Positions 1 to 64,000 of a DNA stretch of 64,000 nucleotides are shown here, one piece after another. Numbering within the stretch: the first letter of the stretch is position 1; each line of letters begins with the position of its first letter. Below the pieces are notes generated by a model. It was not told the origin of the DNA, ran no database searches, and was given only the letters and a program-made list of their open reading frames with translations. Origin of the DNA: Lophium mytilinum (taxonomy: Eukaryota). The stretch spans positions 248,001 through 312,000 of the forward strand of contig MU004190.1 of the NCBI GenBank assembly GCA_010093605.1. The letters run 5' to 3'. The position numbers were made by a program, and so were the translations under genes.

Positions 1-241
1 CCCATAGTTATACTCAGATCACATCTCGGAAAGAATATGGGTAGGGCGTCGTTGATGTTGTTACATGGAGAGGTGTAGTTCCAATGGCGGGGATCTGAAA
101 GATGCCTCGGTTCCCCAGCTTCTCCACGCTTCACGTCCCACCTCGACTTGCCTCCATCAAAACAACAATGTAAAAACTCGCTCTTGCTCCCCTCGAGGAG
201 CCTCCGATTCATACGACAAAGCATCTGAAGGGGTATTCACG

Positions 242-2184
242 ATGGGTGAAGACGACAACGACGAACCGAAGACCCACGACGCGTCAAAGACACGCAATAC
301 GACCGCCGCAGAACGACTCGCTCAAGTCTCCTCCCATGTATCCCAAAACTCTCCGAATACTCCCAAAAGACGTCGACGAAAAGGCGCGGAATCCGACCTA
401 CCCAAGGACTATTCCGATATCCTCGGTCAGCTCGATACTCTGAGGAAGATCGCTGCGACGCCAGATCTGAACAATAGAGGCTATGTGAGGCAGAAACAGG
501 CCGGGAAACTATGGGTTAGGGAGCGTGTAGAACAGTTGCTGGATCCTGGTAGTTTCCGGGAGGTTGGAAGTGTCAGTGGTACTGTGACGTGGAAGCACCT
601 GGGTGGGCTAAAGGAAGAGCCTGTGGAGTTCGTGCCATCGAATAATGTCCAGGGTAGGATTGCCAAGACTTTGAGAGCATATCCATTTGCAATGGCTCAT
701 TATAATAGGATTTGGAAAACTTCGAGGTCGGAAGATAGTGTTCACGGCTGACGACTTTTCTATTCGAGCTGGACATGCTGATGGTGCATTGATGGAGAAG
801 ACCGTGCGTATCCTCTTCGAGTTTCGTATACATATGCATACAGAATACTAACCTTCAAACTTAGATATACATGGAAAAGCTTGCAATAGCACTCAAGCTG
901 CCAATAATCAAGCTCGTGGACGGCTCATCCGGTGGTGGTTCCGTAACTACTATTAAAGCGACCGGGTTCTCCTATGTTCCACCTCTGCCATCATTCACTC
1001 AGGTCGTTCAGCAATTGAATGCCGGTATACCAAATCTAGGTGCTGTTGTAGGCCCAGCAATCGGACTAGGCGCTGCTCGAGTGGTTGCATGCCACTTCTC
1101 CGTCATGGCGAACGACGTGGGTTCACTATTCAATGCCGGACCCCAGGTAGTCGCCGGTAAGCAATATACTTCACTCCCTCAATCACACGACAATTACTGA
1201 CACTGCATAGGCGCAACATTCGAAGAAGGGTTGAGCTTCACCGATCTCGGCGGTCCCGCCATGCATTGCACCAACGGCACAATTGACAACCTCGCACCCA
1301 ACGAAGCAGGCTGTTTCGAACAGATTCGGACCGTCCTTAGCTATCTACCAGACTGCGGCACAGCAATGCCTCCGGTCATACCCTGTGAAGACCCGACAGA
1401 TCGCATGTCACCTGAGCTTCGCTCCATCATCCCCCGCAAACGAGAGCGAATGTACAACCCCCGGAAAATCATTACCACGATAGTCGACAAGGACAGCTTC
1501 TTCGAGATAGGCTCTCTGTGGGGTACGACTGCTATCGTCGGCCTCGCAAGACTCGGTGGGCATCCTGTTGGCATAGTCTCCTTAAACTGTGAAGTCAACG
1601 CCGGCGCCATTGACGCACTAGGCTCGCAAAAGGTCACGCGTCTTTTGAAATTTCTCGATGTCTTCAACCTCCCACTCGTCCAATTCGTCGACGTCCCGGG
1701 ATACGCTATTGGTACCATAGCCGAGCGCAGTGCTACTATGCGCCACGGCGTCGCCCTCGGCCTCGCCTACTATAGCACGACAATGCCCATTTTCAGCGTT
1801 GTCGTACGTCGCGTATACGGCGTTGCCGGGGGCCTCATGCTAGATGCCCGGGATCCTCGCATGCGGGTGGCATGGCCGAGCGGTGAGTGGGGTAGTCTGC
1901 CACTCGATGGCGGGATCGAGGTCGGGCATTCCTATGAACTGAAAGAAATCGAGCGGAAAGAAGGTGTCGAGAAGCGTAAAGAGCGGTATAGAGAGTTGGA
2001 TGAGGAGTACAGAAGATTGATGAACCCGGTGCGGACTGCGAATCATTTCGGGATTGAGGAGATTATTGACCCGGCGGTTACGCGGCCGGTGGTTTGTGAG
2101 TGGGTAAAGCATGTTTATGAGAGCTTGCTCCCGCAGCGACTCATGGAGAGGGTTGCTGGGAAGATTGTGCCTAGCTTTGCTTGA
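242..2184 (+). CDS. Acyl-CoA carboxylase carboxyltransferase subunit (propionyl/methylcrotonyl-CoA carboxylase beta-like), 4 exons
   Basis: Exons 242-653, 709-803, 865-1156 and 1211-2184 join in frame across GT..AG introns. Carboxyl_trans motifs: RERVEQLLDPGSFREVG, DDFSIRAG, LGGPAMHCTNG, FVDVPGY, AWPSGEWG. Confidence 0.9.
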
Positions 2185-2517
2185 GCTCACAGTTTTGTAT
2201 CTCCCGAATATGCACATTGCATCTCGATCAAGTGGTGTTGGTACATTACTTTCATCAAGGCTGGTCCATCCGGATATTACCAGCTTTACTTTACACTTAT
2301 TCCTTAAATTCTGATCGACCTTTACCACTCGCCTGGCTTCTTATCTATATTCCGTGTGCTCGGATTTCCACCCGAGAAATATCTCTTCGGTTGCAACCAC
2401 AAGAATGGTCCTGCTCGGCACGAAGTTAGGGTTTGATTCGCAGTCTAAGGCCTTCAACCTGCCTACATGAGCTTAGACAATACCTCGAAAGCTCCTTAGA
2501 CGGCTACAGGTAGGAGA

Positions 2518-3350
2518 CCGCTATAACGCTTTATTATAAAAGAAAGTAAGTATGTAGGTATAAATATGAAGCATGTATATATACAAAGTAGTGCTTTATC
2601 AGTTGCCGCGCCAGCACTAGGCCATGTACCAAAGTAAGCACATTATAGGGATATCAAGTCTCTTTTTAGTCGCGAGACACGGCCCACCCCAGCCGTCCCT
2701 GGTCAGGCCCTGCTGAAATGGATATAAAGTTTGATATTTATGCCAGTATAAAGGTTAGGCGCCCGGCCCACCGCTGCCGTCCCCGTCCGGGGTTGGGTAA
2801 AGTGAATATAAAGTTTGAAGTTTATGCCAGTATAATAGGTGTGGTTAGACGCCGCACCCCCGCCCACCGCTGCTGTCCCCGTCCGGACTTGGGTGAAGTT
2901 AATATAAAGTCTGAGACTTATGCCAGTATAAAAGGGTACTCTATGCTTAGGCGCATCGCTCACCGCTGCACGTCCCTAGTCAGGCTCGGTAGTACTCAAA
3001 GTACAAACTTTGCTACCACTGTAAAGTTCATACTCAGGCGCACTGTTGGCTCATTCAGGCGCCGCCGGCAATGACCCAATGTTCTGAAATACTCCCGCCC
3101 AGACTTAAAACGCTCCCCCTCTACCAAGTCTCTCCATTTAGAGACACTTCATCTCCAATCGCCTCACCCAAGTTAGAGCATCACAAACAAGACTCAAAAG
3201 CACAATCAATCCAACACCCTCCCAGTCCCAACCCCCACAATACTAGTCTTGACGAGAAATCCCGCTCGTCGTCAACTTAAGCTCAGCCCGCCCGGCTGGG
3301 CCTAGTGTCACGTGGGTTCCATCAACTCGGGGTCGAGTCGGTTATAACGG
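2518..3350. mobile_element. Possible solo-LTR/non-autonomous element relic containing the tandem repeat
   Basis: Imperfect inverted ends CCGCTATAAC (2518) and GTTATAACGG (3341-3350), an AT-rich interior, and a position between two convergent genes. No target-site duplication or canonical TG..CA ends seen. Confidence 0.3.
2680..2990. repeat. Degenerate tandem repeat, about 3 units of ~85-96 bp
   Basis: ATATAAAGT(T/C)TGA...TTATGCCAGTATAA recurs at ~2722, ~2806 and ~2902, each followed by TTAG(G/A)CGC...CACCGCTGC..GTCCC. Confidence 0.85.
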
Positions 3351-3708
3351 GCACGGCACTAACGCGACAAATAATTGCATTTGCAGTCGAATGAAAGATT
3401 GAATATGAAGAAGGGACCCACGATCACACATTGAAATCACAGCCATCGAATACCCATCGAAAAGCGGAAACACAAATCCGAATCCGTGGCTTACAAACCC
3501 CATGCCACACCATAACAAACTCCTCAGAAACTAAGTCATAATCTATCCACAAAAATCGCTCAAAAACGCAGCTCAAGACACCTAATCGCCTCTAGAGCAT
3601 GAAAATTGAGATAAGTCACATGAAAAGCACCTCTCCTCCCTAATCCAGCCCATCCCAAAACGCCTCGCTTCGCTTACTGAATGAACCCCACCACATGCCC
3701 GCGCTCTC

Positions 3709-6700
3709 TCACAGATTCCCGATAACGACCATAAACCTCAACTTCCCGTCGCCCGCCCTTCTCCCCTTACCCTGTCCTACCCCGCCTAAACCACCTTCAG
3801 TGTCGACCTCGCCCCCAATGGCCCCATCTTCAAGCATCAATGTACTGCTCTTCCACCCCCAGCTCTGACTGAAATTGAACCGATCTGGGGCGCTCTCGTA
3901 CACGCTTAGCAATCTGCCGCCTTTACTTGGGCTGTAGATCTTGAAGTAGGTCTTGATAGTCGGTCGTGCGTCGACATAGGGTGGTAAAGTCGGGTTGACG
4001 GCGCGGAGTTTGGACTTGGAATTGAGATTGCGGGGCGCGAGTAGGGAGAGCGATGGGTTTGGATAGCTCGTTTCCGGGTCGGAGTCAGAGTCCGTGTCTG
4101 AGGCGGAGGAAAGGAGCGAGGGGGCGTAGGCGTAAGAGGGGTAAACAATGTCGCCGTCCGAAGGGGGAGAGGCAGAGAGCCCCTGCATGCCGTGATGGTG
4201 GGAAGCTCCGCCTGTGCCAGAACCGAAGTTGGCGCTGGAAGGGGATGTGCCTTGGAGTGGGAGCTGGTGTCGGCGGCGGGATTGGACGGAGAGGCTGGTG
4301 AAGAGGGGGTTGCGGGAGCCAGTGGAGACAAGGGTGGCGTCGGGGTCACCACCGCTGCCGCTTGTGTCTTCTTCGCCGGGGTTGTCGTTTTGGTCGGCAC
4401 GGGCGTTGCCACGGCCTCGTCGCCGATCACGACGTTCGCTGCGAAGAAGCATTTCGCGTTCTAGTAGACCGATACGTTCGTCGACTGTACCTATACTGCT
4501 CTGTGCGAGGCCATTGCCGCCACCAGCGATCGCTTCCTCGGCTTCACGTTCCTTGGCTCGGTGCAAGTAGACACCTAGTTGAACGTTCTTTGCAGACCTT
4601 ACTTTTTGAATATAGATGTTCCATAGTGAGCCTGCGTAGAACACAGTCCGAGAGTACACACGCTTCTTCTCTTTCAGTAGACGCGGATTGGGAAACTCGG
4701 CTGAAAATCGAAAAGGCGGATAGTGGGTATATGCAATCGGCTTTGGTTGGCCAGCATTGCTACCACTCGCCGATCCAGGTCGAGCCGGATAGTCTGTCCG
4801 TGTATTAGGATTAGAAGATGTTCCTGGAGACGAGGCAAAATCGGTAGCCCATTGCACGTCTTCTGGCTGGAGTGTGGCGGAGAGTCGGGAAGCGTGTCGT
4901 TGGAACGCACTCGAAGTCGTGACCACTGGCTCCGAGTTACCTCCCATGACGATGTTACAATCAGTGCTGGGGATCCAGAATTTCCGGGGTTTGCCGTTGG
5001 CGTCCCAGCTTCCAGAGTCCATCTCGTCGGAGTCCTCCTCGGGTGTATGACTGCCCTCCTTTTGCTTTCCTTTTGACGATGCCGGCCGTCCAAGGTTCGG
5101 AGACTGGATAGGAGTAGTATCTTCAGCATTCGAAAGCGGTTCCTCAACTGGCTTACTTAGGCCGAGCTCCATGTCCAGATCTCCGGAATTCAGAACCTTT
5201 TGCCGCAACTCCATCTGGTTCCATAGCGCATTGGAAATGACCTTTTCTGGCATGACTGGCAAGCCCAGGATGTCACGTGAAAGACGGATGAACTGCAGCT
5301 GTTCGAAATCTAGATGGATGTAGTGGATACCTTCGTCCAGTAGTACGAGAAGAGGTTCGATATCTGGACTGGTGTAGATAGACATCCACTTGTGGTGACC
5401 ATCGGGCGTAGCAAGTTGAGTAGTAATGGAGTTCTGGCGATACACAGCGTCGAATCGGACGGCCATCATCGACAATGTTTCCGGAGCCTTGGACGACGGA
5501 TACTTTCCTCGGTCGATCAACCCTGCCTCAATAGCTTTCCTTCGGAGTCGTCTATCGAGGAGACGTTTTGCGAGTACCCACCTATCCCACTCGCCGTCCA
5601 CGAAGAAGCCATCGCCGCCAACTATCTCACGTATGACGTCTCCAGGTATTCCGTCCCAACATTTCAGAGGCATCTCCCATCCATCGCGGCATAGCATAGA
5701 CTTAGCAGAAGCTAGAATTCTCTCGCCTGACCTGCCGTAGTAATTTGCAGTCACCAGCTTTATCAACGGTGACAGGGTCTCGGGGCTCATCTGACGTAAG
5801 ATAGCATCGATACTTGAATTCACCAGGTCTCGCATCTCTAGCCAGCAGCCAGTGGCAAATAGTCCGATAGCCTCGGAATCTTCTTCTTGTGAGATATCAC
5901 ACCCATATAGTCGCTTTATTGCGAGTTCGAAGGCAGTCTGGGTAATGCTTGGGTCTATCTCCTCGGGATGGAGGGTGACTTCCTTGGCACGACTCTCCAG
6001 CCATGGCTCCGACAAGGCCGTTGTGAAGAAGGGCGCACGATCCAGAAGGAGCCGGTGTAAAGCGTACTTGTGGCCGAATGCAATGATTGTAATGTCGGAG
6101 TGGCGTCCGCCAAGCAGACCTCTAGTGTATAGGTGATCAGGCAGTGAGGCTGCTTCAGATGCAAGAGCTGCATATATTAGCGTAGTTTGTCGGCAGTCGA
6201 GACATATACATACGTCTTCTTCGGAGGGGCCCCATTCCTTGGGCATAGGATGGGGCTCTTGAGACATCAGGTGACGTTTGGGAAGCAAAAAGACGGGAGA
6301 GGGTAGTCAAGGTGGTGTACTCTCTCCTCTCGAGAGACCTCCGATTGTCTAGAGCGATGGTCGGGTCGTCGGCATCTTTTTCCGCCCTCGGGACTTCCTC
6401 GTCATTGTGTAATATTGCGGGAGGGTTCTCGTCAAAACGAGCTGTCCTCGTCGAACCAGCAGCGGAACCGGCCAGTGCAGCGAGCGGTCGGGATAAATTT
6501 GATGATGAGGCGGCTCTTAGAAGCGATCGAGGGGGCTCATTTGCAGAGCTTGAAGCTGGAGGCGTAGTTGACGGGAATCTCGAGGGAGGGCCGCTTGAGA
6601 AGAGTGACGGGCGAGGAGCATTGGTGGGTCCGGTATCTTGCGGAGCTCCCGTACCACTGTCGAAGCTCCAGCTGGGTGTCCGACCTGATCGGTCAAGATC

Positions 6701-6766
6701 TAAGGTATTGATGAGCTGGTCGATGTCTTCGGAGGTATCCTGGTCGTCTTGTGGTTGGTTATGCAT
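3709..6766 (-). CDS. BTB/POZ-domain protein (germ cell-less-like), 2 exons
   Basis: ATG at 6766 (MHNQPQ). A 46-nt intron at 6213-6168 (GTATGT..CTAAT..CAG) joins ...RRR-PLASEAASLPDHLY. BTB motif SDITIIAFGHKYALHRLLLDRAPFF; C-terminal PPFRFSAEF and YAGSLWNIYIQK. Confidence 0.85.
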
Positions 6767-7239
6767 GGTTGCTGATTGCGGTGAAGGGTAAATGGGTAAG
6801 GCTAGAGCATGGCGGGGGCCGAGGAGGGGCTGGTATTGCGGGAATGTGGAAGAATCGAGCAAAAGAAAGAGTATCAGGCGAACGCTGAGCGCGCTAATAG
6901 AAGAAAAGAAGAGAGAGGTGGGTATTGGGTATCACAAGAGCATTTGTTGGCACGAGGCGGGGAGGCGGCGTGGTGTTGCAGAATGACGACGGATAGCAGC
7001 ACCTGCCAGTTAATGTTAGGGCCAGGGTCCACGCTAGCGTGGCCAGCTGGAATAAAAGTGGCATCCGCCATCCCGCAGGTTAACATGCCACACTCTTCAT
7101 GCCCTGCATGTGGGACCGCGGCGGAGGCGGAAAGAGCGGAGCGCCAAGAAAGTCGAACCACCAAATAGCACCTCGATAAATGTCATGACGGCCGCTCCCT
7201 CCCTCTTTCCCAGCGTGCCTCCATCCCACCGCCATTGCG

Positions 7240-8801
7240 ATGGCTTCAATCTTCAGAACGTTCCCGCTGCTGCGCCAGGCAGCTCCACGTCTTTCGCGCG
7301 AGTTCTTCACGTGTCGAGCCTGCGTCAAGACTCCCCTTCCGCCTTCCACACGACTATCTCTCCGAAAAGCCCCATTCGCCCAAACCTTCAGGTCCCAGTC
7401 TACACAAGCCCACAGGCCGACTGCGAATAGCCAATCTCCCCTCGGCACTTTGAGCGGTACAATTGGCGGCAAGGCGGATGCGAAATCAATTTCGAAGACG
7501 AGCTCCTTCCCCGAGACGAGCGACAAAGCTGTGGCGTACTGGCTGTTAGGGAGCGCGGCAAGCGTGTTTGGGATTGTCATTCTTGGTGGATTGACTAGGC
7601 TCACCGAGTCTGGGTATGGCATGATACAGAGTTACAGTTCCGAAAGCTAACCTTTTGCAGGCTCAGCATCACAGAATGGCGCCCCGTCACTGGATCCATC
7701 CCTCCCATGACAACTGAAGACTGGGAGACTGAGTTTACAAAATACCGATCTTCGCCTGAATTCACCCTCCTCAATCCGAACATGACCCTCCCCGAGTTTA
7801 AGCAGATATTCTGGATGGAATGGGGACATCGCCTCTGGGGGCGTGTGATCGGTCTCACATTCGTCGTTCCCACTATATACTTCATTGCACGACGTAAGGT
7901 GTCAGTGCCGATGGCCTGGAAGTTAATCGGGATCTCTGGCTTGATTGGCTTCCAGGGCGTAATCGGGTGGTGGATGGTGAAGAGCGGCCTCCACGACGAT
8001 CTATTCGCAAAGGGAAGCCATCCCCGCGTGAGCCAGTACCGTCTGACTACGCATCTAGGCGCTGCTTTCATCGTTTATACCACCATGCTGCTTTCTGGCC
8101 TCTCGATTCTTCGCGAGCGTTCCCTCCTCAAGGACCCAGAAGCTGCCCAGAAGCTATTTGCTACCTTGAAGAATCCCAATTTGCGCCTCTTCCGCGGATC
8201 TGTCACAGCTCTTTCTGTATTGGTCTTCATAACAGCCATGTCTGGTGCTCTCGTCGCTGGTCTTGATGCCGGTCTCATTTACAACGAGTTCCCATATATG
8301 GGTCTGGGACTCACCCCACCTAAAAAGGAACTGTTTGATCCGTTCTACAGCCACGTACCAGACCGGTCGGATCTCTGGTGGCGGAACATGCTCGAGAATC
8401 CGTCGCTAGTACAACTCGATCATCGCATTCTTGCGATGACCACTTTCACGGCTATCATGAGCCTGTTCACATACACACGATACTCATCCCGTGTCAGCGC
8501 CATCCTTCCCAGGAACGCCAAGAAAGGCGTTATGGGCTCTGTCCATCTTGTCTGGATGCAAGTCGCTCTCGGTATTAGCACGCTGATCTACATGGTCCCC
8601 ACTTGGCTAGCTGCGACGCACCAGGCGGGCAGCCTTGCTCTTCTGACTGGTGTACTGGTACTTGGGAGTCGCGTCTCAATGCCGCGCCGCGCTGTCAGGC
8701 TCGTGCAACAGGCTGCTAAACAGCAGTCTACGGCTCTAAGAAGCTCAGGTAAGCGGAGGCTTGAAGTCGGCGTGAAGGGCGTTGAGCAGAAACCAGCGTA
8801 A
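7240..8801 (+). CDS. COX15: Heme A synthase, 2 exons
   Basis: Mitochondrial-type presequence; GGLTRLTESG|LSITEWRP across intron 7614-7660; EWGHRLWGR, HPRVSQYRL, QLDHR and HQAG motifs. Confidence 0.96.
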
Positions 8802-9750
8802 ATCCTAATAGCTACGTGTATTTGGTTGTATCATATTGTATAAACTAGAGAGGGTCTTCAAACTCCCATGACTATCAGGTTTGGATGACGGGATTGTCAT
8901 AATTTACACCTCTATCCATCTTTTAGCCAAAGTCTACTCTCCTGATATCTTCATTAATTTGCTTGCTTGTGTAGCAGTTGAGCGTTCCTTAACACTTCTA
9001 AACTCTGCCTGCACATCTTTTCTTTCTTCCGTAGGACGGCGTTTGGGTACACCCCTTTGACGCTGCTTGGAGAGTTTCGATGTGGTCCACGAAATCTGGA
9101 TGTATATCCGTGTGTATACACTTCCTTCACAAGGCTCGAAGACCTTCATATGCTTCTGAGCTTTTGATGTACCTTGGACCGTCGCATTTGGTCTACGATA
9201 TCGATAGGAAAACAACCAATAGGAAGCTTAGAGTAATGAGATCTGCAGCGAAATACTTGAGCAACGCCTGTCCTCTAGGCTGTTCGTACACTAGCCTAGC
9301 ACCGCCTGGGGTCCCGTAGTACACTATAAAAGATTAGAAAAGTTCAGTCTTGATAAAACTAGAAGCTTTGTGGGCCACCTCAAACGGTGTCACACTACCA
9401 TCTGTGTAGCCTTGAAAAGCTGCTCTCCCTAAGTTTTCTGGGCCAGACTATGCGGCCATCTTCCATCTCTCATTCCTGGACCGCCACATATCCTGCTCCC
9501 AATCTTCCCTTTTCTTATCCACTCCTCTTGAGTCGGATCCCAAGTCACGTCGGTGTCTTCTACAACTCACCGCCGCCAAGTGCAACCGCTCACCGCCAAT
9601 CAGCAGAGCCCCATACCTACATTGTCTTCTGCTTCAACCTCTCTTTATCTACTCGGCCCCACGACAATTGGACCACCATTAAGTACGACCTGCTCCACTC
9701 TTTCACGATAGCTATTGCTGACTCTGGTAGGTGTAAGGAAGCAGCGCAGT

Positions 9751-11251
9751 ATGGAGTTCTGCATGGGAGAATATCCTGAAGGATCCGAGGATGAGTATCC
9801 GAAGACATGGGTGGAAGACCCCGCAGAAGAGACAAAAGAAGACACTGCGCAAGAACCAGCCAAACCTGAGGATCACCAGACGAAGAAGTCACATCGACAG
9901 GAGAAGCGAGCGTATGGATGGCAGTCGAAGAAGAGTTTCGAAAAACTCAGCCCGGAGACTAAAGCCCTGATCGACAGTAGAATCCGCAATGCACAAGCAC
10001 ATTGGGGTATCGAGTCTCTCGCAGAGGTGTTCCCCGAGCACACCCGGCCTCTAAAGCGCGTTCCCGGGAGCAACACTCGGCTAGTCCGACCGTGTTGTGT
10101 TGAGAATGATCCCAGACGCTGGTCATACAAGGTTCTCGAGTTGGTGGAAGAGCTCGCCGAATGCTCGAAGGCGGATCTCCCAACGGCGCTCGAGTGCCTC
10201 GAAGCAGAGGCGAAGGATCTGGAGGGCCACGAAAGTGGCAAATTCAAGAATTTAGAGCCTTCACTATTGCAAAACACGATCCACCACTATAAGCATACCA
10301 ACCCTAAGAATGCGGCTAATTGGACAGTCATCCGCGGCGAGGTAAGCCTGATAAAGTCGATCGAGACTCCTGACACTTCTTGTCGATGAAGCTATAGAAC
10401 ATTAACAAGGCCGTGTAGCGCAAGGACAAGGATGAATCCGGTCATGCCAGTGGGTCTACCGAATGGTTCCCCGCTCAAAAAGGAGGTCTAGAAGTCAAGA
10501 GAGAAGTTGATTCTGGTGAGCACGATGACGAAGATGAACGCGATGGTGGAATCGGCAACGGGTCCAGCACTGCAGGTACTGAGTCTATTGGGGGGGTGGC
10601 AAGAACCTCCAATTTCAATCCCCACGGCTCTGCAATCAACATCTCTGGCACTGCCATGACCTCAACGACGTCTAGCATTCATGACACCACGTCGAATACC
10701 GGATCCGCCGACGCAGAACACTACATTCCCGGCAGTCCGCCCGTTCCCAGCACGTTTCTCACTCCTGCGAAGTCCTGTTCTCGCAATCCAATCTCCTCCT
10801 CAACTCCCTTTGCGAACAACGGCCTACTGCGCCCAACATTCCCCGAGCAGCAATCTCCCTCCCCAGCCGCGGCCATCAAACAGGAAATCGAAGCCGAATC
10901 CAACCCCTACCCAGGAATCAAGATCAAGATCGAGGACGAAGGCAACCCTCGCAAACGATCCCGAGACGACGTCGAGTCAGATGAGTCCTCTGATGAAGAG
11001 CATGTGCTGCAGGCGAACCTTGATCTAAAGGAGAAAGAGGTAGAGGCTGCGCGTCTGAAAGCCCGAATTGTTAGCAAAAGGGCTAAGAAGGAGAAACAGA
11101 GGAGGCGCGAGTGAGTTGAGCCTCTTCCACTTTTACGGTATTGCAGATACTAACGCGGCGGGATTACAGGGAGCATGACATGGAGCAGCAGAGACGGAGA
11201 GAGCAGCTGATGAGGATGGGAAAGGAGGGTGATCCCATTGAGTTGGACTAG
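9751..11251 (+). CDS. Lineage-specific hypothetical protein, 3 exons
   Basis: ATG at 9751. Intron 10342-10418 joins the 9715 ORF to the frame of the 10596 ORF (RKDKDESGHASG...). A second intron at ~11110-11169 leads to a last exon ending ...GDPIELD-stop. Low-complexity centre and coiled-coil-like C-terminus. Confidence 0.65.
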
Positions 11252-11499
11252 GTGGGTTGGTGGAAGGTGAAAGGTCAGGGTCGAGAGTTATGGCGTCTGG
11301 AGCCGTTGATTGGGGATGGTTGCAATCTAGGAATCTGGGTAAGGAAAGGTGGGTGGGGTCTGGTTCTTCAGATTGGAATTACTTACGGTCGGCATGCTTT
11401 TGATGCGGACATCATTTTCTTTTGGATTCTTCTATTGGAATTACCAACTAATACTTTATTATTTCATTTTCTAGATATATTCTCTCCTTATGGTAGATA

Positions 11500-11810
11500 T
11501 TTGATTTGGAGTTGTTTGGGCGGTAGTTGATACCGTCTGAAGTGCTCTAGCAGTGTGAAATATTGAGACATAGGATGTCAAAAACTAGGGGTCTTAGATT
11601 GTATTGGGTAGATTTCGAGTCGTTTGGAGGCTAGTTGATACCGTGTGAAGTACCCTGGCGGCGCCAAAAACTGGGAGATAGGATGTTAAAGTTCGGGGAC
11701 TTAGATCGTGTTGTGTGAACTTGGGTGGGTCCAGCATACGTATGATACCTACTGTCTGAAGTCCCCTAGAGGCGCGAAAAAATGTAGGACAGGACGTCAA
11801 AAACCGCACG
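11500..11810 (+). repeat. Degenerate tandem array, about 3 units of ~108 bp (left array)
   Basis: TGATACCGT(C/G)TGAAGT...(T/C)AGGA(T/C)GT(C/T)AAA recurs, with cores at ~11533, ~11641 and ~11752. Confidence 0.85.
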
Positions 11811-13861
11811 CGATTTTATGTCTCTTCGAGTCGACTCTTCCTAGTTGCTTGTCTTTTCTCATATTTGAAGTTTTCTTTCTACCATGACTCGTCACAAATC
11901 CGTATACACTCATCTATCGCTGCCTGAAGCTCCTTGATACATTCTCAACGCTCCAGAGCTTGTTGATTGGGACAATTAGTAAGCTTTGCTATATACCTTA
12001 AGGACTAGCTTATGGAAGTATACACTCAGCTATGCTATTCGTCTTCCCAGATTCCAATAAGATGTCAGAGCACCACATGCAGTAGTAGAGCAGTGTACAT
12101 GGATCGATCACGAGACACTGTAATGTTCGTCCCTCATCGGTACTACTCTTTCCCTCAATTCCCAGTCTCCCTTGAAGAACGCTCAACACCTTTTCTAATG
12201 GCGCGCAGTGCCCTTCTCTAAGCCGAATTAAGCCCATTGGTCTTAACACTGGGAAGCATATAAGAAGTTGGTGGCTTAGACATACGCGTGATATGGTCGT
12301 CACGTCACTATGTCACCCGCGCCAGCCATCCCTCCATCCAGCTACTCCAATTCTCGCTCATCGTCAACATCACCATGCCTGTCCGATGTGGCATCGCTGT
12401 TCGTCTCCGCGCCTTTACCCAGCAGTGCTCATCAGAAGTACCAAGACATAGAGAGACCTGAAAACATGCAGCATCTACGATGCTACATCGAGTGCGCCAT
12501 GGGAAAAGCAAAGTCTCAGCCTCGACGACTATGGCGAGTACTATCTATCAACACCAGCATCAAACTTGTATAGAGTTGCGTGCGCGCGTATGCATCATCC
12601 GGATATAATGATCGGTGCAAATGAAGAAGACGTGGATCGAACCTACCAGACCTGCAACCAGTGCGCGGCCGAACGGCGGAGGCGAGCGATGCCGGTGAAA
12701 ACTGAGAAATGTTGCCCTTGGCCTGACCTCCCCCACAAACATTTCTCGCATGCAATTCCCCATTGATCGACTAAGCTAACCTGCCAAGAGATACATACCA
12801 GTGAAGATGCCATTCCAAATGGGAACTTCCAATCTCAACGATGACAATACCATCAAGCGTAACCAAGACTATTTTAAACGTTCTCTTTGAAGCTGTTAGG
12901 CTCCGAATGTTAAAGAATTTCTGTAGTAGTACGGATGGGACCCGCGAAGCGACAGAGTTCCGGAAACGAGGGAACCAAATGAAGGAGAAGGGAGTCTATT
13001 TCCCACGCAAGTAAGGCAGACCAAGTAATAGCTCTACATATATGAATGAGCGGAGGAGAAGAGAGTACTTGAGGGACCAAGATCTTATAGCGGACGATGT
13101 GCGCAGATGGAATGCTTGAGCTGTACCGAAGTTGTTCGGGGTCGTCCATATCAACACTACGTAGGGTAACGTCCTAGTATGCTGGTCAACAGCTTTCTAC
13201 CGACCCATTTTCAAAGGGCTTTGAAGCATCTCACACAGCGATGGAATAGTATGAACAGCTTTGGCGTTGTTCCGAGCTATATCTTTAACTTCTGCCTAGA
13301 CCTATACATCTTCGTCGACAGCCTGCTCGATACTCTTCGTCAGACATCTTCTCTTCTGATTTATGTCTTTTTCCACGCGACGGTTGTCACTTTCTTACCT
13401 CGCCGTGGCCTCTCCCACCTATCTCACATACATCCATACAAAACTTCCTATCGAGTTTTAAAATATCTTAACTCGGCTTCGTCACCAGACCATTCAGTCT
13501 TCTTCACATCTTGCATCTCCAACAGCTCACTCCCAATCGAACACCCTTCAAACTCCAGCATCTTCCACGCATCCTTCACTCCTCACCTCAACTACTTACT
13601 CCGCTTCTTGGACCTCACTTCCTGTAGCCTCTTCTTCCTACAACTTCATCTACTTGTACCTACCTCCGTCTACCACCTCTCTATCTGTATCACACTTTCG
13701 CCACTCTCTTCTCTCTTACAACGACCCTTCCAGTTCCTCGCCACAGGACCCTACCACTGCCCACTTCTCAATCACGTTTTCCCATCGTTCAACAATCCAC
13801 TCTGGACGAAGACAAATATTTCACGCCACATTTGAGGAGGAATTCAACCTCGCAGCCAGCC

Positions 13862-14545
13862 CTCCCGCCCGCCGGTCCTGCTACATCTACCGCCTCGCAA
13901 CGAGCCCGGAAACAGGCGCGCCAATTTCACGCCGAGGCCCCGTGGTATGCTCGGGTGGCCTAAAGTGCTGCCAATTCTGGGGAATTGGATGGTGCGGCGG
14001 AGAACCTGGCCAAGATCTTCAGTATCGTAGGGACTTCCATTCAGCCGCCTGACTACCGGCTGGTACGTAAATGCCAGGAGGACGACTTGAAAGAATCCCA
14101 GGTCATTTCCCTCTTAACTTCCGTGGACTGTGACGGGCAGGACATTGCACCGCACAATCGTAATTCTGTCGAAACCAACACACGTCCTAAACTTGTGAGA
14201 ATGCGGCTCGCCATCATCCGTGAGAAGCTCAACGGCAAACTCAAGGTGGTTCACATATTTACACATCGTGGACGAGGTGTTGGACAACTTTATCCCAACG
14301 ATCGAGCGAGGTTTGCAGGCTTGGAAGTTGAGGGATCGATGCAGCCCGCCGATCGTGAGGCCCCGGGGCAGCCTTTGATCATCCTACTCGATGGTCATGA
14401 CACGGTCGAACTGAAAGACAAGTCTAGTGCTGAGGTCGGGCAAATACATGACCACGAAATCATGTCAATTGAGACCATTCACGGATACCTTAGGCGGAAT
14501 AGCTGGGCAGAATTCAAGAGGAGAGTCAGAGAGTCGGGTAGATAG
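13862..14545 (+). pseudogene. Family A copy A1 (PemK/MazF-like, DUF6590-like domain), nonsense-disrupted
   Basis: Carries RLAIIREK...VVHIFTHRGRGVGQL...LKDKSSAEV...GYLRRNSWAEFKRR. An in-frame TAA at 13961 interrupts VA*SAANSGEL, which aligns with AEEAAASGTL of A4. No in-frame ATG upstream. Confidence 0.75.
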
Positions 14546-16373
14546 GCTAAGGAGCAAGCTCAGACGACCTAACAATGTAGCTTTATAGTAGCGCCCGCGT
14601 TTCCAATGGATGGATTAAGACGTTATTTTTCTATTTCTATAGACAGATGACGTTTTCCTAGGAATGTCTCCTAGCTTGACTTCCTTCCTAAAAATCTATT
14701 ACTTGTCTGGTGGAAACGCACGCTAGACAGGTTTTCAATGAGTCACACCGGACCTTCCCAGCAAGAGCTACTTCGAAGCTGCTAGCAGTTGCCTTGTTCA
14801 AATCTGCTACTTGTTTAGATGGTTTTTGAAGGCTTTCGCGGACGACACTTAGCTAGGCACAATGGTTTCCTCAAAACTTGTGTGCATGGAGCAATTTGTT
14901 CCAAGCAGCTACCAGAGCATGGACATGTGTCCATACTTCCTTTTCTACGATGTTTCCATGTGGCGACGCAGCTTTGCAAGTCGTTTTGACTCCTCCTCTC
15001 GAATCACTTTTTGTTTCTAATTAGATGTTTATTCCATCAATGTGAAAGGGCTACTCTGTCCATAATATCATTCTCCAAGCCTTGGGAGTCATTTTGAAGC
15101 ATCATGGTTAAGCACATCGGGCTTACTGATGCGCATTTCAAAGTGCGCAGCAATCCGGTGGCCGTATTTCATGGGCGTGGATTGGATCGATCGATTTGGT
15201 CAAAGATTAGAAATGATTGGACGAGTTGCGTTGAGTTTACTCGTATGCTTTGATCCATCAGTAGAGACCACAAGACAACCTAAAAAGGCTATAGTAAGGA
15301 GGAGATAAGATAGACTCTTGGGGTGACGCTACCCAAAATTCATGAATTCTCGTTTTCCAGTCCACTGGTGATGCAAAATCTACCAGGTTTTACATACTGA
15401 TTAGACTGAATGTGAAAGGGGGTAGTAGCGTCAAGCCAGGTGAGCTGCATCTAAATCTGCTCGCATTGCGTAGCTATTCGCGTACTGTCATACTAATCTT
15501 GATATATACTACGGTGCCCGCAAACTCGCTAAAATTCTGTACATGCATCGGTACGACCTGCTCTCAATTCTCATATCTAGTCATACGCCTCCTAAGGCTC
15601 GGTGTTCTCTAGCCTGTGGTGCATCTGTTGATATTGTATTTTTATTATGGCGCTAAACTCGACTTTCAGTTCAGAATCACGTAGGCGTCCATTCACGTAT
15701 GCGCCATGGATTTTACAAAACCATACCCAATATTCAAGAAGCTATCAAGTGGTCGCAGACTTGAGGACACTGCATTCCCCTCGACGAGTTGAAGCGGCGT
15801 TGAGCCGTATAAGTGAAGACAAAGGTTATCATTAACTCTTTCTAGCTATCGCGAGATGCTAATGAGTATTGGTTGTTGGCTTGTTCCAAGGAAATCAAGA
15901 TACTCTGGAGCTCGTGTGGCTTTAGCCTTTTTAGAATTATATCATAATCATACTTTTTAAGGGCTCGAGACATTTTCCGTCTAGAGTACAGAGTGTGACT
16001 AGTCCTAGTGCCAGGTTTGCCAAAATGCAAGCAAGAAACGAGACACTGCTTGCTGCCTTGCCAAATAAAAAGCAGAAGGTTTAAACTTAAGAAAAGAAGC
16101 AAGCTAGGAAGGCTGCCTTTACTAAGACATTGGTTACTCCACTGCCTGTTATACATCGTGATAACAGATCTCTGATCAAGCACGTCGAATATTTGCTCGT
16201 CACCAGCTGGAGCTCGGTGCTGGTACGCTATGCCTTCTAACCAGAAAAGCGGTGTATCGTGAGCGCTCCGAGGTGCAGTCCGCACAATGCGTGTGCGTAC
16301 AGCCACCATTAGTCACAGTGCCACGCATGCGATCCTGTAGCGGGTTGCGGTGGCGAACCCGGGTTCGCAGTGA

Positions 16374-17621
16374 CTAATCTCCATCTCTAGTCTCAACTGC
16401 TTGGAATGTGGAAACATATCCCATAGGAGAAGTCGGCGAAGACTTTGGAGGTTGCGCCGCGTTCTGTCCGAGACTGCGGCGGTATTCGTCTATCCTTCTG
16501 CGCCCCGGATCATCTGCTATCATGCTTACGCTGTCGAATGGCTTACTCGTATCAAACGAGAAGGTGTCGACCTCGGGTGGTGTCCCAGGACAGTCAGGCG
16601 GAAGGGGAAGGCAGTCATTGCTATCCAGCCACTTTTGTACGTTCGCTTGTTCATAGTCAAGAAGCCATGCCCCTTCTTCACCTCTAACGTAGCCATCGTC
16701 AGGGTGGTCCCCGAACTGCGAGTCTTGGTCCGGAGAAACCCATACTCCAAGCGCCTTTGCATCCTGTTTTGCCTGACGTAACGCTGCCTCGGCGGATATG
16801 ACCTCTCTGGTTATTCTCTGCCCTTCAACCACTTTGAGGCGGTCAAACTCTTCTTTCACCTCAAGGGCAGGGCGATTGCCCCGGGCGTTAACATAAGCTT
16901 TGCAGTCCCGGGTGTAATAGCGGTCTTTGTCGCTGAGCTTTTTTCGGGCCGACCAGTAGCGAAGCTGGTTTTCCTCCAGGTTTTTGCTCGCTTGCTTGTA
17001 GGTAAGTCCAGCCTTACTATATTTGACATCTGCTGATCCAGGACGAACCGGATGATAGCCCTCGGGAACGTATTTAGTCGAAGAAGTTTCATCCGACTGC
17101 GAAGGCAGTACCCCGTAGTTTACGAGAAGAGTTTCGAAAACCTTATTGGCATCAATTTGAAGGTCGTTCCATCGTTGGCGAGCTTCTTGGATGCAATTTG
17201 CAATCCCTTGACCCTCTACTTTCAATGTATGACACTCGTCTTCGTTCTTTGCAATTGTTTTTCGGAGGCTTTCCACTTCGCGGGCCTCCTCGTCTGAGAG
17301 CTGGTGCTGGCTCATGGCCAACCTCCTTTCTAATTCTTTTAGAAATCGTACTTTCTTCGCGCAAGAAACGTAGAGGTCGTGCTCTTGCGTTGCTATTTGC
17401 TGCAGCTTGGGCTCTAGCTGCCTGTCGGTGTCTTTCGAGACCCGCCATGCCGTCAAAGCTTTTTCGAAAGCCACTACCAGCTCCGTTGGCAGACCGTCCG
17501 GGATTCCTTGAATTGTTTGGGCCATCTGCACAGCACTCCACGCACGCTCTGGAGTACCCCCCTTCTCCTCATTGTCCATTTTCAGTGTATTGCAGTGTTC
17601 AGGTTGCTTATCCAGGCCCAT
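16374..17621 (-). CDS. Family B copy B1: coiled-coil protein with DQDSQFGDHPDDGY motif
   Basis: Long open frame; first ATG at 17621 (MGLDKQPEHC). Clear paralog of 20379-21608, sharing GYxPVRP, DQDSQFGDHPDDGY, CPGTPPE(V/I)D and RRRIDxY. Confidence 0.8.
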   Translation of the reverse strand: MGLDKQPEHCNTLKMDNEEKGGTPERAWSAVQMAQTIQGIPDGLPTELVVAFEKALTAWRVSKDTDRQLEPKLQQIATQEHDLYVSCAKKVRFLKELERRLAMSQHQLSDEEAREVESLRKTIAKNEDECHTLKVEGQGIANCIQEARQRWNDLQIDANKVFETLLVNYGVLPSQSDETSSTKYVPEGYHPVRPGSADVKYSKAGLTYKQASKNLEENQLRYWSARKKLSDKDRYYTRDCKAYVNARGNRPALEVKEEFDRLKVVEGQRITREVISAEAALRQAKQDAKALGVWVSPDQDSQFGDHPDDGYVRGEEGAWLLDYEQANVQKWLDSNDCLPLPPDCPGTPPEVDTFSFDTSKPFDSVSMIADDPGRRRIDEYRRSLGQNAAQPPKSSPTSPMGYVSTFQAVETRDGD

Positions 17622-18521
17622 CCGAATCCTCGGCAGTGATGGCACGATATCTGCGAACGCGCTTCGGGCTATCAGCCAAACGTCAGACTGCAGTACAGGA
17701 GTATTTGGGAACTTACTCTTCAAGACCAATTCGCAGACTGGTATAAGCACAAACGATAGCCAAAGAACAGCAAAATAGTTAAAGAGACTAACTTTGCTCA
17801 ACCACGTTTAAAGAATTCCAACTAACTATTGGGGTGGGATAAATTGCGGTGGTGTGTGGGTGTGGTGAGCAAAAGGCAGCTTCCAGGGGCCGAAGCTGGC
17901 CATAACCTGTAGGGCGCTTATATAGTGTGGCGAGGTGGATTTTTACAGCCACATTCACCACTTGAGACGGCGTCACACGATGAAATCTTGCCTCAGAGAT
18001 ACCAGCGCTGCCCAAGATGACCATAGACCTTTCCCAGATCCTTTGAACATGCTCAAAGCATTCACAGTCACTAGTTCGACCCCTTTCACTGCCCAAATCT
18101 GCAAGTGTCACCCTCTAAAATGGCTTTTCTAGCCCTTTCGCTCTCTTGCATAACGGCACACACATGGTACATACACCAACCACGACACCGGAGCCTCGAT
18201 CGAGCATAAATTGCGAATCCCACCCATTCTGTAGGCCCTGCTATACACCAACACAATTCTATTATTATATGAATGCGATCTCGCACCGAAATGAATCGGG
18301 AAAGCGAGAGGAAACCAGAGAAGATAGAGGCATCGGATTCTAAGAAAGCATGCGAGGAGTATTGGAGTTCCTCTAAGACTTTGTCTAGCTATACTACCCT
18401 ACCTGAAGAGACTCCTTTATAATTGTTTCTTTTGGTAAGCGCGGTATTTAGTCCGATATAAGTCTATACCTACTAAATTAGTTTATAGGTGCAAAGCCCT
18501 TTTAGCCTATACTAAAGCCTG

Positions 18522-19388
18522 ATGTTGGTAGATAATACGCGAACAAATACCACGGAGTTGTCTTCTAAAGCCCTAAGATAATAAAGAGCCTCTACGGTTC
18601 TCTCAGCTAGTATATGGAGAACGGAGTCTGCCCTAACTAATTTGCTAACTCCTAATACGACTGCACTAATAGCCCCCCATTAAGCCGGTTTATACTCTTA
18701 AGCCCCCGTAGGACTAACGGCTAGTGGGAACTAGATCCGGCCGCTACTAGTGGTAAGAAAAAAGCCACCGTTCTATTGCATACTAGTTTTGTGGGAGGTT
18801 TAGAGGGTACGGGACGTTACTGCAGCCGGCGATTAGAACGGGGACGTGAAAAATATGGCCTTTATATTTAAGGCCGACATGAAAACTACCCGGCCGGGCA
18901 TTAAGCGGGGGTGTTAAGAGGAAGACTTAGTCCCGGGGTTGTTTATTAGTGTCTTGCTTGCAGTAGACTGCAGCAAGTAGATAATCAAGCCGAACATTCC
19001 TAACCTGGTGCAAGGCAATAATTGGATGGGCTATGTTAAGGTACGCTTCGGCATAGTCCGATAGCAGAACGGACTGGGTAGATTGACCGTAACTCCTTGT
19101 TACACGCACTCCGGTTGAGGGATTGGCCGTTTATCGGCAGAGCGTCAAGCGGAGTATGTTAAGCTCTAGGTCCAGACTGATGAGAAAGAGGACGGGCGAG
19201 AGGACTGCCATTTTGTTGAACTTTAAAATAAGAAATTTGATATGAAGGAGCAGTTACATGTGCGAGTTGTGGAGAAAATTGACTACGAGATAATGCTTAT
19301 CGAGCGCATTGAAAGTAATCTCGCCCCAGAAAGCTGGGAGATTTACAAGGCTCTAGTCGATACATCGCCTGACATCCTGGCCGAGTGA
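18522..19388 (+). pseudogene. Family A copy A5, RIP-destroyed (absent from ORF track)
   Basis: A single frame reads GC*EEDLVPGLFISVLLAVDCSK*IIKPN...KVRFGIVR*QNGLGRLTVTPCYTHSG*GIGRL...NLAPESWEIYKAL. Stops at 18915, 18978 and 19116 sit where A1 has Q, Q and R. Start at 18522 is tentative. Confidence 0.85.
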
Positions 19389-20378
19389 GCTCACTTTAGT
19401 CAACATGTTGAAGGAGCTATGCATCTGCACCATGTGTAGTAAGATGCTATAACAGCTACATACGATCATGCCTAAGAAGACATCAGATCTGCAGGCAGCT
19501 TTCGACATTCTGCTTGCTCTTCTCGACGTGTTTCACAGCCACAACGTAGGAAATGCTTTGTGACATTGTACACTATTCAATTATTCGAGAGGAATGTTCG
19601 TTGATGACGGCATTTGTTAAAGTTTCAGGAATTGTCGTTGAGTAATTGGCGTGTTAGATGGATCGTCAGAGTGGATCCATATCACTAAAAACTCAACTTA
19701 AACTGGCATCAGCTGTTTTGTGGTGCGTGCAAAATATGATTGCTTCAAGTGTAGTAGTTTCTGTGACATGCAAACATATCAATCAATCTTTTGATTAGAT
19801 TAGAAATCTCTTCATTGGTGAGCAGATCGCGTGACCACTGTTGGTAAATAACGAACAAACTGAAGCAAACATGGGCAAGCTCTTGGATTTTTTGTCAGGC
19901 GGTCGGCACTGGTATTGCAGAAACTCGTATTAAGTCAGCCTTGCTCGCACTCCAAAACCATCCACTTGCCATCAAATCACATGCAATTACATACAGCGGT
20001 AATATCTTGTTTTCTAAAAAATTGCAAATAGCCATATAGTTTATGATCCCAGGTCGACAATCGTGCCATCTGCATACCTTCAGTGTCTTTCACAGCTTAC
20101 ATCAGAATTATGTATCTGGGCGACTATGGCTAGAATTGCTAACGAGCGAGCAAGAACTAGATGCTTTCTTCTTGATCAGAATAAATAGAGTGCCAAATTC
20201 GAGAAAACGAACAAAAAAGGAAGGCTCTGTCCACACGCTGTCTGCCACTACCCGTCACGCCTTGGATACAGCGGCCTCTCAGCAGGCCCGCCTGGTTTGT
20301 AGGTTTCGCCAGCTCGGGCGTGGTGCTTACGTGCTACGTCGTCGAAAAGGTCGGCGAAGAATCTAAATTCCGCGGCCC

Positions 20379-21608
20379 CTATCGCCTAACAAGTTCGTTG
20401 TACCTATCGATTCTCCTTCGATCTGCACCCTCAGCCACCGCACTCACACTATCGATAGGCTTGTTAGTGTCGAAAAAGAACTCATCGATTTCCGGCGGAG
20501 TACCAGGGCATTCGTGCGACAGTGGGCCCTCTTCCATTTTCATCCATTTCTCGATCTTTGAACGATCAAATTCCGAGACCCATGCTCTCTCGTGATTCTC
20601 TGAATAGCCGTCATCAGGGTGATCCCCAAATTGCGAGTCTTGATCGGCAGGTACCCAAACTCCAACAACCTTAGCGTCCTTCTTAGCAGTTTGCAACTCG
20701 GCCTCTGCTTCCCTAATCTCCCCAGCCAGCTTCGTCCCGTTGACGAGATAAGAGAAATCGAATTCCTTCTTGAGTTCCTCGACACAACGACTCCTGGGAG
20801 CTTGGACGCAGTGCCTAAGGTCCTGCTCATAGAACTCCCTATGGTCTTGGAGCTTTTTCTCCGCAAACCAAAGCTTCCGCCGTTTCTCATTCAGATTCTG
20901 AGTCGCTTCCATCAGAGTAACTCTGGTAGCCTGAGATTCTGCGGATGTTATCTGTGATGCCTGGGGGCGAACAGGCCTGTAGCCATCTTGAGTGTCTGCT
21001 ATAGCTAGTCCTTCAGGAGTTCGTGCCGCTAAGAACCCAGGGCTGAGTAAGACGTCTCCAAGCGCTGCGTTGACTTCAACCTGGGCTTTTTCCCAGGCAG
21101 TTCGGGCTTGCTGAATGAGATGTTCCAGGCGCGCAATCTCTGTTTTGAGAGCAGCCCGGTCTTTTCTGTTTTGGATGGCGATTGCTTCGAGGTTCTTCCT
21201 CTCGCGACTGTCTTCTGCGGAGACCTCAGCTTCTCTACCGCCGGTTGACTCTTCAAATTCATCCAGTCTTCGTTCGCTCCGCAGGATAACGACGTACAGC
21301 TTTTGCTCTTCCCAGAAAGCCTTTTGTCGCCTGGGTTCTAAACGCGCCTCAATCGCCTCGAAATCCCGCCACAACTGCAGGGTGCTCAGAACTTTCGAGT
21401 GCAGATCTGCGGGCAGATTCAAAACTACTGAGCTCGGCACCGGTGAAACTGCTTCAGCTGGGCCTTTAGAGCAGTGTTGGCTTGCTTCGGCAGGCAGATC
21501 AGGATCTTCGGCCGCTGGATCACATTTCTCTGGCTGTTGCGAAGCTTTGGTCCTAGAAAGGTTTATGATGGAGGTACCGCTGTCGTCCACGGAATCTTCC
21601 AGTGCTAT
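20379..21608 (-). CDS. Family B copy B2 (may be non-functional: no ATG in first 226 codons)
   Basis: Open frame paralogous to B1, preceded by intron 21674-21609 (GTGAGT..CTAAC..TAG). First in-frame ATG is only at 20912. Confidence 0.65.
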   Translation of the reverse strand: MALEDSVDDSGTSIINLSRTKASQQPEKCDPAAEDPDLPAEASQHCSKGPAEAVSPVPSSVVLNLPADLHSKVLSTLQLWRDFEAIEARLEPRRQKAFWEEQKLYVVILRSERRLDEFEESTGGREAEVSAEDSRERKNLEAIAIQNRKDRAALKTEIARLEHLIQQARTAWEKAQVEVNAALGDVLLSPGFLAARTPEGLAIADTQDGYRPVRPQASQITSAESQATRVTLMEATQNLNEKRRKLWFAEKKLQDHREFYEQDLRHCVQAPRSRCVEELKKEFDFSYLVNGTKLAGEIREAEAELQTAKKDAKVVGVWVPADQDSQFGDHPDDGYSENHERAWVSEFDRSKIEKWMKMEEGPLSHECPGTPPEIDEFFFDTNKPIDSVSAVAEGADRRRIDRYNELVRR

Positions 21609-21859
21609 CTAGCAATGGTGGGCTTCATTGCGTTAGTCAAACTGCAACCAACACATGAGTTTCAGATTACTCACCTAAAGAAGACGGTCACACAGCTAGA
21701 GAAGGGTATAGTTAACACCCTTTAATTAGTAGCGCTTAACGCTAACTTGGTTTGAAAGACCTGGCTTTGTAGTAGGAAAAATTGGTGGTGTGTTGACAGT
21801 TGGAGATGTGGTGTGTGTGTGAGCAAACGGTAGGAGGTGGAAGCAATTTGTTCACGTGG

Positions 21860-22130
21860 TCATGTCTGACTTAAATACTCAACTGGGAAACCTGGAGAGT
21901 GAATTTGCGACGCAGACGTCGCCTACGATGTGTGAGGAGGGCTTCCCTGTCTAGTGAGGTAGCGTTCACTGCATTGGAGCGGCGGACAGGCCCCTGAATG
22001 ACCGATACACCATTCACTGCTACGTAACCCTACCCCCTCCGTATACATCAATGTAAGCGCACATAGACCAAAGACTTTACCAACGATATACCACCACCTC
22101 CACCACCCACACGCTTGTCTATCAGTATCT
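21860..22130 (+). promoter_or_regulatory. Conserved upstream block of family A / B-A bidirectional region
   Basis: GTGAATTT...CTACGAT...TCACTG.ATTGGAGCGGCGG...GATACAC.ATTCACT...TGTAAGC.CA.ATAG...GATATACCAC...CCACCCAC is shared with 24035-24300 and partly with 26750-26950. Confidence 0.6.
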
Positions 22131-22439
22131 ACGAATTCTCAAAACTTTTATCCCCCTCGAAGTCTGGTTCTTCATCGACGTAGCAACAACTCCCCTCTAT
22201 CCTTGGAAAGTTCTTCATCGACTTCTCGAAATCACCCACCCCAAGTTCCGGAACTGGAAGACTTCTATGACACCATCCCTCTAAGAATCCGAGAGTCAAC
22301 CAGTTCGTCCAGCAAGCTTGAGTCCTCAAACACGCTACCGTCTGCTAAGCTACACACGGTAACGAAACCAACTCGTACGACATCGTCTTCATCGCCTTCT
22401 AATGATCACGACGAGAGGATTGTTCCCCGATTTCTGACC

Positions 22440-23483
22440 ATGAACCCGCCAAAGTCCCGGTTGCGACTGACGAACGCAAAGATCACCAATCCTGTCACCA
22501 GTATCCAGACGCCGTCGTCACTAAGCTACTCTGCAGCTGTAACTAGGTCGCTGACATCCACAGCCGACGCGGAGAGCTTGACAGGACCTCAACGCACGCA
22601 GGACAACGATAGGAGCTTTCCCACGGTCAGTGAAGCCCACTTGGTTCCAAGAAACTCGGATCACGGAAGCCATGGGGTTTCCGAGAGCTTGCCATCTCCC
22701 TTATCACCTCCTATAACGATGCCTGCGAACGTCCAGAGCATGTTAAACCAATCCTTGTCTGCTCGATCACGGCCCGGGAAAGCAGCTCGGATCAAGGCGC
22801 GAACCAGGGAGCTCCAGAAGCTCTCTTCGTGGACACACAAGGCAACTTCTTCACAACAACCCTCTCTTCATCCGTCGTCATATGATCAGGCAACCCCCAA
22901 GTTCATTCGATGCATTGAAGATGCAGCTGTGGAGGCAGCGGTTTCTGGAATACTGCTTTCCACAGACCCAAGCGCATGGGACTTGAGTGAAATTGAGACC
23001 CACGGTTCCAGAATTGAGGATTTCGACGTAGGAATGGTCATAAACTTTATCATGATGACCATCTGCGCGAACGGAGGCCTGATGGCTGGAGATCCTGGTG
23101 TAATATTGACTCAGCAAGGCCTTAAGCTTTTCAAGCATCGGTTTGGGTTGATAGTGCAAAAGCAGGGGAACACAATGGACGTTGTTCCCATGTATACGCA
23201 TAGAGGACAGGGGATTAGCCATTTGGAGCCCTCCACATGGAGCAGATATGCATCTCTAGGGGTGAAAGGGAAAGCAATTGATGCAGACCGGTACGCCCCA
23301 GGGCCTCGGTTGCTCTTCGACGATGACTTGTCCTTCAAGCTGAAGGACAACTCGTATGCAAGAGTTTCGCAACTATATACGATCGACTTCGGCAGGAAGA
23401 CGCCCCTTCTTTGCAACGAAGAGATAATGGGCCGTCTTACGGATGAGTCTTTCGCGGAATTGAAGCGTCGTTGCGGAGTATGA
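22440..23483 (+). CDS. Family A copy A2 (PemK/MazF-like, DUF6590-like C-terminal domain), 347 aa
   Basis: ATG 22440 (MNPPKSRLRLTNAKIT); KHRFGLIVQK...VVPMYTHRGQGISHL...DNSYARVSQLYTIDF...GRLTDESFAELKRR. Intronless. Confidence 0.85.
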   Translation: MNPPKSRLRLTNAKITNPVTSIQTPSSLSYSAAVTRSLTSTADAESLTGPQRTQDNDRSFPTVSEAHLVPRNSDHGSHGVSESLPSPLSPPITMPANVQSMLNQSLSARSRPGKAARIKARTRELQKLSSWTHKATSSQQPSLHPSSYDQATPKFIRCIEDAAVEAAVSGILLSTDPSAWDLSEIETHGSRIEDFDVGMVINFIMMTICANGGLMAGDPGVILTQQGLKLFKHRFGLIVQKQGNTMDVVPMYTHRGQGISHLEPSTWSRYASLGVKGKAIDADRYAPGPRLLFDDDLSFKLKDNSYARVSQLYTIDFGRKTPLLCNEEIMGRLTDESFAELKRRCGV

Positions 23484-24607
23484 ACTGCAGTTTGAACAGG
23501 TCGTGAGTAGACCACCGGGATCCATCGACTAAGGATCCTAATTACCTGACTATAGGCTGTGTGATATTGTTGGAGACTGAACGGGCTTATACTCAACGAC
23601 GTTAGAGTAATGATATTATTGGCTAGTTTGTAAGCTTCATATGTCTTTTGGCACATATCTGTATCAGGGTCAGATTTTTTGGCTACTAGATCTATTCCCA
23701 AGGCGTCAACGAACATATTTTTCTCCCCTGTGTACCTTGTCTCGTCCCTCCACGTCGCTCATCTCATGTGCTCTTATAAGACTATTTAAACCAGCTTTGC
23801 GATGTGTCTCGAGTATCATCATGATGCTTTTCGCCTCTTTTTCAACGGGGAGGCGGATAAGTCTCACTCTGCAAAGTAGACTGACAGTAAGATAATCGAA
23901 CTCGAATTGTTTTGCTGGAAGTTCAGACTAGTGGAGTTCTATTTGCCTCGAGGGGCCAAACGGCAAACTGTGGCCATTGATAGAGAAGTAATTGGACAAC
24001 CCCTGCTCGTGGTGTCACCACTCGCTTTTTCGTAAAATACCTGGGAGAGACTCCGAGGAGTGAATTTAGAACGTACGCTCCGGCTACGATCTGCGACCGG
24101 GGAACTTTCATTCACTAATTGAAATAATCACTGAATTGGAGCGGCGGGCGCTAGGTGTCGAGATATGCGATACACAATTCACTTCGCTGCTATGCAGCGC
24201 TAAACTTCCTAAAAAGCATTGTAAGCACATATAGCGTCCCCTCTACCTGTGTCTTTATGAATGATATACCACTACGTCTACCACCCACCCCCTTCGTCTA
24301 CCAAGCGCTCCGCACTTTCACTACTTCCTCGAGAATCCACTTCGAAATCTCATCCTTCAACGATTAATTAAGAGCACCTACCCTCTTTCCACCCACTAGT
24401 TCCCCAAGGACCACCACCCCCAATCCACCACTTCGAGGTTCCATTCCAACACCCGCATCGAGTTATTATTCCTCAACGACTCAGAACCACCGTCTACACC
24501 CTATCATTTTGTAGAAGACGGTCTCTTAAACCCCACCTCCTCGAGTTCCTGTATCCCGCTGGTTTCTCTCACCCCCTGAAGCTGTCAGGGACTGCTTTTA
24601 CGACAAC

Positions 24608-25651
24608 ATGCCGATGCGACTGGTGAACAGTAAGATCACCAAGACTGCTCCCAGTAGTAACCAAGCTTCATCCTTTCGAAGCTACTCCGCAGCTCTAGCC
24701 GAGCCGATCACTTCTGTGCAAGACGAAGACTTAGAGTTCCCCGCAGTTGAGGAAGCTGATGGTGCAGTACAAAGCTCCGAATGCAATAGCGCAAAGCTTT
24801 CTGAGAACACGAAACCACCAGAAATAAACCCTACGCAGATGCCGCTTGCTGTGCAGAGAATCTTTTGGCACTCTTCCAACATACCGCGAAAGTATGGCAG
24901 CGCAACTCGCAGTGCTAATCGAAATAAAGAGCTCAAACAGCTCACCACGTGGATGGACGAACCAAGCTCTTCGGCTACGGCCCTAGGCCTTCCAAGTTCG
25001 TCGCGACAGGTAGCGCAACCACAGACTTCCGGCCTTCAGTCCAATTTCACCTCGCCAACCCCTGAGCTCATTCGCCGAATTCAGAGAGCAGCTGAGGCGG
25101 CCGTGGGTTCTGGCACATTGCTTTCAACCCTGGCGAGCGCTTGGGACCTCACCGAGTTCCACGCGAATGCCCCTAAGATTGAAACTTTCAAGGCTTCAAT
25201 GGTTATAAATTTCACTATGAAAGTCCTGTGCGATGATCCGAGGGCCAAGGTTGGAGATCGGGGTATCGTCCCTACGGAACAAGGGGTCATGCTCTTTAAA
25301 CAACGCTTTGGAATCATACTCACGATGCATGAGAACGGCTTTACGGTTGTACCCCTATACACCCACAGGGGCTCCGGAATCAGCCATTTGCATCGATCTG
25401 AGTGGCACAAGTATGCAGCAATAGGGCTAAAGGGGAGAGATCCACCTTTTGATACATACGCGCCAGGACCCCGCTTACTTCTCGACGAAAATGCGTCATT
25501 CGATATTAAGGGAAGCTCGTACGCTAGACTTAATCAGCGCCACACTATTGACTTTGATCAGAAGACCCCGCTCGATGGGTATGAAGCCGTTGTGGGATGC
25601 CTCAGCAAGGAGTCGTTCGAGGAGTTGAAGCGGCGCTGTGCAGAGGTGTAG
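24608..25651 (+). CDS. Family A copy A3, 347 aa
   Basis: MPMRLVNSKIT...SYSAAL; KQRFGIIL...VVPLYTHRGSGISHL...SSYARLNQRHTIDF...GCLSKESFEELKRR. Confidence 0.85.
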   Translation: MPMRLVNSKITKTAPSSNQASSFRSYSAALAEPITSVQDEDLEFPAVEEADGAVQSSECNSAKLSENTKPPEINPTQMPLAVQRIFWHSSNIPRKYGSATRSANRNKELKQLTTWMDEPSSSATALGLPSSSRQVAQPQTSGLQSNFTSPTPELIRRIQRAAEAAVGSGTLLSTLASAWDLTEFHANAPKIETFKASMVINFTMKVLCDDPRAKVGDRGIVPTEQGVMLFKQRFGIILTMHENGFTVVPLYTHRGSGISHLHRSEWHKYAAIGLKGRDPPFDTYAPGPRLLLDENASFDIKGSSYARLNQRHTIDFDQKTPLDGYEAVVGCLSKESFEELKRRCAEV

Positions 25652-27138
25652 AGGTGAGTAGATATCAAGATCTTCTAAGGCCGGAAGAAGGCCTGTTGGT
25701 GGCGATCCTGTATGAGTACTTTTCAGGGCGGCTGTTGAGACATCGTTGTTGTTTAAGTATCTGAGGCATCTCCAACGGCGGGTACAGTGTCAGTTACAGC
25801 TTGCTTCAAAGGCATTCGCCCACGATTTTGGCTAGAGACGAGAGGGGTTCTAACTTTGGAAACGTAAACTTTTGAATATAAGGTTCACGTTCTGGAAGAC
25901 TCGTTAAGATAGCGTTTAACTTAAGATAATCCTGCCTCTTCTACGTTAATCGTGATGATCTTTCATCATTCCAGAGCTTACAAACAATCCACGAATTCTC
26001 TTTGATGTCCATCCGCTCCCACCATCGCTTATATCCTTGTCTCTGCTGCAGAAACATAATCTTTACTCACCTTTGAATTCGTGTGATATCAAAACCTATC
26101 CCTTGAGAAATGGCGTTGATAAGAAAGTGCTAGGACAGATTCTAGGCACTCATTCTCCGCTTGCTCCAGTCAAGCGATCTAAAATGGAGCTTTGGACACA
26201 TCATATCTTCTGCTAGTACATCAAACCAGGTGCAATCTGATTTCCTCAGAGAGTCGATATTTGAAGATAAGTAACGGCAAACCAGCTTGATTGCTTATTA
26301 GGTTGTGCCTATTTGAATATTGGGAACACTCTCGCGTTGCCTAGATCGCATCAATAGACCGTAATCAAGCCATAATACGTCCTCGTCGGCGAACATACCA
26401 TTGTCAATCTTTGTTCGTGATATTGAGTACTATGGCCCTAGACCGGAGGCCTTTTCCTACTAGCTAGATAGCTTTGTGAGCAACTACATAAGAATATAGG
26501 CCGTGCGAGAGTGGTTAAAGGTTTGCTTACCTTTCAGCAAGTATAAACGTATGCCTATCCTATACTGTGGAACCTTTCACGTATTACTAGACCACAAAGA
26601 GCTCTATATGAAGGCAGCTTTGTTGAATGAATCGACGATCTTTGTTTCAGACTGTACTCAAATTGTGCAGATAGGCTATACATATAGCTGTATGTGAAGC
26701 TATTCGCGAAGTCTTTCTATTATGCTACTACCTGCCGCGTCTAAGTGTTTGGGAGGGGGTTGAATTTGTCGAAAGCTCATCTTATAGAGGTATCAGGTCT
26801 TCTTCCATTAAACTTGGCCCGCGCTCGCTCACACATTCACTCGAGAGCAAGTTCCGAGGAGTCAGCTCGGCCGTTCTAGCTACTTTCACTAATGACACTC
26901 TAAAGGAGCGGTCTGCGAGCCCTAGAATGCGCGGGATACAATTCACAATACAGTTTTTATTTGATCAAGCCATCATTTACAAGTAGGGCAATCTTTTCTC
27001 ATTCACTACTGCAATTGGTCCACCATCAACACCACGCCCACCACCACCGGCACCACCCATATCGATTTCTTCAGGGTTTCGAACACCCACAACCCCTTCC
27101 TTTCTCGCACAGACGGATCTCTCAGAAGCCGGGCTGCA

Positions 27139-28407
27139 ATGCAGCCAGCTTCCTCTAGGACAAAATCTGTGCAAGATAGCAACAAGATAAAAAGTCAGGA
27201 GGTTTCCACTGATCATTCCTACGCAGCGAGTACAGTAACGAGTTCAACAAAGAGCTGCCATCCAGTCATATCACAGGACTATAGTCCAAGTGTCACGAAA
27301 CCACGGCTGCGCCTTTTGAACACAAAACTCACAAAACCCGAGAAAGTCAAACGAAGCACCACACCGACAAGCTACTCCGCTGCAGTCTCCGGATCTCGGG
27401 TAATCCCTAACTACCCGAATAGCTTGCCTGCCACAAATGCAGTACAAGAGGAAACGTCTACTGCCATTGCAGACTCTCCAACGACGCCGCTCCAAGTATC
27501 CGGCTCAAGCTATGGGTTTCGCACCAGCTTAAGCTCGAATCAGGCAGCAGAAGTGGACCCTCTTGAGACTGCGCCAGCGGTTCAAACTCCGCTTAGCTAT
27601 GCCTCTGTAACACGGCCCCAGCTTGGGGATGCCGGCCAAAGTCTTGAGCTTAAATTAAGCATTCAACGCGGAAAGGCCCTGACAAAGCTCAAGACCTGGA
27701 CAAAGACGAGCGACTCAACCACGAACACTGGCATACCAGGCCCACAGCAGAATTTGATACCCCGCTCGAGGTTCAAAAACCGGCCAATTCCAGACAACAT
27801 TCGGCGATTCCAAAAGGCCGCTGAGGAGGCTGCAGCATCAGGAACGCTGCTCTCATGTTTTGGAGTAGCCGGAACCTCTGCCCAGGATGGCCCCAACATT
27901 GGGGAGTTCGAGCCACGCATGGTGATTAGCTTTACCATGAAGGTACCTTGCACGGATCCAAGGCTCAAACTTGGGGATCCCGGGGTCATCCTCACGAAGG
28001 AGGGTCTCATGCTGATTAAGCAACGTTTCGGGCATGTCGTACAGAAGTCCGCAAACAGCTTAAAGGTAATACCATGGTACACCCATGGGGGTGAGGGGAT
28101 CGCACATCTCTCATATTTGGCGCGTAGAGACTATGCGGGGACGGGTGTGCAGGGAATCATACCTAAGTCACTTAACTTTGCACCAGGGGATCGGCTGTGG
28201 GTGGAAGAAGGGCCGTTGTTCAATCTAGGAGAGCGCTCTTACGCCAGGGTGTCCGAGTATCATATTATTAACTTCGGCACCTTGACTCCCTTTGATAGAG
28301 TTGTCCCGGCGGGCTATTTGACCCCACAGTCTTTCGAAGAGTCGATTCGGCGCCATGAAGAGGCACTGGCCCGCAAACAGGCTCGTCTACAATCCGAGGT
28401 TGAGTAG
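27139..28407 (+). CDS. Family A copy A4, 422 aa
   Basis: RLRLLNTKLT...SYSAAV; KQRFGHVVQK...VIPWYTHGGEGIAHL...RSYARVSEYHIINF...GYLTPQSFEESIRR. Confidence 0.85.
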   Translation: MQPASSRTKSVQDSNKIKSQEVSTDHSYAASTVTSSTKSCHPVISQDYSPSVTKPRLRLLNTKLTKPEKVKRSTTPTSYSAAVSGSRVIPNYPNSLPATNAVQEETSTAIADSPTTPLQVSGSSYGFRTSLSSNQAAEVDPLETAPAVQTPLSYASVTRPQLGDAGQSLELKLSIQRGKALTKLKTWTKTSDSTTNTGIPGPQQNLIPRSRFKNRPIPDNIRRFQKAAEEAAASGTLLSCFGVAGTSAQDGPNIGEFEPRMVISFTMKVPCTDPRLKLGDPGVILTKEGLMLIKQRFGHVVQKSANSLKVIPWYTHGGEGIAHLSYLARRDYAGTGVQGIIPKSLNFAPGDRLWVEEGPLFNLGERSYARVSEYHIINFGTLTPFDRVVPAGYLTPQSFEESIRRHEEALARKQARLQSEVE

Positions 28408-28689
28408 GCTTGGTACATAAGTAGGGCATTACGCTTTAGTATACGCACTGTTGGACTTTACATTGCAAAAGTAAACTCTTAAGCATGCCAGAGGACTTCT
28501 AACGGCGGCGATAAGGTGAAAGTCTGCGAGTTCAATTTAGATGCTTTGGGCTTTGAAGCCATGCTGGGTACTATGTAGAATATCGAAGTGCTTCTAATGG
28601 TGTTGAGTAGTACGATATACGACTTAGAAGATAGCTTTTAATATACGGGCGCAAGAACTCAGCATTGATTTCAATTTATCATGGATACT

Positions 28690-29800
28690 TAGGGGTTGCC
28701 CTACGGTATTATCAGGTTCGCATTTTCTCCCATTTCCTATCAATCAATTCGCGGCATGCGAATTGTCCTATGTCTCTTATCTTTTCATGATGCGTTAGGG
28801 CTCGTCAAACAGCGTTTTCAACCTCTCAAATAGCCCCAAATTCCGCCGGTGCAATTGGGGCCCTTTGAATATCCACATCCTCGTTACACATTTCTTGCGA
28901 CTCTGGAGCCTGTCAAACGGCGGTATTATCTCGGTAAATACTACTTACCTTACGTGCGATTCAGGCCCTATCAATAATCACATCCCTTCAAAATTTTCGT
29001 GCTACGCCAAGGCACCCCCGACGGCGTCGTCAACCTGTCAAACCCTTCCAGTTTCTCACCACACGACTTAAGGCATGCAAACCTTCACATGCTCTTTTCA
29101 TTTCTCTCGCGACTCTGGGCCACACCCAACGGTGCCATTGTCCTGTTAAAGGCCCCCAAATGCCCACAGCGCAATTTCAATCCTACCAACGTTAACATTG
29201 CAACAACTATTTTTCGGGGAGGTAAAGGACCTTAGACGCCGGTGACTGGGCGTCACAAAGGAGTGAAAGGCGGCGACTTCATCTACGGTGTTGAGGTTGG
29301 AACAAGCTATCCCATCGACTAAGACTGCAGTGGGGTACCTCTTGCGGTGGTATGTAGGTGTCAAAAAGGTGTGATACGCTACGATCCAATTCGCAGTTAT
29401 GAGCTTCGGACATCGTACCCGTTACTTCAAGATGGTGACGGAGGACGCCTGACGAAGACAAAGAGGTGTCAAACAGCTGTGAAGGGAGGTGGTACGATTC
29501 AAGGAGCTGGGAATATAGCATTGTACCTGGAGGTTTCAGACCATGCTCGGACACTCCTGACGGTGATAAGTAGGTGCCAAAAGGTTGAAGAAAGGTGCGT
29601 TCCAATTTGGGACTATCAGAGTTTGACTTCGCGTCCGGAATCTTGCGAACGAGGCCGAGGTATCCTGCCAGCGGTGAGCAGCGGTCAAACAGGTGTGGAA
29701 AGTAGTAACCCCATCTACGCCCTCACATCTTTGACATCGTAGTCCGGATCTAGAAAGCATAGCGGCGGACCTCTTACAGCGGTAAGTATGTGCTAAATAA
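28690..29800 (-). repeat. Degenerate tandem array, about 11 units of ~108 bp (right array), inverted relative to the 11.5-kb array
   Basis: Core (A/G)CGG-like motif at ~28704, 28810, 28918, 29032, 29130, 29240, 29345, 29453, 29561, 29672 and 29780. AGGTG(T/C)CAAA recurs at ~29356, 29464 and 29572. Position 28766 TCCTATGTCTCTTATCTTTTCA matches the reverse complement of 11554-11575 (TCCTATGTCTCAATATTTCA). Confidence 0.75.
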
Positions 29801-30021
29801 TTGCGGAAAACCGCAACCCAACATACGACCTCACGACTTCGACTTCATCTTCAGAAACTCAAGACCAGAGCGGAGTACCTCAAGCAACCACAAGCAGCTA
29901 ACAAGGCCCACAGTAACCCTCTTCAATACCCCGCTCAAGGCGAGAATATCAATGAGGGTGGTCAGTCCCGGGCCGAAGCCCTCGCCACCAGGACCAGCCT
30001 GGCGACTAGCCCCCGTGGGCT

Positions 30022-30753
30022 CTACGAGTCCAACCCCAGGAACTCAACCGACGACGTCTCCGACGCGTCATCATCCTCCTCCTCCTCCCCGCTCTCAATC
30101 GGAGCAGTGGCCGACCACGCCAAAACCGGCGCGAATCTAAAGGCGGCGTCTGGGCACTTCCCGATCCGCGAGCCGAAAACTTTCCTCAGATCTATGCCCT
30201 TCGAATTGGAGCGGCGGCGCGGGCTTGCTGAACGGGCTCTGGGCGAGGTCGGGACACTTCCGAGAGGAGACGGAGATGCTGGTGGTGGTGCTGGTTCTGG
30301 CGCTGATTCGAAGGCTGGTGCAGCAGACATGGATGGTGGGGTGGTGTCGAACTGGTCGAAGGTCTCCAGACAGTGGTAGGTTGGCGGCAGGGCGGGCGCG
30401 GTGACGGGCTGAATCTGGTAGTGCTGGGGATGAACGCACTCGCGGCCGGCTGAATCGAACCAGCAGTGACCGGGTCCGTTGCACCATAGGCTTAGAGGCT
30501 TGGGGGCGGCCATCCAGGCGAGTAGAGACTCCAGGAGAGAGGGCGGACGCGGACGCGGGTTCCGGTGGAGGTCTGGGAGTGGACACTCCCCGCCCGCTGA
30601 TTCGAACCAGCAGGCTCCAGGACCGTAGCAAACGAGGGTTGGTGGTCGCGGCGCTGGCGTGGGTGGCACGAAGCCGAAGATGTCTCTGAGGAATTCTGCG
30701 TGCTCGCAGGGCTTCTCGAGGGCGCAGTTGATCGCGGTGGTCATGTCCAGCAT
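30022..30753 (-). CDS. Hypothetical Pro-rich protein with duplicated Cys motif
   Basis: GC-rich 243-aa ORF from ATG 30753 with two copies of LxCxGPGxCWFxSAGxEC. Confidence 0.6.
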   Translation of the reverse strand: MLDMTTAINCALEKPCEHAEFLRDIFGFVPPTPAPRPPTLVCYGPGACWFESAGGECPLPDLHRNPRPRPPSLLESLLAWMAAPKPLSLWCNGPGHCWFDSAGRECVHPQHYQIQPVTAPALPPTYHCLETFDQFDTTPPSMSAAPAFESAPEPAPPPASPSPLGSVPTSPRARSASPRRRSNSKGIDLRKVFGSRIGKCPDAAFRFAPVLAWSATAPIESGEEEEDDDASETSSVEFLGLDS

Positions 30754-31385
30754 GATGGCGATGAGGGTGGTTTGAAGGGACTTTTGGAGGCAGAACGGCG
30801 CGAGACGAGAAGCTGAAGAACAGGTCGGACGATGATGTTGAGGAGTTGGAAAGACTGAAGACAGAAGGTGATGATATATACTCTAGCCAACAATAGAGCA
30901 ATTGACAATAGAATCAATAGCGAGTTGAAGCAACAACGGCTCTGGTATCAACAATAGAGACATTGGTATTGTGAGCCATTATGGTGACCGAAAACGGTTA
31001 GCGTGGCTGGTGAAAAAGTGAAGTGGTAAATTTCTTGGAGGCCGGTTGATATCACGTGCGGTGGAGCACGATTGACGGCGAGTGCAGCCAGATCCGATGC
31101 AGCGCCTTTGACACTCATATTTGATACTAATTTACGACAGATCGTTGCAGCATTCGATTTCTTGACTCCATAATGTGATGACTTACGAAGCGTCTTAAGA
31201 TCCTAGGCTCTCCTTTTTTCGCTTTACCGACCATGATATCCTGCTAAAGGTCTCCTGGCGCATTGGCAATTTTGAGACAGAAAATGTAATTTTTACAGGC
31301 GCTAGATTGGACCTACGGTTCTGCAGCCCGCTCCTGCATCTCACGATCGCGGCGAAAGCTCGGCGTCACGGCTTCGAGGCTGAAA

Positions 31386-32381
31386 TTACACGTTCTGCTT
31401 CTTCATCCACTCCTCTGCCTCCTCTTTGAACTCTGGCCGCCATCTGGTGAGTGGAGGCCTACCATAGACGAGGTCGCCAGCCGTCCACAGCATTCGCTTT
31501 TTGTCCGTCTCCTCTGTGACATCGTTGTCGGGGCAAATGATGTAGAACTTGCCATCGGAAATGTTCTGGTACATGTAGTCTGCAACTTGAGATGATTCCC
31601 AGGCGCCCGCCGGCTTAGTGGCAGTAGATCCAGGCGCATTCCCGCTCTGTCAACGTAGTTAGCCTAGGTTTATAATATTAGTAAGTCGACGTAGGATGCC
31701 TTACCAAACCGGTGAATGTCCAGCCGGGCACGAGCAGGTGTACAGAGGTCGCGGTGTCTTTAAGATCAAAGCTGAGGTGTTCTGCTAGAGTCTTCACGGC
31801 TGACTTTGACGCGTTATATGCCGCGCTTCCCGGGGGATTCGTGATGCCTTGCTTGCTTCCGGTGATCACGATGGAGGAAGGCTTGTCACCTGACTTTTTC
31901 TGGAACTCCGGTACGAAGGCATTCAGGCCATTGATGACACCAAATAGATTTGTCTCCATGATCTGTATGGTGGTGTTAGCAACCGCGCGTGATGTACCCC
32001 CATTCTTCAGATGCTGCATTCCAAGAGGAGAGTCAGAACCACGTCTGCATGCCTCCTACCTACCTTGGCAAAATGATCCTCATCCCCCCAAGTCCCCTTC
32101 ACCCCAATGCCCGCGTTCAGCATCAGAAAGTCCACAGGTCCAAACTTCTTCACCACACTCTCCCTCAGCGTCTTCCATTCCGAGCTCTTCGAGACATCCA
32201 CCTCATACGTCTCCACATCGCTAGACGAAAGCGTCTCCTTCGCTCTAGAGAGAGTGTCGGTGTTACGGTCGACGATTGCGACACGCATCGAGTGTTTGAG
32301 ACATAGTTGCGCGACCGCGAGGCCGATGCCGGATGCGCCGCCGGTTATGAGGGCTGTGTTGCCGGCCTTGAAGACGGACAT
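31386..32381 (-). CDS. Short-chain dehydrogenase/reductase, 3 exons
   Basis: TGGASGIG, LNAG and YNASK motifs. Exons 32381-32064, 31962-31705 and 31646-31386. Confidence 0.92.
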
Positions 32382-32767
32382 GGTGGTGGAGTTTTGGAGG
32401 CTGGGTTAAGAACGTTTAGGATTGGTACAAAAGATAGGTCGAAGAAAGTGAGTGCTATATGGAAGAATGGGTTAAGAAGGTGATGATGAGGGCTGGAGAG
32501 ATGATGTCAAACACGTTATTCCCGATAAATCCGCCCGCCCACTATGAAATTGATGGGCCAATCACAATCTCGGGATTTCCTCATCGAGGGCTTGCTCACG
32601 ACAACGATGCAAAGGTAGAGAAGCGAAGAGTTAGTAGGAAAATCAGACTCTTAGCTGAGACCCAACCAAATATTCTTAGTAGGCTTATCAATTCCAATGA
32701 TCAACTTTCAAGCGCTGAAAAAGACCGCTAAGAAGATGAATGCCGATGCTAAATGCCCCATCATGTC

Positions 32768-34895
32768 TCATATATACCATCTTGATCTACTCAGCCTCCC
32801 TAAATTGCCATTTTCTGCACTCCCAATTGCAATAGCGCCTATGGGCGAATTGGAGCAGACATCTCCAATCTTCACATGCGTTCCTTTCAACAGCGCCGTT
32901 CGCTCTAGCCCACTCAGCGTGGTTCCACCAGTCGGAACCGGCAGATAAGGGTTCAAGAACGTGTGTGAAGACACGTAGCCAAGGATGTCCGGTGCGAGGG
33001 TCATGTACCGCAATATAAGACCAGCCAAAGCCGCAATCTGCAGGATGACCGAGCATATCAGAAGAATAACCATCCATACCCAATCGCACCGATACTTCTC
33101 TGGCGTTTTATGGCTAAGCAGGGCGCCGGACGCGTCGAAGAAAAGGGCGGGATAAAGCTGAGACTCTTCGCCTCCTAGGTTGGAATATTGCAGTGATGTC
33201 AGGTTTGACGGAAGCTTGCCAGAAAGAGCGGTCGTGGCAAAGGTTGACTGCCAAAATGTGTTGATAAGTATCTCAAGGCGCTGGCCTAGTACATCCGGAG
33301 AAAGGCGCCAGAGATCAACGTATGTGTAAGTCGCCCCAATGAAGTCGTTGGGATCAGACATCCATTTCTCCATATTCGTACTTCCGCGTGCACCTGCAGA
33401 TCCGACGTCAAAATTGTCGGTCGTGGGGAGGTAGCCGAAGCTGTTGAGTAGCTGGTGTTGTGCTTGAGTTTCAACCGTGGTATTGAATGGCTCCGAGACG
33501 TTTCGCATTTTGTCCGCCCGGCAAGACGTTCCGTTGCAACTAATGGCTGTTTCGACGAGGTTGAAGCCAACGACGCACTGGGCAAATGTTTGTTTCATAT
33601 CCGAGATGGACTCGGCTGTGGCATACGTGGAGTCCGAGCTACCAAGGATGATATCACATGGCCAGTTCCGGCAGCCAGTTTTGGAGTCCCCGGGCTTGAG
33701 CACCCAGGTTTCAGCTCCGGTGATATTGACCGTGCTTGCACTCACTTGCTTGTTGCTCGTGCAATTCACATCAAATTGCCGACTCTTGATATTGAATGCC
33801 GATGTTCCTGTAGCAGAGATATTTGCAATTGGAATGCCAATGAGCGAGGAGTAAGTTGTAACGTTAGTACTTTGGTCCAGTAATCGCCAACCGTCAATGA
33901 GATCAGTGTCAGGCAATGATGTCAATGGCGGAACTTTGACATTTCCCCACAGATCCATCGGAGTGTCTTGGTACTTTCCGGAGCTCAAGAGAGAGGCCAG
34001 GAAGATGGAAGTATATGTCGACCGAGCACTATTCATGGCACTAGCACCCATAAGAAACGAATCCAGGAACGCGTCCGGCTCTACGTAGCTAACGTTTCCG
34101 TTCGTTTGGATGATTTCCGTCGAGGTTTTAAGCAATCGGAGGGCTGCCTGGCCCCCGAGCGGTGAGAGAAACCACACCAGAGTCAGCGGAAGTCCGATGA
34201 AACTCAAGGCTTTGAGGCCTATAAATCGCTCCAATGCGGCGAACATGGACTGACATCCAACGAGTTGTTCTAGAGTCTAGCAGAGTAAGCACATGGCCTC
34301 CAAACACTAAACTCATACTTACAGCAATCTCAACACCTCGCTCCGAGAGATAGAGGCCAATGGCTCTGAAGCATCTTCCCATCAACCCAGCGAAAACGAT
34401 TGGGTATATGGTAGGGCTCAACAAGATGACGCGGACCAGATGAACGCCATAAGGCGAGACTTCATGGCCGTCTATTTTCCAAGAAAGAAGGGCAAGAACT
34501 AGGTTTAGTAGTCAACACGCTAATCTTCGTCTGCGACCCCTTAAGGTTTGCATACCAATGAAGGCCAAAGGTGTAAAAGCTAAGATAGTTTCACAGAAAA
34601 TCCAGAGCACGTGCCACGGTTTGAACTGTCTGAGCTGCTTCGATTGGAAAGTCCTCTTGTGTTCTAAGGGCAAGTCGCCGCCTTTGAAAGAGTCGCCGTA
34701 CGCGGTGCTTCCGCCGTACGCGGTGCTTCCCTCGAAAGTGTCGCCCGGGTAGAACGGCGTTGATGATTCTGCAATAGACGGCTCTGATACGGGCGCATAA
34801 CCTTTGCTGTTGGAGGTAGAAGTGGATGTTTGACGATGATAGGGCTGTCGAGGATACGACAAGAGGCTGATATCGTCCGAGACCCTGGAATCCAT
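32768..34895 (-). CDS. Uncharacterised fungal multi-pass membrane glycoprotein, 3 exons
   Basis: N-terminal TM segments (SPTIYPIVFAGLMGR; LSPLGGQAALR), a luminal region rich in N-X-S/T (DLWGNVKVP, YSSLIGIP), and a C-terminal TM with PDILGYVSS and ERTALLK...GDV. Confidence 0.8.
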
Positions 34896-35337
34896 GGCTG
34901 GTAGAGGGATGAGTTGGTAATCTGATTTTCAGGACGACATGGAGTGTTTGTAGTTTAGAGCAGGGCTGAAACTGAAACACGGCAGGGCTTTGGGGGCGGC
35001 GTCAAGTATATATTGCGCAGCGTATACTTGCACCGGCGAAGTAACAGGCGTGCAGTGTGGCAGCCTACTGTGTAACTGCTTGCGGCTGAGATGTAAGAAT
35101 GAAGGCTGATAAAGTGGAGCAGAAATGAGGCCCCCACAAAAAGGCTGAACACAGCATAGTTATACACGGCTCCCCCTAATGGTGATTAGCTAGCAGCTTT
35201 AGTGCATCTACGCATTAGTCGCAGATAGGGAAGGAGCCGCGTCGTCGAATCAAGGTAGGGCTTATGAAACTATTCTAGGATCCCGAGGTACAGCCTTGTA
35301 GGCATCGTCACCTCTAAAATCTCCACTGTCAACGCCC

Positions 35338-36198
35338 TCACATGCAGGCCTCCTCCCAATACTTCTTCACCACAAGTCTCAGATTTTCGTCCGAGAAAGT
35401 TCTCATCCCCATGTCCACCACCTTCGCTCTGGACCTCCTCGTCGTCTCTGCCTCCCCCGTCTTCCCATTGCGCCCAACGTGCTCAACCAGCTCCCGCTTC
35501 ACAATACACCCTTCAACCGCCCAGCTAGGCACTGCCTCCTCATACACCACGCCTACATCCTTCATCATCTTTAGCACCTCCTCGCACCGCTTCCCATGCA
35601 GTTGTCGCGTACTAAAGAGCGTTCTCGCGAACGCGTTTACAGAATTCCTCACCGCGTCCCCACGACACCTCCATATCAAACAATTCACCGCCTCTTCTAC
35701 GCTCGGAACCCCAAACACTCTCGCGTCGAAATAAGCACTACCGAGCACCGTCTCTACATTCCGGACAGCCGGGTCCGGCATAGCAGCCACAGCCGCGGAA
35801 AGGTGCGCGTTGAACCGCACGCTCGTATATGCGGCGGCTAGGCTCCCTACTTTCTGCACTCGGTCGTTGAAGCAACCCAGCCCGCGTGGACATACTAGAG
35901 TTATCTCGTCGGACTGTGTGTATGCTATCGTAGCCGAGGGCAGGAAGTGGAGCAGATCGGCACATGTGTCGACCATTGCGGAGTGGATGCGCTCGTCGAA
36001 TGGACGCGCGAAATGGGCCGTGAATTTAGAGAAGGTGTGCCCGTCTAGGCGGAGTATCATTGGTGAGTCTGAGGGCATTCTGGTGTCCGTGACGGCTTCG
36101 TAGGTCTTCATGCGGGCTGCAAGGCTCAAACGAGGTAGGTCCAGTGGCGTCGCTTCTGGTGTTGAGGCTTGTGAGGCCGCTGTGAAACCCTCCATCAT
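35338..36198 (-). CDS. tRNA(His) guanylyltransferase family, Thg1-like protein (TLP type), intronless
   Basis: RMKTYE, LRLDGHTFSKFT..F.RPFD, AYTQSDEITL (catalytic Asp residues), FDARVF, WR..DAVRNS. Confidence 0.9.
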   Translation of the reverse strand: MMEGFTAASQASTPEATPLDLPRLSLAARMKTYEAVTDTRMPSDSPMILRLDGHTFSKFTAHFARPFDERIHSAMVDTCADLLHFLPSATIAYTQSDEITLVCPRGLGCFNDRVQKVGSLAAAYTSVRFNAHLSAAVAAMPDPAVRNVETVLGSAYFDARVFGVPSVEEAVNCLIWRCRGDAVRNSVNAFARTLFSTRQLHGKRCEEVLKMMKDVGVVYEEAVPSWAVEGCIVKRELVEHVGRNGKTGEAETTRRSRAKVVDMGMRTFSDENLRLVVKKYWEEACM

Positions 36199-36489
36199 TG
36201 CGAAGAAATGAGACGATGTGTTGCTCGGTGCGAGAGCAACGGACCAGGAGGTTAAGTAGGTTCGATGAACGTGAGTGACTCATTGAGGTAGTAAATCGGG
36301 CTGTGTGCAAATTAACGTCCGCATCTCAGCCTTGTCGTCATATAGGTTTGCTTCAATCATTGCGGGAGACCCAAAGTTGTTATATCATACTTTAACACAA
36401 ACTTAAACGCCTCCGAGAATACAACTAGGGAAGAAAGCACCTGATACGCGACGCCATTTTTTGAAGCTTTACGACCACATACAGTCTTG

Positions 36490-36732
36490 CATTACCTTGC
36501 ATATGGTAAATGCCTTCACCACCTATGCTGCATTAGCATTGGCCGCAAATGCCGTGTCGCGTTCCATTTTTGGCGCCGTTCTCCCACTTTTCGGTCAAAA
36601 GATGTGCGACACGCTTAGCCTGGGATGGGTGGATTCGCTCCTCGCCTTCGTTGCGCTGCTCATGTGTCCGATCGCTTGGGTCTTATATCGAAACGGTGGG
36701 TACATGCGGCTAAGGTGAAACCCTCGGCTGTA
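36490..36732 (+). pseudogene. C-terminal fragment of an MFS (DHA1-like) transporter
   Basis: AFTTYAALALAANAVSRSIFGAVLPLFGQKM...LGWVDSLLAFVALLMCPIAWVLYRNG matches the last MFS helices. No upstream helices visible. Confidence 0.75.
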
Positions 36733-37940
36733 GGGTAGAAGATAGGTAGGTTATGACTGCCTGCAGGAAGTGTAGCATTGAATCAGAGGATGGTCTGTGG
36801 GCCGTAAATCGGACGAAAGAAACCAATTGACGCGTCATCGGTATGGCGACTGCAGGGCCGTTGATATCTGATATCATGGGATAGATGTATAGCGATGTTG
36901 ATGTGGCGATCCTGGGATTCTTGCTTACACGGAAGAAGGAGCCACTGTGGACGGTGGATGAGGTTCAGGGGCGGCAAGATGCGGTACTCGAGGTGAGGCT
37001 GCGAACTTCATTCGGCCTTGATTGATATATACAGCCATTCTTTGCATCCGGTGACCCAGTGCTAAAATCAAGCGACAAAATTACCGTATGAGGTAACGAT
37101 TCCGGACGCCTTTGGGGAGGATTAACAGCTCGTTAGCCAATGATTCTTCAAAAAAGGAGATTTACACGGGTCGATTCAACCTCCGCGCGCTAGGTCATCG
37201 GACGCAAAGAGAGGCAGTGTTTAACGGAGTAGTATAGTGCGGAGCTTTTGGTTAGGACCAAAGAAAAACGAGCTCCCTGGAAAGGTTTGTACTACCAGCA
37301 GTATTGTATTTTGATTGGGTATTCTAAAGGCTTCAGGCGAGGCTGGCGGATTTGGCAATCTCATCCACCACCCGCATCACTGACTCCAACTGCAATGCCG
37401 CCACTCAACGATTCTCGGATTCCAGTTCCCAAACAGCTTCGCCACATTCAAGTCATGCCCGCCTCCAAAGCTAGCAGCCTTTGTTGCGATCCAGACTCAA
37501 TGAGATGCATACGCCCCGAGGCTGAGCAAGCCATTGTCTCAGCCTTGTGGTTGATGCTTCCTTCTGCTTGCGTCTACAGCCTATGGCCGCATATCGTGGG
37601 TAGCGTATCCCGTAGATGCCGCGTAATGAGAGGCTTTTCGACCCTACAGAGGCTAAGAATATCTTTTATCAGCTTTCAGCACCTCAGCTTCTAGTATTGT
37701 TGCCACCCCCACGATAATTACAACATGCGGGCAGAGGCTGAAGGGTCCCATAATCAAGACTACCCGCCGGGGACTACAAGGCTGTCGCATAACATTACAA
37801 AGAGGCATTCTCTCGACCTCGCGCTGTCGAGTACTCTTGAAATTTTCGCCGATGAATTCTAGCCTCTAAGATCGATCTTCCCCTTTTGCACACCCAGTAC
37901 GGTCAACATCGCTACTCCCGAAAGTGCTTCCGCGCTCAAG

Positions 37941-40573
37941 ATGAGCACTGATATTGGACAAGAGTCGGCACCGATCGTCTCAGCTTTCGTCCCATTACCG
38001 CTCAGTCAAGATGAACGACACTCGTACGCAGCAACAGCCGGTATCCGTCAGAGTGGAGAGGAAGTTAATACAGATGACTCTACGGGCCCCGAGGCGAAAG
38101 GGATTAACCAGCCGTTAAGCCTTGGACCGGGCACTCACGACGTGAGAGATGATATTGCAATCACTCGCAGGCTTCCAGATGAGGGAGAAGCCCGTCTATC
38201 TGCTCTTACATCTACGTCATCCTCTGACGACTCCGTTCTTCGCGACACAACGTTCGGCCGGATTGAGTTGCTATCTCCTTGGTTTCCAGAAGTCGACCCT
38301 GAACACAAAAGAGCCCGCACCTGGCGAACATGGCATTCGAAGCGCGAAGTGGTTCTCTAGACGGGCTTTATAACGTCGGCTTTTGTCCTCACGGCTAATG
38401 TAGTCTGCCTCGTAGTCTTTCACGTTAAATACGGCAGCAAATCGAATAGAGGCGTCATTCCTATATACAACGGCGATTGCAACTGGGTAAAGAATGCCGG
38501 CATATTTTCGCATATTTGCATTAATATTCTTTCAACGCTACTCCTTGGTGCATCGAACCTTTGTATGCAACTGTTGGCTGCGCCCACGAGAGACGAAGTG
38601 AACAGGGCGCATCGGAAAAAAGTCTGGCTGGATATTGGGGCTCCGAGTCTGAGGAACTTGAAATACATCGCAAAGAGTCGGAGGATTCTGTGGTTCTGCT
38701 TGGGGCTGAGTTCTATTCCTATCCATTTTATGTAAGTCACATCGGGATGGGTTCTTAACATGCCTGACCTTGCTACAAAGGCTGACATATTCGATCCAGG
38801 TACAATTCCGCGATCTCTACTTCCATTCCCCTGTACGGATACGTCACTATCGTTGCAAGTGAGAACTTTTTACACGGCGCGGATATTGGAAACTGGACCG
38901 AGATAACGAGTGCGGGCGTTGACCCAGTTCGGAACAGAGTGCCTAATATAGACACGTGGAATAGCTCGCAAGAGTTTGAAAAGATCCAAGCGAATGCCCC
39001 AGATATTTCTATCTTTGAGAAGCTTTCCAATCGAGACTGCGTCGAAAAGTACGCCAAGATCTACGGAGCCAGAACCAGTCTCGTTGTGATCACAGAAGCT
39101 CTCCCGGAAGATCGAAACGCTTCGGTACATCAATACATATTCTGGCCTGCGAAGTTTGACTTTGGAAGCCGGTATAACCCCTGCACTGGTCTTTACAACC
39201 TTCAAGAGGGCGACTACCAGCGCACGAACCCTAGTTGCCGCCACGTGTCGTCAAACACGCAAGCGGATTACGACAACTGGCACAGGTTCAACCGAACGGT
39301 CCTTTATTGCTTGAGTGAGAAGCTGCATGGCAGCCATTGTAGTATTAACTATGCACCCAGCATTTTTTTAGGTAATTATTCTGACCCATTTGAAAACGCC
39401 CTACTAACCGTTGCCAACAAATAGCAATTTGTTGCTTTAGTACGCTGAAATGTGTGTGCATCCTAGCAACTCTATCACATAAGCAACCAACTCTAAGCAC
39501 ACTCGGCGATGCCATAGCATCATTTCTGGAGGATCCTGATGACGCATCTGCTCATATGGGACCTGTCACTAAAGTTATGTTCAAAAGCCGCAAATCTCGT
39601 GTCTGGACGGAGCCGAGTCCGCTTCTATGGCTTCCTAGGCCCCTGCGTTGGTATTCAGGACCAAGCGCAAGGCGATGGATCTTTACAATTACTGTGTAAG
39701 AGCACTCTCTCATTCCAACTTTTATTCTCGTCCTAGGCTAGCCGCTGGCTATTTGTTAGTGCCTTTCCTCCGGGACTCACCTTATTCCATTTACAGACAC
39801 TGTTCTCACAATGCACAGGTATACGCTTGCAATAAGTGGAGCATTAGCTTCGGTCATTCCTGGAATCCACGGCACGAAAGCCCGGAGCGGGAAGGGGGTT
39901 TCCTGGGAAATGAAGCAAAATATTGGCCGCGCGGATTCAGATTCTTTCAACGGATACTCCTTGCCGAAATACGTACGTCCCCCAGTATCAAAAAAAGAAA
40001 ACTCTTGTCTTACCGGGCAGTAGGGAACGTTAGCCTTTATTGAAAACGTTATTTGGGCAAATATGTGGCAGGTAATCCTCCTACTTTATATCGTTGCCTT
40101 ATAAATACGGTATCCCCCTCATGGCCGCCAACGCAACTATGCACTGGTTGTTATCCGAAAGCGTGTTTATCATTAGCACGGTTGCATACCTGCCGAACTA
40201 CGTGGAAGATCCGGGGAACTCGTATACAGTTTCGGGGTATAGCAACAGTGCTACTGTTATATGTCCGTATCTCCTCCCATGAGTCGTCGTGCAACTATCT
40301 AACTCAACCCCAGCGATATGCTTTGGCGCAGGTATAGTGCTTACCCTCCTGCTCGTGTCTTGCAAACGAATCTCGCATGATATTCCACTGGCATCAACGT
40401 ACAGCATCGCGATTAGCGCGGCATGTCATCGCCCGCAAGAGGATAAGGAGGCGAGTCTCCTGCCTGTCCAATGGGGCGTCATTACATCCGGCAACCAAAC
40501 TCCTGTTCGGTGCGCTTTTACGACCCTCAGAACGGTCAGACCCCCGCAAGCTGGGGACGAGATTGGTGGGTAG
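37941..40573 (+). pseudogene. DUF6536-like multi-exon membrane protein with premature stop
   Basis: INILSTLLLGASNLCMQLLAAPTRDEVNRAH..WLDIGAPSLRNL, TLGDAIASFL, LPYKYGIPL..HWLLSESVF, SIAISAACH and VQWG motifs. In-frame TAG at 38358 lies before the domain, and 39700-40080 looks degenerate. Confidence 0.7.
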
Positions 40574-41152
40574 CGAGCAGCTTGCGAGATGGAGTGGGAA
40601 GAAGTGAAGACCTCGAGAGTGAAGAGGGCCTGGGAGAAGCTGTGGAAGCTTAGGCCGTGGAGCCGCCGGAAAGATGAGTAATATGATGTGGTTTATGCTA
40701 CCCTAGAAGGACTTCGCGGAATCATTCAAACGTCGCACTGTTTTGATAGCTCGCATGTGATGCGTGAAGCTTTTAGAAACACCGCATTTATACCGCTGAT
40801 TCGGAGGTGATGAAGGGAGTCAATCACTCGAATTAGCCGCGTCCGGTGCCGGTTCAATGCCGGTAGGCCAATCACGAAGATGCAACCCTGGAGGAAGATA
40901 CTAGTAAGGAACAGTTTATGCTTCAGAAGACGTCGGCGAAGGATGTAAATTGGAGTAATTCGCTGACGGATGAGTGGATACGAGTCCATTCCAGTGCTAG
41001 GGCACGCGCCGGGAGCAGAGAAGGGTAGTCTATTACAGACAGGGCATCGAAATCGAGAAAGAAGGAGGAAACATCACAAGACGTAATGGAGAAGGGTAAA
41101 TGTAGTTTTCGAAGCCGCTGCCTTGAGCAGGTTGAACAATACCCTATACCGT

Positions 41153-43365
41153 TCAAACCATCCAGCCCATGCTCGACCCAGTCGCATCCCAACCATCACT
41201 CAGCCCTAGGTCTAAATCTCCCCAAAGCTCATCGTTCAGCGAAAAGTCCGGTGCTGCGGAGAAGGTAGGCAAAGCGGAAATTGGGTCCAAAGCCGGAGTA
41301 GGCGTAGCGTGGAATCCGGCAGCCGTACTCGAGGGTATAATTGTCCCTAGTCCACCGTTAGTCAATGTATGCTTGACAGCAAAAGAAGGCGGGCGAAAAA
41401 CGTACCAGTATCGTTGCCAGGCGCAGGATGCGTGCATTCATGATCAAAGAATTCCTCCTTCCAGCATCTCATCGCATCATGCAATATTCCACCCGAAAGA
41501 CGGTTTCTCACCCGAAGAGTTATATTGATCGATCCATCGGGGTTACGAAACACTTTCTCGCTCTTCCAGATCTGCTCCGCAAACGCTGCACTTTTCTCAG
41601 CGTAGTCCCCTTTCTGGGCAGAACAAGACCGTGCGAAACGAACTCCAGTGCGAAACAAATCGAACCCGCGACTGTGGTCGAGATATCCTGCGAATGGGCC
41701 CTTGAGGATGCGAGCCATACTGGCCAAGCTTAGATGTGTGGTTGCCAGAAGAAACCGGGTGCATATTTGGTGTAGGCCATAGTCTCTGTCAAGGTCGCGG
41801 ATTTTCTCCAGGACACTTGATGTGGCGTTGAAGATCAATATGCAGGATTGCACGTCCAGAGTGGTTGCAGACTTGTAAAAATGCATTACGACGAGATCTT
41901 GACGAGCAGAGGCTATGTAGAGGCGGTCCCAGACTGAGCGAATATTAGCATAAGGAATCGCACGGTGTACTTTAGTCCCTACTCGATTGCGAAAGATTTT
42001 CTAAGCTGTCTAGTTCTGCGTTGAATCCCTTCAAAAGCGCGTCCATTGTACGCTCTTGCTGCGGTGTCATTGAGAGAAGCCCGAGCTCTAGTAATGCTTT
42101 ATGGGCGCGAGTGATTACGTTGCTAATCTGAATTTGTATTCTTAATGTCGCTGGTAGCTTCTCCAGTAAGGCTTTGAAGTGTATTTGCTCATTATAGATC
42201 TCGTACGAGACCAAGCTTGCTTGTCCACTACCAAAGCACGTCCTGATGATCCCGATTAATGATGGTGGTTGTGGAATCAGAGTTAAATAGTGTACCTTTG
42301 GTATGTACTGACGATATATACCCACATCTCTGCTCTGCGTACGGGTTCTTGTTCAGGTAATTTAAGGCATTTCTTTGAAAACTCTTGACTGAAAGTAGGT
42401 GTATGTAGACCGCATTGCATCGCCATCTGAATCAGAGTGCCCCCAAGGAGGAAAGATGGATCGCGATAGAACGGACCGGAGGGAAACGGCCAATTGAGAA
42501 GGAGCATCAGTGCTTTCATACGCTCTATGGGTTTACTCCGAACGATTATAGACTGGACAGCTAGTTGAGTTACTGGTAGAGCTAAGGCTTGATTTAGGGT
42601 AGGTTGTCGGGCATATCTTCGAGATCCGATGGAAACGATGACCCAGAACAAGAATTGAGAATGTCGATAGAATGCATTTGGGGTTATGCTACGATCGAGA
42701 ATTGGGAGGATGGAATGATAGTCTTTGAAGTATCTGCGTCGCATCAAAAGATGATTGATCGAGATCGAGAAGCGAGACAACCTACAGTTCAAAGCAGTCA
42801 TCAATAATGCCAGAAGCAAGCTCCAGTCCGTCAATAGTCCTCGAAAGTGTTACGTCATCATGGGAAGATGGTTCATTACGACGCATCACTTTAGCAGCGG
42901 GAATCTGCGAGACATGCGAATTCTCTTCCTGGCGTGGAGTTGGAGCATCTTCAACGGGAAGCGCATCGCCAGGCGCTGCCAGAGAAGCAGACAAAAGCTG
43001 GTGTTTCAAGGCAGCAGTCTCTTCCTCAAGCTCCTGTAATCGTCTACACGGTAGACACTATTAGATCTATGGCAATTTCAGGAGCGGTTGGATGACGGCC
43101 GGCATACTTCCGCTTATGCGTCCTTTTGAAAGGAGCCGAAAAGATGCATGGGATCTTCAAGCGGCGGCAGCGCGAGCAAGCTAGCGGTTCTAGGCTACTT
43201 GCATCGCTTTCGCATCGCATCTGTTTTAGATGTTAGTTTTCATGGAGGGAGAAATGACAAACGGCCGCATGCTTTCTGTCAGACCTTTTGCTGTCTGCAT
43301 TCTGCGCATGCTGGTTTCTTTCGGACTGATGCGGATAGGGCATGTTGAGGTGGACTAGCTTCCAT
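41153..43365 (-). CDS. Zn(II)2Cys6 transcription factor (SEF1/LEU3-like layout), multi-exon
   Basis: ACAECRQQK|MRCESD...CSRCRRLKIPC across an intron, followed by the fungal TF middle region (YFKDYHSILPILD, LFWVIVSIGSR, AMQCGLH). Confidence 0.88.
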
Positions 43366-44412
43366 TCTGCTAGTATGGATTTCGAATTGAGTAATAGGAG
43401 CCCGTTCATAAGTAGTTTTGATGAAACGAAGAAAAGGAAGAATCGTAAGTCTCGCTAGCCGCTTCCGTACTGGCGCGAGGTGCGGTTTAAGCGATATCCT
43501 TTGCCAACGCCTTCCCTGACCTCTTCCAAGGTTCCCTTTCAGCCTTGTAACTGTTCGTCGCCAGCCGGCCGTTGGTATCGGTTCCACGACGACGTTTAAA
43601 ATATGTATCCAGGCAAATGATACGGGTGTCCCTGCCGGACTTTGATCAGGACGAAAGCGGGGCAGCGATGAATATTGCCGGCCATAGATGCGCTCCGAAA
43701 GCACGTAAACTTCCTCATGTCCCTTGGTCCTTCGCCGATAGCAATGTAGTAAGATCTCGATCGAAGCCTGGTCGCTAGAAGGACTGTGGAGAGTTCACTA
43801 TTAGCAGTATACCAATCTTTCCCCAGATCCTTCGCAGAGGCACGGCGTTAGAATATAGTAGTATCCGACCCGAGAATCGGCTTATTCGCAAGAAAGTTGA
43901 TGGCATATGGTGCGAGTGTGTCCTGTCCTGATTGGGGCTATCCTGGCTGTGCTAGCTTGCTCAGGGAGACGGAAGCTTGTCTTCCCGTGTTTTCAGCATG
44001 CAGGTAGACACGTTCGGTGAACGAGCCCGGAGATCAACCCACGAAAGTCAGCCACAAAGCCGGATCGGTTGGAAAGTAACGCGTTGCGATATCTTGTTTT
44101 TGGCAGATCCAACTCAGCCTTGGTAAAAATAAGTCCAGAAAAGGACTTCCTCCGTTCAAATCCCAGTTATTCCACTTATACTTCAAATATGTGCTATTCT
44201 AGTTCACCGGAAATGTCTACGGCCCCTGCAAGCAACATGCCCCTCCGCACACCTCATCCCCCAAAACCCTTTTTCCACCATGCTCCCCGAAACCCCGTCC
44301 TACTTCGGTAGAGTCATCTATAGCGAGTGGTCTAATTGTCAACTAGACGCTGATTTCAAACGCAAAAGCCACTGGACCTGAAATACCTAGCCCGAGTACA
44401 TTGGACCCTACA

Positions 44413-45350
44413 ATGGATTCAGCCTTGTCCGCGGAAGTATCGAAACGCGATGTAGAAGCAATTCAAAAGCAAAGCCGAATGCCAACTCCAGCTACGACAG
44501 ATTATAGCACTGAGCCATGCTCCAGTCAACGCAACCAACGTCAACGTGGAAATACTGAGCCCGCATCGCCCGACAATCCATCGTCTTCCAAGAACACGCT
44601 AGAGAAGCCCGGGCTCCTAGCTCGCGCAACGAATGACACATGGTTCTGGGAGATCATGAGTCTCCTCTTCAGCATATCATGCCTCGTCGTCGTCGGCGTC
44701 ATCCTCGACGTTTACGATGACCAGACATTGCCGAGTTTGCCATCCGGCATTACCCTCAACACATTAATATCGCTGCTCTCGACTTTCATGGCTTCGGCTT
44801 TGATTGTACCGGTTACCTCTAGTATCTCATAGTTGAAGTGGCTTTGGTTTACTACGAGACGTGGAGGAAGTGGAGGTAGCGGTCGCCGGCTGGCCGATTT
44901 TGAAGAGTTTGACATAGCGAGTAGAGGACCATTCGGGTGCCTGTTGTTCCTGAAGACAGCGTGGAAATCGTAACTTAGCACCCTGTCCAGTGGTGGTCGT
45001 AGATTGCTCAAGAATTCAAATGCTAAACCGCTCGCCATTACTGGAGTTCTAATCACGATCGGCTCCCTTGGAATCCAACCAATGCTCCAGCAATCTATTA
45101 CATACCCCGTTAAATATGTAAGCGTTGGCACTGCCAGCGTTGCGCGAGCTATCAATTATACGCAGTGGTCTCCTTCAGCAATGGGTGCGGACGATATGGG
45201 TGACGGTATTTCTGACCGTAGGGGTGAGCTCCGATGCATCCTCCCATATTTATATTCAGTCCTAGCACTCACTCTGCTCAAATGCAGGCGACATGGTCGT
45301 ATCGATGAAAGCCTCTGTATTGCCTTCTTCTATGGTGCTTTGTCCTTGAA
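44413..45350 (+). pseudogene. DUF3176-like membrane protein, nonsense-disrupted and 3'-truncated
   Basis: WFWEIMS...ITLNTLIS...SSIS*LKWLWF...LADFEEFDIASRGPFG. TAG at 44830 replaces the usual Gln of SQLKW, and recognisable coding sequence fades after ~45350. Confidence 0.75.
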
Positions 45351-45628
45351 GCTAAATAGCCGGCCATACAGGGTCATGGTGAGTGTATTATGGCGGTGGA
45401 GGATAAAGTTGTAATTGCTTGTGTACACCGCCCTACTTAGAGAGAGCATGTAGAATCGATGAGCGATGTAAGTGATCGAATTCGAGGCTACAGAGCATTT
45501 ACGGGGGGGGTATGCAACTATGAAAAAAGGGGTGTGCAGATACTTGTGCTATGTAGGAGCTATTTACTTAAGTAACTAGGACAATGAATGACTTATTAGC
45601 TAAAGCTAAAATGACGTTGTTCGAGGCA

Positions 45629-47532
45629 TCAAAGTTCGCCATGCAGGATAGCACTAAAGTGCTGCTCTAGTCGTGTCAACCTTCAAAGGATCGTTAGTAA
45701 GACACGTAATCACGAGCGACTCCCAGGGCAAGGACTTACTGCTCAATGACTACACGGTTGAAATGACTGTCGATATTCACCACGCTCGTCGCGTACAGAC
45801 TCCCAGTCAGACAGACCTTGACCAGGTCCCTATACGGGCGACCGAACGGAATATTCTCAATCTCCACGAGCACCTCGCCCTCTGTTGGGAGCTGGTCGGT
45901 GAATATCTCCCGGTACTGCAACCCCCTCCCAAGCTCGAAGAGTACAATACCGAGCCTGTGGAAGAGCGTCGCCAGTCTCACATCTCTCGCCCCGAGCAGA
46001 GACTGCGGGAGCTGATTCTTCTTCAAGCAGTCAAAGGGCGTGGCTGCGAGATCGGTCTGCGACGCGAGGGCGGATACGTAAGGTGAAATGCCGTTGCGTT
46101 CGTCGTACTGGCTGTTCGCGGAGCCGAAGAAGTAGAAGTCGTTCGTTTCGAACTGCTCGGAGATCCAGCCTGTCTCGTAGAGATGCAGGACGGAGATCGC
46201 GATGATACATGCGAGCTGTAGCCGCTTCCAGCAAGCGACGAGGGGAGGCACGCCGACTTGTGCTTTCAGAAGCTCGGCGAATGAGCAGCGGGAGAAGGCC
46301 TTTGCGATCAGAGGCGAGAAGGTAGTTGCGCCTGTTATCCCGTGGATGACGATCGTGGTGTGCTGGCTCTTGAAGAGTAGGGAGGCGGGAGGCTCGTTTG
46401 GCTTTAGCTGCTTCGTCTTGATGGCGGCGACAATTTCTTCGAACGTATTGGTCTTTTCCAGGGGAAGGACTGGCGTGGTTATCGCCGACGAGTAGATAGC
46501 TTCTGCGAGGAGCACGAATGGCTCTTCCACGTCCTTGCTGCTAGAAACTAGGAGAGGGAACTTAAACGAGCGGTCCGTTTGGTCAACGTAGTCCACCGGA
46601 CCAAACACACGCTCGAAATAGCCGGAGTCGGCTCGTTCTTTCTCGAGTTTGAAGTCGAGATTATGGCCGTTAGGGACTTGAAGCGCTGTATAGAGAGCTC
46701 TTGCTGCTGCCCGTATGCTACTTGAGCTATCCGGTTTGTTGCCCGCTGCAGATTTGGTCGTCCTGTCAGTTTCACACTGAGTAGAAATTGTTTGTAGAAG
46801 GGCGAGCCAATTATCGATATCGTTGACGAGAGATCTCAACTCTTCCTTGAGCGAGATGGACCATTTGAACTTCGTCCCCGGGCTAAGCTTCTGCTGTAGT
46901 ACCTCTTGAGCGAGCTTGGTTTTTGCTGCAGTCTCATCCGCTGGACCTTCCGCTGTCGACGCAATGCTTAGGTTTCTCTTCTTCTTCCAGATCCCGTTAG
47001 GATCTGAAACAGATAATCGCTTGTACCAACGCGGATTCGATTCTGGTTTCTTTTGCGTTTGTGGCTTCGATGACGGCGAACTACGGCCTGACACGCTAGG
47101 ACTTCGGCTGACAGAGTTTGAGGAAGTTTCTTTCATGGGACTCGGCGGTAGAGATTGCTGACTTGGCCCTTTCTCTATCGATGTGTCTCCTTCAAAATTG
47201 TCGAGGTCGATAGATCGTAACGTTCGAAAGGCTTCCCCAAACTTGACATTGAGCTGGGCGAGGCACTTCAACGCCATTTCACAACCCTCTTCGCCCCAGA
47301 GGTCTTTGAAGCCGTCCTCGAGGTTGTCTTTATGTCGCTGCCGAGCTTTCGTATTCCATGTTCTCTGCCATAATTCAAGCGTGTACTTCTGCGCTTCTAA
47401 CCTTTGAGTTGCGTTGACTAGCTGTTTCCCAGCCTGACTAGAATCGCGGAACAATCTGGCTAGCGTTGTCCCATTTTTAATTGCCAAATCGACAAATCCA
47501 ATGGCAGAGATGACCAAGCCTGCAACCTCCAT
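45629..47532 (-). CDS. HeLo/HET-s N-terminal-like domain plus kinase-like (DUF7580-like) C-terminal domain, 2 exons
   Basis: MEVAGLVISAIG hydrophobic start; RLEAQKYTLELW; KFKWSISLKEELRSLVNDID (HeLo-like end); RLQLACIIAISVLHLYETGWI...FYFF...PY...RLGIVLFELG. Last exon ...LTRLEQHFSAILHGEL. Confidence 0.75.
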
Positions 47533-47964
47533 TCTCCGGGCTGTTTAAAGTTTGTTCACGTCGGAGGGGTGGTGAGAGATATTCGCAGAGATGAGATGCG
47601 GGGCAAAGGTTTCCTACTCTAGGTACAAACTTAAAAAGCAAGCTGAGAAGCCTTACTATCGTTCTATGAAAACAAAGTATTTCTAAAAAAGTAAGTAAAC
47701 CTAAGTAATACGCAAAATATTGAGAGGGATTTAAGTATCAAATAATTCTATTATAAAGTATATAGAGCTTTAAAGATATGTTAAGGGATAGTTCAAGTGC
47801 CCACTAAGTAATGGGAGTCGACTCCCTATAAACCTAGCCATTGTTGGAACGACAGCAAGCCTCATGCGGGGTAATCGCGCGAAGATAGACCTCTGGACGC
47901 TTGGAACATTCATAATAGCCCACTAGGATACCATCCACAGTAACTAGCGACACTCGTAGTCAGA

Positions 47965-49960
47965 ATGGCAGAGATTCCAATATATCTCTCCATTCATACT
48001 CCAGTTGATGTTTCCAGCATCGACCTCACTGGTAGGCAGGAAAGCGACGGCGACGTCAGGGTAAGTGATTGTGTAACGAGATAACGTGAAACCAGACAAC
48101 TGACGTTTGCAAACGCTGTAGAAGACTCCAACTCCAACTATCCAGCTGTTCCATGACAAATATCCAAGCCCGCTTGAATTAGCCACGATCTGCGAAGATG
48201 ACATGGCTGAAATAGTCAAGCACCTAGCCAGACGTTCGACCTCTGCTTCTTTGGCGAATATCGAGGCGATATTGAGCCTCAAAGAATGCCTGGCTCGATT
48301 GAGAGAGTGGAAAAGGTGCCTCCCGCGCGCAGATGGCGACGGCCCTTCATCTGGCGACAGGGATTGGCTTGGCTTGGAGCCCCTTATGTCCAAAATTTCC
48401 AACTTGCTGCGACGACTTGCGGTTCAGCTTCTCCAGACTGGAACACTAATAGGGGGTGGAATAGGTGCGTTGAATTCCTTGTGGTGCTTCTTGGTGCAAA
48501 TGCTTGACGTTAAGGTTGCGTTAACATAACATAGAGCTACGGCTGTCTACAATGAGTGACTTCGTCAATGCTTTGCCTGTAGAAGATTCAGAAGATTCAT
48601 CACAAAGTCGAGGCTCTGGAGCAGAGCTCCACCGGAGCATGACTGGACCAATTCTCGATTCGGGTGCATCAAGGCTACGCGCGGCCGTCGAACAGCTTGA
48701 GGACGTAACAGATTGCCTCTGGAGCTACAAAACCGCTCTCAGCATTACCTCCGAAGCCTATAACCTGTCAATGGCCGATTGGCTTGTAGAGTTGCCGCAG
48801 GAGGTACAAGATAGAGGTAGTTTGTTGGAATCCCACCGCGGCACAACATTGCCAGTGGACGAACATGACTCCGTTGGTGCTGAAGGTGCGTTACCTAGTT
48901 GCTGTAACTTAAGAACCTCACTTAACGTGATATCAGAAGAATCCGGTGAACAACAGACTACTGCTCTAGGGGGTATGGGACCTATTTCCTGCTGCGTTTG
49001 CGAATTCACTAACCACGAGTAGAAATATCGAGAGAGGTTGTTGTACTTCCCCGTAAGAAGTCCTTTGAAAAGATTGACTTGGATGGCATAGCATGTCCAT
49101 TGGCCAGGGAATAGTGAGTAGTTCTGTTCCGAAAATATGGTACTGGCTGATATATTTGTGCAGCCGCAATGGGCATGGTGGGAAGGAATGGAAAGCTATG
49201 CACGACGCCTCCCTCGAGATTGGCGATCGTAAGTTCCCTACTCCTCACGATTAAGATCTCAGCAAATACGCAGTGCGGTGTATGCTAACGCCCGTCAGCG
49301 GACTGGCCAGCGGGCCATGTGGCTTGGTTGGATAAGCCCAAGCTCTCCGTCAAGTCAAGCTACTGCCGGAGGAAGATGGTCGCTGTTGGCGACGGTGCTT
49401 GCGGAAAGACGTGCACTTATATCCAGTTTTCGAAAGGCAATTTCCCGGAAGTCTATGTTCCAACGGTCTTCGAAAACTATGTCGCGGATGTGGAGGTTGA
49501 TGGCAATCATGTTGAGCTCGCTCTATGGGACACGCCTGGTCAAGAAGACTACGACAGACTCCGGCTCTTAATGTACCCTGATTCGCATGCCATCATGATC
49601 AGCTTCTGTATTGATAGCTCAGATTCACTCGTCAATACGGTTGCAAAATGGATCTCGGAGGTGACGCATTTTTGCGCTGGGGTACCAATCCTTTTGGCCG
49701 GATTCAAACACGACCTGAAGCATGACAAAGCGACAATCGAAATGATATCCAAGTGGTCACAGAAGCCGGTGACATATGGTCAAGGACTTGCAGTCGCTAA
49801 GTACATTGGTGCCGCCGCCTACGTCGAATGTTCAGCCAAGACTGGTGCTGGGATTCGAGAGGTTTTCGAAGCGATGACTCGGTTGACGCTCAGGAGCGTC
49901 AAGAAGGCAAAGAAGACTACGGAGGCTAAGCACAAGAACGCATCATGTAACTTAATGTAA
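47965..49960 (+). CDS. Helical N-terminal domain fused to Rho1/RhoA-like GTPase, 6 exons, 564 aa
   Basis: Exons 47965-48060, 48122-48464, 48535-48972, 49023-49113, 49164-49228 and 49299-49960 join in frame (1695 nt) with GT..AG introns. [30 protein letters not shown] and ECSAK motifs, with CaaX CNLM. Confidence 0.8.
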
Positions 49961-50593
49961 ATCGACGGACTGATGGGTTGTTGAGTTTGAATTGGGATGG
50001 TTGCAGATTTAGGGTACGAAATATATGTTAATGACCAGATTGGGACTGGCGCGTTCGTTAAGTACTTCACTAAGTCCAGAAGTAGCGAAAGTGCTTATAG
50101 TAGCCAAACTTGAAACATGTTTCTACCGTATAGTTTCTGAATATACGGACGCCACTCTTGGCAGCGCTATCTCAAGCATAATTTTTCAGCGTATCAGGTC
50201 AACGCCAGCGAGCTGAATTGTGGGCCACCCACCCCCTGAGTTGGCCCGACACCACCGCTAGGACCCACCTTCCAACGCTGTTGAGTTTAGGGGATCAGCG
50301 GGCTTGCCAAGACTGGCGTCCGTATATTCAAAAACTATACGGTACTGCACTAACCGGCTCAGCATGCGCCAGCCTAGAAGAGAATAAAGTTCCTAAACCG
50401 GCAATCGGTCGCACCTAGTTAAGCACCACCTGCATGTTAAGCGGGTGCACCCCGGTTCCGGAGTACAACTTACTTATATACCATACATCTATCCCACGCT
50501 CCTTACATCTTGCTTGACAAACTCTCATACTCTTAACCACTTCTGCCACTTTCAACAACGCAAACCACGAAACTCACACTCAATCATACCACC

Positions 50594-51121
50594 ATGGCCG
50601 CCACCGCCGACAAATCCAAACCCTACATCCCTCTAGCCGGTGCCGCTAACGACGGCTGGTCTACAGAAGACTCAGCAACAGCAACCTGCTTCTGCGGCAC
50701 CGTGCAGCTCGCCTTTCCTACCGCAGGCCCCGGCCTCGTCAGCACCTTTGTCTGTCACTGCACCGACTGCCGCAAGATCACGGCGTCCATGTTCGCCTCC
50801 AACTTCACCATTGCCGACGCCCATCTCACCCATGTCCGCGGCCGCGACAACCTCAAAACGTACGCCCAGTCGCGCACGATCGCCTCGGGAAAGTTGATGA
50901 CGAATTACTTTTGCTCCACCTGCGGGACGCTCATGTATCGTGTTGGTGAGGCGTTTCCGGGTCATAGTATTCTGCGCATTGGCACTGTGGACGACTTCAA
51001 TCTGCACGAGACGAAGTTGAAGCCGAAGCGGGAGATATATGTTAAGGATCGCTGCGGCTGGGTGAGCGCCATAGAAGACGCCCAACAGCTTGAGGCCCAG
51101 CGTAATAGGCAGAAGATTTAG
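50594..51121 (+). CDS. GFA/CENP-V (Mss4-like) zinc-binding protein
   Basis: CFCG, CHCTDCRK and FCSTCGT motifs. Confidence 0.92.
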   Translation: MAATADKSKPYIPLAGAANDGWSTEDSATATCFCGTVQLAFPTAGPGLVSTFVCHCTDCRKITASMFASNFTIADAHLTHVRGRDNLKTYAQSRTIASGKLMTNYFCSTCGTLMYRVGEAFPGHSILRIGTVDDFNLHETKLKPKREIYVKDRCGWVSAIEDAQQLEAQRNRQKI

Positions 51122-51662
51122 TAAATAGCGCGTTCCCAATAGCACTATAAAGTGCAAAATCGTACCAGTTTTACCTTCAGATACATTCAAATTCTAGTAT
51201 GTGTTAGCTTCGTGGGGAATTGACCCATAAACGGGGAAGAAGCATGCCCTGATAGCTGGAAGCAGTATGTTAGCATTCCAAATAGTTCCGAATTCGCTTA
51301 TCTAATGGGCGTTTTCCATACCCCAATTCACTCGCCACAAGTCACGTGACGTGTATGAACTTCTACTTGGTACCCCTCGAGCGATCGATAGATCTCCACA
51401 ATCAGCTTTAGCAAAGGATGAAAGGGTCCTCTATCATCCAGTGCTATCTCCCCATTCTCTAGCGTACCAATAATCGTTCAACGCAGTGCTGTAGTGCTTC
51501 CGCAAAACCTGGAATCCGAGCAGTGACATCATCAACACCACCGGATGCTACAAAACCTCCAAACGATAAACACCCTGTCTCCAACCAAAAGACTCACGAT
51601 CCGAGAAACCAGTCACCTTTCAAATCTGCTTAAGGACTCAATTGAAAAATCAAGCCTCCAAT

Positions 51663-52192
51663 ATGCCCGCAACCACCCGCTCCGTCGCCAAAAAAGACGC
51701 CTCCGCTTCCCAACTCCAGCAAACACGGCAAGTACAAAGCGAGGAGCAACATGCGAATGCGAGTGCCCAGGTAAGATGCGAATAACTACAATTACACACA
51801 ACTCAATTTCTACCACAATTCACTGCACCCTTTCCCCTTGTAGAATCCACACATTCACCAGACGAGCATACCTAATCACGTGACCATGAACCCCCTCCTT
51901 CTTCCTCTCCCCATTTCTCACAACAACCAACCCCCTAACACCCCCCTCCCAGGCCGGACTCAACCTTAACCTCCTCGGCGCCGTCTCCGGCGTCTTCGGC
52001 AGCAAATCCAAAAAAACCACCAACAACAACCCAGACGGCTCATCCGTAAGCACTGAAGAGCGTGCCGAGCAAGGCCACGCCTCCGGAAAGGCAGCTGGAA
52101 ACGCGACTGCGATCGGCGCGGCGAATGCCAACTCGGGGCGGCGGAAGATGAAAGAGACACAGGCAGTCGATCATTTGGGGATTGAGGGATAG
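51663..52192 (+). CDS. Small Gly/Ala-rich hypothetical protein, 2 exons, 115 aa
   Basis: Exon 51663-51770 (MPATTRSV...ANASAQ), intron GTAAGA..CTAAC..CAG at 51771-51952, exon 51953-52192 (AGLNLNLLGAVSGVFG...DHLGIEG). Confidence 0.7.
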
Positions 52193-52355
52193 GTAGATAA
52201 CTACACGAAATGAATTCATGAGACTAAAACCAGTGATGACTTCCCGAATGCGAGCTATAAATAATGGTGGTATCTGATACCGAAACGCCGAAGCCTTGTC
52301 CTAAGCCCCAGAAACGCCTAAGTAGCTAGCGCAAAAAATAGGAATGTGAGTGTGG

Positions 52356-55300
52356 TCAATCCACACACCTCCCCACGCCCTCAGCTCCCCTTCTGGCTAC
52401 GGCAACATGCCATGGCACAACCCCGTGTCTACATCCCCTGACTCCCCTCAGCCTTGCCAATAGTCCCAATCCCCGGAACTGCCCAAGCACCTCCTTCAGC
52501 AGATTCTCTGCCGTGCTACGACTCTGCGCCGTACTCGTCCAACTCATGCTACTGGAACTCCTTTCCGTCCCCGCACCAGGGCTAACACCATCACTAGCTC
52601 CAGGAGTCGCCGGAAACGGAGACGTGGCAGCGCGTGTGCCACCGACTGCGCCAACCCAGAGAATATTAACATTGATAACGAGAGGGCCGCGGGAGCTGGG
52701 AGAGCTAGAAGGAGTGGTGGAGCCGGACCCGCGTTTGACAATGAGCCCACTGATGAGCGCGGGGCGGTAGTCGATGGTGGAGTGCGAGTTATGGAGGCGG
52801 TGGGAGAGGATGAGGCCCCAAGTTTCATCGGTGACGTCGACGAGGCGGGCGTCTGGGTCTGCGCTGGGATCTATGGCGTCCGAGGGGGTCGCGGCAGGCG
52901 TGAGGCCGTGCTGGTCGGGGGAGACGCCAGGTTGGGGCGTTGAGACTGGTGTGGAAGCGTTTGGATCTCTAGAGGGAGCGGCGGTGGGCACGGTCGGGAG
53001 AGTAGGGGTAAGAGAGAGTGGCGGATTGGCATCGACGGTTAGAAGCGTGATGAAAAGGTTGAGCTGGGTGGGCGAGGAGGCGAGAAGGATCCATGCTAGA
53101 GATAATATTAGATATGTCAATAGTAAGGTCAACGAAAGCGTACCTTCGATTTCTTCCCGCTCCATCACGCCCGCCTTGGCGATGCAAATGCGCCACGTTA
53201 CCCTCCTGCTGTGTAGGATTTCGATAGTTGTCTGCCATATCTCTCGTGCGATTTCATTGAATGGTCTTCCCCTCGAGCTGTACGATACGACCGCCTGTGA
53301 TTTCCCGCAGCTGTCTGTCCATGCCGCTGTTATCCATGCGCCATCCAAGCTGATCGCATAGCCGAGATGCATATAAGAATTCTCCCGCAGAAGATCGGCG
53401 GGAGGATCAGATGCAAGCTTGAACTGAATGTTTCTCGGTAAAGCCTCCTCCAATTGGATAGATGGAGCAGAGAAAATGCTCAAAGGCGTCTTGTCGGAGT
53501 TGACCGCACTTGGAGGACACCTGTCGTATACCTCGCGAGCTAGACTCATGAGAGTGGTAGGCTCCAGCACTACCGGTGCGTCGAAAGAGGCAATGTACTT
53601 CATCGGTACGATCTGAAGTACTAGATCAGGCCTAGGGGTATTGGCTTGAGCCCCTTGCCCATATGATCCGAATAACGCCCAGAATGCCGAGCAGAGTTCC
53701 CACAGTGCAGCCGGCTCTGCAAAAGGGTCGACCATGTATATTACGAAAGCATCAATCTTCGAGCTGTCGTCCTTCTCTCGCATATCGAGATATGACTGCG
53801 AGAGCTCTTCTCCAAGTCGACGGCATGTCTCTCGTAATGCTTGGAGGACGGTACGTTTTGTAGCTGGACCTGTGACTCGTGTCGGAACTAGGCCGCCTTG
53901 GAAGTCTTCTATGGCATCGCTTCGAACATGAGTCCCTAACTTGCACCCTTCGTATACGATTCCAAGGTTGTTCAAGAACGTTTCTACTCGAGCTGTAAGT
54001 GACTCACTGTGTGGGTACACGCAATACGTTATAATGTTTTTAGGCCCGCTGGTTGGAGCAAGACCCAACGGTTCCCAGAACGACAGGGCGGTAGGGAGAA
54101 GATCCCAAAGGGCATCCGAACGTCGAACACGGATATGAGGAGGAGCAACGGGATAGATCAGATGTCCCGGAGAGCCATTGCCATCCCCTTGCCCGTAAGT
54201 ATTCATTCTCCGTGGGACCGCTTTCGGTAGATGTCCTTTTCCAGCCTGGGGAATATCGGGAAATACGTCCTGGACGCACACGAGCTTTGTAACGTCGCAA
54301 TCTACAGCCTTCTCGAAAAGTTGCCTAACGGTATCCTGAACAGTTTTGCTAGGGTCCAGAGCATCTCCTTCCAGTGGGCGGCCGAAACTAGATCCACTAA
54401 CGAAGCCACCCTCGTCATTGAGAATATCGAGCGTCGATGAAACAATTTGATCAGTCAGGATCTGAGCGACCGCTATCATATCCTTGCCACTCAATAAGAC
54501 CTTCTCGTCAGAGGGAGAGATTTCGATTTGGGAAAGCGTGGTGGGCATTGGAGACAGCCCTGGCGAAGGAAAGGCTACGTCTGCTCGAGCGACTGAAGAA
54601 TGCCTTTCTGAGGGAGAGGGAAGGCTAACTAGCGACCAGTCCCAAGGACTAGGTTCGAAGCCACCAAGACAGGCTTGATCGGTCTGGAGCAAAGGTCGAC
54701 CAAGTATATGCTCGGAGCTATCCCCACCAAGCTTGGAGTCTGCAAAAGACGTAACGGACAGCGGTGTCGCAGTCTCGTCAGCTATCCACTTCCTTTTAGT
54801 CGGCCATGAGGGAACTATCGGTAGGGAATCAAGTTTAGGAGATCGGATTTCGGGCTCGGAGTCTAAGTCGCCGCTCGAAGTGTCACTGATGTCGCCTTCA
54901 TCTATAGGAAGTTCTTCCTCCATGATAGTCCCCTTTCGGCCTAACGACCCGCGGAGGTCTAATAGGACCGAGAAATGTTGAGAAGTCGGCTTCTGCCGCT
55001 TTGAGAGTGGTGTTTGGGACTTGCTAGATACTAAAGATGAAGCATCTCCTCCCTCCGATTCTGGAAAATGAAATCGACCGCCACTGTATTTGGAGTCGGC
55101 GAGACTCATACTCGTGTTGAAAGCCAAGGGGTCGAAAATACTCCCCTTCCGTTGCACAGGAGTTTTGTGTCGACCTTCAGAGGTAACTCGATTGGGCATG
55201 CCATCGGGTCGTGGGAGCAGCTTCTTTATGATCAATTTCGGACTTAGAGGTGGGCTGGGAACATGCTCTTCCTCTTCTGGACTCTGGATTATTGGCTCAT

Positions 55301-57477
55301 CAACAGCCAAAACTCGGGTGCTTTCCTCTCCAGGTTTCGATTCTGTGTATTCGGGCTGATTAGGATCTGACTGAAGTCTTTTACCAGGCCTAAGATCCAG
55401 ATGTCGGTCCGTGGCATTGCCAACTTGTGCCAGAGGTTCAGAGGCAGGTTCCACCTTTAGGTCTTCCTTCTGGTCGTGACTTTCTCCAGCTTGCTGCTGT
55501 GACGTTTCCTCGGGTTGCGCGTCGTCATTTGTTCCTTGGACGCCGTCCATATCGCCAAAGTCGTCACCATCTGGCTCATCAAAGAAATTGAAATCAGCGT
55601 CCGTAACTCCATTCCCATCAAACGTGTCTTCGTCCATATCTTCGAAGAGGTCATCATTTCCACCATGGAGGGAAGAACTGAAGTTCAACTCTGGTTGTGA
55701 ATCGAAAGGATGGGAGAGCTTAGGTGACGTTCCAGGCATGCCCAGAAGCCCGGTCCCATCAGCGTCATTTGTTCCTGGGAGATCGGATGAACGCGGGTTC
55801 GAGTCTTGAGATAGCATGCCGTCCATACTTCCGATCGGACCTGAAATGTGCGGAATATCTCCCGCAGAAGATACAACAGGGCCTTGGGGAGCGACTCCAT
55901 CCGGTGGGGTTGGATAAACACCGCTCACCGGCTGCAGATCACCCCAAGCTCCAGTTCGAGAATATAGTGGGGATGAAGGGTATAGCACATTAGAATCATC
56001 CTTTGTCTGAGCCTCCTCTTCGGCCTGTTGAGCCTTTCGACGAGCTTCTTGCGCTTTATCCCTTTCTGGTTTATTACAGAACCATTGCTGTGCTAAGTCC
56101 AAAGGATCTTGATATCCCATCGACTCAGGCGTCTGAAACCAATCCAAGCCCTGCTCCGCCGAGTTTTGTGAAGTAAGATGGTCTTCAAGTCCTAAAGGAG
56201 TACGGACCGAAGCCGCGGGGTCCCATCCCTGCTTTGAAGAGTCGTAGGAAAAGCAAAGCCCGGATGGCCAAAGCAGTTCATAGGCCTGGTTAGCAAGGGA
56301 TGGGCTATCCAACTCAGACGGTATGGTGTCGGACGCGATTTGAATCCTAGCCCAAGGCTTAGTACCGTAATCCTGCACAAATGAGCCTAAGCCCTTTCTC
56401 GCTAGCCAACTTTTGGCGTGGGTTTTCCAATTATGAATGTCGTCAGCCTCATTTTTGATCCTTGGACGCTTTCGTTGCTCCCTGACGTTTTCGTTATCCC
56501 CATTACTTAGTCCTGAGAGCTCCAACCCAAGAAAGACTGCTAGATTGCCGCTCGGTGCAGTTCGCACGACACTGCCCGGTTTAACTTTCGAGGTTGGCGG
56601 TCCAAGGCTGCTCAGCTGATGCATATCAGGTCGCCACTTCGAACTTGTGGATATCACAAGGGACCCAGCACTGGTCCAATGTACGTCCACAGAAGTCAGC
56701 CATGACGGCTTGTCTGAGAAATCTGACTCTAGGCTTTTTGCGCGAGGCTCGGCGATTGAGAATGATACAAAAGTTCGATAGTTCAAAGGAATCATTCCAT
56801 GGTCTCGAGCTAGGCTGTACGATATGGATGCAACAACTGATGACATGAGTAGCTCATATACAGCGTAAACATCGTACTGTTGTGGCTCGCCACTCCCGCT
56901 GAACGCTAGGCTGATTTGAGAATTTGCCTGTGTGGCACGCAAGTTCCCCGCCTGATTGGAGCGAAGTGCACTTGGAGGGGCGTTTGTCGACGTTGCAGAT
57001 GTGGGAGGATTGGAAGGTCGGGCGGGTGCTCGTGCGAGTTCAGCAGCCCTCACCAATCCTGAAATCTCCGCTAGAAACTCGTCAGTGGTTTTCACAGACC
57101 CTTGATTTGGTACTCACCGTGAAATGCATATCCGTCAACGATAGGAGGTGCTGCAGGGGTCTGTGTAGCCTTTTCTGGCGTAATAGGTCGAAATAGCCAA
57201 AGCCATGATCGCGCAGTGTCATGGAGAACCAAATGGCGGGCTTGCCTAAGAGTGCATTCGACAGTGCCTAGATCCGCAGCTAGCCCTGTCTTTTCATCTG
57301 ATGGACTCGGAGGGGAATTCGCCGTTCTTTTGATTGAGAATGCCTGGTATGCGACAGCTTCAAATTCGCCCTAGTAAGCAGATGTTAGTGTCGCTATCGA
57401 TCACTACACGAAGGTAATCGCAATGGGGTACTTACGACAGCTTGCACGTTAGTGTTGCAAGTCTTGACGAATTCCAT
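52356..57477 (-). CDS. MED13: Mediator complex subunit 13 (Srb9/Ssn2), multi-exon
   Basis: Start MEFVKTCNTN at 57477; VYPTPPDG, VTDADFNFFDEP, LSFWEPLGLAP..GPKN, HLGYAISLDGAWITAAWTD and PWHVA motifs. Confidence 0.93.
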
Positions 57478-58056
57478 TACAAGAGCGCTACCCTCGCTAT
57501 GGTATGCACAGATGATACTGTCGAGAAAGATGCAAGCCGTATATTGCTATATGAAGCTTCATCAACTCCGATTACCGGTCCCCAGCGCAGCAGGATGTAA
57601 CAGTACGGAGAGTATTACAGGCTCCTCAACTCCATGGCATTCGCGCCAGATGTAATCTTTTGTTCCGTCTGGTGTGCTGACTGCGCAACTTGAGCATGTC
57701 GGCTCAAGCTGGTGAAGGGGAATAGGCCGGGAAGCGTTCCGCCGGATGCGCCAGCACGCGTCGTCGAGACGTATCGCGGTTGGGGGCCTGGTTCGCGCTG
57801 ACAAGGCGGATCGAAGAGTATGGAGGACTGTCGAGGAGGGTCACAGATGGTCGAGGGAGGCTGGGGGTGCCTAGAGTCGCGATGTCTGTCGTGGTGGTGG
57901 GCGGGCAGCACAGACAACAGCTCGGAGGTGTCCCGTCTCCATCGCTGCGCTCTTGGCTCTGTCATAGGGCATTCGCGAAAAGTTGCCTCCCCGAAAATTT
58001 ACAGTCTTCACCACCATCCCTTCGCATCGCCTCTACAGCTCTGAGAGACTCCCGCC

Positions 58057-60325
58057 ATGAAGCTCTCAAACCAGTCTGCTGTGCCAGTATATACTATCGC
58101 TGGCTCAAATACCTCCCGACCACTTCCAGACTGGCTCATTCGCAAAAGGAAACGCAGCTTAAAAAATGATCCCGAGTTCGCGAACCGCGTAGAACTCCTT
58201 CAAGATTTCGAATTTGAGGAAGCCAGCTCGTGCGTACGAGTGAGCGAAGATGGCGACTGGGTGATGAGCACAGGTATGTATTTTAGTCTCAAGTATCATT
58301 CAGTATACTCACTATCCGCTAGGAACTTACAAGCCTCAAATACACACGCACTACCTACCACATCTCTCCCTCTCATTCGCGCGACACACCGACACACTAA
58401 ACGATACGTTCATCCTCCTAGGCTCCGACTACACAAAATCGCTTCATCTCCAAACAAATCGCTACCTCGAATTCCACAATCCGGGAGGATGTCACTATGC
58501 GACTCGAATACCACGCTATGGGAGAGGCCTGGTGTACGATCGGCTGTCAGCAGAAGCGCTGGTCCCGGCTGTGGGCGTGAATGCAGACGGAAATGGCGAG
58601 GTCTTCCGTCTCAACCTTGAAGTGGGGCAATTCATGAAGGGCTACGAAGTGGATGTAGGTGGCGATGACTTCACATCCTCAGGCGGAGGTGCCCTACAAG
58701 GTGGAATCAACACCGGAAGCGTGAACGCAGCCACAATCGCCGAAGAGAGTCACAACCTGCTAGCGTTTGGCACGTCACTAGGCACAGTCGAGTTCTGGGA
58801 CTCGCGATCGAAGAGCAGGGTTGGGATTCTATCAGCACCACCTGGGAATGCGTTCGAGGGAAAACCTGAGGCGACCGCACTACAGTTCCATCGCTCTGGC
58901 CTCGAACTCGCTGCTGGCTACTCAACGGGCCAAATCCAACTCTACGACCTCCGATCTCCTGTCCCATTACAAAAACGTGACCAAGGCTACGGCTACCCCA
59001 TTCAAAATCTCATATACCTAAATCCCGGCATTGCAACCCGCGCACAATCCTCCGGGCCAAAACTCCTCTCAGCCGACAAGCGCGTCATCAAAATCTGGGA
59101 ACCCGAAGAGAAGCTCCCCTGGACTTCCGTCGAGCCAGCCGTTGGCGTCGACCTCCACCACGTCGAATGGTGTCGTGACAGCGGCATGCTCCTAACCGCC
59201 AACGAAGGAAAGCAACAACACGCCTTCCTAATTCCCCAGCTCGGCCCCGCACCAAAATGGTGTACGTTCCTCGACAACATCGTCGAAGAAATGGCCGAGG
59301 ACCCCGACGACCCGAACGCCTTCAGCAAAAACCACACAGGCGAGGTCTACGACAACCTCAAATTCCTCACCCTCCCGCAACTCCGCGCACTAAAGATCGA
59401 CCACCTCCTAGAAACGCATCCAGGCACGCTAAAACCATACATGCACGGCTACTTCATCAAGCAACAACTCTACGAAGAAGCCCGCCTCGTCGCCAACCCC
59501 GAGGTCTGGCAAGAACAGCGCCAAAAGAGCATCCAAGAGAAAATCACCAAAGAGCGCGAAAGCCGGATCCGCGGACACAAGAAAGTCGCCGTCAAAGTCA
59601 ACCGCAAGCTCGCCGAGCGCATCCAGGAGCGGCAAGAGAAATCCGAACGGCGCAGCGCGAAGAAACTCCTCGAGAAGCGCGGCGGCGACGTCGACACCGA
59701 CCTCCCCGACGCGCCTGCAAACGACGCTGCGGCAGAACAGCAAGCAGTGCCGAAGGGCCTCCTCGGCGACTCCCGCTTCGCCCGGCTCTTCGAGGACGAG
59801 GACTTCGAGGTCGACGAGGCCTCCCGCGAGTTCCAGTCCATCAACCCCAGCACCGTCGTCGCCGCGAAGCCGAAGGGTCTCACGGCTGTCGAGGAGGAGG
59901 AGCTCGCGGACCGCCGTGGTTCGAGCTCAGACGACTCGGACGACGACAGCGAAGGCGAGCAGCAACAAGCGGTGCCGAAGGAGAAGGACGACGGGCGCAT
60001 CTCGTCGGTGTCGTATAAGCGGCAGCCGCCGCGCCCGCAGCGCCCGAAGATGGTGGTGTCGAGCTCGAAGCGGAAGCCGGCGCAGAGTCGGGATCGCTCG
60101 TTTGGGGAGCGCGCTGCGGGCTTCAACGAGAAGAAGCCGATTTATAGTGGAGGGAGTAGGGGGGTGGTTGGGGAGCGCGAGATCACGTTTGCGCCGGTGA
60201 AGGAGAAGAAGGAGAGGCCGAAGGGGAGGGAGGAGAGGAGTGAGCGGAGTGATAGGAATGGTGGGCAGAGGCATGATCGGAAGGATAGGAGGAGCGCGAG
60301 TGGGAATGTGTTTAGGGGGATGTGA
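58057..60325 (+). CDS. ENP2: Ribosome biogenesis WD40 protein Enp2/NOL10, 2 exons
   Basis: RVELLQDFEFEEAS, TG|TYKPQIH across intron 58274-58322, IPQLGPAPKWCTFLDN, YMHGYF and NUC153-like DSRFARLFEDEDFEVDE. Confidence 0.95.
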
Positions 60326-60837
60326 GTATGAGTTTTGAAGTGCCGATGACGGACGTATCATACGAACATGAGTATACCCAGTTCACATTGACAGCACACT
60401 TTTCGTTCCTCTAGGGAAAACTGCAGGAATTGTAGGTGCAGAAATCGAACGTCTCATTGATAAATGATAAAAGGGGGAGTCACCGTTTCTACGCCGCAGC
60501 TACGCGAAAGCCAGCCGGCGATAGAACTCTAAATACTATGCGAGCGCGACAACTATGATCATATAACCTAACATCCAAAACGGGGGGATTTGGGCTTAGT
60601 GGAAGAGAAAAACGATGTAGAAAAACCCAAGAGGGGAAGGGGTGAAATTTCGAAATCGTGAGGGCTGCCTCTACTACCAACACCAGCTTCAGCGCACCGT
60701 CACCTCTTCCCGTGACGAAAACGCGCCTACTCGCTCCTCTATCTAATTTCGAGCGTTATATAAAAGCTGTCCCACATCGCACCTCCGAGCTCCGCCACCC
60801 CGTATTATTTCGTTTTCTCTGGGTCCAGGCGACGCGC

Positions 60838-61549
60838 TTAGGTCGACTCCTGCTTCGTCTGCAGATATTGGTAGGCGCCGTAGGCGAGCGCGCCGCCGAT
60901 CAGGATCAGGGCGTATACGCCGACGCCCAGGCCGCTGGAGTCGGCGGAGGCGGTGCTGCCGGGCTCGTAGGACTTGGGCTTTGGGTCGCCCTCCTGATAA
61001 GTTGAAGCATGTCAGCATAGGTTCTTTATAATAGAGGTCTGCTCAGGGACGGTGGTTCGGCCGAGGTAACTTCTCGGGTGTGGACGGGGAGGCGGTGTGG
61101 GGTACGCAATTGGGATGGGGTATGGGGATGCGGAGAGAAACAGAGGGAGGAGGGAGTGTACCTGTCGCTTCAGCGTGCCGACCAGCAGGCCGTCGAGGAT
61201 CTCGCGGGCTTCGTCGCTGTGGCCGACGTCCTCGAAGGCTTCTGTTGCGTCTTGGCCGCCGACGTCTAGGAGGACTTCTTCTCCACCCCTATACACGGAG
61301 ACAGATTAGCATTCGTCCAATCGACGTCCGCTCAATCCTCTTCATCAATATCATGGTGATTGGCCGGGCTCGGCATTATTTTTGATATCCGAACGGGGTT
61401 GTGCAACGGCGGAGGGGATTGGAAGAGACGTACGGGTGCTCGTCAACGAAGCTCGAGGTGTTGTAGACCTTGTCGTGGATAACGAGGTAGAGGTCCTTCT
61501 TGGTCGAGTGCGCCGAGACGTCGGAATACGTGAACTCCTTGTCTGCCAT
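60838..61549 (-). CDS. CYB5: Cytochrome b5, 3 exons
   Basis: IHDKVY...[32 protein letters not shown], followed by a C-terminal TM anchor ([19 protein letters not shown]). Confidence 0.95.
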
Positions 61550-62708
61550 TGCTGCTAGCTGTTCCCAACGGAATTTCTGTGGGTGTTCTAGTGTAAGAGC
61601 GAGGTGTTCGGAGGACAGGCGGAGAGTGCTAGTGGGCTGCTATTCGAGCTGGCGTTGAGCGCGATGGTGAATGGGTAGCGTGGAGTGTTGCGGTGTTGGT
61701 GGTAGCAGACGGACAGATATCGTGGGGTAGGCGGACGGAGTGAGGTTCTTCGGTGGTGGTCAGGTTTGCGTGGAACTACCGTGCTCAGACTCCGCCGAGC
61801 GAGGGTGCGAATTGGTTACGGGCCACGCGCGATTGGCTGGCCCACTATCCCACCGGCCGGCACGATTCGAAGGGGGGGCCGATTTTGTCCCGATGGATGA
61901 AAAGAGCAATTTGATCCGTCGTGGATGCTGAGATGAGAGGAATTAATGCTGTGGGACGTCCGCTGAATCCATCTAGCCGCCTCTCTCTCATCCTTTAGAC
62001 GCCCTGCTGCATTATGCAGGTCCGAGTGCACCCTCAGTATCCCCAGTGAAGCAATTGCTGGTATCTACTTATCCACCGCCTGTGTGTCTCTACAGTATCG
62101 AGGCAGCCGGAACACCATCCCTCTTTCGGATATCATGTTCCCTTAGCAGGACAAACATTTCTCAGCACACCCTTTTTAAACGGTGCGAGAACCTAGGCAC
62201 CCGAGTGTTTGTCAGGCAGAAGCAATAGGGGCTCAGACGCCTTGGAGGTTGCGGCTCCGGAGGTTGCGGTTCTATTACTTCGGAAGTTGAGGGCATCTGT
62301 CTCCGAGAACTGCTCCAGCTGTCTGGCCTGGCCATATGCAGGGCATTGGCTACAGGGACCCCGCACCCGCATATTCACGAATTAAGCTTCTGATTCATAT
62401 AGTCAGTTTTCATTTTCATGTTTGCGTAGAAACGATACTGATAGAGGTCGAATCGGGACTCGTTGATCACGTGACACTATCGAGACGAGGTAACCAGACG
62501 CCATGCTCTCCCATCAGGCTTTCCCGTCTCCAATCCCGCAAAGGAACGAGGCCAACGCCATGCTATCAAGCAATTCTTCCACCCTCCCCTTTCCATCTCG
62601 CTATCAAGAATATACAAATTATGACCCTAAGATGATCGACAATGAGCTACTGCGCTCCACACTTTGGGAGCAACGCAGAGCCTCATTGCTTCCTTCAGTA
62701 CCAGTGCC

Positions 62709-64000
62709 TCATCTGTAGAACCCCTCATCTCCGTCTCCCTGCCCTGCTCCTGCGCCAGCTTCCTGCCCTCTTGGTGTCCAGCCCGCCGCATACGGGCCTG
62801 TGCGTCCAGGCGGCTGATACGCTTGATAGCCCGCGCCCGGTGGTGGCGGCGAACTTGGCACTCCCGGCGGCGCATGCGATGGCGGATTTGGGTGCCCATA
62901 GGGATCTGAGGGAGGCTGCTGAGGGGAATATACGTCATCGTAAGGGGCCCCTGCGGCAGGAGGCTGCTGTTGAGGGGGGTATCCTGGTGGTGGTAGATTC
63001 GCAGGATGCTGGCTTTGAGCGACATTTGATGGTGCGTAGCCTTCGTAGCCAGCCACAGATGCTGGAGGAGGCTGGCCTTGACCTGGTGGTGGGGCTTGGC
63101 CCGGGAGGAAGCTGGCGCGGTTGTCAATTGGGGAGTCGTAGTGGCCTGTGGCGAGTTCCTGGGGTCCGAAGGTTGATTGGGGCCGGCCTTGGCCTACTCG
63201 CAATGGCTGCGCATAGGGGTCTGCTTGAGGTTTCGGGCTGGTTCGTTGTGGCTGTGGCTGCTGTCCTGGAGGGACCATGAAGAACGCTGGGCCCGTGGGT
63301 TGGCCAGTTGGGTATTGCGAGGGGGGCTCTGATGGAGCGCCTGGTGGTGGCCCGCTGTAGAACCGGCCTGGATCTTGAGGGGGGCTTTGTGGAGGATATC
63401 CCGGTGCTCCTTGCGGTGCTCCATACGCAGCCTGTGGGGGTGGTGCGCCGTATCCGTATGCAGGCCGGCCATACGAAGGCTGTGAGGGTTGTGACATTGA
63501 CGCTTCGAGGAGCGACTCGTAGTCGCGACGGGCCTTGATGAACTTTTCGTTGAGCTGGGTGAAGTCATCTAAAATGATGTTAGCTCGGTCTCCCTCTAAT
63601 ACGTCAGATCAATTACCCTTCTTCTGTGAGTATTTCCCGATGAGTTCAATCAACTTCGGCCGTATCGCCAGTGTTGAATGGTACAGACTCTAAATCTCGG
63701 TCAGTGACAACGCTACAGCAATGGCTTTCACAAGGTCCCGTACCGTGATCTCCTCGTTGTCTCTCGCATCGCCATCTCCTGCTCTTGAACTTGTGCTCAA
63801 TAATGCTAGCAGCTTTTCCACATTTCTAATTTGTGCGAACACCTCAGCCTCCATCTGTGCCTCCCTCTCTAGCTCTTCTTTGGTAGGGTCCTGCAGCTTC
63901 TCCACATAGTTCAGTGGGAAGATGCCCGTTTGGCCCCTCAGGGATCCCTTCCACCAATCCTTGTATACCGACTCAAGAACGGCGATGATGTCTCCCTTGC
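62709..64000 (-). CDS. HSE1: ESCRT-0 subunit Hse1/STAM, 3' part (runs off window)
   Basis: SH3 end (DIIAVLESVYKDWWKGSLRGQTGIFPLNYV), GAT region (IRPKLIELIGKYSQKK|DDFTQLNEKFIKARRDYE), and a Pro/Gln/Tyr-rich tail. Confidence 0.9.

Follow-up and report, generated by a model that had tools for sequence, protein, structure and literature searches.

What do two tandem-repeat arrays on opposite strands, one at either border of a fungal gene cluster, tell us about how that cluster came to its place? The question arises from a 64,000-nt window of the Lophium mytilinum genome (GCA_010093605.1, contig MU004190.1, positions 248,001 to 312,000), the whole stretch of DNA analysed here, in which the only lineage-specific block between housekeeping genes holds members of two gene families, A and B, and is bracketed by arrays of a 108-nt unit (Table 1). 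An earlier, sequence-only reading had taken these arrays for subterminal repeats of a large cargo-carrying element or for boundary or recombination sites.

The block comprises four B genes, one B fragment and two A genes in mixed orientation, with B on the plus and A on the minus strand. A tblastn search of the whole window placed A/B copies at 13976–28404 only, all between the arrays, as the sequence-only reading had it. By the measure of protein identity the cluster is old: paralogs are only 36–46% identical within B and 36% within A, and B1 retains 56% identity to a protein of another genus. Word-index searches with A1 and B2 found no homologs other than the proteins of the window itself, and no locus with relatives of family A was confirmed in metagenome contigs. 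Both flanking genes, gL and gR, point toward the cluster, and the arrays begin about 90–245 nt past their stop codons, with the gR stop codon about 90 nt from the right-array end. The gL intron (11111–11169) has GT..AG borders, and the spliced reading frame stops at 11249. A homolog of gR is present in Mytilinidion resinicola, where it and a B homolog have consecutive accession numbers and are assigned to a contig of equal length. Judged from accession order, the gR homolog there appears to have a B gene as its neighbour, which would make the right border old and weakens an earlier idea of finding an empty site in relatives.

Table 1 Features of the A/B block and its borders (coordinates count from the first letter of the 64,000-nt window).
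Feature	Coordinates	Strand	Description
gL	10417–11542	+	Left flanking gene, last two exons (10417–11110, 11170 onward)
Left array	11479–11821	− (relative to right array)	3 units of 108 nt (third +4 nt)
B4	12473–14545	+	Most divergent B copy, multi-exon model P0005
A1	16374–17621	−	Coiled-coil N-terminal part, conserved acidic C-terminal block; convergent with B4
B5	18921–19367	+	Degenerate B fragment; convergent with A2
A2	20322–21590	−	36% identical to A1
B1	22440–23483	+	56% identical to a Mytilinidion resinicola protein
B2	24608–25651	+	Modelled C-terminal domain at 25100–25651
B3	27139–28407	+	
Relic unit	28457–28518	+	E = 2.9e-5, 50 nt beyond the B3 stop codon
Right array	28744–29931	+	11 units of 108 nt, divergence gradient
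gR	30022–30753	−	Right flanking gene, predicted protein of 243 aa

Tandem Repeats Finder, which had been suggested as a check, reported neither array at a score of 30 because the units have diverged too far, and it took autocorrelation and profiles to detect them. At a lag of 108, autocorrelation reaches 0.416 at 11480–11830 (mean 0.26, sd 0.031) and 0.447 at 28700–29850 (mean 0.252, sd 0.02), with harmonics of 0.36 (lag 216) and 0.307 (lag 324) in the right array. A sliding scan of the whole window at this lag found seven stretches above 0.36, among which the two arrays rank first (0.552 and 0.395) and the remaining five peak at 0.364–0.37 only. Units are 51–67% alike within the left array and 29–57% within the right, where a continuous gradient runs from C-rich units R0–R3 through a transitional R4 to G-rich R5–R10; the 108-nt period is held across roughly 50% divergence, with one small register shift. 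The relic unit suggests that the right array may once have extended that far. Weaker unit-like relics 105–131 nt past the stop codons of B2 and B4 (E = 0.047 and 0.035, from a post hoc search of 1.8 kb) hint at a link between the 108-nt unit and B genes. Weak profile matches at 9.05–9.4 kb were inspected and discarded. Elsewhere in the window, a short dispersed repeat lies at 13.5–13.8 kb, and an unrelated 96-bp array occupies another convergent spacer.

The two arrays belong to one family of common ancestry and lie on opposite strands. In the 64-kb window, a profile of right units R0–R3 has the three left units as its three top matches outside its own array, each on the minus strand (nhmmer, E = 0.0039, 0.0075 and 0.061), and the left profile in turn finds R0–R3 on the minus strand (E = 0.018, 0.069 and 0.22). 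From right to left the nhmmer scores sum to 34.3 bits, whereas the highest sum among 500 column-permutation controls retaining the tandem structure is 3.9, and the reciprocal sum is 28.0 against a null maximum of 5.9; none of 500 dinucleotide shuffles reached the observed best score. A combined 14-unit profile matches all units at E = 7.7e-16 to 2e-08, scores that arise partly by construction as the units themselves built the profile, and its best unrelated match in the window has E = 0.15. These controls bear out the sequence-only description of about three and about eleven units with common period and sequence on opposite strands, and the three strings quoted for it are all present in place. 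The significant alignment on which that reading had staked its proposal is obtained with profiles but not with the raw arrays (Smith-Waterman z = 1.6, the score being reached in 25 of 300 shuffles), so the link between left and right rests on the profiles and the identical period.

Could the resemblance be one of chance, between unrelated minisatellites of coincident period? Unit-to-unit identity between left and right is merely 35–53%, the raw alignment falls short of significance, and single nhmmer E-values are modest (0.004–0.2). Chance is nevertheless extremely improbable and is largely refuted by the control runs: 0 of 500 controls of either kind matched the observed scores in either direction, both arrays have the same 108-nt period, and the 14-unit profile, even allowing for its construction, sets the units far apart from unrelated sequence. 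The left units share 56% and 48% consensus identity with the two halves of the right array, which share 43% with each other; being closer to both halves than the halves are mutually, they fit descent from a shared family ancestor and argue against a mirror copy. A mirrored unit-by-unit correspondence between left and right was not seen. The idea that the right-array halves are inverted copies of each other was also tried and was not significant. In the joint alignment, the motifs TTTGACATC, GG.AC.TC.GACGG and GTCAAA persist in many units (GACGG was noted by eye).

The units show no sign of coding. No frame of the left array or of units R0–R3 is free of stops, a single plus-strand frame is open across only about 3.7 outer right units, and codon-phased conservation in the units is absent (p = 0.889, 0.8605 and 0.9605). 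Tandem repeats of 108 bp are carried by the ALS adhesin genes of Candida, according to excerpts of two reports (PMC7856822, PMC10867151). The likeness is one of unit length in a fungus, and of length alone: ALS repeats are in-frame coding repeats of 36 codons, whereas the arrays of Lophium mytilinum are non-coding, and an ALS-type coding repeat was rejected on the frame stops and the missing codon phase. A structured-RNA or tRNA-derived unit was rejected as well, with no Rfam match in the arrays at E ≤ 5, no hit in a tRNA search of the arrays and 0 consensus base pairs in the consensus fold of the units. Transition/transversion ratios of 0.95–1.14 among units give no RIP signature, and these ratios together with a GC content of about 0.49 led us to reject RIP as the source of the divergence. 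Site-specific constraint common to the arrays was not detected (Spearman rho 0.005–0.087 across three unit groups, not significant).

The repeat extends beyond this locus. At position 11544 the source assembly has at least four further overlapping contigs (depth 720 against 116), and pieces from contigs of 17.9, 31.9, 2.3, 0.45 and 22.0 kb differ by 1–13 letters per 63–116 nt. Two joints on other contigs sum to 108 nt (one goes back 103 and adds 5 letters, the other goes back 68 and adds 40), and all joints there are direct, going back or skipping, with a strand change in none. The sequence-only reading had named genome-wide scatter with no association to A/B genes as the outcome that would count against it; the scatter, one half of that outcome, was found on those four or more contigs, and dispersal to several loci is established for left-type units only. 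Copies at least 80% alike to the left array occur on other contigs, and none was found at 80% likeness for the right array, as is to be expected from units that are themselves so diverged. Of the two arrays the left one seems the younger, since its units are more alike and it has such copies elsewhere. Its first unit is 78% identical to its own neighbour units over 80 nt and 67% over the whole unit; copies on other contigs are nearer to this unit than its array neighbours are, which points to a mobile or converting source.

These comparisons bear on whether one local event, with no mobile element, produced both arrays, either by inverted duplication of an intergenic array or by an inversion that broke inside a single one. 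An inversion of this kind would yield exactly two opposite-strand arrays, the common family and period are found within 17 kb, and the mixed gene orientation of the block would fit. We nevertheless regard a local event as quite improbable: the nearest relatives of the left units are not the adjoining inner units of the right array, mirrored order is missing, and near copies on other contigs exist for the left array and, at 80%, not for the right. In addition, gL and gR are not paralogs, on which ground an inverted segmental duplication that included genes was rejected.

The position of the arrays also raises the prospect of working cis-elements that serve the flanking genes or the cluster border, whether as 3'-end or termination zones, as insulators or as arrays of protein-binding sites. 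Both arrays lie directly downstream of gL and gR, which converge on the cluster and read them in the same unit orientation, and a spliced gL RNA contig that has 0 mismatches runs into the first left unit and stops there at 11542. However, the repeat itself can end an assembly-graph contig, so that 11542 is not a mapped RNA 3' end and may stem from the repeat; the run guessed as RNA covers only 10417–11542 and the repeat at 13.5–13.8 kb, and has no bearing on expression of the block. Among sequencing runs, only those of the source sample contain this DNA, and none listed for 20400–30399 is an RNA run. The motifs kept in many units and the maintained period would also suit a functional array, but the conservation profiles of the three unit groups are uncorrelated, a consensus structure is lacking, and the 96-bp array suggests that convergent spacers may simply tolerate arrays. 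We rate a cis-acting role no higher than a local event.

Foremost among the alternatives, although still unlikely in our judgement, is that the arrays derive from an ancient non-autonomous DNA transposon (foldback, Galileo or Tetris type), as remnants of its long, internally repetitive inverted ends, or, as a variant, that they are the subterminal region of a CACTA-like element. Such an element would have inserted between the convergent gL and gR, carrying the A/B genes or acquiring them later, and would since have lost its tips. In keeping with this, the two tandem arrays come from the same family, are inverted relative to each other and differ in copy number (3 against 11). They enclose all A/B copies of the window, and the non-array spacer by the flanking stops amounts to only about 245 and 90 nt, as insertion into a short 3'-3' spacer leaves. 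Two inverted ends of tandem repeats, as in foldback elements, are present, but neither tips nor a target duplication was found: inverted exact matches between the outer flanks do not exceed 8 nt (a length reached in 172 of 200 shuffles), a second comparison yielded nothing convincing, and a search for direct matches of at least 6 nt between 11380–11510 and 29900–30040 gave none, although age could have erased a target duplication. Nor were the short termini, 2–3-bp target duplication and transposase of CACTA/Plavaka-type elements found. Pfam searches of all ORFs at 12–30 kb returned no family at E ≤ 0.01 and no captain (DUF3435), which leaves the block with no transposase, recombinase or other Pfam domain, and the six A/B proteins gave only weak coiled-coil noise at E ≤ 10. 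The sequence-only reading had itself seen no transposase, recombinase or target duplication; its proposal of subterminal repeats of a cargo-carrying element is not supported by these searches, nor by the differing apparent ages of the two ends. The direct joints on other contigs, none of which switches strand, also speak against a transposon, as does the apparent adjacency of a B gene and the gR homolog in another genus, given which any insertion would predate the split and be untraceable.

Classical FB elements are foldback transposons with internally repetitive inverted ends. Excerpts of published accounts describe Galileo as a foldback-type transposon of similar build (PMC3573991, PMC4168063), and Drosophila Tetris as having inverted ends of tandem repeats, which also form free arrays (PMC4079207); the occurrence of our family at other loci would fit the latter pattern. 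The locus resembles these elements in its inverted ends made from tandem repeats of about 100–200 bp, in their unequal copy number and in the free arrays elsewhere. It differs from them in that neither tips nor a target duplication was found, nor a cognate transposase or more copies of the element, and in that its arrays are only about 45–50% alike with 17 kb of ordinary-looking genes between them. In Ising's composite 'Transposing Element' of Drosophila, as excerpted from PMC6431247, the segments that move are large pieces of chromosome lying between two foldback elements. That element shares with the A/B block a large gene-bearing segment bracketed by foldback-type repeats, but its mobility is documented, whereas the block bears no sign of movement and one of its borders looks syntenic in another genus. 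Starship elements of Pezizomycotina are cargo carriers with a tyrosine-recombinase 'captain'. The A/B block is similar as a cargo-carrying block in a filamentous ascomycete, but at 18 kb it has no captain, other Pfam domain or flanking direct repeat.

Minisatellites and other dispersed tandem-repeat families of eukaryotes are built from non-coding units joined head to tail, occupy the spacers between genes at several loci and decay in situ. The arrays described here likewise consist of non-coding head-to-tail units of fixed period in intergenic spacers and, for the left type, occur at several loci. We therefore prefer, with about even confidence, to read them as two members of a dispersed minisatellite family that fill the border spacers of an ancient lineage-specific cluster. 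They stand apart from known minisatellites in a 108-nt period kept across about 50% divergence and in that two members mark both borders of one cluster. As minisatellites, the arrays would owe their growth to replication slippage or to unequal exchange and would afterwards have decayed where they lay, the period being preserved because substitutions far outnumber indels, and the family may have spread among loci as a transposon-borne copy or by ectopic recombination. Their inverted layout would be as likely as a direct one after two seedings or, alternatively, would result from one local inverted duplication; it has no demonstrated role in movement or rearrangement of the cluster. The minisatellite reading leaves the mobile or converting source unnamed. 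Against it stands the placement of the arrays, 17 kb apart and exactly at both cluster borders, which is more order than independent seeding predicts. The near copies of the first left unit on other contigs and the weak relics past B2 and B4 count against it too. Taken as minisatellites, the arrays are a fairly ordinary, if tidy, fungal case in which the period outlives the sequence. Should the family prove tied to cluster borders or inverted pairs genome-wide, it would offer a way into the question of how orphan gene clusters come together or move in Dothideomycetes.

The contents of the block hold a further result. The C-terminal domain of B is confidently modelled with an unexpected MazF/Kid-type toxin fold (B2 model, pLDDT 87.1, pTM 0.82). 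In a structure comparison, the top 10 of 48,161 chains all belong to the MazF/Kid/PemK/CcdB family (Z 8.2–10.9, rmsd 2.1–2.9 Å over 86–102 residues), and among the Foldseek matches listed all are MazF, Kid or related toxin endoribonucleases. The predicted likeness to MazF/Kid/PemK toxins and CcdB lies in the fold of this domain. Unlike the MazF/Kid/PemK toxins, the B proteins are eukaryotic, their domain is about 180 residues long with insertions, and a long Ser/Thr-rich region precedes it. Its conserved positions include K..R and THxGxG. At sequence level no match was found: Pfam, PemK/MazF included, gave 0 families at E ≤ 10 for the four B proteins, and a profile search of solved chains with the B family gave 0 at E ≤ 10. 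B is probably a distant relative of DUF6590 (PF20233), which was found in 9 of the 14 B-profile matches scanned (E ≤ 0.01), 6 of them reaching the 27-bit cut-off; the B proteins themselves have no Pfam match to DUF6590. Our literature search found no paper mentioning DUF6590 and none pairing 'MazF-like' with Ascomycota.

Combining fold and arrays, the A/B block might be an ancient selfish island, in which a foldback-type transposon, its repetitive inverted ends now surviving as the two 108-bp arrays, delivered a eukaryotic poison-antidote system between convergent genes. MazF-fold B and acidic-tailed A, arranged as convergent pairs, would then make up the poison-antidote system. We consider this joint reading highly unlikely. 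If it were true, members of the 108-bp family at other loci would mark further elements of this kind. None of 27 B-family proteins contains an A-like region, and evidence of fusion is therefore absent. A more valuable lead than the arrays is the B family, an orphan fungal family with a predicted MazF/Kid-type fold. It clusters with a second orphan family, A, which would make a eukaryotic MazF-like system directly testable.

The left and right arrays that flank the A/B cluster, a group of two orphan gene families, share a period of 108 nt (3 and 11 units, respectively; right units R0–R10), and neither was reported by Tandem Repeats Finder. Lag-108 autocorrelation was 0.416 at 11.48–11.83 kb versus 0.26 (sd 0.031) and 0.447 at 28.70–29.85 kb versus 0.252 (sd 0.02); the right array also gave harmonics, at lags 216 and 324. 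A sliding lag-108 scan of the window yielded seven stretches above 0.36; the two arrays ranked first and second (0.552 and 0.395), and the remaining five peaked at just 0.364–0.37. Within the right array, which contains one small register shift, adjacent units are most alike (37–56%, gapless register). One more relic unit stands shortly after the stop codon of cluster gene B3 (28457–28518, E = 2.9e-5).

A profile of the inner right units R0–R3 gave minus-strand matches to each of the three left units (E = 0.0039, 0.0075 and 0.061), its best three matches outside the right array, and the left-unit profile matched R0–R3 in return, likewise in minus orientation (E = 0.018, 0.069 and 0.22). To allow for the non-independence of the three left units, we used column-permutation controls that preserve the tandem structure: the summed score of the right profile was 34.3 bits compared to a null maximum of 3.9 (500 controls), and that of the reciprocal search 28.0 compared to 5.9. 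The best single profile score was attained by none of 500 dinucleotide shuffles. Raw Smith–Waterman comparison of the arrays was not significant, so the kinship rests on the profiles and the identical period. When the left units are reverse-complemented in a joint alignment, TTTGACATC, GG.AC.TC.GACGG and GTCAAA stand in register across all 14 units. Autocorrelation, reciprocal profiles and controls thus bear out the sequence-only reading that the arrays are related and lie on opposite strands; a chance resemblance is very improbable.

Coordinates of the arrays, cluster genes, domains and right flanking gene (window positions)
Feature	Position	Strand	Remark
Left array	11479-11821		3 units
B4	12473-14545	+	
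B4 C-terminal domain	13985-14545		
A1	16374-17621	-	
B5	18921-19367	+	fragment
A2	20322-21590	-	
B1	22440-23483	+	
B1 C-terminal domain	22932-23483		
B2	24608-25651	+	
B2 C-terminal domain	25100-25651		
B3	27139-28407	+	
B3 C-terminal domain	27760-28407		
Right array	28744-29931		11 units
gR	30022-30753	-	annotated gene, 243 aa

The cluster (12.5–28.4 kb) holds seven members of the two families, and tblastn found no further copy in the window. It is flanked by housekeeping genes, with a carboxyltransferase and COX15 on its left and Thg1, a Ras GTPase, Med13 and NOL10 on its right. One contig, from a presumed RNA run, matches 10417–11110 plus 11170–11542 with 0 mismatches and lacks a 59-nt GT..AG intron (11111–11169) of gL, the left flanking gene, so it derives from spliced RNA of this plus-strand gene. 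Upstream of 10417 the contig departs from the window sequence, implying one more gL intron. The spliced frame stops at 11249, and the stop of gR, the right flanking gene, lies ~90 nt from the last right unit; both arrays therefore sit just downstream of flanking genes that point towards the cluster from either side. Relative to these two genes, which are not paralogs, the units of both arrays have a common orientation, and the presumed-RNA contig ends inside the first left unit. That the arrays work as 3'-end or boundary elements is nevertheless improbable: the left, inner-right and outer-right unit groups have uncorrelated conservation profiles (rho 0.005–0.087), so that the common motifs look like residual ancestry, and this comparison gave no sign of maintained sites.

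A coding repeat was rejected, with stops in every frame of the left array and R0–R3 and unit conservation without codon phase (p = 0.86–0.96); a single plus frame stays open, across ~3.7 outer right units. The 108-bp repeats of Candida ALS genes are also fungal but coding, and resemble the arrays just in length. The arrays yielded no Rfam family at E ≤ 5, no tRNA and no consensus pairing. RIP was rejected as the mutation source (ts/tv 0.95–1.14 in units). Elsewhere in the window, a 96-nt tandem array (2509–3095, 2.3 units by TRF) also occupies a convergent spacer, between a carboxyltransferase ORF (+, 1201–2181) and an 865-aa ORF (-, 3712–6306); it is unrelated to the 108-nt arrays and does not match their profiles. 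A weak 123-nt and 93-nt periodicity at 59194–59912 (0.40–0.42), inside the NOL10-like gene, is probably low-complexity coding sequence, and 34694–34730 is a perfect 18-nt tandem duplication (2.1 copies).

The sequence-only reading further proposed that the arrays are subterminal repeats of a large cargo-carrying element, or boundary or recombination sites. The bracketing geometry holds; element status does not, as the flanks outside the arrays show neither inverted tips nor direct duplication and the block between them has no transposase, recombinase or other Pfam domain. A second search gave nothing convincing. An ancient element of the foldback, Galileo or Tetris type (PMC4079207; PMC6431247 on Ising's element) that has lost its tips would fit that geometry and is unlikely. 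One local inversion or inverted duplication would also place related arrays on opposite strands; we consider it decidedly unlikely, as left and right units show no mirrored order. Left and right arrays are apparently of different age. Each half of the right array is closer to the left consensus (56% and 48%) than to the other half (43%).

The cluster itself is old: identity is 36–46% among B paralogs and 36% between A paralogs, and a Mytilinidion resinicola protein shares 56% identity with B1. In both GenBank and RefSeq the accession number of this homolog directly adjoins that of the gR homolog from M. resinicola, and the two are placed on a contig of equal length; given usual numbering on annotated scaffolds, this suggests that the genes are neighbours. 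In that case the B–gR border predates the genus split and M. resinicola offers no empty site on the gR side. Two metagenome scans yielded no related locus for comparison.

Contigs of the source sample, aligned to 10400–30399 at 80% likeness, show that the left-type unit is dispersed: four other contigs overlap at 11544 (depth 720 versus 116). Matches to 11513–11696, with 1–13 differing letters per 63–116 nt, came from contigs of 17.9, 31.9, 2.3, 0.45 and 22.0 kb. Two joints there sum to 108 nt (a step back of 103 plus 5 letters, and one of 68 plus 40), which makes these loci look like 108-nt arrays too. The first left unit is matched by the other-contig copies at least as closely as by its neighbour in the array (78% over 80 nt, 67% over the whole unit). 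No other contig matched the right array, which is unsurprising at this threshold. We give an even chance to the reading that both arrays belong to one dispersed 108-bp minisatellite family and are decaying in place in the two border spacers, with no demonstrated role in mobility. Against this stand their neat placement at both cluster borders and weak unit-like relics past the B2 and B4 stops (E = 0.047 and 0.035, search space chosen post hoc). Separately, the B4 gene model contains a short dispersed repeat (13543–13770) that matches another genome contig and a presumed-RNA-run contig (11 differing letters in 95), with 108 letters at the other locus versus 87 in the window; a 26-nt piece of it (13724–13749) is 88% identical to 29042–29067 in R2, in direct orientation.

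Searching 1.84 billion representatives with a profile of the four B proteins retrieved 26 proteins at E ≤ 0.001. Of 14 matches scanned, nine matched DUF6590 at E ≤ 0.01 and six attained its cut-off; the B proteins themselves had no Pfam match, not even with the threshold relaxed to E ≤ 10. The B family thus looks like a distant relative of fungal DUF6590. Another match (P0008, 382 aa, no Pfam family of its own) comes from Lophium mytilinum and lies outside the window on a contig of equal length, apparently the same 1.95-Mb one, its accession number 117 above that of B4. AlphaFold2 modelled the B2 C-terminal domain confidently from a 19-sequence alignment (pLDDT 87.1, pTM 0.82), and every Foldseek match listed is MazF, Kid or a related toxin endoribonuclease, with E from 3e-3 to 3.5e-2 and target TM of 0.51–0.69. 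In an independent structural alignment against 48,161 chains, the top 10 were MazF/Kid-type toxins (Z 8.2–10.9, rmsd 2.1–2.9 Å, 86–102 residues), followed by CcdB (Z 7.8) and the type III toxins CptIN, ToxN and AbiQ (Z 5.0–7.1). No solved chain matched the B family at sequence level. A MazF/Kid/PemK-type toxin fold is confidently predicted for the family, a likeness of predicted structure that does not by itself establish function. The literature searched contained no mention of DUF6590 and no paper on 'MazF-like' proteins in Ascomycota.

A proteins combine a coiled-coil N-terminal part with an acidic block conserved at the C-terminus (DQDSQFGDHPDDGY ... CPGTPPE), which carries a net charge of -10 or -11 over about 100 residues. 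Two convergent pairs, B4/A1 and B5 fragment/A2, occupy 12473–21590, and A and B are possible partners, a putative relationship. While the arrays are of modest interest, the B gene family with its predicted MazF fold is the lead most worth following.

Follow-up and report, generated by a model that had tools for sequence, protein, structure and literature searches.

A 15-kb stretch of fungal chromosome was found to carry a gene family encoding a MazF-fold domain (family A) in five or six diverged copies, together with two copies of an orphan family (family B). We lean, with modest confidence, towards reading this locus as an old, lineage-restricted tandem cluster on an ascomycete-type chromosome, in which A would be a divergent part of the DUF6590 superfamily with a MazF-type fold and B a co-duplicated orphan. 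Each A protein would then consist of a disordered N-terminal half (~150-215 residues) and a C-terminal domain (~160 residues) of the MazF/PemK (CcdB/MazF superfamily) fold, with the motif K-x-R ... [S/T]-H-x-G-x-G and its Arg at the predicted place of the MazF catalytic Arg. A2, A3 and A4 would be intact genes held under purifying selection, with A5, a relic at 15.8 kb and probably A1 decaying. B would be a coiled-coil-looking orphan with an acidic, well-conserved C-terminal segment that was duplicated along with an A gene, B1 remaining intact and B2 apparently having lost its ATG.

Copies were counted by tblastn searches with the A and B proteins over the whole window (the entire 64-kb stretch of DNA that was analysed) and by a six-frame HMM scan, and gene structures throughout were inferred from open reading frames (ORFs) and public protein models. 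Five A and two B copies were located between 13.9 and 28.4 kb, and no further ones were found in the 64 kb. Both searches returned the copies, order and orientation described in the initial annotation, namely A1(+), B1(-), A5(+), B2(-), A2(+), A3(+) and A4(+). The features, by window position, are as follows.

13964-14545, + strand: A1, the MazF-fold domain in an open frame of 193 codons (tblastn, six-frame HMM)
15781-15818, + strand: candidate A relic, short, similar to the last coding bases of A3/A2 ("ELKRRC" codons) and tail-to-tail with B1
16374-17621, - strand: B1, an intact ORF of 415 codons
17669-17716, - strand: intron-like stretch in the B1 leader (GTAAGT ... CTGAC ... TAG), downstream of a TATATAAG box, read by eye
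18825-19367, + strand: A5, a pseudogene with the MazF-fold domain in a single frame of 181 codons
20379-21608, - strand: B2, a 409-codon open frame collinear with all of B1 at 37% identity
21609-21674, - strand: intron-like stretch in the B2 leader (GTGAGT ... TGACTAAC ... TAG), downstream of a TATTTAAG box, read by eye
21976-22017, + strand: upstream element of A2, 464 nt before the A2 ATG
22440-23483, + strand: A2, intact, 347 aa, with a disordered N-terminal half rich in S/T/P, followed by the MazF-fold domain at the C-terminus
24138-24182, + strand: upstream element of A3, 470 nt before the A3 ATG
24608-25651, + strand: A3, intact, 347 aa, the same sequence as public protein P0001; the structural model covers residues 151-347
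26905-26946, + strand: upstream element of A4, 234 nt before the first A4 ATG
27139-28407, + strand: A4, intact, 422 aa, equal in length to public protein P0002

The three intact A copies matched one another by tblastn at E values of 1e-47 to 6e-81 (36-43% identity), and A2 was 56% identical to P0003, a protein of another source. In A1, an in-frame TAA (13961-13963) lies directly before the domain and the same frame upstream lacks an ATG; this TAA is avoided by splicing in the public model P0004 (431 aa). The residues of the K/R-x-R and T-H-x-G-x-G motifs are kept, and A1 is probably either a pseudogene or a gene whose 5' end has changed. A5 carries seven in-frame stops in its 181 codons (four TAG, two TAA, one TGA), no frameshift being required to read it, and its nearest relative is A1 (E of 4e-18, versus 1.4e-4 to A2). 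These stops, and the fact that hardly any DNA-level similarity is left, bear out the earlier description of the copies as strongly diverged and in some cases killed by nonsense changes. Part of the relic (15781-15805) was identical to the 3' coding end of A3 at 22 of 25 bases (local alignment; repeat family D4). The A3 score was reached by 0 of 300 shuffles and the A2 score by 2 of 300, and the match was not significant at the protein level. From its bases, the relic is probably the remnant of a sixth A copy.

Similarity between B1 and B2 was far above chance (tblastn, E of 4e-72 over 380 residues) and rose to 48% identity over the C-terminal 171 residues. The public protein P0035 (401 aa) begins at the second Met of B1, at position 17582. 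The N-terminal half of B1 is coiled-coil-looking, and its conserved C-terminal segment (residues 291-385) is acidic (pI 4.1; 4.1-4.6 for the conserved B segment). As previously noted, A2 is intact while B2 lacks a start codon: the first ATG of B2 comes only at codon 233 (20912), and the frame opens right behind a TAG that also closes the intron-like stretch. The intron-like stretches in the 5' leaders of B1 and B2 sit at equivalent positions. No relative of B was detectable anywhere searched and no domain was recognised; resemblance was to generic coiled-coil proteins only, with all scores sub-threshold (Pfam and others).

Family membership of A was assessed at the profile level. When A2, A3, A4 and the A1 fragment were scanned against Pfam with hmmscan, no family was returned at E ≤ 1, PF20233 (DUF6590) included, and the PF20233 gathering score of 27 bits was not reached by the A proteins; assignment to DUF6590 therefore rests on profile-profile comparison. 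In that comparison, the four window A domains aligned with 18 PF20233-positive proteins over 157 columns (hhalign probability 99.7%, E of 1.1e-26). An exhaustive profile search with A gave 34 matches at E ≤ 1e-3; 32 of these were scanned against Pfam (P0001 and P0002 of the window itself were left out, and P0004, its A1 model, was included), and PF20233 was present at E ≤ 0.01 in 22. The nearest Atlas clusters to A were DUF6590 (score 0.95) and PemK_toxin (0.89). Most of the 32 aligned sequences were just 15-29% identical to A3, with conservation at K81 (30/32), R83 (32/32), S/T102 (32/32), H103 (23/32) and G107 (32/32). On these profile alignments, A is a divergent relative of the fungal DUF6590/PF20233 family.

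The C-terminal domain of A3 was modelled with AlphaFold2 (pLDDT 93.4, pTM 0.87). Covariation supports this confident model, as pLDDT rose from 50.9 with four sequences to 93.4 with 32. In an unbiased structure search of 48,161 solved chains, ranks 1-10 were all MazF/Kid-type (Z of 8.4-10.8), followed by CcdB (8.0) and CptN (7.2), with the next unrelated chain at 6.0; ToxN and AbiQ reached 5.2 and 5.0. As CcdB, CptN, ToxN and AbiQ all score below every MazF/Kid chain of the top ten, the MazF branch is the one nearest to A. The best match in VIA-align was S. aureus MazF (Z of 11.0, rmsd 2.5 Å, 103 of 114 residues), and all 50 matches listed were MazF/Kid-type. The 31 matches listed by Foldseek (ranks 1-49) were MazF/Kid-type toxins and the type III toxin CptN (best E of 3e-3, probability up to 1.00).

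Sequence comparison with MazF was fainter. A PDB sequence search with A returned no match at E ≤ 10, and hhalign gave a probability of 0.4% against the single E. coli MazF sequence. Alignment of the 32 A sequences with 72 MazF sequences gave an E of 2.8e-4 over 97 columns (MazF residues 5-107), with a probability of only 41%. In a passage of PMC10864209, Arg-29 and Thr-52 are named as the cleavage-site residues of E. coli MazF. The invariant R83 of A aligned with catalytic Arg-29 in both hhalign runs, which would place it at the equivalent position. The invariant S/T102 aligned with Thr-53 and Y101 with catalytic Thr-52; a one-residue slip at the strand end is possible. Since S/T102 falls on Thr-53 rather than Thr-52, a complete MazF-type active site cannot be claimed. 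The description of A as PemK/MazF-like is thus supported by the ten top ranks among 48,161 chains and by the invariant Arg at Arg-29. Of the further claim that A is an RNase-fold toxin, the RNase-toxin fold stands (AlphaFold2 model, MazF/Kid best matches) and the toxin/antidote role is unsupported.

A shared fold with MazF does not prove RNase activity, and the A proteins would be intracellular and RNA-binding, probably also RNA-cleaving. The Thr equivalent that is off by one, and the Z of 8.0 for CcdB, which has the same fold and is no nuclease, fit a different reading that we regard as possible and hold to be the lesser one. Here A would be a non-catalytic MazF-fold (SH3-like barrel) adaptor or regulator binding nucleic acid or protein, and B an unrelated coiled-coil gene caught in the duplicated segment, as its sub-threshold resemblance to generic coiled-coil proteins would allow. 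This reading is opposed by K-x-R and [S/T]-H-x-G-x-G, which stay invariant over 32 sequences in the manner of a catalytic or ligand site, by the coincidence of the invariant Arg with the MazF catalytic Arg, and by the MazF/Kid-type nucleases that make up the ten best chains.

The history of the copies was examined by NG86 and by a tree. For A2, A3 and A4, dN was 0.48-0.65 versus a dS of 1.9-4.1, and dS between B1 and B2 was saturated; with dS near saturation, dN/dS can be read no further than as a value below 1. Judged by these substitutions, the copies are ancient rather than recent and subject to purifying selection. Neither the young, fast-turnover copies nor the positive or balancing selection expected of driver or het loci were seen, given such dS values, a dN/dS below 1 and the scant DNA similarity. 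In the tree, A1 and A5 were sisters (98/98), with A2, A3 and A4 in another clade, and a tail-to-tail unit (A1+B1 giving rise to A5+B2) therefore fits equally well as a head-to-head one. Duplication of a B/A pair is accordingly plausible, and the head-to-head form first suggested for it is no better than the tail-to-tail form. Divergence of B from A across under 1 kb applies to B2/A2 (831 bp, head-to-head); for B1/A5 it applies only if A5 is assumed to have lost an N-terminal region, since 1.2 kb separate the B1 ATG from the first detectable A5 homology. The cluster is flanked by housekeeping or core genes (COX15, Thg1, Ras, Med13 and NOL10). Neither a repeat or mobile-element boundary between window positions 9 and 33 kb nor a clear RIP signature was found.

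An element of the form GGAGCGG-N(10-40)-ATTCAC matched three times in the window, each time upstream of A2, A3 or A4, and this count was reached by 0 of 100 shuffles. Because the element is common to the three intact copies, common regulation is suggested, and A2-A4 may be co-regulated through it.

The initial annotation had proposed that B is the partner or antidote of A, in a selfish or allorecognition system of the Spok, wtf or het kind. A would be a MazF-type RNase poison and B its neutraliser (for example through the acidic C-terminal segment, in the manner of the MazF-blocking tail of MazE); units of A plus B would have duplicated, and toxins adjacent to B would have decayed to leave antidote-only genes, with spore killing, allorecognition or addiction as the setting. 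We consider this unlikely. The MazF fold and conserved Arg of A speak for it, as do the confinement of B to this cluster, its duplication together with A and the acidity of its conserved segment (pI 4.1-4.6). The damaged A copies (A1, the relic and A5) are moreover the ones closest to the B genes on either side, with B1 still intact, and toxin/antidote systems are known to decay by losing toxin copies beside surviving antidote genes. Against this, homolog searches showed the A superfamily to be widespread in fungi and B to have no detectable relative, and A-type proteins therefore generally need no B. A3 and A4 are both intact and, as previously noted, have no adjacent B; the B2 gene beside intact A2 has no start codon; and A2-A4 have an upstream element in common that is independent of B. 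Rather than a young, fast-turnover array, the paralogs form an ancient, constrained set, and they lie between core genes with no repeat or mobile-element boundary in 9-33 kb. Pfam and PADLOC showed no domain known from drivers, het genes or antitoxins. No MazE-, AbrB- or RHH-like gene was seen either, B being the sole co-duplicated neighbour of A, and among the papers listed in a search for literature tying MazF to het, spore-killer, meiotic-drive or allorecognition systems, none mentioned MazF. Prediction of A-B contacts gave no contact and no verdict either way. Nothing found thus supports B, which has neither relatives nor a recognisable domain, as a partner or antidote, and a Spok/wtf/het-like role is unsupported given the age and constraint of the copies and their housekeeping flanks; neither idea was refuted.

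A broader version, which we rate as quite improbable, is that DUF6590 is a eukaryotic branch of the MazF endoribonucleases, of which one subclade gained a dedicated inhibitor, B, whose acidic C-terminal segment would occupy the RNA groove. If true, the cluster would be a toxin/antidote module of two genes on a fungal chromosome, duplicated as one piece and decaying when its toxin is lost, and spore killing or vegetative incompatibility could stem from it. Most improbable by far is that A and B are no functional genes, only relics in decay or artefacts of annotation where genes are sparse, as the damage to A1 and A5, the missing ATG of B2 and the arbitrary-looking splice pattern of P0004 might hint, given the 347-422-codon ORFs still open in three A copies and B1 despite saturated synonymous sites, the confident, covariation-supported model, the orthologue-like P0003 and the conserved motif residues.

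The old, lineage-restricted tandem cluster that we favour can be compared with several known systems. DUF6590 proteins (fungal, of unknown function) share with A a disordered N-terminus and a domain of ~150 residues, with homology spanning the whole domain, invariant K-x-R and G, and the [S/T]-H motif. Unlike them, A2-A4 lie below detection by the Pfam model, carry an insertion of 6 residues specific to their clade and possess an additional N-terminal helix. Their clade is small, only a single outside relative having turned up in 1.84 billion representatives. The sequence-specific endoribonucleases MazF, PemK, Kid and ChpBK (PF02452) match the fold of A with Z up to 11.0 and rmsd of 2.1-2.8 Å over 93-105 of 103-122 residues, Arg-29 aligning with the invariant Arg of A and the Thr-52/53 strand to its hydrophobic strand and P-x-x-[S/T] region. 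A differs from MazF in its eukaryotic host, monocistronic genes, want of a MazE-type antitoxin gene and of a Pfam-level match, two insertions (~50 residues together) and long disordered N-terminal region. The barrel fold is also common to CcdB (a gyrase poison) and to the type III toxins ToxN, CptN and AbiQ. With Spok, wtf and het/vic the likeness is general, as clustered, diverged paralogs with pseudogenes in a fungus; no protein domain is shared, and the present copies are old and constrained. Spok and wtf produce poison and antidote from one gene, not from two families.

Copies in the cluster were counted by tblastn searches of the whole window with five long ORFs as queries and by a six-frame scan with profiles of family A (paralogs with a C-terminal MazF/PemK-fold domain) and family B (orphan coiled-coil-like proteins interspersed among them). 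Both approaches agreed on an identical copy set, with none elsewhere in the 64 kb, and on this evidence the description of the copies in the initial annotation was borne out and slightly extended.

Copies of families A and B and a relic, in window coordinates
13964-14545, + strand: A1
15781-15818, + strand: relic in the A1-B1 spacer, tail-to-tail with B1, holding a 25-nt match to the 3' coding end of A3
16374-17621, - strand: B1
18825-19367, + strand: A5
20379-21608, - strand: B2
22440-23483, + strand: A2
24608-25651, + strand: A3
27139-28407, + strand: A4

The intact copies A2, A3, and A4 shared 36-43% identity by tblastn (E 1e-47 to 6e-81) and 37-46% in a MAFFT alignment, and B1 and B2 shared 37% over their full length (E 4e-72) and 48% across the C-terminal 171 residues. 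A5 ran in one frame throughout, with 7 stops in it. The 193-codon domain frame of A1 was intact and preceded by a TAA at 13961-13963, with no upstream ATG in frame; the peptide upstream of it aligned weakly to the A3 linker (E 0.025). The public A1 gene model (P0004; 431 aa; 12310-14545) matched the A1 domain letter for letter, yet skipped part of it and drew implausible upstream exons from several frames, which suggests an annotation artefact at a gene interrupted by a nonsense codon. The open frame of B2 had 409 codons and matched the entire B1 collinearly, with its first ATG at codon 233. In A2, 146 codons ahead of the ATG also remained open in frame (22002-22439, +), by chance or as part of a longer form that is spliced or not initiated at ATG, and this stretch held a 28-nt local direct repeat (22167-22194 and 22210-22237).

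In the relic, 22 of 25 bases (15781-15805, +) were identical to the last A3 codons, a score reached by 0 of 300 shuffles. Weak tblastn matches were collinear over 15085-15810, each insignificant alone, and the 25-nt DNA match alone stands. The relic probably represents the final remains of a sixth A copy. Every frame piece of at least 8 residues was also scanned with an HMM, and no new decayed A copies came up at E ≤ 3.

Family A was assigned by profile comparison. A Pfam scan gave no family at E ≤ 1, PADLOC gave nothing, a word-index homologue search with A3 returned only A3 itself, and a metagenome scan with the four-sequence A alignment gave 49 pattern matches, none confirmed. An exhaustive HMMER search with a profile of four window domains against 1.84 billion representatives returned 34 matches at E ≤ 1e-3, the four strong ones being A3, A4, the A1 gene model, and P0003, an outside protein 56% identical to A2. 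The window's own P0001 (A3) and P0002 (A4) were left out and the other 32 matches were scanned with Pfam, where 22 carried PF20233 (DUF6590) at E ≤ 0.01. Alignment of the window domains to 18 PF20233-positive proteins using hhalign gave a probability of 99.7% (E 1e-26, 157 columns), and an independent Atlas feature search placed DUF6590 clusters first at 0.95, with a PemK_toxin cluster at 0.89. By these profiles, family A is a divergent relative of DUF6590, too distant to pass Pfam's own threshold.

The A domain was modeled with AlphaFold2 from a 32-sequence alignment, most members of which were only 15-29% identical to A3 (pLDDT 93.4, pTM 0.87); this model took the place of a first, unusable one built from 4 sequences (pLDDT 50.9). 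The 31 rows listed by Foldseek against the PDB (ranks 1-49) were MazF/Kid-type toxins and the type III toxin CptN, with a best E of 3e-3 and probability up to 1.00. When Foldseek candidates were aligned using VIA-align, all 50 of the 50 entries listed were MazF/Kid-type, with Z up to 11.0 (rmsd 2.5 Å, 103 of 114 residues of S. aureus MazF). Among 48,161 representative chains searched independently, MazF/Kid-type proteins took all of ranks 1-10 (Z 8.4-10.8), followed by the same-fold chains CcdB (Z 8.0) and CptN (7.2) and by a first unrelated chain at 6.0. At the sequence level, a PDB search with the A profile gave 0 matches at E ≤ 10, and when the 32-sequence alignment was compared with 72 MazF sequences in hhalign, the result was E 2.8e-4 and a probability of 41% (97 columns, MazF residues 5-107), a link that is weak but consistent. 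The predicted assignment of family A to the MazF fold is a solid and useful result.

Conserved site, in A3 domain numbering with column counts from the 32-sequence alignment
K81: Lys in 30/32
R83: Arg in 32/32
Position 102: Thr or Ser in 32/32
H103: His in 23/32
G107: Gly in 32/32

Both hhalign runs against MazF, one with the 72 sequences and one with the single E. coli sequence, aligned R83 with MazF Arg-29 and S/T102 with Thr-53, one residue past Thr-52. Arg-29 and Thr-52 are named as cleavage-site residues of E. coli MazF in PMC10864209, and with the hhalign placement this supports R83 as the likely equivalent of the catalytic arginine. S/T102 is a candidate equivalent of Thr-52, off by one position in these alignments.

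Almost no DNA similarity was left between copies, and NG86 estimates for A2, A3, and A4 gave dN of 0.48-0.65 against dS of 1.9-4.1, with dS saturated between B1 and B2; these values point to old duplications and to intact copies under constraint. A maximum-likelihood tree was built from 19 domains, five from the window (X at the A5 stops) and 14 outside proteins picked from the matches. It joined A1 with A5 (98/98) and A4 with (A3,(A2,P0003)). A5 matched A1 at E 4e-18 and A2 only at 1.4e-4, and a 6-residue insertion was common to A2, A3, A4, and P0003 and absent from A1 and most of the more distant DUF6590-type matches. The proposal that a B/A pair had been duplicated is reasonable, but the tree topology fits either of two orientations: a head-to-head unit (B1/A5 to B2/A2) followed by single-gene copies, or a tail-to-tail unit (A1+B1 to A5+B2) duplicated once in tandem beside an A2-type array. 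Judging from the 15.8-kb relic, the duplicated unit may have been larger still. RIP indices of A5 were mildly RIP-like (TpA/ApT 1.21, second index 0.99; GC 0.475) and nearby intergenic DNA was similar, so RIP does not appear clearly implicated in its stops.

No significant family was found for B in Pfam, PADLOC, or PDB sequence searches, where the best results were sub-threshold coiled-coil look-alikes (ATG16, E 0.022; a JetC/MukB-like match to B1, E 0.035; and a CEP85 chain as the sole PDB match, E 0.34). Homologue searches with B1 residues 200-415 and with a B1+B2 profile each returned only P0035, which is B1 itself, and 595 pattern matches from a metagenome scan with the B profile included 0 confirmed. 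The Atlas model of B1 was poor (pLDDT 0.58), with helical hairpins as structural neighbours, and its feature neighbours were unnamed Ascomycota clusters at 0.92, a lead only. The best-conserved part of B was acidic (pI 4.1 for B1 residues 291-385 and 4.6 for the B2 equivalent) and contained an invariant DQDSQFGDHPDDGY motif. A CA-rich run was common to the 5' leaders of B1 and B2, and in both, inspection by eye suggested a TATA-like box followed, right before the coding frame, by a candidate intron-like stretch (GTAAGT...CTGAC...TAG in B1 and GTGAGT...TGACTAAC...TAG in B2).

Upstream of the intact A copies, the pattern GGAGCGG-N(10-40)-ATTCAC had exactly three matches in the window, and a CCACCACCCA run comes next after the element.

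Upstream elements (pattern matches)
21976-22017: element of A2
24138-24182: element of A3
26905-26946: element of A4

These elements sit 234-470 nt before the ATGs, and 0 of 100 shuffles reached three matches. The pattern is a candidate shared transcription-factor site, and since A3 and A4 have it with no B nearby, an A promoter would be independent of the shared B/A spacer. A promoter/terminator scan of the B2-A2 spacer gave nothing, its models being bacterial and inapplicable to a eukaryote.

The window DNA is fungal, ascomycete-type, and nuclear, with GC of 0.45-0.57 across it. Long ORFs outside the cluster encoded a carboxyl transferase, COX15, Thg1, a Ras GTPase, Med13, and NOL10. Two mutually unrelated local direct repeats lie just outside the cluster region, one per side (11503-11690: 80 nt, 78% identity, 108-nt spacing; 30437-30645: 62 nt, 73% identity, 147-nt spacing). 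Three further minus-strand open frames had no Pfam family at E ≤ 0.001 (3709-6306, 865 codons, with a weak BTB-like match at E 0.011; 30022-30882, 286 codons; 32768-34276, 502 codons). A 602-codon frame 17 kb from the cluster (45736-47544, -) had a sub-threshold DUF7580 match (E 7.9e-6; 26.2 bits, cut-off 27) and would be a further fungal protein without known function.

On balance, we read the cluster as a lineage-specific group of genes of the DUF6590/MazF-fold type whose products probably bind or cleave RNA, beside an orphan neighbour that was duplicated along with them. Co-folding of two A2 domains with B2 residues 205-409, run without controls or custom alignments, gave ipSAE of 0.02 and 0.12 (mark, 0.34), values that speak neither for nor against A-B binding. 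Given the arginine kept throughout the alignment, it is rather unlikely, though to be weighed, that A is a non-catalytic MazF-fold protein and B an unrelated neighbour. The initial annotation had proposed a toxin with a coiled-coil antidote, possibly selfish, and such a module now seems improbable: B is confined to the cluster and co-duplicated with A, but the A superfamily is widespread where B is unique; the conserved B segment is acidic and the decayed A copies are those adjoining B genes, while B1 survived, but A3 and A4 have no B, and B2, adjoining intact A2, has no start codon. The age and constraint of the copies, the core genes on the flanks, and the lack of repeat boundaries in 9-33 kb also argue against an obligatory pair. 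That A and B are non-functional remnants is scarcely credible beside three intact A genes, and a small share of the probability goes to none of these readings.

The preferred reading, of a lineage-specific DUF6590/MazF-fold cluster, can be examined further within this locus, where intact, diverged, and dead copies lie side by side with a co-duplicated orphan neighbour and the partner question is thus cheaply testable; if there were no RNase activity, it would be merely a lineage-specific paralog cluster. MazF-type RNases are regarded as a prokaryotic toxin family. Searches of full-text literature that does not take in subscription journals or database annotations found nothing on fungal MazF-fold proteins (including PemK in fungal genomes and MazF-like in Ascomycota) and no paper on DUF6590 or PF20233, so a record of this fold may exist outside that coverage. 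As modeled, DUF6590 would be a fungal family of unknown function with a MazF fold and the catalytic arginine in place, which offers for many uncharacterised fungal proteins the hypothesis of sequence-specific RNA cleavage via this invariant residue. The MazF match spans model residues ~36-197 and nearly the entire MazF, relative to which the predicted A structure has an additional N-terminal helix and two insertions.

Follow-up and report, generated by a model that had tools for sequence, protein, structure and literature searches.

Within a 64,000-nucleotide stretch of Lophium mytilinum DNA (the window, by which we mean that whole stretch), we found two divergently transcribed genes, one for an MLKL-like protein with the predicted layout of a four-helix bundle and a pseudokinase, the other for a partner in which a second predicted four-helix bundle is fused to a Rho1-type small GTPase. 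The pair stays head-to-head in other lineages and, judged by sequence, the GTPase type switches among Rho1, Rac and Ras; conserved pairing and switching bait together suggest a tripwire that would kill the cell when a signalling protein is tampered with. Our preferred reading, to which we give a probability of roughly 0.5, is a two-gene regulated-cell-death cassette, an NLR-free sensor/executioner pair in which the GTPase is an integrated decoy.

Read directly from the sequence, the CAT at 47530-47532 is the minus-strand ATG, and 432 bases separate it from the partner ATG at 47965, as the first-pass annotation had described (head-to-head, ~430 bp). This spacer (Table 1) is probably a shared divergent promoter region, and start-to-start spacing is ~190-480 nt in the homologous pairs L003, L006, L008, L009 and L010. 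An accessory setting for the pair is plausible: between COX15 (7599-8798) and Med13 (52359-57113), one of the 11 long ORFs scanned has a Pfam family (Thg1), and DUF6536, a fungal TF, GFA and a broken DUF3176 are the further families there. The composite RIP index over the pair is at most 0.28, with no clear RIP signal.

Table 1. Features of the gene pair, in window coordinates.
Feature	Position	Strand	Details
Executioner-like gene	45629..47532	-	614 aa; exons 47532-45740, 45680-45629
Executioner intron	45681..45739	-	59 nt; GTAAGT ... branch site ... AAG
Executioner helix 1 (residues 1-27)	47452..47532	-	hydrophobic; begins at initiator Met in 19/19 aligned homologues
Spacer between start codons	47533..47964		432 nt; AT-richer; GC 0.41 over 47501-48000
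Partner gene	47965..49960	+	547-aa model; exons 47965-48060, 48122-48464, 48535-48885, 48937-48972, 49023-49113, 49164-49228, 49299-49960
Partner N-terminal four-helix bundle	48161..48776	+	exon 2 encodes helices 1-3, and exon 3 encodes helix 4, which bears the [10 protein letters not shown] motif; fold from orthologue P0035
Rho1-type small GTPase domain	49355..49960	+	P-loop GDGACGKT; G4 GFKHD; G5 ECSAK; CAAX CNLM

The spliced product of the minus-strand gene is identical to the public L. mytilinum protein P0001. Its predicted structure begins with a four-helix bundle (helices 3-27, 32-64, 71-106 and 226-261), split ahead of helix 4 by a disordered insert of ~115 residues (110-225), and continues into a kinase fold (~270-611; DUF7580) whose C-lobe ends the protein. 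HRD and DFG are absent in all 19 aligned executioners; with motif positions set by eye from the alignment and the model, the columns of the catalytic loop show I-S-E-Q/H, and P-Y-V/I-S stands at the post-loop motif. On the model, then, the protein has the MLKL layout of a four-helix bundle followed by a dead kinase fold. Helix 1 (best 19-residue hydropathy 1.65 in the window protein, mean 1.37 over homologues) is a candidate membrane-inserting helix by analogy with HeLo and MLKL biology. The bundle matches those of Rx-CC (Z 10.9, rmsd 2.3, 106/107 aligned), MLKL (N-domain, Z 9.0) and NRG1.1 at Z 8.7-10.9, in a range (below ~13) that is not diagnostic for helical bundles. Two-domain alignments spanned 277 residues of MLKL (4btf; Z 8.7, rmsd 16.5) and 302 of AtMLKL3 (Z 8.9, rmsd 20), and kinases were the top Foldseek matches. 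The HeLo-like N-terminus proposed in the first-pass annotation holds at the family level, where 15 of 19 homologues match PF14479 at E<=0.1 (best 1.3e-5) and a HeLo-related bundle with a hydrophobic helix 1 precedes the pseudokinase, but the window protein itself has no PF14479 match at that threshold. An Atlas feature match (0.96) links the executioner to a cluster with 29% PF14479.

The seven partner exons form one open frame with terminal residues CNLM. A contig from run X1, a run classed as RNA by guess only, skips two of the six introns (49114-49163 and 49229-49298, with GT..AG ends); partner exons 1-4 and the executioner intron lie outside the coverage of X1 contigs, and the other four partner introns are predictions. 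None of the listed runs with matching sequence is recorded as RNA. The fusion is independent of the window splice model, since the junction is encoded in a single exon or frame elsewhere: in L009 and L010 a single exon spans the entire helical domain together with the first strand of the GTPase, and L004 holds helix 4 and the entire GTPase within one 408-codon frame. We accordingly rejected a mis-splicing artefact, given these single-exon homologues.

The partner GTPase has the G1-G5, switch I/II and CAAX motifs of canonical Rho1 except for A61P and a Phe in G4, and the modifiable residues Y34, T37, N41 and Q63 (RhoA numbering) are intact. Canonical Rho1 identity was rejected on the basis of the ~345-aa N-terminal extension and the lower identity outside the switches (95/142, versus 117-122/142 for Rho1 of other phyla and 108 for P0051). 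Calling this gene a Rho fusion was right about the Rho-type GTPase and overlooked the partner's own four-helix bundle. That bundle matched no family in a Pfam search, lacks a conserved Met-proximal hydrophobic helix and showed no similarity to the executioner alignment in a profile comparison. In a word-index search P0035 was the only match to the bundle profile, and the partner-domain profile gave 41 matches among 1.84 billion representatives, including three unrelated repetitive proteins that were dropped (P0181, P0190 and P0191); five of the 41 include the GTPase P-loop and two stop at the first GTPase strand. No other fused Pfam domain was seen in any true partner-domain homologue. The annotated Lophium partner protein was missing from the results of three protein searches, so its public model may be split.

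The first-pass proposal hinged on the two genes being neighbours in other fungi, and we observed head-to-head homologues directly in five further lineages. Seven of 13 metagenome loci are head-to-head, four come without upstream DNA and two (L012 and L013) hold a relic of the executioner and lack a partner within 8 kb; put differently, the pair is present at every locus where upstream DNA is available and the executioner is nearly whole (7/7: L001, L003, L004, L006, L008, L009 and L010). Six further pairs are inferred from executioner and partner records on contigs of exactly equal size, a coincidence found six times between 23 executioner and 34 partner values, when 0 of 200,000 resamples reached four. 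Even at executioner identities as low as 31%, orientation is unchanged and the spacing stays below 500 bases, while the other neighbours all change. Because the head-to-head arrangement recurs among different flanking genes, the pairing is more than chance.

We also found, beyond anything in the first-pass annotation, that the GTPase type differs between cassettes, being Rho1-like, Rac-like or Ras-like by sequence, which fits an integrated decoy. The best PDB match is Rho1 for the window, Rac1 for P0094, L004 and P0161, and H/K-Ras for L008; P0094 matches the Rac1 motifs end to end, and the type of P0136, with no PDB match at the strict 1e-58 cut-off, comes from the tree only. Executioners of Rac-type partners lie in a 99/99 clade nested among those of Rho1-type partners. 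The Rac type may be mosaic or convergent and not a clean swap, because the tree, built with no Rac reference, places the 12 non-Ras partner GTPases in one group separate from canonical Rho1 (98.9/93), and these GTPases have common core changes at L21, C83, V115, N117 and M157. The Ras case is one locus (L008), whose bundle scored 12.3 bits, with one of 988 scored shuffles higher. The bundle tree has low resolution, with stars on 2 of 12 branches, and is hence unusable for counting GTPase switches. Branches of partner GTPases are 0.26-1.13 long, versus 0-0.16 in seven of eight canonical fungal Rho1 rows (P0051: 0.39), and P-loop, T37 and Q63 are retained in 13 of 13 aligned partners. Switch-region conservation does not discriminate, at 31/35 in the window versus 29-32/35 in Rho4-like controls.

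In the decoy reading, a prenylated CAAX tail would anchor the partner at the membrane, where the spare copy of a housekeeping small GTPase that it bears would act as bait, and its bundle would bind the MLKL-like protein and couple the two. A foreign activity, such as a bacterial or mycoparasite toxin, a GEF or GAP mimic or a protease, would alter the nucleotide state or switch residues of the bait; the restraint on the pseudokinase would then be released or turned into an activating contact; and the executioner would then expose helix 1, oligomerise and permeabilise the membrane of the attacked hyphal compartment. A co-fold of P0004 with P0035 residues 30-195, made without alignments and with an uncertain partner fold, returned no verdict (score 0.00). 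Available sections of one review put the virulence factors that target Rho GTPases at more than 30 and describe guarding of these GTPases in animals (PMC8084149), and fungal death pathways are described as clusters of two or three genes (PMC10197012; PMC12881547, in the sections available). Our literature search found no paper on a natural effector that modifies a fungal Rho, and the yeast studies found used yeast as a surrogate host. A more specific version, which we hold tentatively and would not yet back, is a minimal NLR-free paired immune receptor with a pseudokinase executioner, a bundle-to-bundle contact and a prenylated sensor whose exchangeable Rho1/Rac/Ras bait is re-templated from host genes.

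The close divergent linkage of the two genes, their scattered presence and their changing flanks would also suit an allorecognition (het-like) or selfish toxin-antidote pair, an account that we regard as rather unlikely. Here the MLKL-like protein would be constitutively dangerous and neutralised by its cognate partner, death would follow fusion with a strain of a different allele or a null, and the GTPase would be a membrane anchor and variable specificity surface, not bait. The het-v system has the same two-gene logic, pairing an MLKL/HeLo-TUDOR protein with a methyltransferase (PMC9262711), and in L001 and L004 the two genes are truncated together at their 5' ends, with loss of helix 1, as expected of a disarmed cassette. 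In one close pair (L009/L010), amino-acid change is raised in the P-loop/switch exon (pN 0.070, versus 0.003-0.009 in the executioner; pS 0.04-0.10), with an N:S contrast of p=0.037, or p=0.11 against all other regions, and a pN/pS of 0.73, below 1, from this single pair; eight members of the P0159 cluster show no such excess. A raised rate in this exon would fit the decoy reading too. Against this account, an anchor or tag need not be redrawn from Rho1, Rac and Ras with P-loop, T37 and Q63 kept throughout. Models in the literature have het systems evolving out of guard pairs (PMC10197012), so the allorecognition and decoy readings can both hold.

That the window partner keeps all catalytic motifs and its CAAX box, and has a spliced contig in run X1, would suit an endogenous switch, in which a working GTPase reads the Rho/Ras regulators of the cell itself (cues from cell-wall damage, septa or development) and sets off the MLKL-like protein, or signals non-lethally through the pseudokinase as an effector-like scaffold. 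We consider this improbable: a dedicated physiological input should be stable, yet the GTPase type varies among cassettes, the G4 Lys is absent in 3 of 13 partners, the window carries A61P, and the cassette is rare (28 executioner matches among 8000 candidates scored, alongside the 41 partner-domain matches). Hitch-hiking of two functionally unlinked genes on a mobile or accessory segment, to which the partnerless relics L012 and L013 and the Paraphoma executioner and partner records on contigs of unequal size might point, is very improbable given orientation and spacing kept despite neighbour turnover and a partner bundle found only in the bundle-GTPase architecture.

Returning to the decoy cassette, we compared it with known systems. 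The executioner resembles MLKL, plant AtMLKL3 and fungal HELL-kinase/pseudokinase proteins in joining an N-terminal four-helix bundle to a catalytically dead kinase fold, and a 2025 review, in its available sections, records HELL domains in proteins with a kinase or pseudokinase (PMC12881547). Unlike MLKL-type systems, the cassette has no RIPK3-like kinase, either within it or among the scanned flanking ORFs; its dedicated partner is a bundle-GTPase fusion, and a disordered insert splits the executioner bundle. The first-pass annotation had likened the pair to head-to-head plant NLR pairs with integrated decoys. These are, from the available part of PMC12258605, divergent with a short spacer, one member having a variable copy of a host target and the other an intact death domain, and the likeness stands for the conserved linkage and for an integrated host-target domain that varies between lineages (the Rac type being possibly mosaic). 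It fails as to NLRs, a point that the first-pass annotation had missed: neither gene has a Pfam match to NB-ARC or NACHT, neither protein has repeats, and other folds explain both models, so we rejected membership. The same part of that source describes head-to-head NLR pairs as rare in Sordariales, where they make up 13 of the 225 two-gene clusters.

Pyrin, NOD1 and related animal Rho guards share the proposed logic of death or defence upon tampering with a Rho switch. As far as the available sections of PMC8084149 describe them, Pyrin and NOD1 guard the real GTPase indirectly via kinases, whereas the cassette would use a spare GTPase fused to a dedicated partner, and there are no common domains. 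In the fungal two-gene death clusters het-v (HET-Va/HET-Vb, with an MLKL/HeLo domain in HET-Vb), het-S/nwd2, gasdermin/protease and plp-1/sec-9, an executioner likewise adjoins its regulator, but the regulator is an NLR, protease, methyltransferase or SNARE and not a small-GTPase fusion.

Our literature search found no description of an MLKL-like/GTPase-fusion pair and no mention of DUF7580. The guard/decoy idea is often invoked for fungal cell-death genes, with mechanism and any role beyond allorecognition still to be established (PMC10197012; PMC12881547, available sections), and two short genes together with well-understood GTPase mutants make it directly testable. For the HeLo-DUF7580 (fungal MLKL-like) proteins, which are unstudied, the cassette also offers a candidate activator. 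If the more specific version with an exchangeable, re-templated bait is true, it would be the first example in fungi of effector-triggered immunity that uses a decoy against toxins aimed at GTPases, and the range of baits would show which hubs fungal antagonists attack. If the decoy reading is true, fungi would have evolved surveillance of Rho/Ras switches by decoys separately from animals and plants.

Fungal single-chain fusions of PF17111 (Helo_like_N) to Rho, on which we found no paper, resemble the partner in joining a helical N-terminal domain to a divergent Rho1-type GTPase, and an Atlas lead (0.91) ran from the partner bundle to PF17111. None of 16 partner-domain rows matched PF17111 at E<=1, and aligning the partner-bundle profile to that of the PF17111-Rho fusions revealed no similarity (hhalign probability 0.1%). 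These fusions, 10 of 120 among the matches listed (e.g., P0105, P0106 and P0111), have GTPases in a separate clade and, in those inspected, tails that are mostly not CAAX; the two architectures are probably independent fusions.

One weak match to viral contigs was also observed (L014; 25%, 2e-5).

The two divergent genes, an executioner-like gene (four-helix bundle and dead kinase fold) and a partner fusing a four-helix bundle to a Rho1-type GTPase, form a real, conserved two-gene cassette. A metagenome scan returned at least 13 executioner loci, and a divergent GTPase-fusion gene lies upstream of the executioner at seven of them (L001, L003, L004, L006, L008, L009 and L010); four of the at least 13 are without upstream DNA, and L012 and L013 hold decayed executioner fragments with no partner within 8 kb. 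L001 and L004 are near-identical and L009 and L010 close, and the seven paired loci represent at least five lineages besides the window, with executioner identity down to 31% and start-to-start distances of ~190-480 bases where both starts are present. The genes flanking the cassette vary from locus to locus. Six further linkages are indicated indirectly by executioner and partner records whose source contigs are exactly equal in size (4994, 6049, 7485, 7519, 9277 and 84946); with 23 executioner and 34 partner sizes, four or more matches arose in 0/200,000 resamples. Named hosts of either gene, counted gene by gene, fall in Dothideomycetes, Pezizomycetes and Lecanoromycetes. The Paraphoma executioner and partner records come from contigs of different size, which may reflect two assemblies or absence of linkage.

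The start codons proposed in the first-pass annotation are borne out by the sequence, with CAT at 47530-47532 on the minus strand, ATG at 47965 on the plus strand and 432 bases between them. The executioner product is identical to P0001, a hypothetical protein of Lophium mytilinum (Dothideomycetes). Partner introns 1-4 are predictions, and the two introns skipped by a contig of sequencing run X1 depend on that run being RNA, which is a guess, although introns of neighboring genes are also skipped in X1 contigs. The fusion of bundle to GTPase is independent of splicing, since at L009/L010 one exon encodes the entire partner N-terminal domain and the first GTPase strand, and at L004 helix 4 and the complete GTPase lie within one frame.

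Features of the window and of metagenome loci, with positions in each sequence
Sequence	Position	Strand	Feature	Observation
Window	45629-47532	minus	Executioner gene	Single 59-nt intron close to 3' end; 614-aa product
Window	47965-49960	plus	Partner gene	Six canonical introns; single 547-aa frame, C-terminus CNLM
Window	49114-49163; 49229-49298		Partner introns	Exactly skipped by X1 contig; GT..AG ends
Window	49299-49330		Conserved G-H/S/Y-V-x-W motif in partner linker, just ahead of GTPase	Recurs in Rho1- and Rac-type partners, PPPY stretch often precedes; possibly intramolecular strand or WW-domain ligase site
Window	44347-45414	plus	DUF3176 membrane-protein gene directly downstream of executioner	In-frame stop within conserved domain; probable pseudogene
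Window	50123-50344		Short repeated genome element downstream of partner	Several X1 contigs align at 88-95%, loose ends
Window	51765-51948		Contig over Med13 region (52359-57435), extending to ~51690	Skips 51766-51947, GT..AG on strand opposite Med13; overlapping convergent transcripts assembled together
Window	9712-34276		Ten ORFs, 190-500 aa	No family in Pfam scan
L001; L004	5441-6150; 5357-6066		5' ends of both cassette genes	Seem missing (executioner without helix 1, partner without start codon); frameshift in L001 partner linker, stop in L004 executioner; seemingly disarmed copy or assembly error
L001	8350-14004		Ankyrin protein and LysM-GH18 chitinase beside cassette	Defense-like
L007	2219-4807		NACHT/DUF7791 NLR-like gene beside cassette	Defense-like
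L012; L013	8001-8189; 8001-8745		Decayed executioner fragments	Adjoin SMC-like gene (recognized by eye); RNase H retroelement piece upstream in L012

In Pfam, the window executioner matches DUF7580 only, at 26.2 bits (cut-off 27). Among its aligned homologues DUF7580 is matched in 19/19 and HeLo (PF14479) in 15/19 at E<=0.1 (best 1.3e-5), and an Atlas feature search scored residues 1-115 at 0.96 for a cluster with 29% HeLo. The AlphaFold model (pLDDT 67, pTM 0.55) has helices 3-27, 32-64, 71-106 and 226-261 surrounding a disordered insert, followed by a two-lobed domain. Its bundle resembles those of Sw-5b SD (Z 12.1), Rx-CC (Z 10.9, rmsd 2.3, 106/107 aligned), the MLKL N-domain (Z 9.0) and NRG1.1 CC-R (Z 8.7), but this fold alone is not diagnostic, since unrelated bundles such as Sla2 also match (Z 12.1). 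Both domains align, with high rmsd, to MLKL (277 residues) and AtMLKL3 (302 residues). By structure comparison the C-terminal domain resembles protein kinases and the PAN3 pseudokinase, and HRD and DFG are absent from it. Helix 1 is hydrophobic and starts at the initiator Met in 19/19 rows. This layout of bundle, kinase-like domain without HRD/DFG and Met-proximal hydrophobic helix suggests a protein that works in the manner of MLKL and would kill cells.

The partner's C-terminal domain is nearest fungal Rho1 (272 bits) and retains G14, K18, T19, Y34, T37, N41, Q63, K118 and D120 (RhoA numbering), with A61P changed. Canonical, housekeeping Rho1 was rejected as its identity: outside the switches it equals ascomycete Rho1 at 95/142 positions, compared with 117-122 for Rho1 of other phyla (P0051, 108). 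A Pfam search assigned the N-terminal domain to no family; in the model of an orthologue, P0035, it is a four-helix bundle (39-62, 68-102, 112-139, 157-186; local pLDDT mostly 70-90) resembling Sw-5b SD (Z 12.7), NRG1.1 (10.0), AtMLKL3 (8.9) and MLA13 (8.6). Profile comparison detected no similarity between the partner and executioner bundles; the partner has variable extensions before helix 1, which is somewhat less hydrophobic (mean 1.00 vs 1.37). Run against 1.84 billion representatives, a partner-bundle profile picked out 41 proteins: five have a GTPase P-loop, two end at the first GTPase strand, three are repeat sequences of no relation, and the remaining 31, mostly exon-sized pieces, are without an informative Pfam domain.

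The most surprising feature of the cassette is that its bait GTPase changes type, which makes the decoy hypothesis directly testable. The nearest solved structure is Rho1 for the window, Rac1 for P0094, P0161 and L004, and H/K-Ras for the first GTPase exon (39 residues) of L008, where splicing of the partner gene can yield ~427 aa with the C-terminus CVIM. The L008 bundle aligns end to end with a family profile from which it was excluded (12.3 bits; 1/988 scored shuffles higher, 14 helical decoys <=3.9). In the executioner tree three Rac-partnered rows, two of them linked to their partners by equal contig size, belong to a 99/99 clade lying within the Rho1-partnered rows; the branch of the Ras-partnered row is long and deep. 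P0094 matches Rac1 motifs over its whole length, yet the 12 non-Ras partner GTPases have in common substitutions at L21, C83, V115, N117 and M157 that are not present in canonical Rho1/RhoA, and cluster together in a tree without a Rac reference; the Rac type thus arose either by replacement and later convergence or as a mosaic produced by gene conversion. Amino-acid changes are concentrated in the P-loop/switch exon of one close pair (13.5/194 sites vs 23/1642 elsewhere, p=4e-5), the N:S of this exon differing at p=0.037 from the executioner and p=0.11 from all other regions; no such excess was seen in a second cluster of eight proteins.

We read the cassette as a sensor/executioner pair with a spare GTPase as bait, at a probability of roughly 0.5. 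This reading draws on observed layout, linkage, bait variation, intact target residues and partial splicing; each biochemical step is putative, as is the identity of the attacker. The prenylated partner would display the spare GTPase, its bundle would couple to the MLKL-like protein, and helix 1 would be freed for membrane damage once the bait is tampered with. Conservation of Y34, T37, N41, Q63 and the CAAX box, which are toxin-modification sites, is not discriminating, since Rho4-like controls retain them too. The available part of a review of Rho guarding confirms the Rho modification classes and guard logic in animals (PMC8084149). An allorecognition or toxin-antidote cassette, compatible with a guard origin, is rather unlikely, an endogenous switch improbable, and a pair of hitch-hiking neighbors very unlikely.

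In the sensor/executioner reading, the executioner side is like MLKL and the partner side like a plant sensor NLR with an integrated decoy; an NLR pair was rejected as the identity of the cassette. The accessible portions of two papers mention HELL-pseudokinase proteins and two-gene clusters, and there the words 'GTPase' and 'decoy' are absent (PMC12881547, PMC10197012); Ras, Rho and GTPase were not found in the accessible main text of PMC9815663. Accessible parts of work on paired NLRs with integrated decoys (PMC12258605) and on het-v (PMC9262711) were also compared. No description of the pair was found in the literature covered, mostly outside subscription journals, and supplementary domain-architecture tables of fungal NLR/HeLo surveys could list the proteins; the executioner/GTPase-fusion cassette is apparently undescribed. 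A separate fungal family fuses PF17111 (HeLo-like N) to Rho (P0100, P0105, P0106, P0109, P0111, P0118, P0126, P0131, P0132, P0137), and basidiomycetes and Glomeromycota have fusions of kinase and Rho (e.g. P0079, P0099, P0113, P0130); it seems that death-domain-like or kinase proteins have acquired Rho1 repeatedly.

What the first reader, a model, noticed from the sequence alone, without database searches (positions are those of the whole stretch)
47965..49960. Rho1-like GTPase fused behind a ~360-aa helical N-terminal region
Seen: three separate ORF-track entries join through five canonical introns into one 564-aa frame. The GTPase has no ATG of its own before the RRK segment, lies in one exon, and keeps CaaX. 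It deviates at G3 (DTPGQ vs DTAGQ) and G4 (GFKHDL). The N-terminus has helical motifs ([20 protein letters not shown]). Established: ordinary Rho1 is a ~195-aa stand-alone protein, usually intron-containing in filamentous fungi. Inference: a captured, possibly retroposed, Rho copy serving as an integrated domain.
Basis: partly seen in the sequence, partly recalled or inferred. Interest (0 to 1): 0.72.

Follow-up and report, generated by a model that had tools for sequence, protein, structure and literature searches.

The report
Rho1-like GTPase with helical N-terminal extension
This is a real, spliced fungal gene for a Rho1-derived GTPase that carries a long helical N-terminal extension and a farnesyl-type membrane anchor, one member of a small conserved but unstudied subfamily whose function is unknown.

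Summary
A sixth in-frame intron (48886-48936) gives 547 aa and fits homologs better. A 271-nt public contig identical to the window joins 49036-49113, 49164-49228 and 49299-49426. The intron named as the refutation test (49229-49298) is therefore spliced out and the GTPase exon is joined to upstream exons. Two full-length homologs, P0007 (506 aa) and P0025 (516 aa, Paraphoma), share the whole layout. The G domain is Rho1-derived (A. fumigatus Rho1, E 4e-80). It lies in a separate paralog clade with support 99/95. That clade is marked by a GHVxWL motif before the G domain, a changed G4 motif and a CaaX ending in M, Q or S. DTPGQ and two switch-II changes are unique to this copy. The N-terminal region models as four long helices followed by a disordered linker. 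Homology to HeLo-like domains was tested and not shown. The capture is ancient. Retroposition could not be tested. The collection's own 194-aa call on this window (P0127) is probably truncated. The function is inferred only.

The parts
47965..48060 (+). Exon 1 with the start codon (MAEIPIY...).
   Evidence: The open frame starts at ATG 47965. The start is conserved with P0007, which begins MAETHIY.
48061..48121 (+). Intron 1 (61 nt, GTAAGT..TAG).
   Evidence: Canonical splice signals. No read covers it. It is supported only by the frame and the homolog alignment.
48122..48464 (+). Exon 2, which holds helices 1-3 of the predicted N-terminal bundle (about 48170-48232, 48248-48349 and from 48380).
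   Evidence: tblastn of P0007 gives E 4e-11. phmmer finds exon-sized fragments P0121 (8e-27), P0122 and P0123. Helices were mapped from the P0007 model.
48465..48534 (+). Intron 2 (70 nt, GTGCGT..TAG).
   Evidence: Canonical splice signals. P0121 reads into the equivalent intron after LIGGNIG.
48535..48885 (+). Exon 3, which holds helix 4 (about 48666-48773, containing [18 protein letters not shown]) and the start of the linker.
   Evidence: tblastn of P0007 gives E 3.5e-7. The motif is shared with P0007 and P0025. Helix mapping.
48886..48936 (+). Probable intron 3 (51 nt, in frame, no stop).
   Evidence: GTGCGT..CAG. Its 17 residues have no counterpart in P0007. No read covers it.
48937..48972 (+). 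Exon 4 (36 nt, linker).
   Evidence: Keeps the frame. There is a weak EESG/EDSG match to P0007.
48973..49022 (+). Intron 4 (50 nt, GTATGG..TAG, with CACTAAC 15 nt before the acceptor). If unspliced, the frame stops at 49020-49022.
   Evidence: ORF 48525-49022. No read covers it. This is the one junction on which the single-gene versus two-gene question hangs.
49023..49113 (+). Exon 5 (linker, with no in-frame ATG).
   Evidence: The X1 contig covers 49036-49113 and joins it to exon 6. The V.V.LPR motif is shared with P0007 and P0169.
49114..49163 (+). Intron 5 (50 nt).
   Evidence: Skipped in the X1 contig, GT..AG (table 5).
49164..49228 (+). Exon 6 (linker). It holds the in-frame ATG at 49198-49200 where the Mytilinidion model P0128 starts.
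49229..49298 (+).
   Evidence: Skipped in the X1 contig, GT..AG (table 5). The read-through N-terminus of P0148 (LAIVSS) equals the window's exon 6/donor read in another frame.
49299..49960 (+). Exon 7. It holds the GHVAWL motif (49313-49330), the Rho1-like G domain with G1 49388-49411, switch I 49454-49480, G3 DTPGQ 49529-49543, G4 FKHD 49703-49714 and G5 SAK 49832-49840, the polybasic KKAKK (49901-49915), the CaaX CNLM (49946-49957) and the stop.
   Evidence: Pfam Ras 6.6e-42. PDB Rho1 4e-80. Motif alignment. Coordinates.

Best explanation
One seven-exon gene (47965-49960, + strand) encodes a protein of about 547 aa, or 564 aa if intron 3 is retained. The protein has four parts:
- an N-terminal domain of about 180 aa, of no known family, predicted as four long helices;
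- a poorly conserved, probably disordered linker of about 110-130 aa;
- a conserved DP-W-P-GHVxWL motif;
- a Rho1-derived G domain followed by a polybasic stretch and a CaaX box ending in Met.

It belongs to a small, conserved, unnamed subfamily of Rho1 paralogs. The named members are Dothideomycetes.

The following mechanism is inferred, not shown.
1. The CaaX-Met is farnesylated (canonical Rho1 is geranylgeranylated) and, together with the polybasic stretch, holds the protein on a membrane.
2. The G domain binds guanine nucleotide, since G1, G2, G4-K/D and G5 are intact.
3. Its switch I is identical to that of Rho1, so it probably still engages Rho1-type exchange factors or GAPs.
4. The tethered helical domain is the built-in output or adaptor, whose position or availability follows the state of the switch.

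In this copy the G3 proline and two further switch-II changes probably alter GTP hydrolysis or regulator coupling. It may therefore be biased towards one state.
For: Gene structure
- The frame is open through canonical introns.
- Introns 5 and 6 are removed in a 271-nt contig with 0 mismatches.
- P0007 matches the window colinearly at exon 2 (4e-11), exon 3 (3.5e-7) and exon 7 (6e-92).
- The full-length alignment with P0007 and P0025 includes a shared start and shared motifs in the linker.
- In P0171 there is no Met before G1, and in P0169 the first Met lies inside strand 1. In those relatives the G domain cannot be a stand-alone product.

Rho1 origin
- Fungal Rho1 structures match at 4e-80, RhoA at about 1e-69 and Rac1 at about 1e-54.
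- Identity to a canonical Rho1 is 70.6% over 177 aa.

Separate subfamily
- The window plus 11 rows form one clade at 99/95, present in 99% of 200 bootstrap trees.
- 12 of 12 members end in C-x-x-M/Q/S, against C-x-x-L in 4 of 5 canonical rows.
- 8 of 12 have F in G4, where 5 of 5 canonical rows have C.
- Switch I is identical to canonical Rho1 (all).

N-terminal fold
- In P0007, helices 42-62, 68-101, 112-138 and 154-189 have block pLDDT mostly 70-90, and 190-310 is under 50.

From general knowledge (recalled): a proline at the third position of DxxG is normal in translation-factor GTPases and septins, so DTPGQ need not abolish nucleotide binding.
Against: - No read covers introns 1-4, so the link between exons 1-4 and exon 5 rests on the frame and on two homologs.
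- If intron 4 is not spliced, the upstream frame ends at 49020-49022.
- The collection's own call on this window is a 194-aa stand-alone GTPase (P0127).
- P0128, P0168, P0176 and P0206 are modelled as 230-235 aa, starting just before the GHVxWL motif.
- Run X1 is only guessed to be RNA.
- The P0007 model has mean pLDDT 47.8, comes from 8 sequences, and folded even the G domain poorly.
- Nothing here measures prenylation, nucleotide binding, localisation or any phenotype.
- How the Logan protein P0007 was called is not known to me.
Confidence: 0.72

Rival explanations
1. There are two products rather than one. The GTPase would be translated alone, as 194 aa from ATG 49376 or about 231 aa from ATG 49198. 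Exons 1-4 would be a separate upstream gene ending at the stop at 49020-49022, or an untranslated leader.
For: - P0127 (194 aa, the window's own call) starts at the Met after RRK.
- The Mytilinidion model P0128 starts at the exon-6 Met equivalent.
- The spliced contig begins at 49036, only 14 nt past the start of exon 5, so it does not show what lies upstream.
- ORF 48525-49022 ends in a stop if intron 4 is kept.
Against: - P0007 and P0025 carry both parts in one protein.
- Exon 5 is in the transcript, is in frame, and has no Met.
- Exon-5 and exon-6 motifs are conserved in P0007, P0169 and P0171.
- P0171 has no Met before G1.
- Intron 4 has a good donor, a CACTAAC branch site and an acceptor.
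- A start at 49376 would remove the RRK that precedes strand 1 in all canonical rows.
Confidence: 0.13
2. The N-terminal bundle is a membrane-attacking cell-death domain of the HeLo / HeLo-like / MLKL four-helix-bundle class. The Rho1-like domain would then be its regulator or a Rho1 mimic that senses interference with Rho1. That would make this an immune-type or cell-death-type protein rather than a morphogenesis GTPase.
For: - 10 of the 120 rows listed are ascomycete proteins with PF17111 (HeLo-like N) in front of a Rho1-like domain. Others carry an alpha/beta-hydrolase (P0036) or NACHT plus ankyrin (P0101). These are N-terminal domain types known from fungal NLRs (passages of PMC9815663; PMC12881547).
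- Structure hits to the P0007 bundle include Sw-5b SD (Z 13.0), Rx CC (10.8), NRG1.1 CC-R (10.3, rmsd 2.5), MLKL (9.9 and 9.5) and MLA13 (8.8).
- Atlas features place P0007 residues 1-300 near PF17111/SesA clusters at 0.84-0.87.
- The divergent neighbour looks HeLo-like by Atlas features at 0.93.
Against: - No Pfam hit on the N-terminal region of the window exons (E<=0.1) or of P0007 and P0025 (E<=1).
- hhalign of the family N-terminus against the PF17111-type N-termini gives probability 0.9%.
- All structure Z values are at or under the tool's stated noise level for helical bundles (about 13), and unrelated bundles (IncA, THATCH, designed proteins) score alike.
- Atlas scores under 0.9 are leads only.
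- The PF17111-Rho proteins lie outside this subfamily's clade. None of the 11 with an intact C-terminus has a CaaX box, unlike this protein (P0090, P0098 and P0104 end before their G domain is complete).
Confidence: 0.2
3. In this genome the copy is drifting towards a pseudo-GTPase or loss of function. On this view the unique changes at otherwise invariant switch-II positions reflect relaxed constraint rather than a new property.
For: Among the 17 rows, the window alone has:
- P in DTAGQ;
- L and M in RLRPLSY;
- S in DSPDS.

Its end branch is 0.24, against path lengths consistent with 0.08-0.15 for its two nearest relatives.
Against: - The 547-aa frame is intact through seven exons.
- The transcript is spliced.
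- G1, switch I, G4 K/D, G5 and the CaaX are all kept.
- DTPG also occurs in two other fused Rho1-like proteins, P0101 and P0080.
Confidence: 0.15

Closest known systems
Canonical fungal Rho1 / RhoA (for example Aspergillus fumigatus Rho1, PDB 6jik)
   Same: - It is the best sequence match: E 4e-80 and 70.6% identity to a canonical Rho1.
- G1, switch I, G5, the Rho insert region and a polybasic-CaaX tail are present.
   Different: - This protein is 547 aa rather than 192-199 aa.
- It lies in a separate clade, 99/95.
- The CaaX ends in M, not L.
- G4 has F for C.
- The surface after the insert changes from a charged to a hydrophobic pattern.
- It has the GHVxWL motif and a helical N-terminal domain.
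Database-only ascomycete proteins with a HeLo-like N domain (PF17111) followed by a Rho1-like domain (for example P0077 Cladophialophora psammophila, P0081 Podospora aff. communis)
   Same: A Rho1-derived G domain sits at the C-terminus behind a helical N-terminal domain and a long low-complexity linker.
   Different: - Their N-termini match PF17111. This one does not.
- None of the 11 with an intact C-terminus has a CaaX cysteine (P0090, P0098 and P0104 are cut short).
- They fall outside the GHVxWL clade.
- I found no paper describing them.
Trichoderma Rho6, a Rho with an N-terminal extension of about 130 aa, as described in review PMC8146680 (passage seen)
   Same: It is a lineage-specific fungal Rho paralog with an extension before G1.
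   Different: - The review reports a shorter extension and a changed G1 lysine. Here the extension is about 350 aa and G1 is intact.
- No Rho6 sequence was compared.
MLKL four-helix bundle / HeLo / plant NLR CC domains
   Same: The predicted N-terminal four-helix arrangement superposes on them: Z 8.8-10.8, rmsd 2.4-2.9, over 100-113 residues.
   Different: - No sequence or profile similarity was detected.
- The Z values are within the noise range for helical bundles.
- No kinase-like, NOD or amyloid motif is attached.

Membership tests
Rho family small GTPase (Ras superfamily) | Ras-type G domain recognised by the family profile | tested here: met
   PF00071 at 6.6e-42 and 143 bits, against a cut-off of 21.6.
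Rho family small GTPase (Ras superfamily) | Nucleotide-binding motifs G1-G5 | tested here: met
   GDGACGKT, switch-I T, DTPGQ (D, G and Q kept, A changed to P), FKHD (K and D kept) and SAK are all present. Actual binding was not measured.
Rho family small GTPase (Ras superfamily) | Rho insert region between G4 and G5 | tested here: met
   The region aligns without a gap to A. fumigatus Rho1 and canonical Rho1 rows.
Canonical Rho1 orthologue | Groups with Rho1 of other fungi rather than in a separate paralog clade | tested here: not met
   The window plus 11 rows form their own clade at 99/95, in 99% of 200 bootstrap trees. The bootstrap had not fully settled (correlation 0.959).
Canonical Rho1 orthologue | Stand-alone protein of about 195 aa | tested here: not met
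   The spliced frame is 547-564 aa. The GTPase exon is joined to upstream exons. Canonical rows are 192-199 aa.
Canonical Rho1 orthologue | CaaX ending in Leu (the geranylgeranyl type; this rule is recalled) | tested here: not met
   The window ends CNLM. 12 of 12 subfamily rows end in M, Q or S, while 4 of 5 canonical rows end in L.
HeLo-like N / PigL_N (PF17111) | Match to the family profile | tested here: not met
   There is no PF17111 hit on window exons 2 and 3 at E<=0.1 or on P0007 and P0025 at E<=1. The same scan does find it in P0077, P0098, P0084, P0086 and P0091.
HeLo-like N / PigL_N (PF17111) | Profile-profile similarity to N-termini that carry PF17111 | tested here: not met
   hhalign of 6 against 14 sequences gives probability 0.9% and E 0.062 over 31 columns. 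The query profile is thin (Neff 2.0).
HeLo / MLKL 4HB fold class | Four-helix bundle of that topology | tested here: inconclusive
   Four helices are modelled in P0007. MLKL scores Z 9.9 and 9.5, NRG1.1 10.3 and Rx CC 10.8, which is below the tool's helical-bundle noise level.
Fungal NLR (STAND) with an integrated domain | NACHT or NB-ARC nucleotide-binding domain plus repeats | tested here: not met
   No such Pfam hit occurs in any of the three window ORFs. A relative of another clade, P0101, does have NACHT plus ankyrin plus Rho.
Retroposed gene copy | Loss of the parent gene's introns, compared with the canonical rho1 of the same genome | not testable with these tools
   No whole genome is held, and only one Rho locus lies in the window. 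The G-domain exon has 0 introns against 6 in the 982 nt upstream, which the 5' bias of fungal introns also explains.

The most novel reading that the evidence does not exclude
The protein is a single-chain guard of Rho1. In this reading, a Rho1 look-alike keeps switch I and the residues that Rho-modifying enzymes act on, and is anchored by farnesyl at the membrane. It holds a four-helix-bundle executioner in check and releases it when something tampers with Rho1-type GTPases or their regulators.

This would be a fungal counterpart of the way animal pyrin monitors RhoA (recalled). The PF17111-Rho, hydrolase-Rho and NACHT-ankyrin-Rho proteins found would belong to the same wider, undescribed class. 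The HeLo-like/DUF7580 gene transcribed divergently 420 bp away could be a partner.
Probability: 0.1. Interest if true: 0.85.

Novelty: new variant of a known kind. Interest (0 to 1): 0.5.

Why it matters
Rho1 is the master switch of cell-wall synthesis and polarity in fungi and is treated as a single, small, invariant protein. This locus shows a conserved paralog line in which Rho1 has gained three things: a large helical N-terminal domain, a conserved pre-G motif, and a different predicted lipid anchor. At least one collection call models the gene as an ordinary 194-aa GTPase, so the extension is easy to miss.

The search also turned up many ascomycete proteins that put a Rho1-like domain behind domains typical of fungal cell-death and NLR proteins. 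I could not find this architecture in the fungal NLR and cell-death papers I checked. If these modules are functionally linked, small-GTPase signalling and regulated cell death in fungi would be connected in a way that can be tested directly.

Tried and rejected
- **RNA evidence.** No listed holder is on record as RNA. The single run X1 is 'RNA?' and covers only 49036-49426 plus a diverged 53-nt match, so exons 1-4 have no cover.
- **Whole genome.** Not held.
- **Word-index search with P0007 residues 1-300.** It found only P0007 itself.
- **phmmer of exon 2 against 1.84 billion representatives.** 5 hits came back. Three are exon-sized fragments, and two (P0124, P0125) I judge spurious because they are repetitive, with short matched stretches.
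- **Metagenome DNA scans.** The exon-2 alignment gave 0 relatives from 130 pattern matches. A typed 105-aa part of P0169 gave one locus, L001, which is a bacterial contig and a false hit. Intron positions in relatives therefore could not be compared.
- **Foldseek against the PDB.** The list was filled by Rho structures through sequence similarity and says nothing about the N-terminus.
- **Complex prediction.** The P0007 bundle (38-195) against its GHVxWL-plus-G domain (275-506) gave no verdict: score 0.01 against a mark of 0.34. This is neither for nor against intramolecular docking.
- **Exhaustive enumeration of intron chains.** It timed out. Hand-built models were used instead.
- **Pfam HeLo on the neighbour's N-terminus.** Not found: best 0.24, on a later stretch.
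- **Not attempted.** A single-origin (AU) test for all fused Rho1-like proteins, and any dN/dS analysis, because no relatives' DNA was available.
Full report
**The observation**

Starting at ATG 47965, the exons 47965-48060, 48122-48464, 48535-48972, 49023-49113, 49164-49228 and 49299-49960 join through five GT..AG introns of 50-70 nt. The result is one open frame of 1695 nt, which is 564 aa plus a stop.

A sixth candidate intron lies at 48886-48936. It is 51 nt, in frame and free of stops, and it uses the same GTGCGTT donor as intron 2. Removing it gives 547 aa. In the alignment with the homolog P0007 those 17 residues have no counterpart. I therefore take 547 aa as the likelier product and 564 aa as possible.

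The last exon encodes a Ras-superfamily G domain (PF00071, 6.6e-42) that ends in CNLM.

**Direct evidence on splicing**

One public run held part of the stretch. Its kind is only guessed to be RNA. Laid on the window, one 271-nt contig with no mismatch covers 49036-49113, 49164-49228 and 49299-49426. It skips exactly 49114-49163 and 49229-49298, and both skipped parts are GT..AG.

The opposite is seen: the GTPase exon is joined in frame to exons 5 and 6.

Nothing covers exons 1-4 or introns 1-4, and that gap matters. If intron 4 (48973-49022) were retained, the upstream frame would stop at 49020-49022.

**Evidence from relatives that the two halves are one protein**

I searched for longer relatives of the GTPase exon (147 proteins with E<=0.001 among 2238 candidates, 120 listed). 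Two hits matter here. P0007 is 506 aa, comes from a Logan contig, and shows 66% identity over 100% of the query. P0025 is 516 aa and is from Paraphoma chrysanthemicola.

Both align with the window's spliced product from the first residues to the CaaX box. Shared features are:
- the start (MAE..IY);
- [16 protein letters not shown];
- PLMSKIS;
- [18 protein letters not shown];
- a V.V.PR-type motif in exon 5;
- DP.WP.GHV.WL.

By tblastn, P0007 hits the window colinearly at exon 2 (4e-11), exon 3 (3.5e-7) and exon 7 (6e-92).

phmmer of exon 2 against 1.84 billion representatives found three exon-sized fragments, P0121-P0123 (8e-27 to 6e-8). These run on into intron-like sequence, as calls made on unspliced genomic DNA would. 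By the same reasoning, P0007 being one continuous 506-aa call suggests a spliced or intron-less template. That is my inference.

**The competing gene models**

The near-length search (4635 hits among 5013 candidates, 120 listed) returned P0127. This is a 194-aa protein identical to the window and flagged as the window's own. It starts at the Met that directly follows RRK (ATG 49376-49378).

Other relatives are modelled as 230-235 aa, starting just before the GHVxWL motif. P0128 of Mytilinidion resinicola starts at the equivalent of the exon-6 Met at 49198. P0168, P0176 and P0206 are similar.

Four points argue against these short forms being the whole story:
- Exon 5 is in the transcript, in frame, and has no Met.
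- P0171 has no Met anywhere before G1, and the first Met of P0169 lies inside strand 1.
- A start at 49376 would remove the RRK present in every canonical row.
- P0148 begins LAIVSS, which is the window's exon-6 end plus GTAAGT donor read in another frame. This points to a conserved intron-6 position.

I put the single fused gene at roughly 0.8-0.85 and the two-product rival at about 0.13.

**What the G domain is**

Against solved structures the best matches are:
- fungal Rho1 (A. fumigatus 6jik, 4.3e-80);
- human RhoA (about 1e-69);
- Rac1 (about 1e-54).

Identity to a canonical ascomycete Rho1 is 70.6% over 177 aa, and this is the only Rho-like locus in the window.

I built a maximum-likelihood tree of 63 G domains, made up as follows:
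- the window;
- 11 GHVxWL-type rows;
- 14 PF17111-Rho rows;
- 5 other fusions;
- 8 kinase-Rho rows;
- 21 canonical fungal Rho1 rows;
- 3 animal rows as outgroup.

P0097 and P0106 were dropped because my P-loop pattern did not find their motif. In this tree the window and the 11 GHVxWL rows form one clade with support 99/95, present in 99% of 200 bootstrap trees. The window sits next to P0128 and P0151 (100/92). The bootstrap had not fully settled, at correlation 0.959. The clade's position within the fungal Rho1 radiation is unresolved.

**Subfamily signature versus features private to this copy (12 subfamily rows and 5 canonical rows)**

Shared by the subfamily:
- the GHVxWL motif 15-45 residues before G1, in most rows;
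- CGKTC followed by T or A where Rho1 has L;
- G4 with F (8 of 12), L or M where Rho1 has C (5 of 5);
- a hydrophobic [18 protein letters not shown] where Rho1 has a charged stretch;
- a CaaX ending in M (10), Q (1) or S (1), where 4 of 5 canonical rows end in L.

By the textbook rule (recalled), that change switches the predicted lipid from geranylgeranyl to farnesyl. Switch I is identical to Rho1 throughout.

Private to the window:
- P for A in DTAGQ;
- L and M in RLRPLSY;
- S in DSPDS;
- N in KGTFPE.

DTPG also appears in two unrelated fused Rho1-like proteins, P0101 and P0080. A proline at that position is the norm in translation-factor GTPases and septins (recalled), so nucleotide binding need not be lost. 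An effect on hydrolysis or regulator coupling is plausible but untested.

**The N-terminal region**

No Pfam family matches the window's exon 2 or 3 (E<=0.1) or the N-termini of P0007 and P0025 (E<=1).

AlphaFold2 on P0007 with an 8-row alignment gave a poor model overall, with mean pLDDT 47.8. It did give four long helices (42-62, 68-101, 112-138, 154-189) with block pLDDT mostly 70-90, followed by a stretch under 50 up to the G domain. Mapped to the window, these helices fall in exon 2 (three helices) and exon 3 (one helix).

An all-against-representatives structure search gave these matches:
- Sw-5b SD, Z 13.0;
- IncA, 11.8;
- THATCH domains, about 11;
- Rx CC, 10.8;
- NRG1.1 CC-R, 10.3;
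- MLKL, 9.9 and 9.5;
- MLA13, 8.8.

The tool states that for helical bundles a Z under about 13 may reflect only a common arrangement, so this is a lead and not a finding. Atlas language-model features put P0007 residues 1-300 nearest unnamed ascomycete clusters (0.89) and PF17111/SesA clusters (0.84-0.87). All of these are below the 0.9 line. A profile-profile comparison with the PF17111-type N-termini of other Rho fusions was negative, at probability 0.9%.

I therefore describe the region as an uncharacterised four-helix domain and do not file it under HeLo-like.

**The wider pattern**

Among the 120 longer relatives listed:
- 10 carry PF17111 (HeLo-like N) in front of a Rho1-like domain. 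They come from Cladophialophora, Madurella, Podospora, Achaetomium, Fusarium, Venturia and unnamed sources. Three more (P0084, P0086, P0091) show PF17111 below its cut-off.
- P0036 has an alpha/beta-hydrolase-like region.
- P0101 has NACHT plus ankyrin.
- 9 rows, from basidiomycetes and Diversispora, have a protein kinase.

Many other rows, from animals and from some fungi, look like merged gene models, and I give them no weight.

None of the 11 PF17111-Rho proteins with an intact C-terminus has a CaaX cysteine (P0090, P0098 and P0104 are cut short). They also do not form one clade with the window's subfamily.

HeLo-like, lipase-like and kinase domains are the N-terminal effector repertoire of fungal NLRs (passages of PMC9815663; PMC12881547). 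Yet those two papers, and PMC12258605, do not mention Rho or small GTPases in this role. Full-text searches for rho1 + helo-like + fungal, and for Helo_like_N + GTPase, found no paper. A review notes a Trichoderma Rho6 with an N-terminal extension of about 130 aa (PMC8146680, passage). I saw passages only, not the whole papers or their supplements.

**How it most likely works**

Shown:
- a spliced transcript that joins the G exon to upstream exons;
- a conserved fused layout;
- a Rho1 origin;
- intact nucleotide-binding motifs;
- a CaaX-Met with a polybasic stretch.

Inferred:
- The protein is farnesylated and membrane-bound.
- It cycles or binds nucleotide, and engages Rho1-type regulators through its unchanged switch I.
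- Its own N-terminal bundle, on a flexible linker, is the output or adaptor.
- The hydrophobic patch after the insert and the GHVxWL motif are candidate docking surfaces within the molecule.

A complex prediction of bundle against G domain gave no verdict and is not evidence either way. The boldest reading still allowed is a Rho1-mimic guard wired to a cell-death-type bundle. I give it about 0.1.

**Retroposition**

The G-domain exon (662 nt) has no intron, while the 982 nt of coding sequence upstream has six. At the upstream density about four would be expected. This contrast fits a cDNA-derived G domain. It fits the known 5' bias of fungal introns equally well (recalled).

Without the genome's canonical rho1 or DNA of relatives it cannot be decided. 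Whatever the origin, it predates the divergence of the subfamily's members.

**Surroundings**

The gene lies between two neighbours:
- A divergently transcribed 598-aa single-exon gene at 45736-47544 (minus strand). It has DUF7580 at the cut-off, and an N-terminus that looks HeLo-like by Atlas features (0.93) but not by Pfam.
- A GFA-domain gene at 50537-51121.

Housekeeping genes lie further out: Med13, NOL10 and Thg1.

**Verdict**

This is a real gene and a real fusion in all likelihood. It is a member of a small, unnamed Rho1-paralog subfamily. Its novelty is architectural, and its function is unknown beyond inference. Interest is moderate.

Noticed in passing
window 45736-47544 (- strand): A single-ORF gene of about 598 aa is transcribed divergently, with about 420 bp between the two start codons. 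DUF7580 scores at its cut-off (27.2 bits against 27). ESM Atlas features of residues 1-330 score 0.93, with 178 shared features, against clusters that carry PF14479 HeLo. Pfam itself finds no significant HeLo match (best E 0.24). It may be a cell-death-type neighbour of the Rho fusion. No paper mentions DUF7580.
   Followed up: partly
window 50124-50163 and 50305-50344: A 40-nt inverted repeat, 95% complementary, with 141 nt between the arms, lies about 165 nt downstream of the gene's stop codon. It could be a small foldback or MITE-like element, or a structured 3' region.
   Followed up: partly
window 49376-49960: The protein collection holds a 194-aa stand-alone GTPase call on this window (P0127) that starts at the Met after RRK. 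Given the spliced contig and the homologs, this model looks N-terminally truncated.
   Followed up: yes
window 49511-49563: A second X1 contig (237 nt, word depth 702) matches only this 53-nt stretch of the [12 protein letters not shown] region, with 8 mismatches, and runs on unlike the window on both sides. It is probably the transcript of another Rho gene, perhaps the canonical rho1, of the same or another organism.
   Followed up: no
P0101 (1379 aa, ENA contig), found: This protein has a NACHT-type NTPase (NPHP3_N 6.5e-33), ankyrin repeats and a C-terminal Rho1-like domain. The Rho1-like domain also has DTPGQ and a CaaX ending in M (CQLM). It is an NLR-like protein with a Rho module at the sensor end.
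   Followed up: partly
P0036 (599 aa, Podospora aff. communis), found: An alpha/beta-hydrolase-like region (weak hits to Cutinase, Abhydrolase_6 and DUF676) is followed by a Rho1-like domain with a canonical-type CaaX, CIVL.
   Followed up: no
window 50537-51121 (+), 52356-57113 (-), 58268-60325 (+), 35338-36279 (-), 42283-42849 (-): The neighbouring genes by Pfam are: GFA domain (4.4e-27), Mediator Med13 (1.9e-75), NOL10-like nucleolar protein (7.9e-22), tRNA-His guanylyltransferase Thg1 (1.8e-31) and a fungal transcription-factor domain (6.7e-06). This is an ordinary chromosomal setting, not a repeat-rich island.
   Followed up: no
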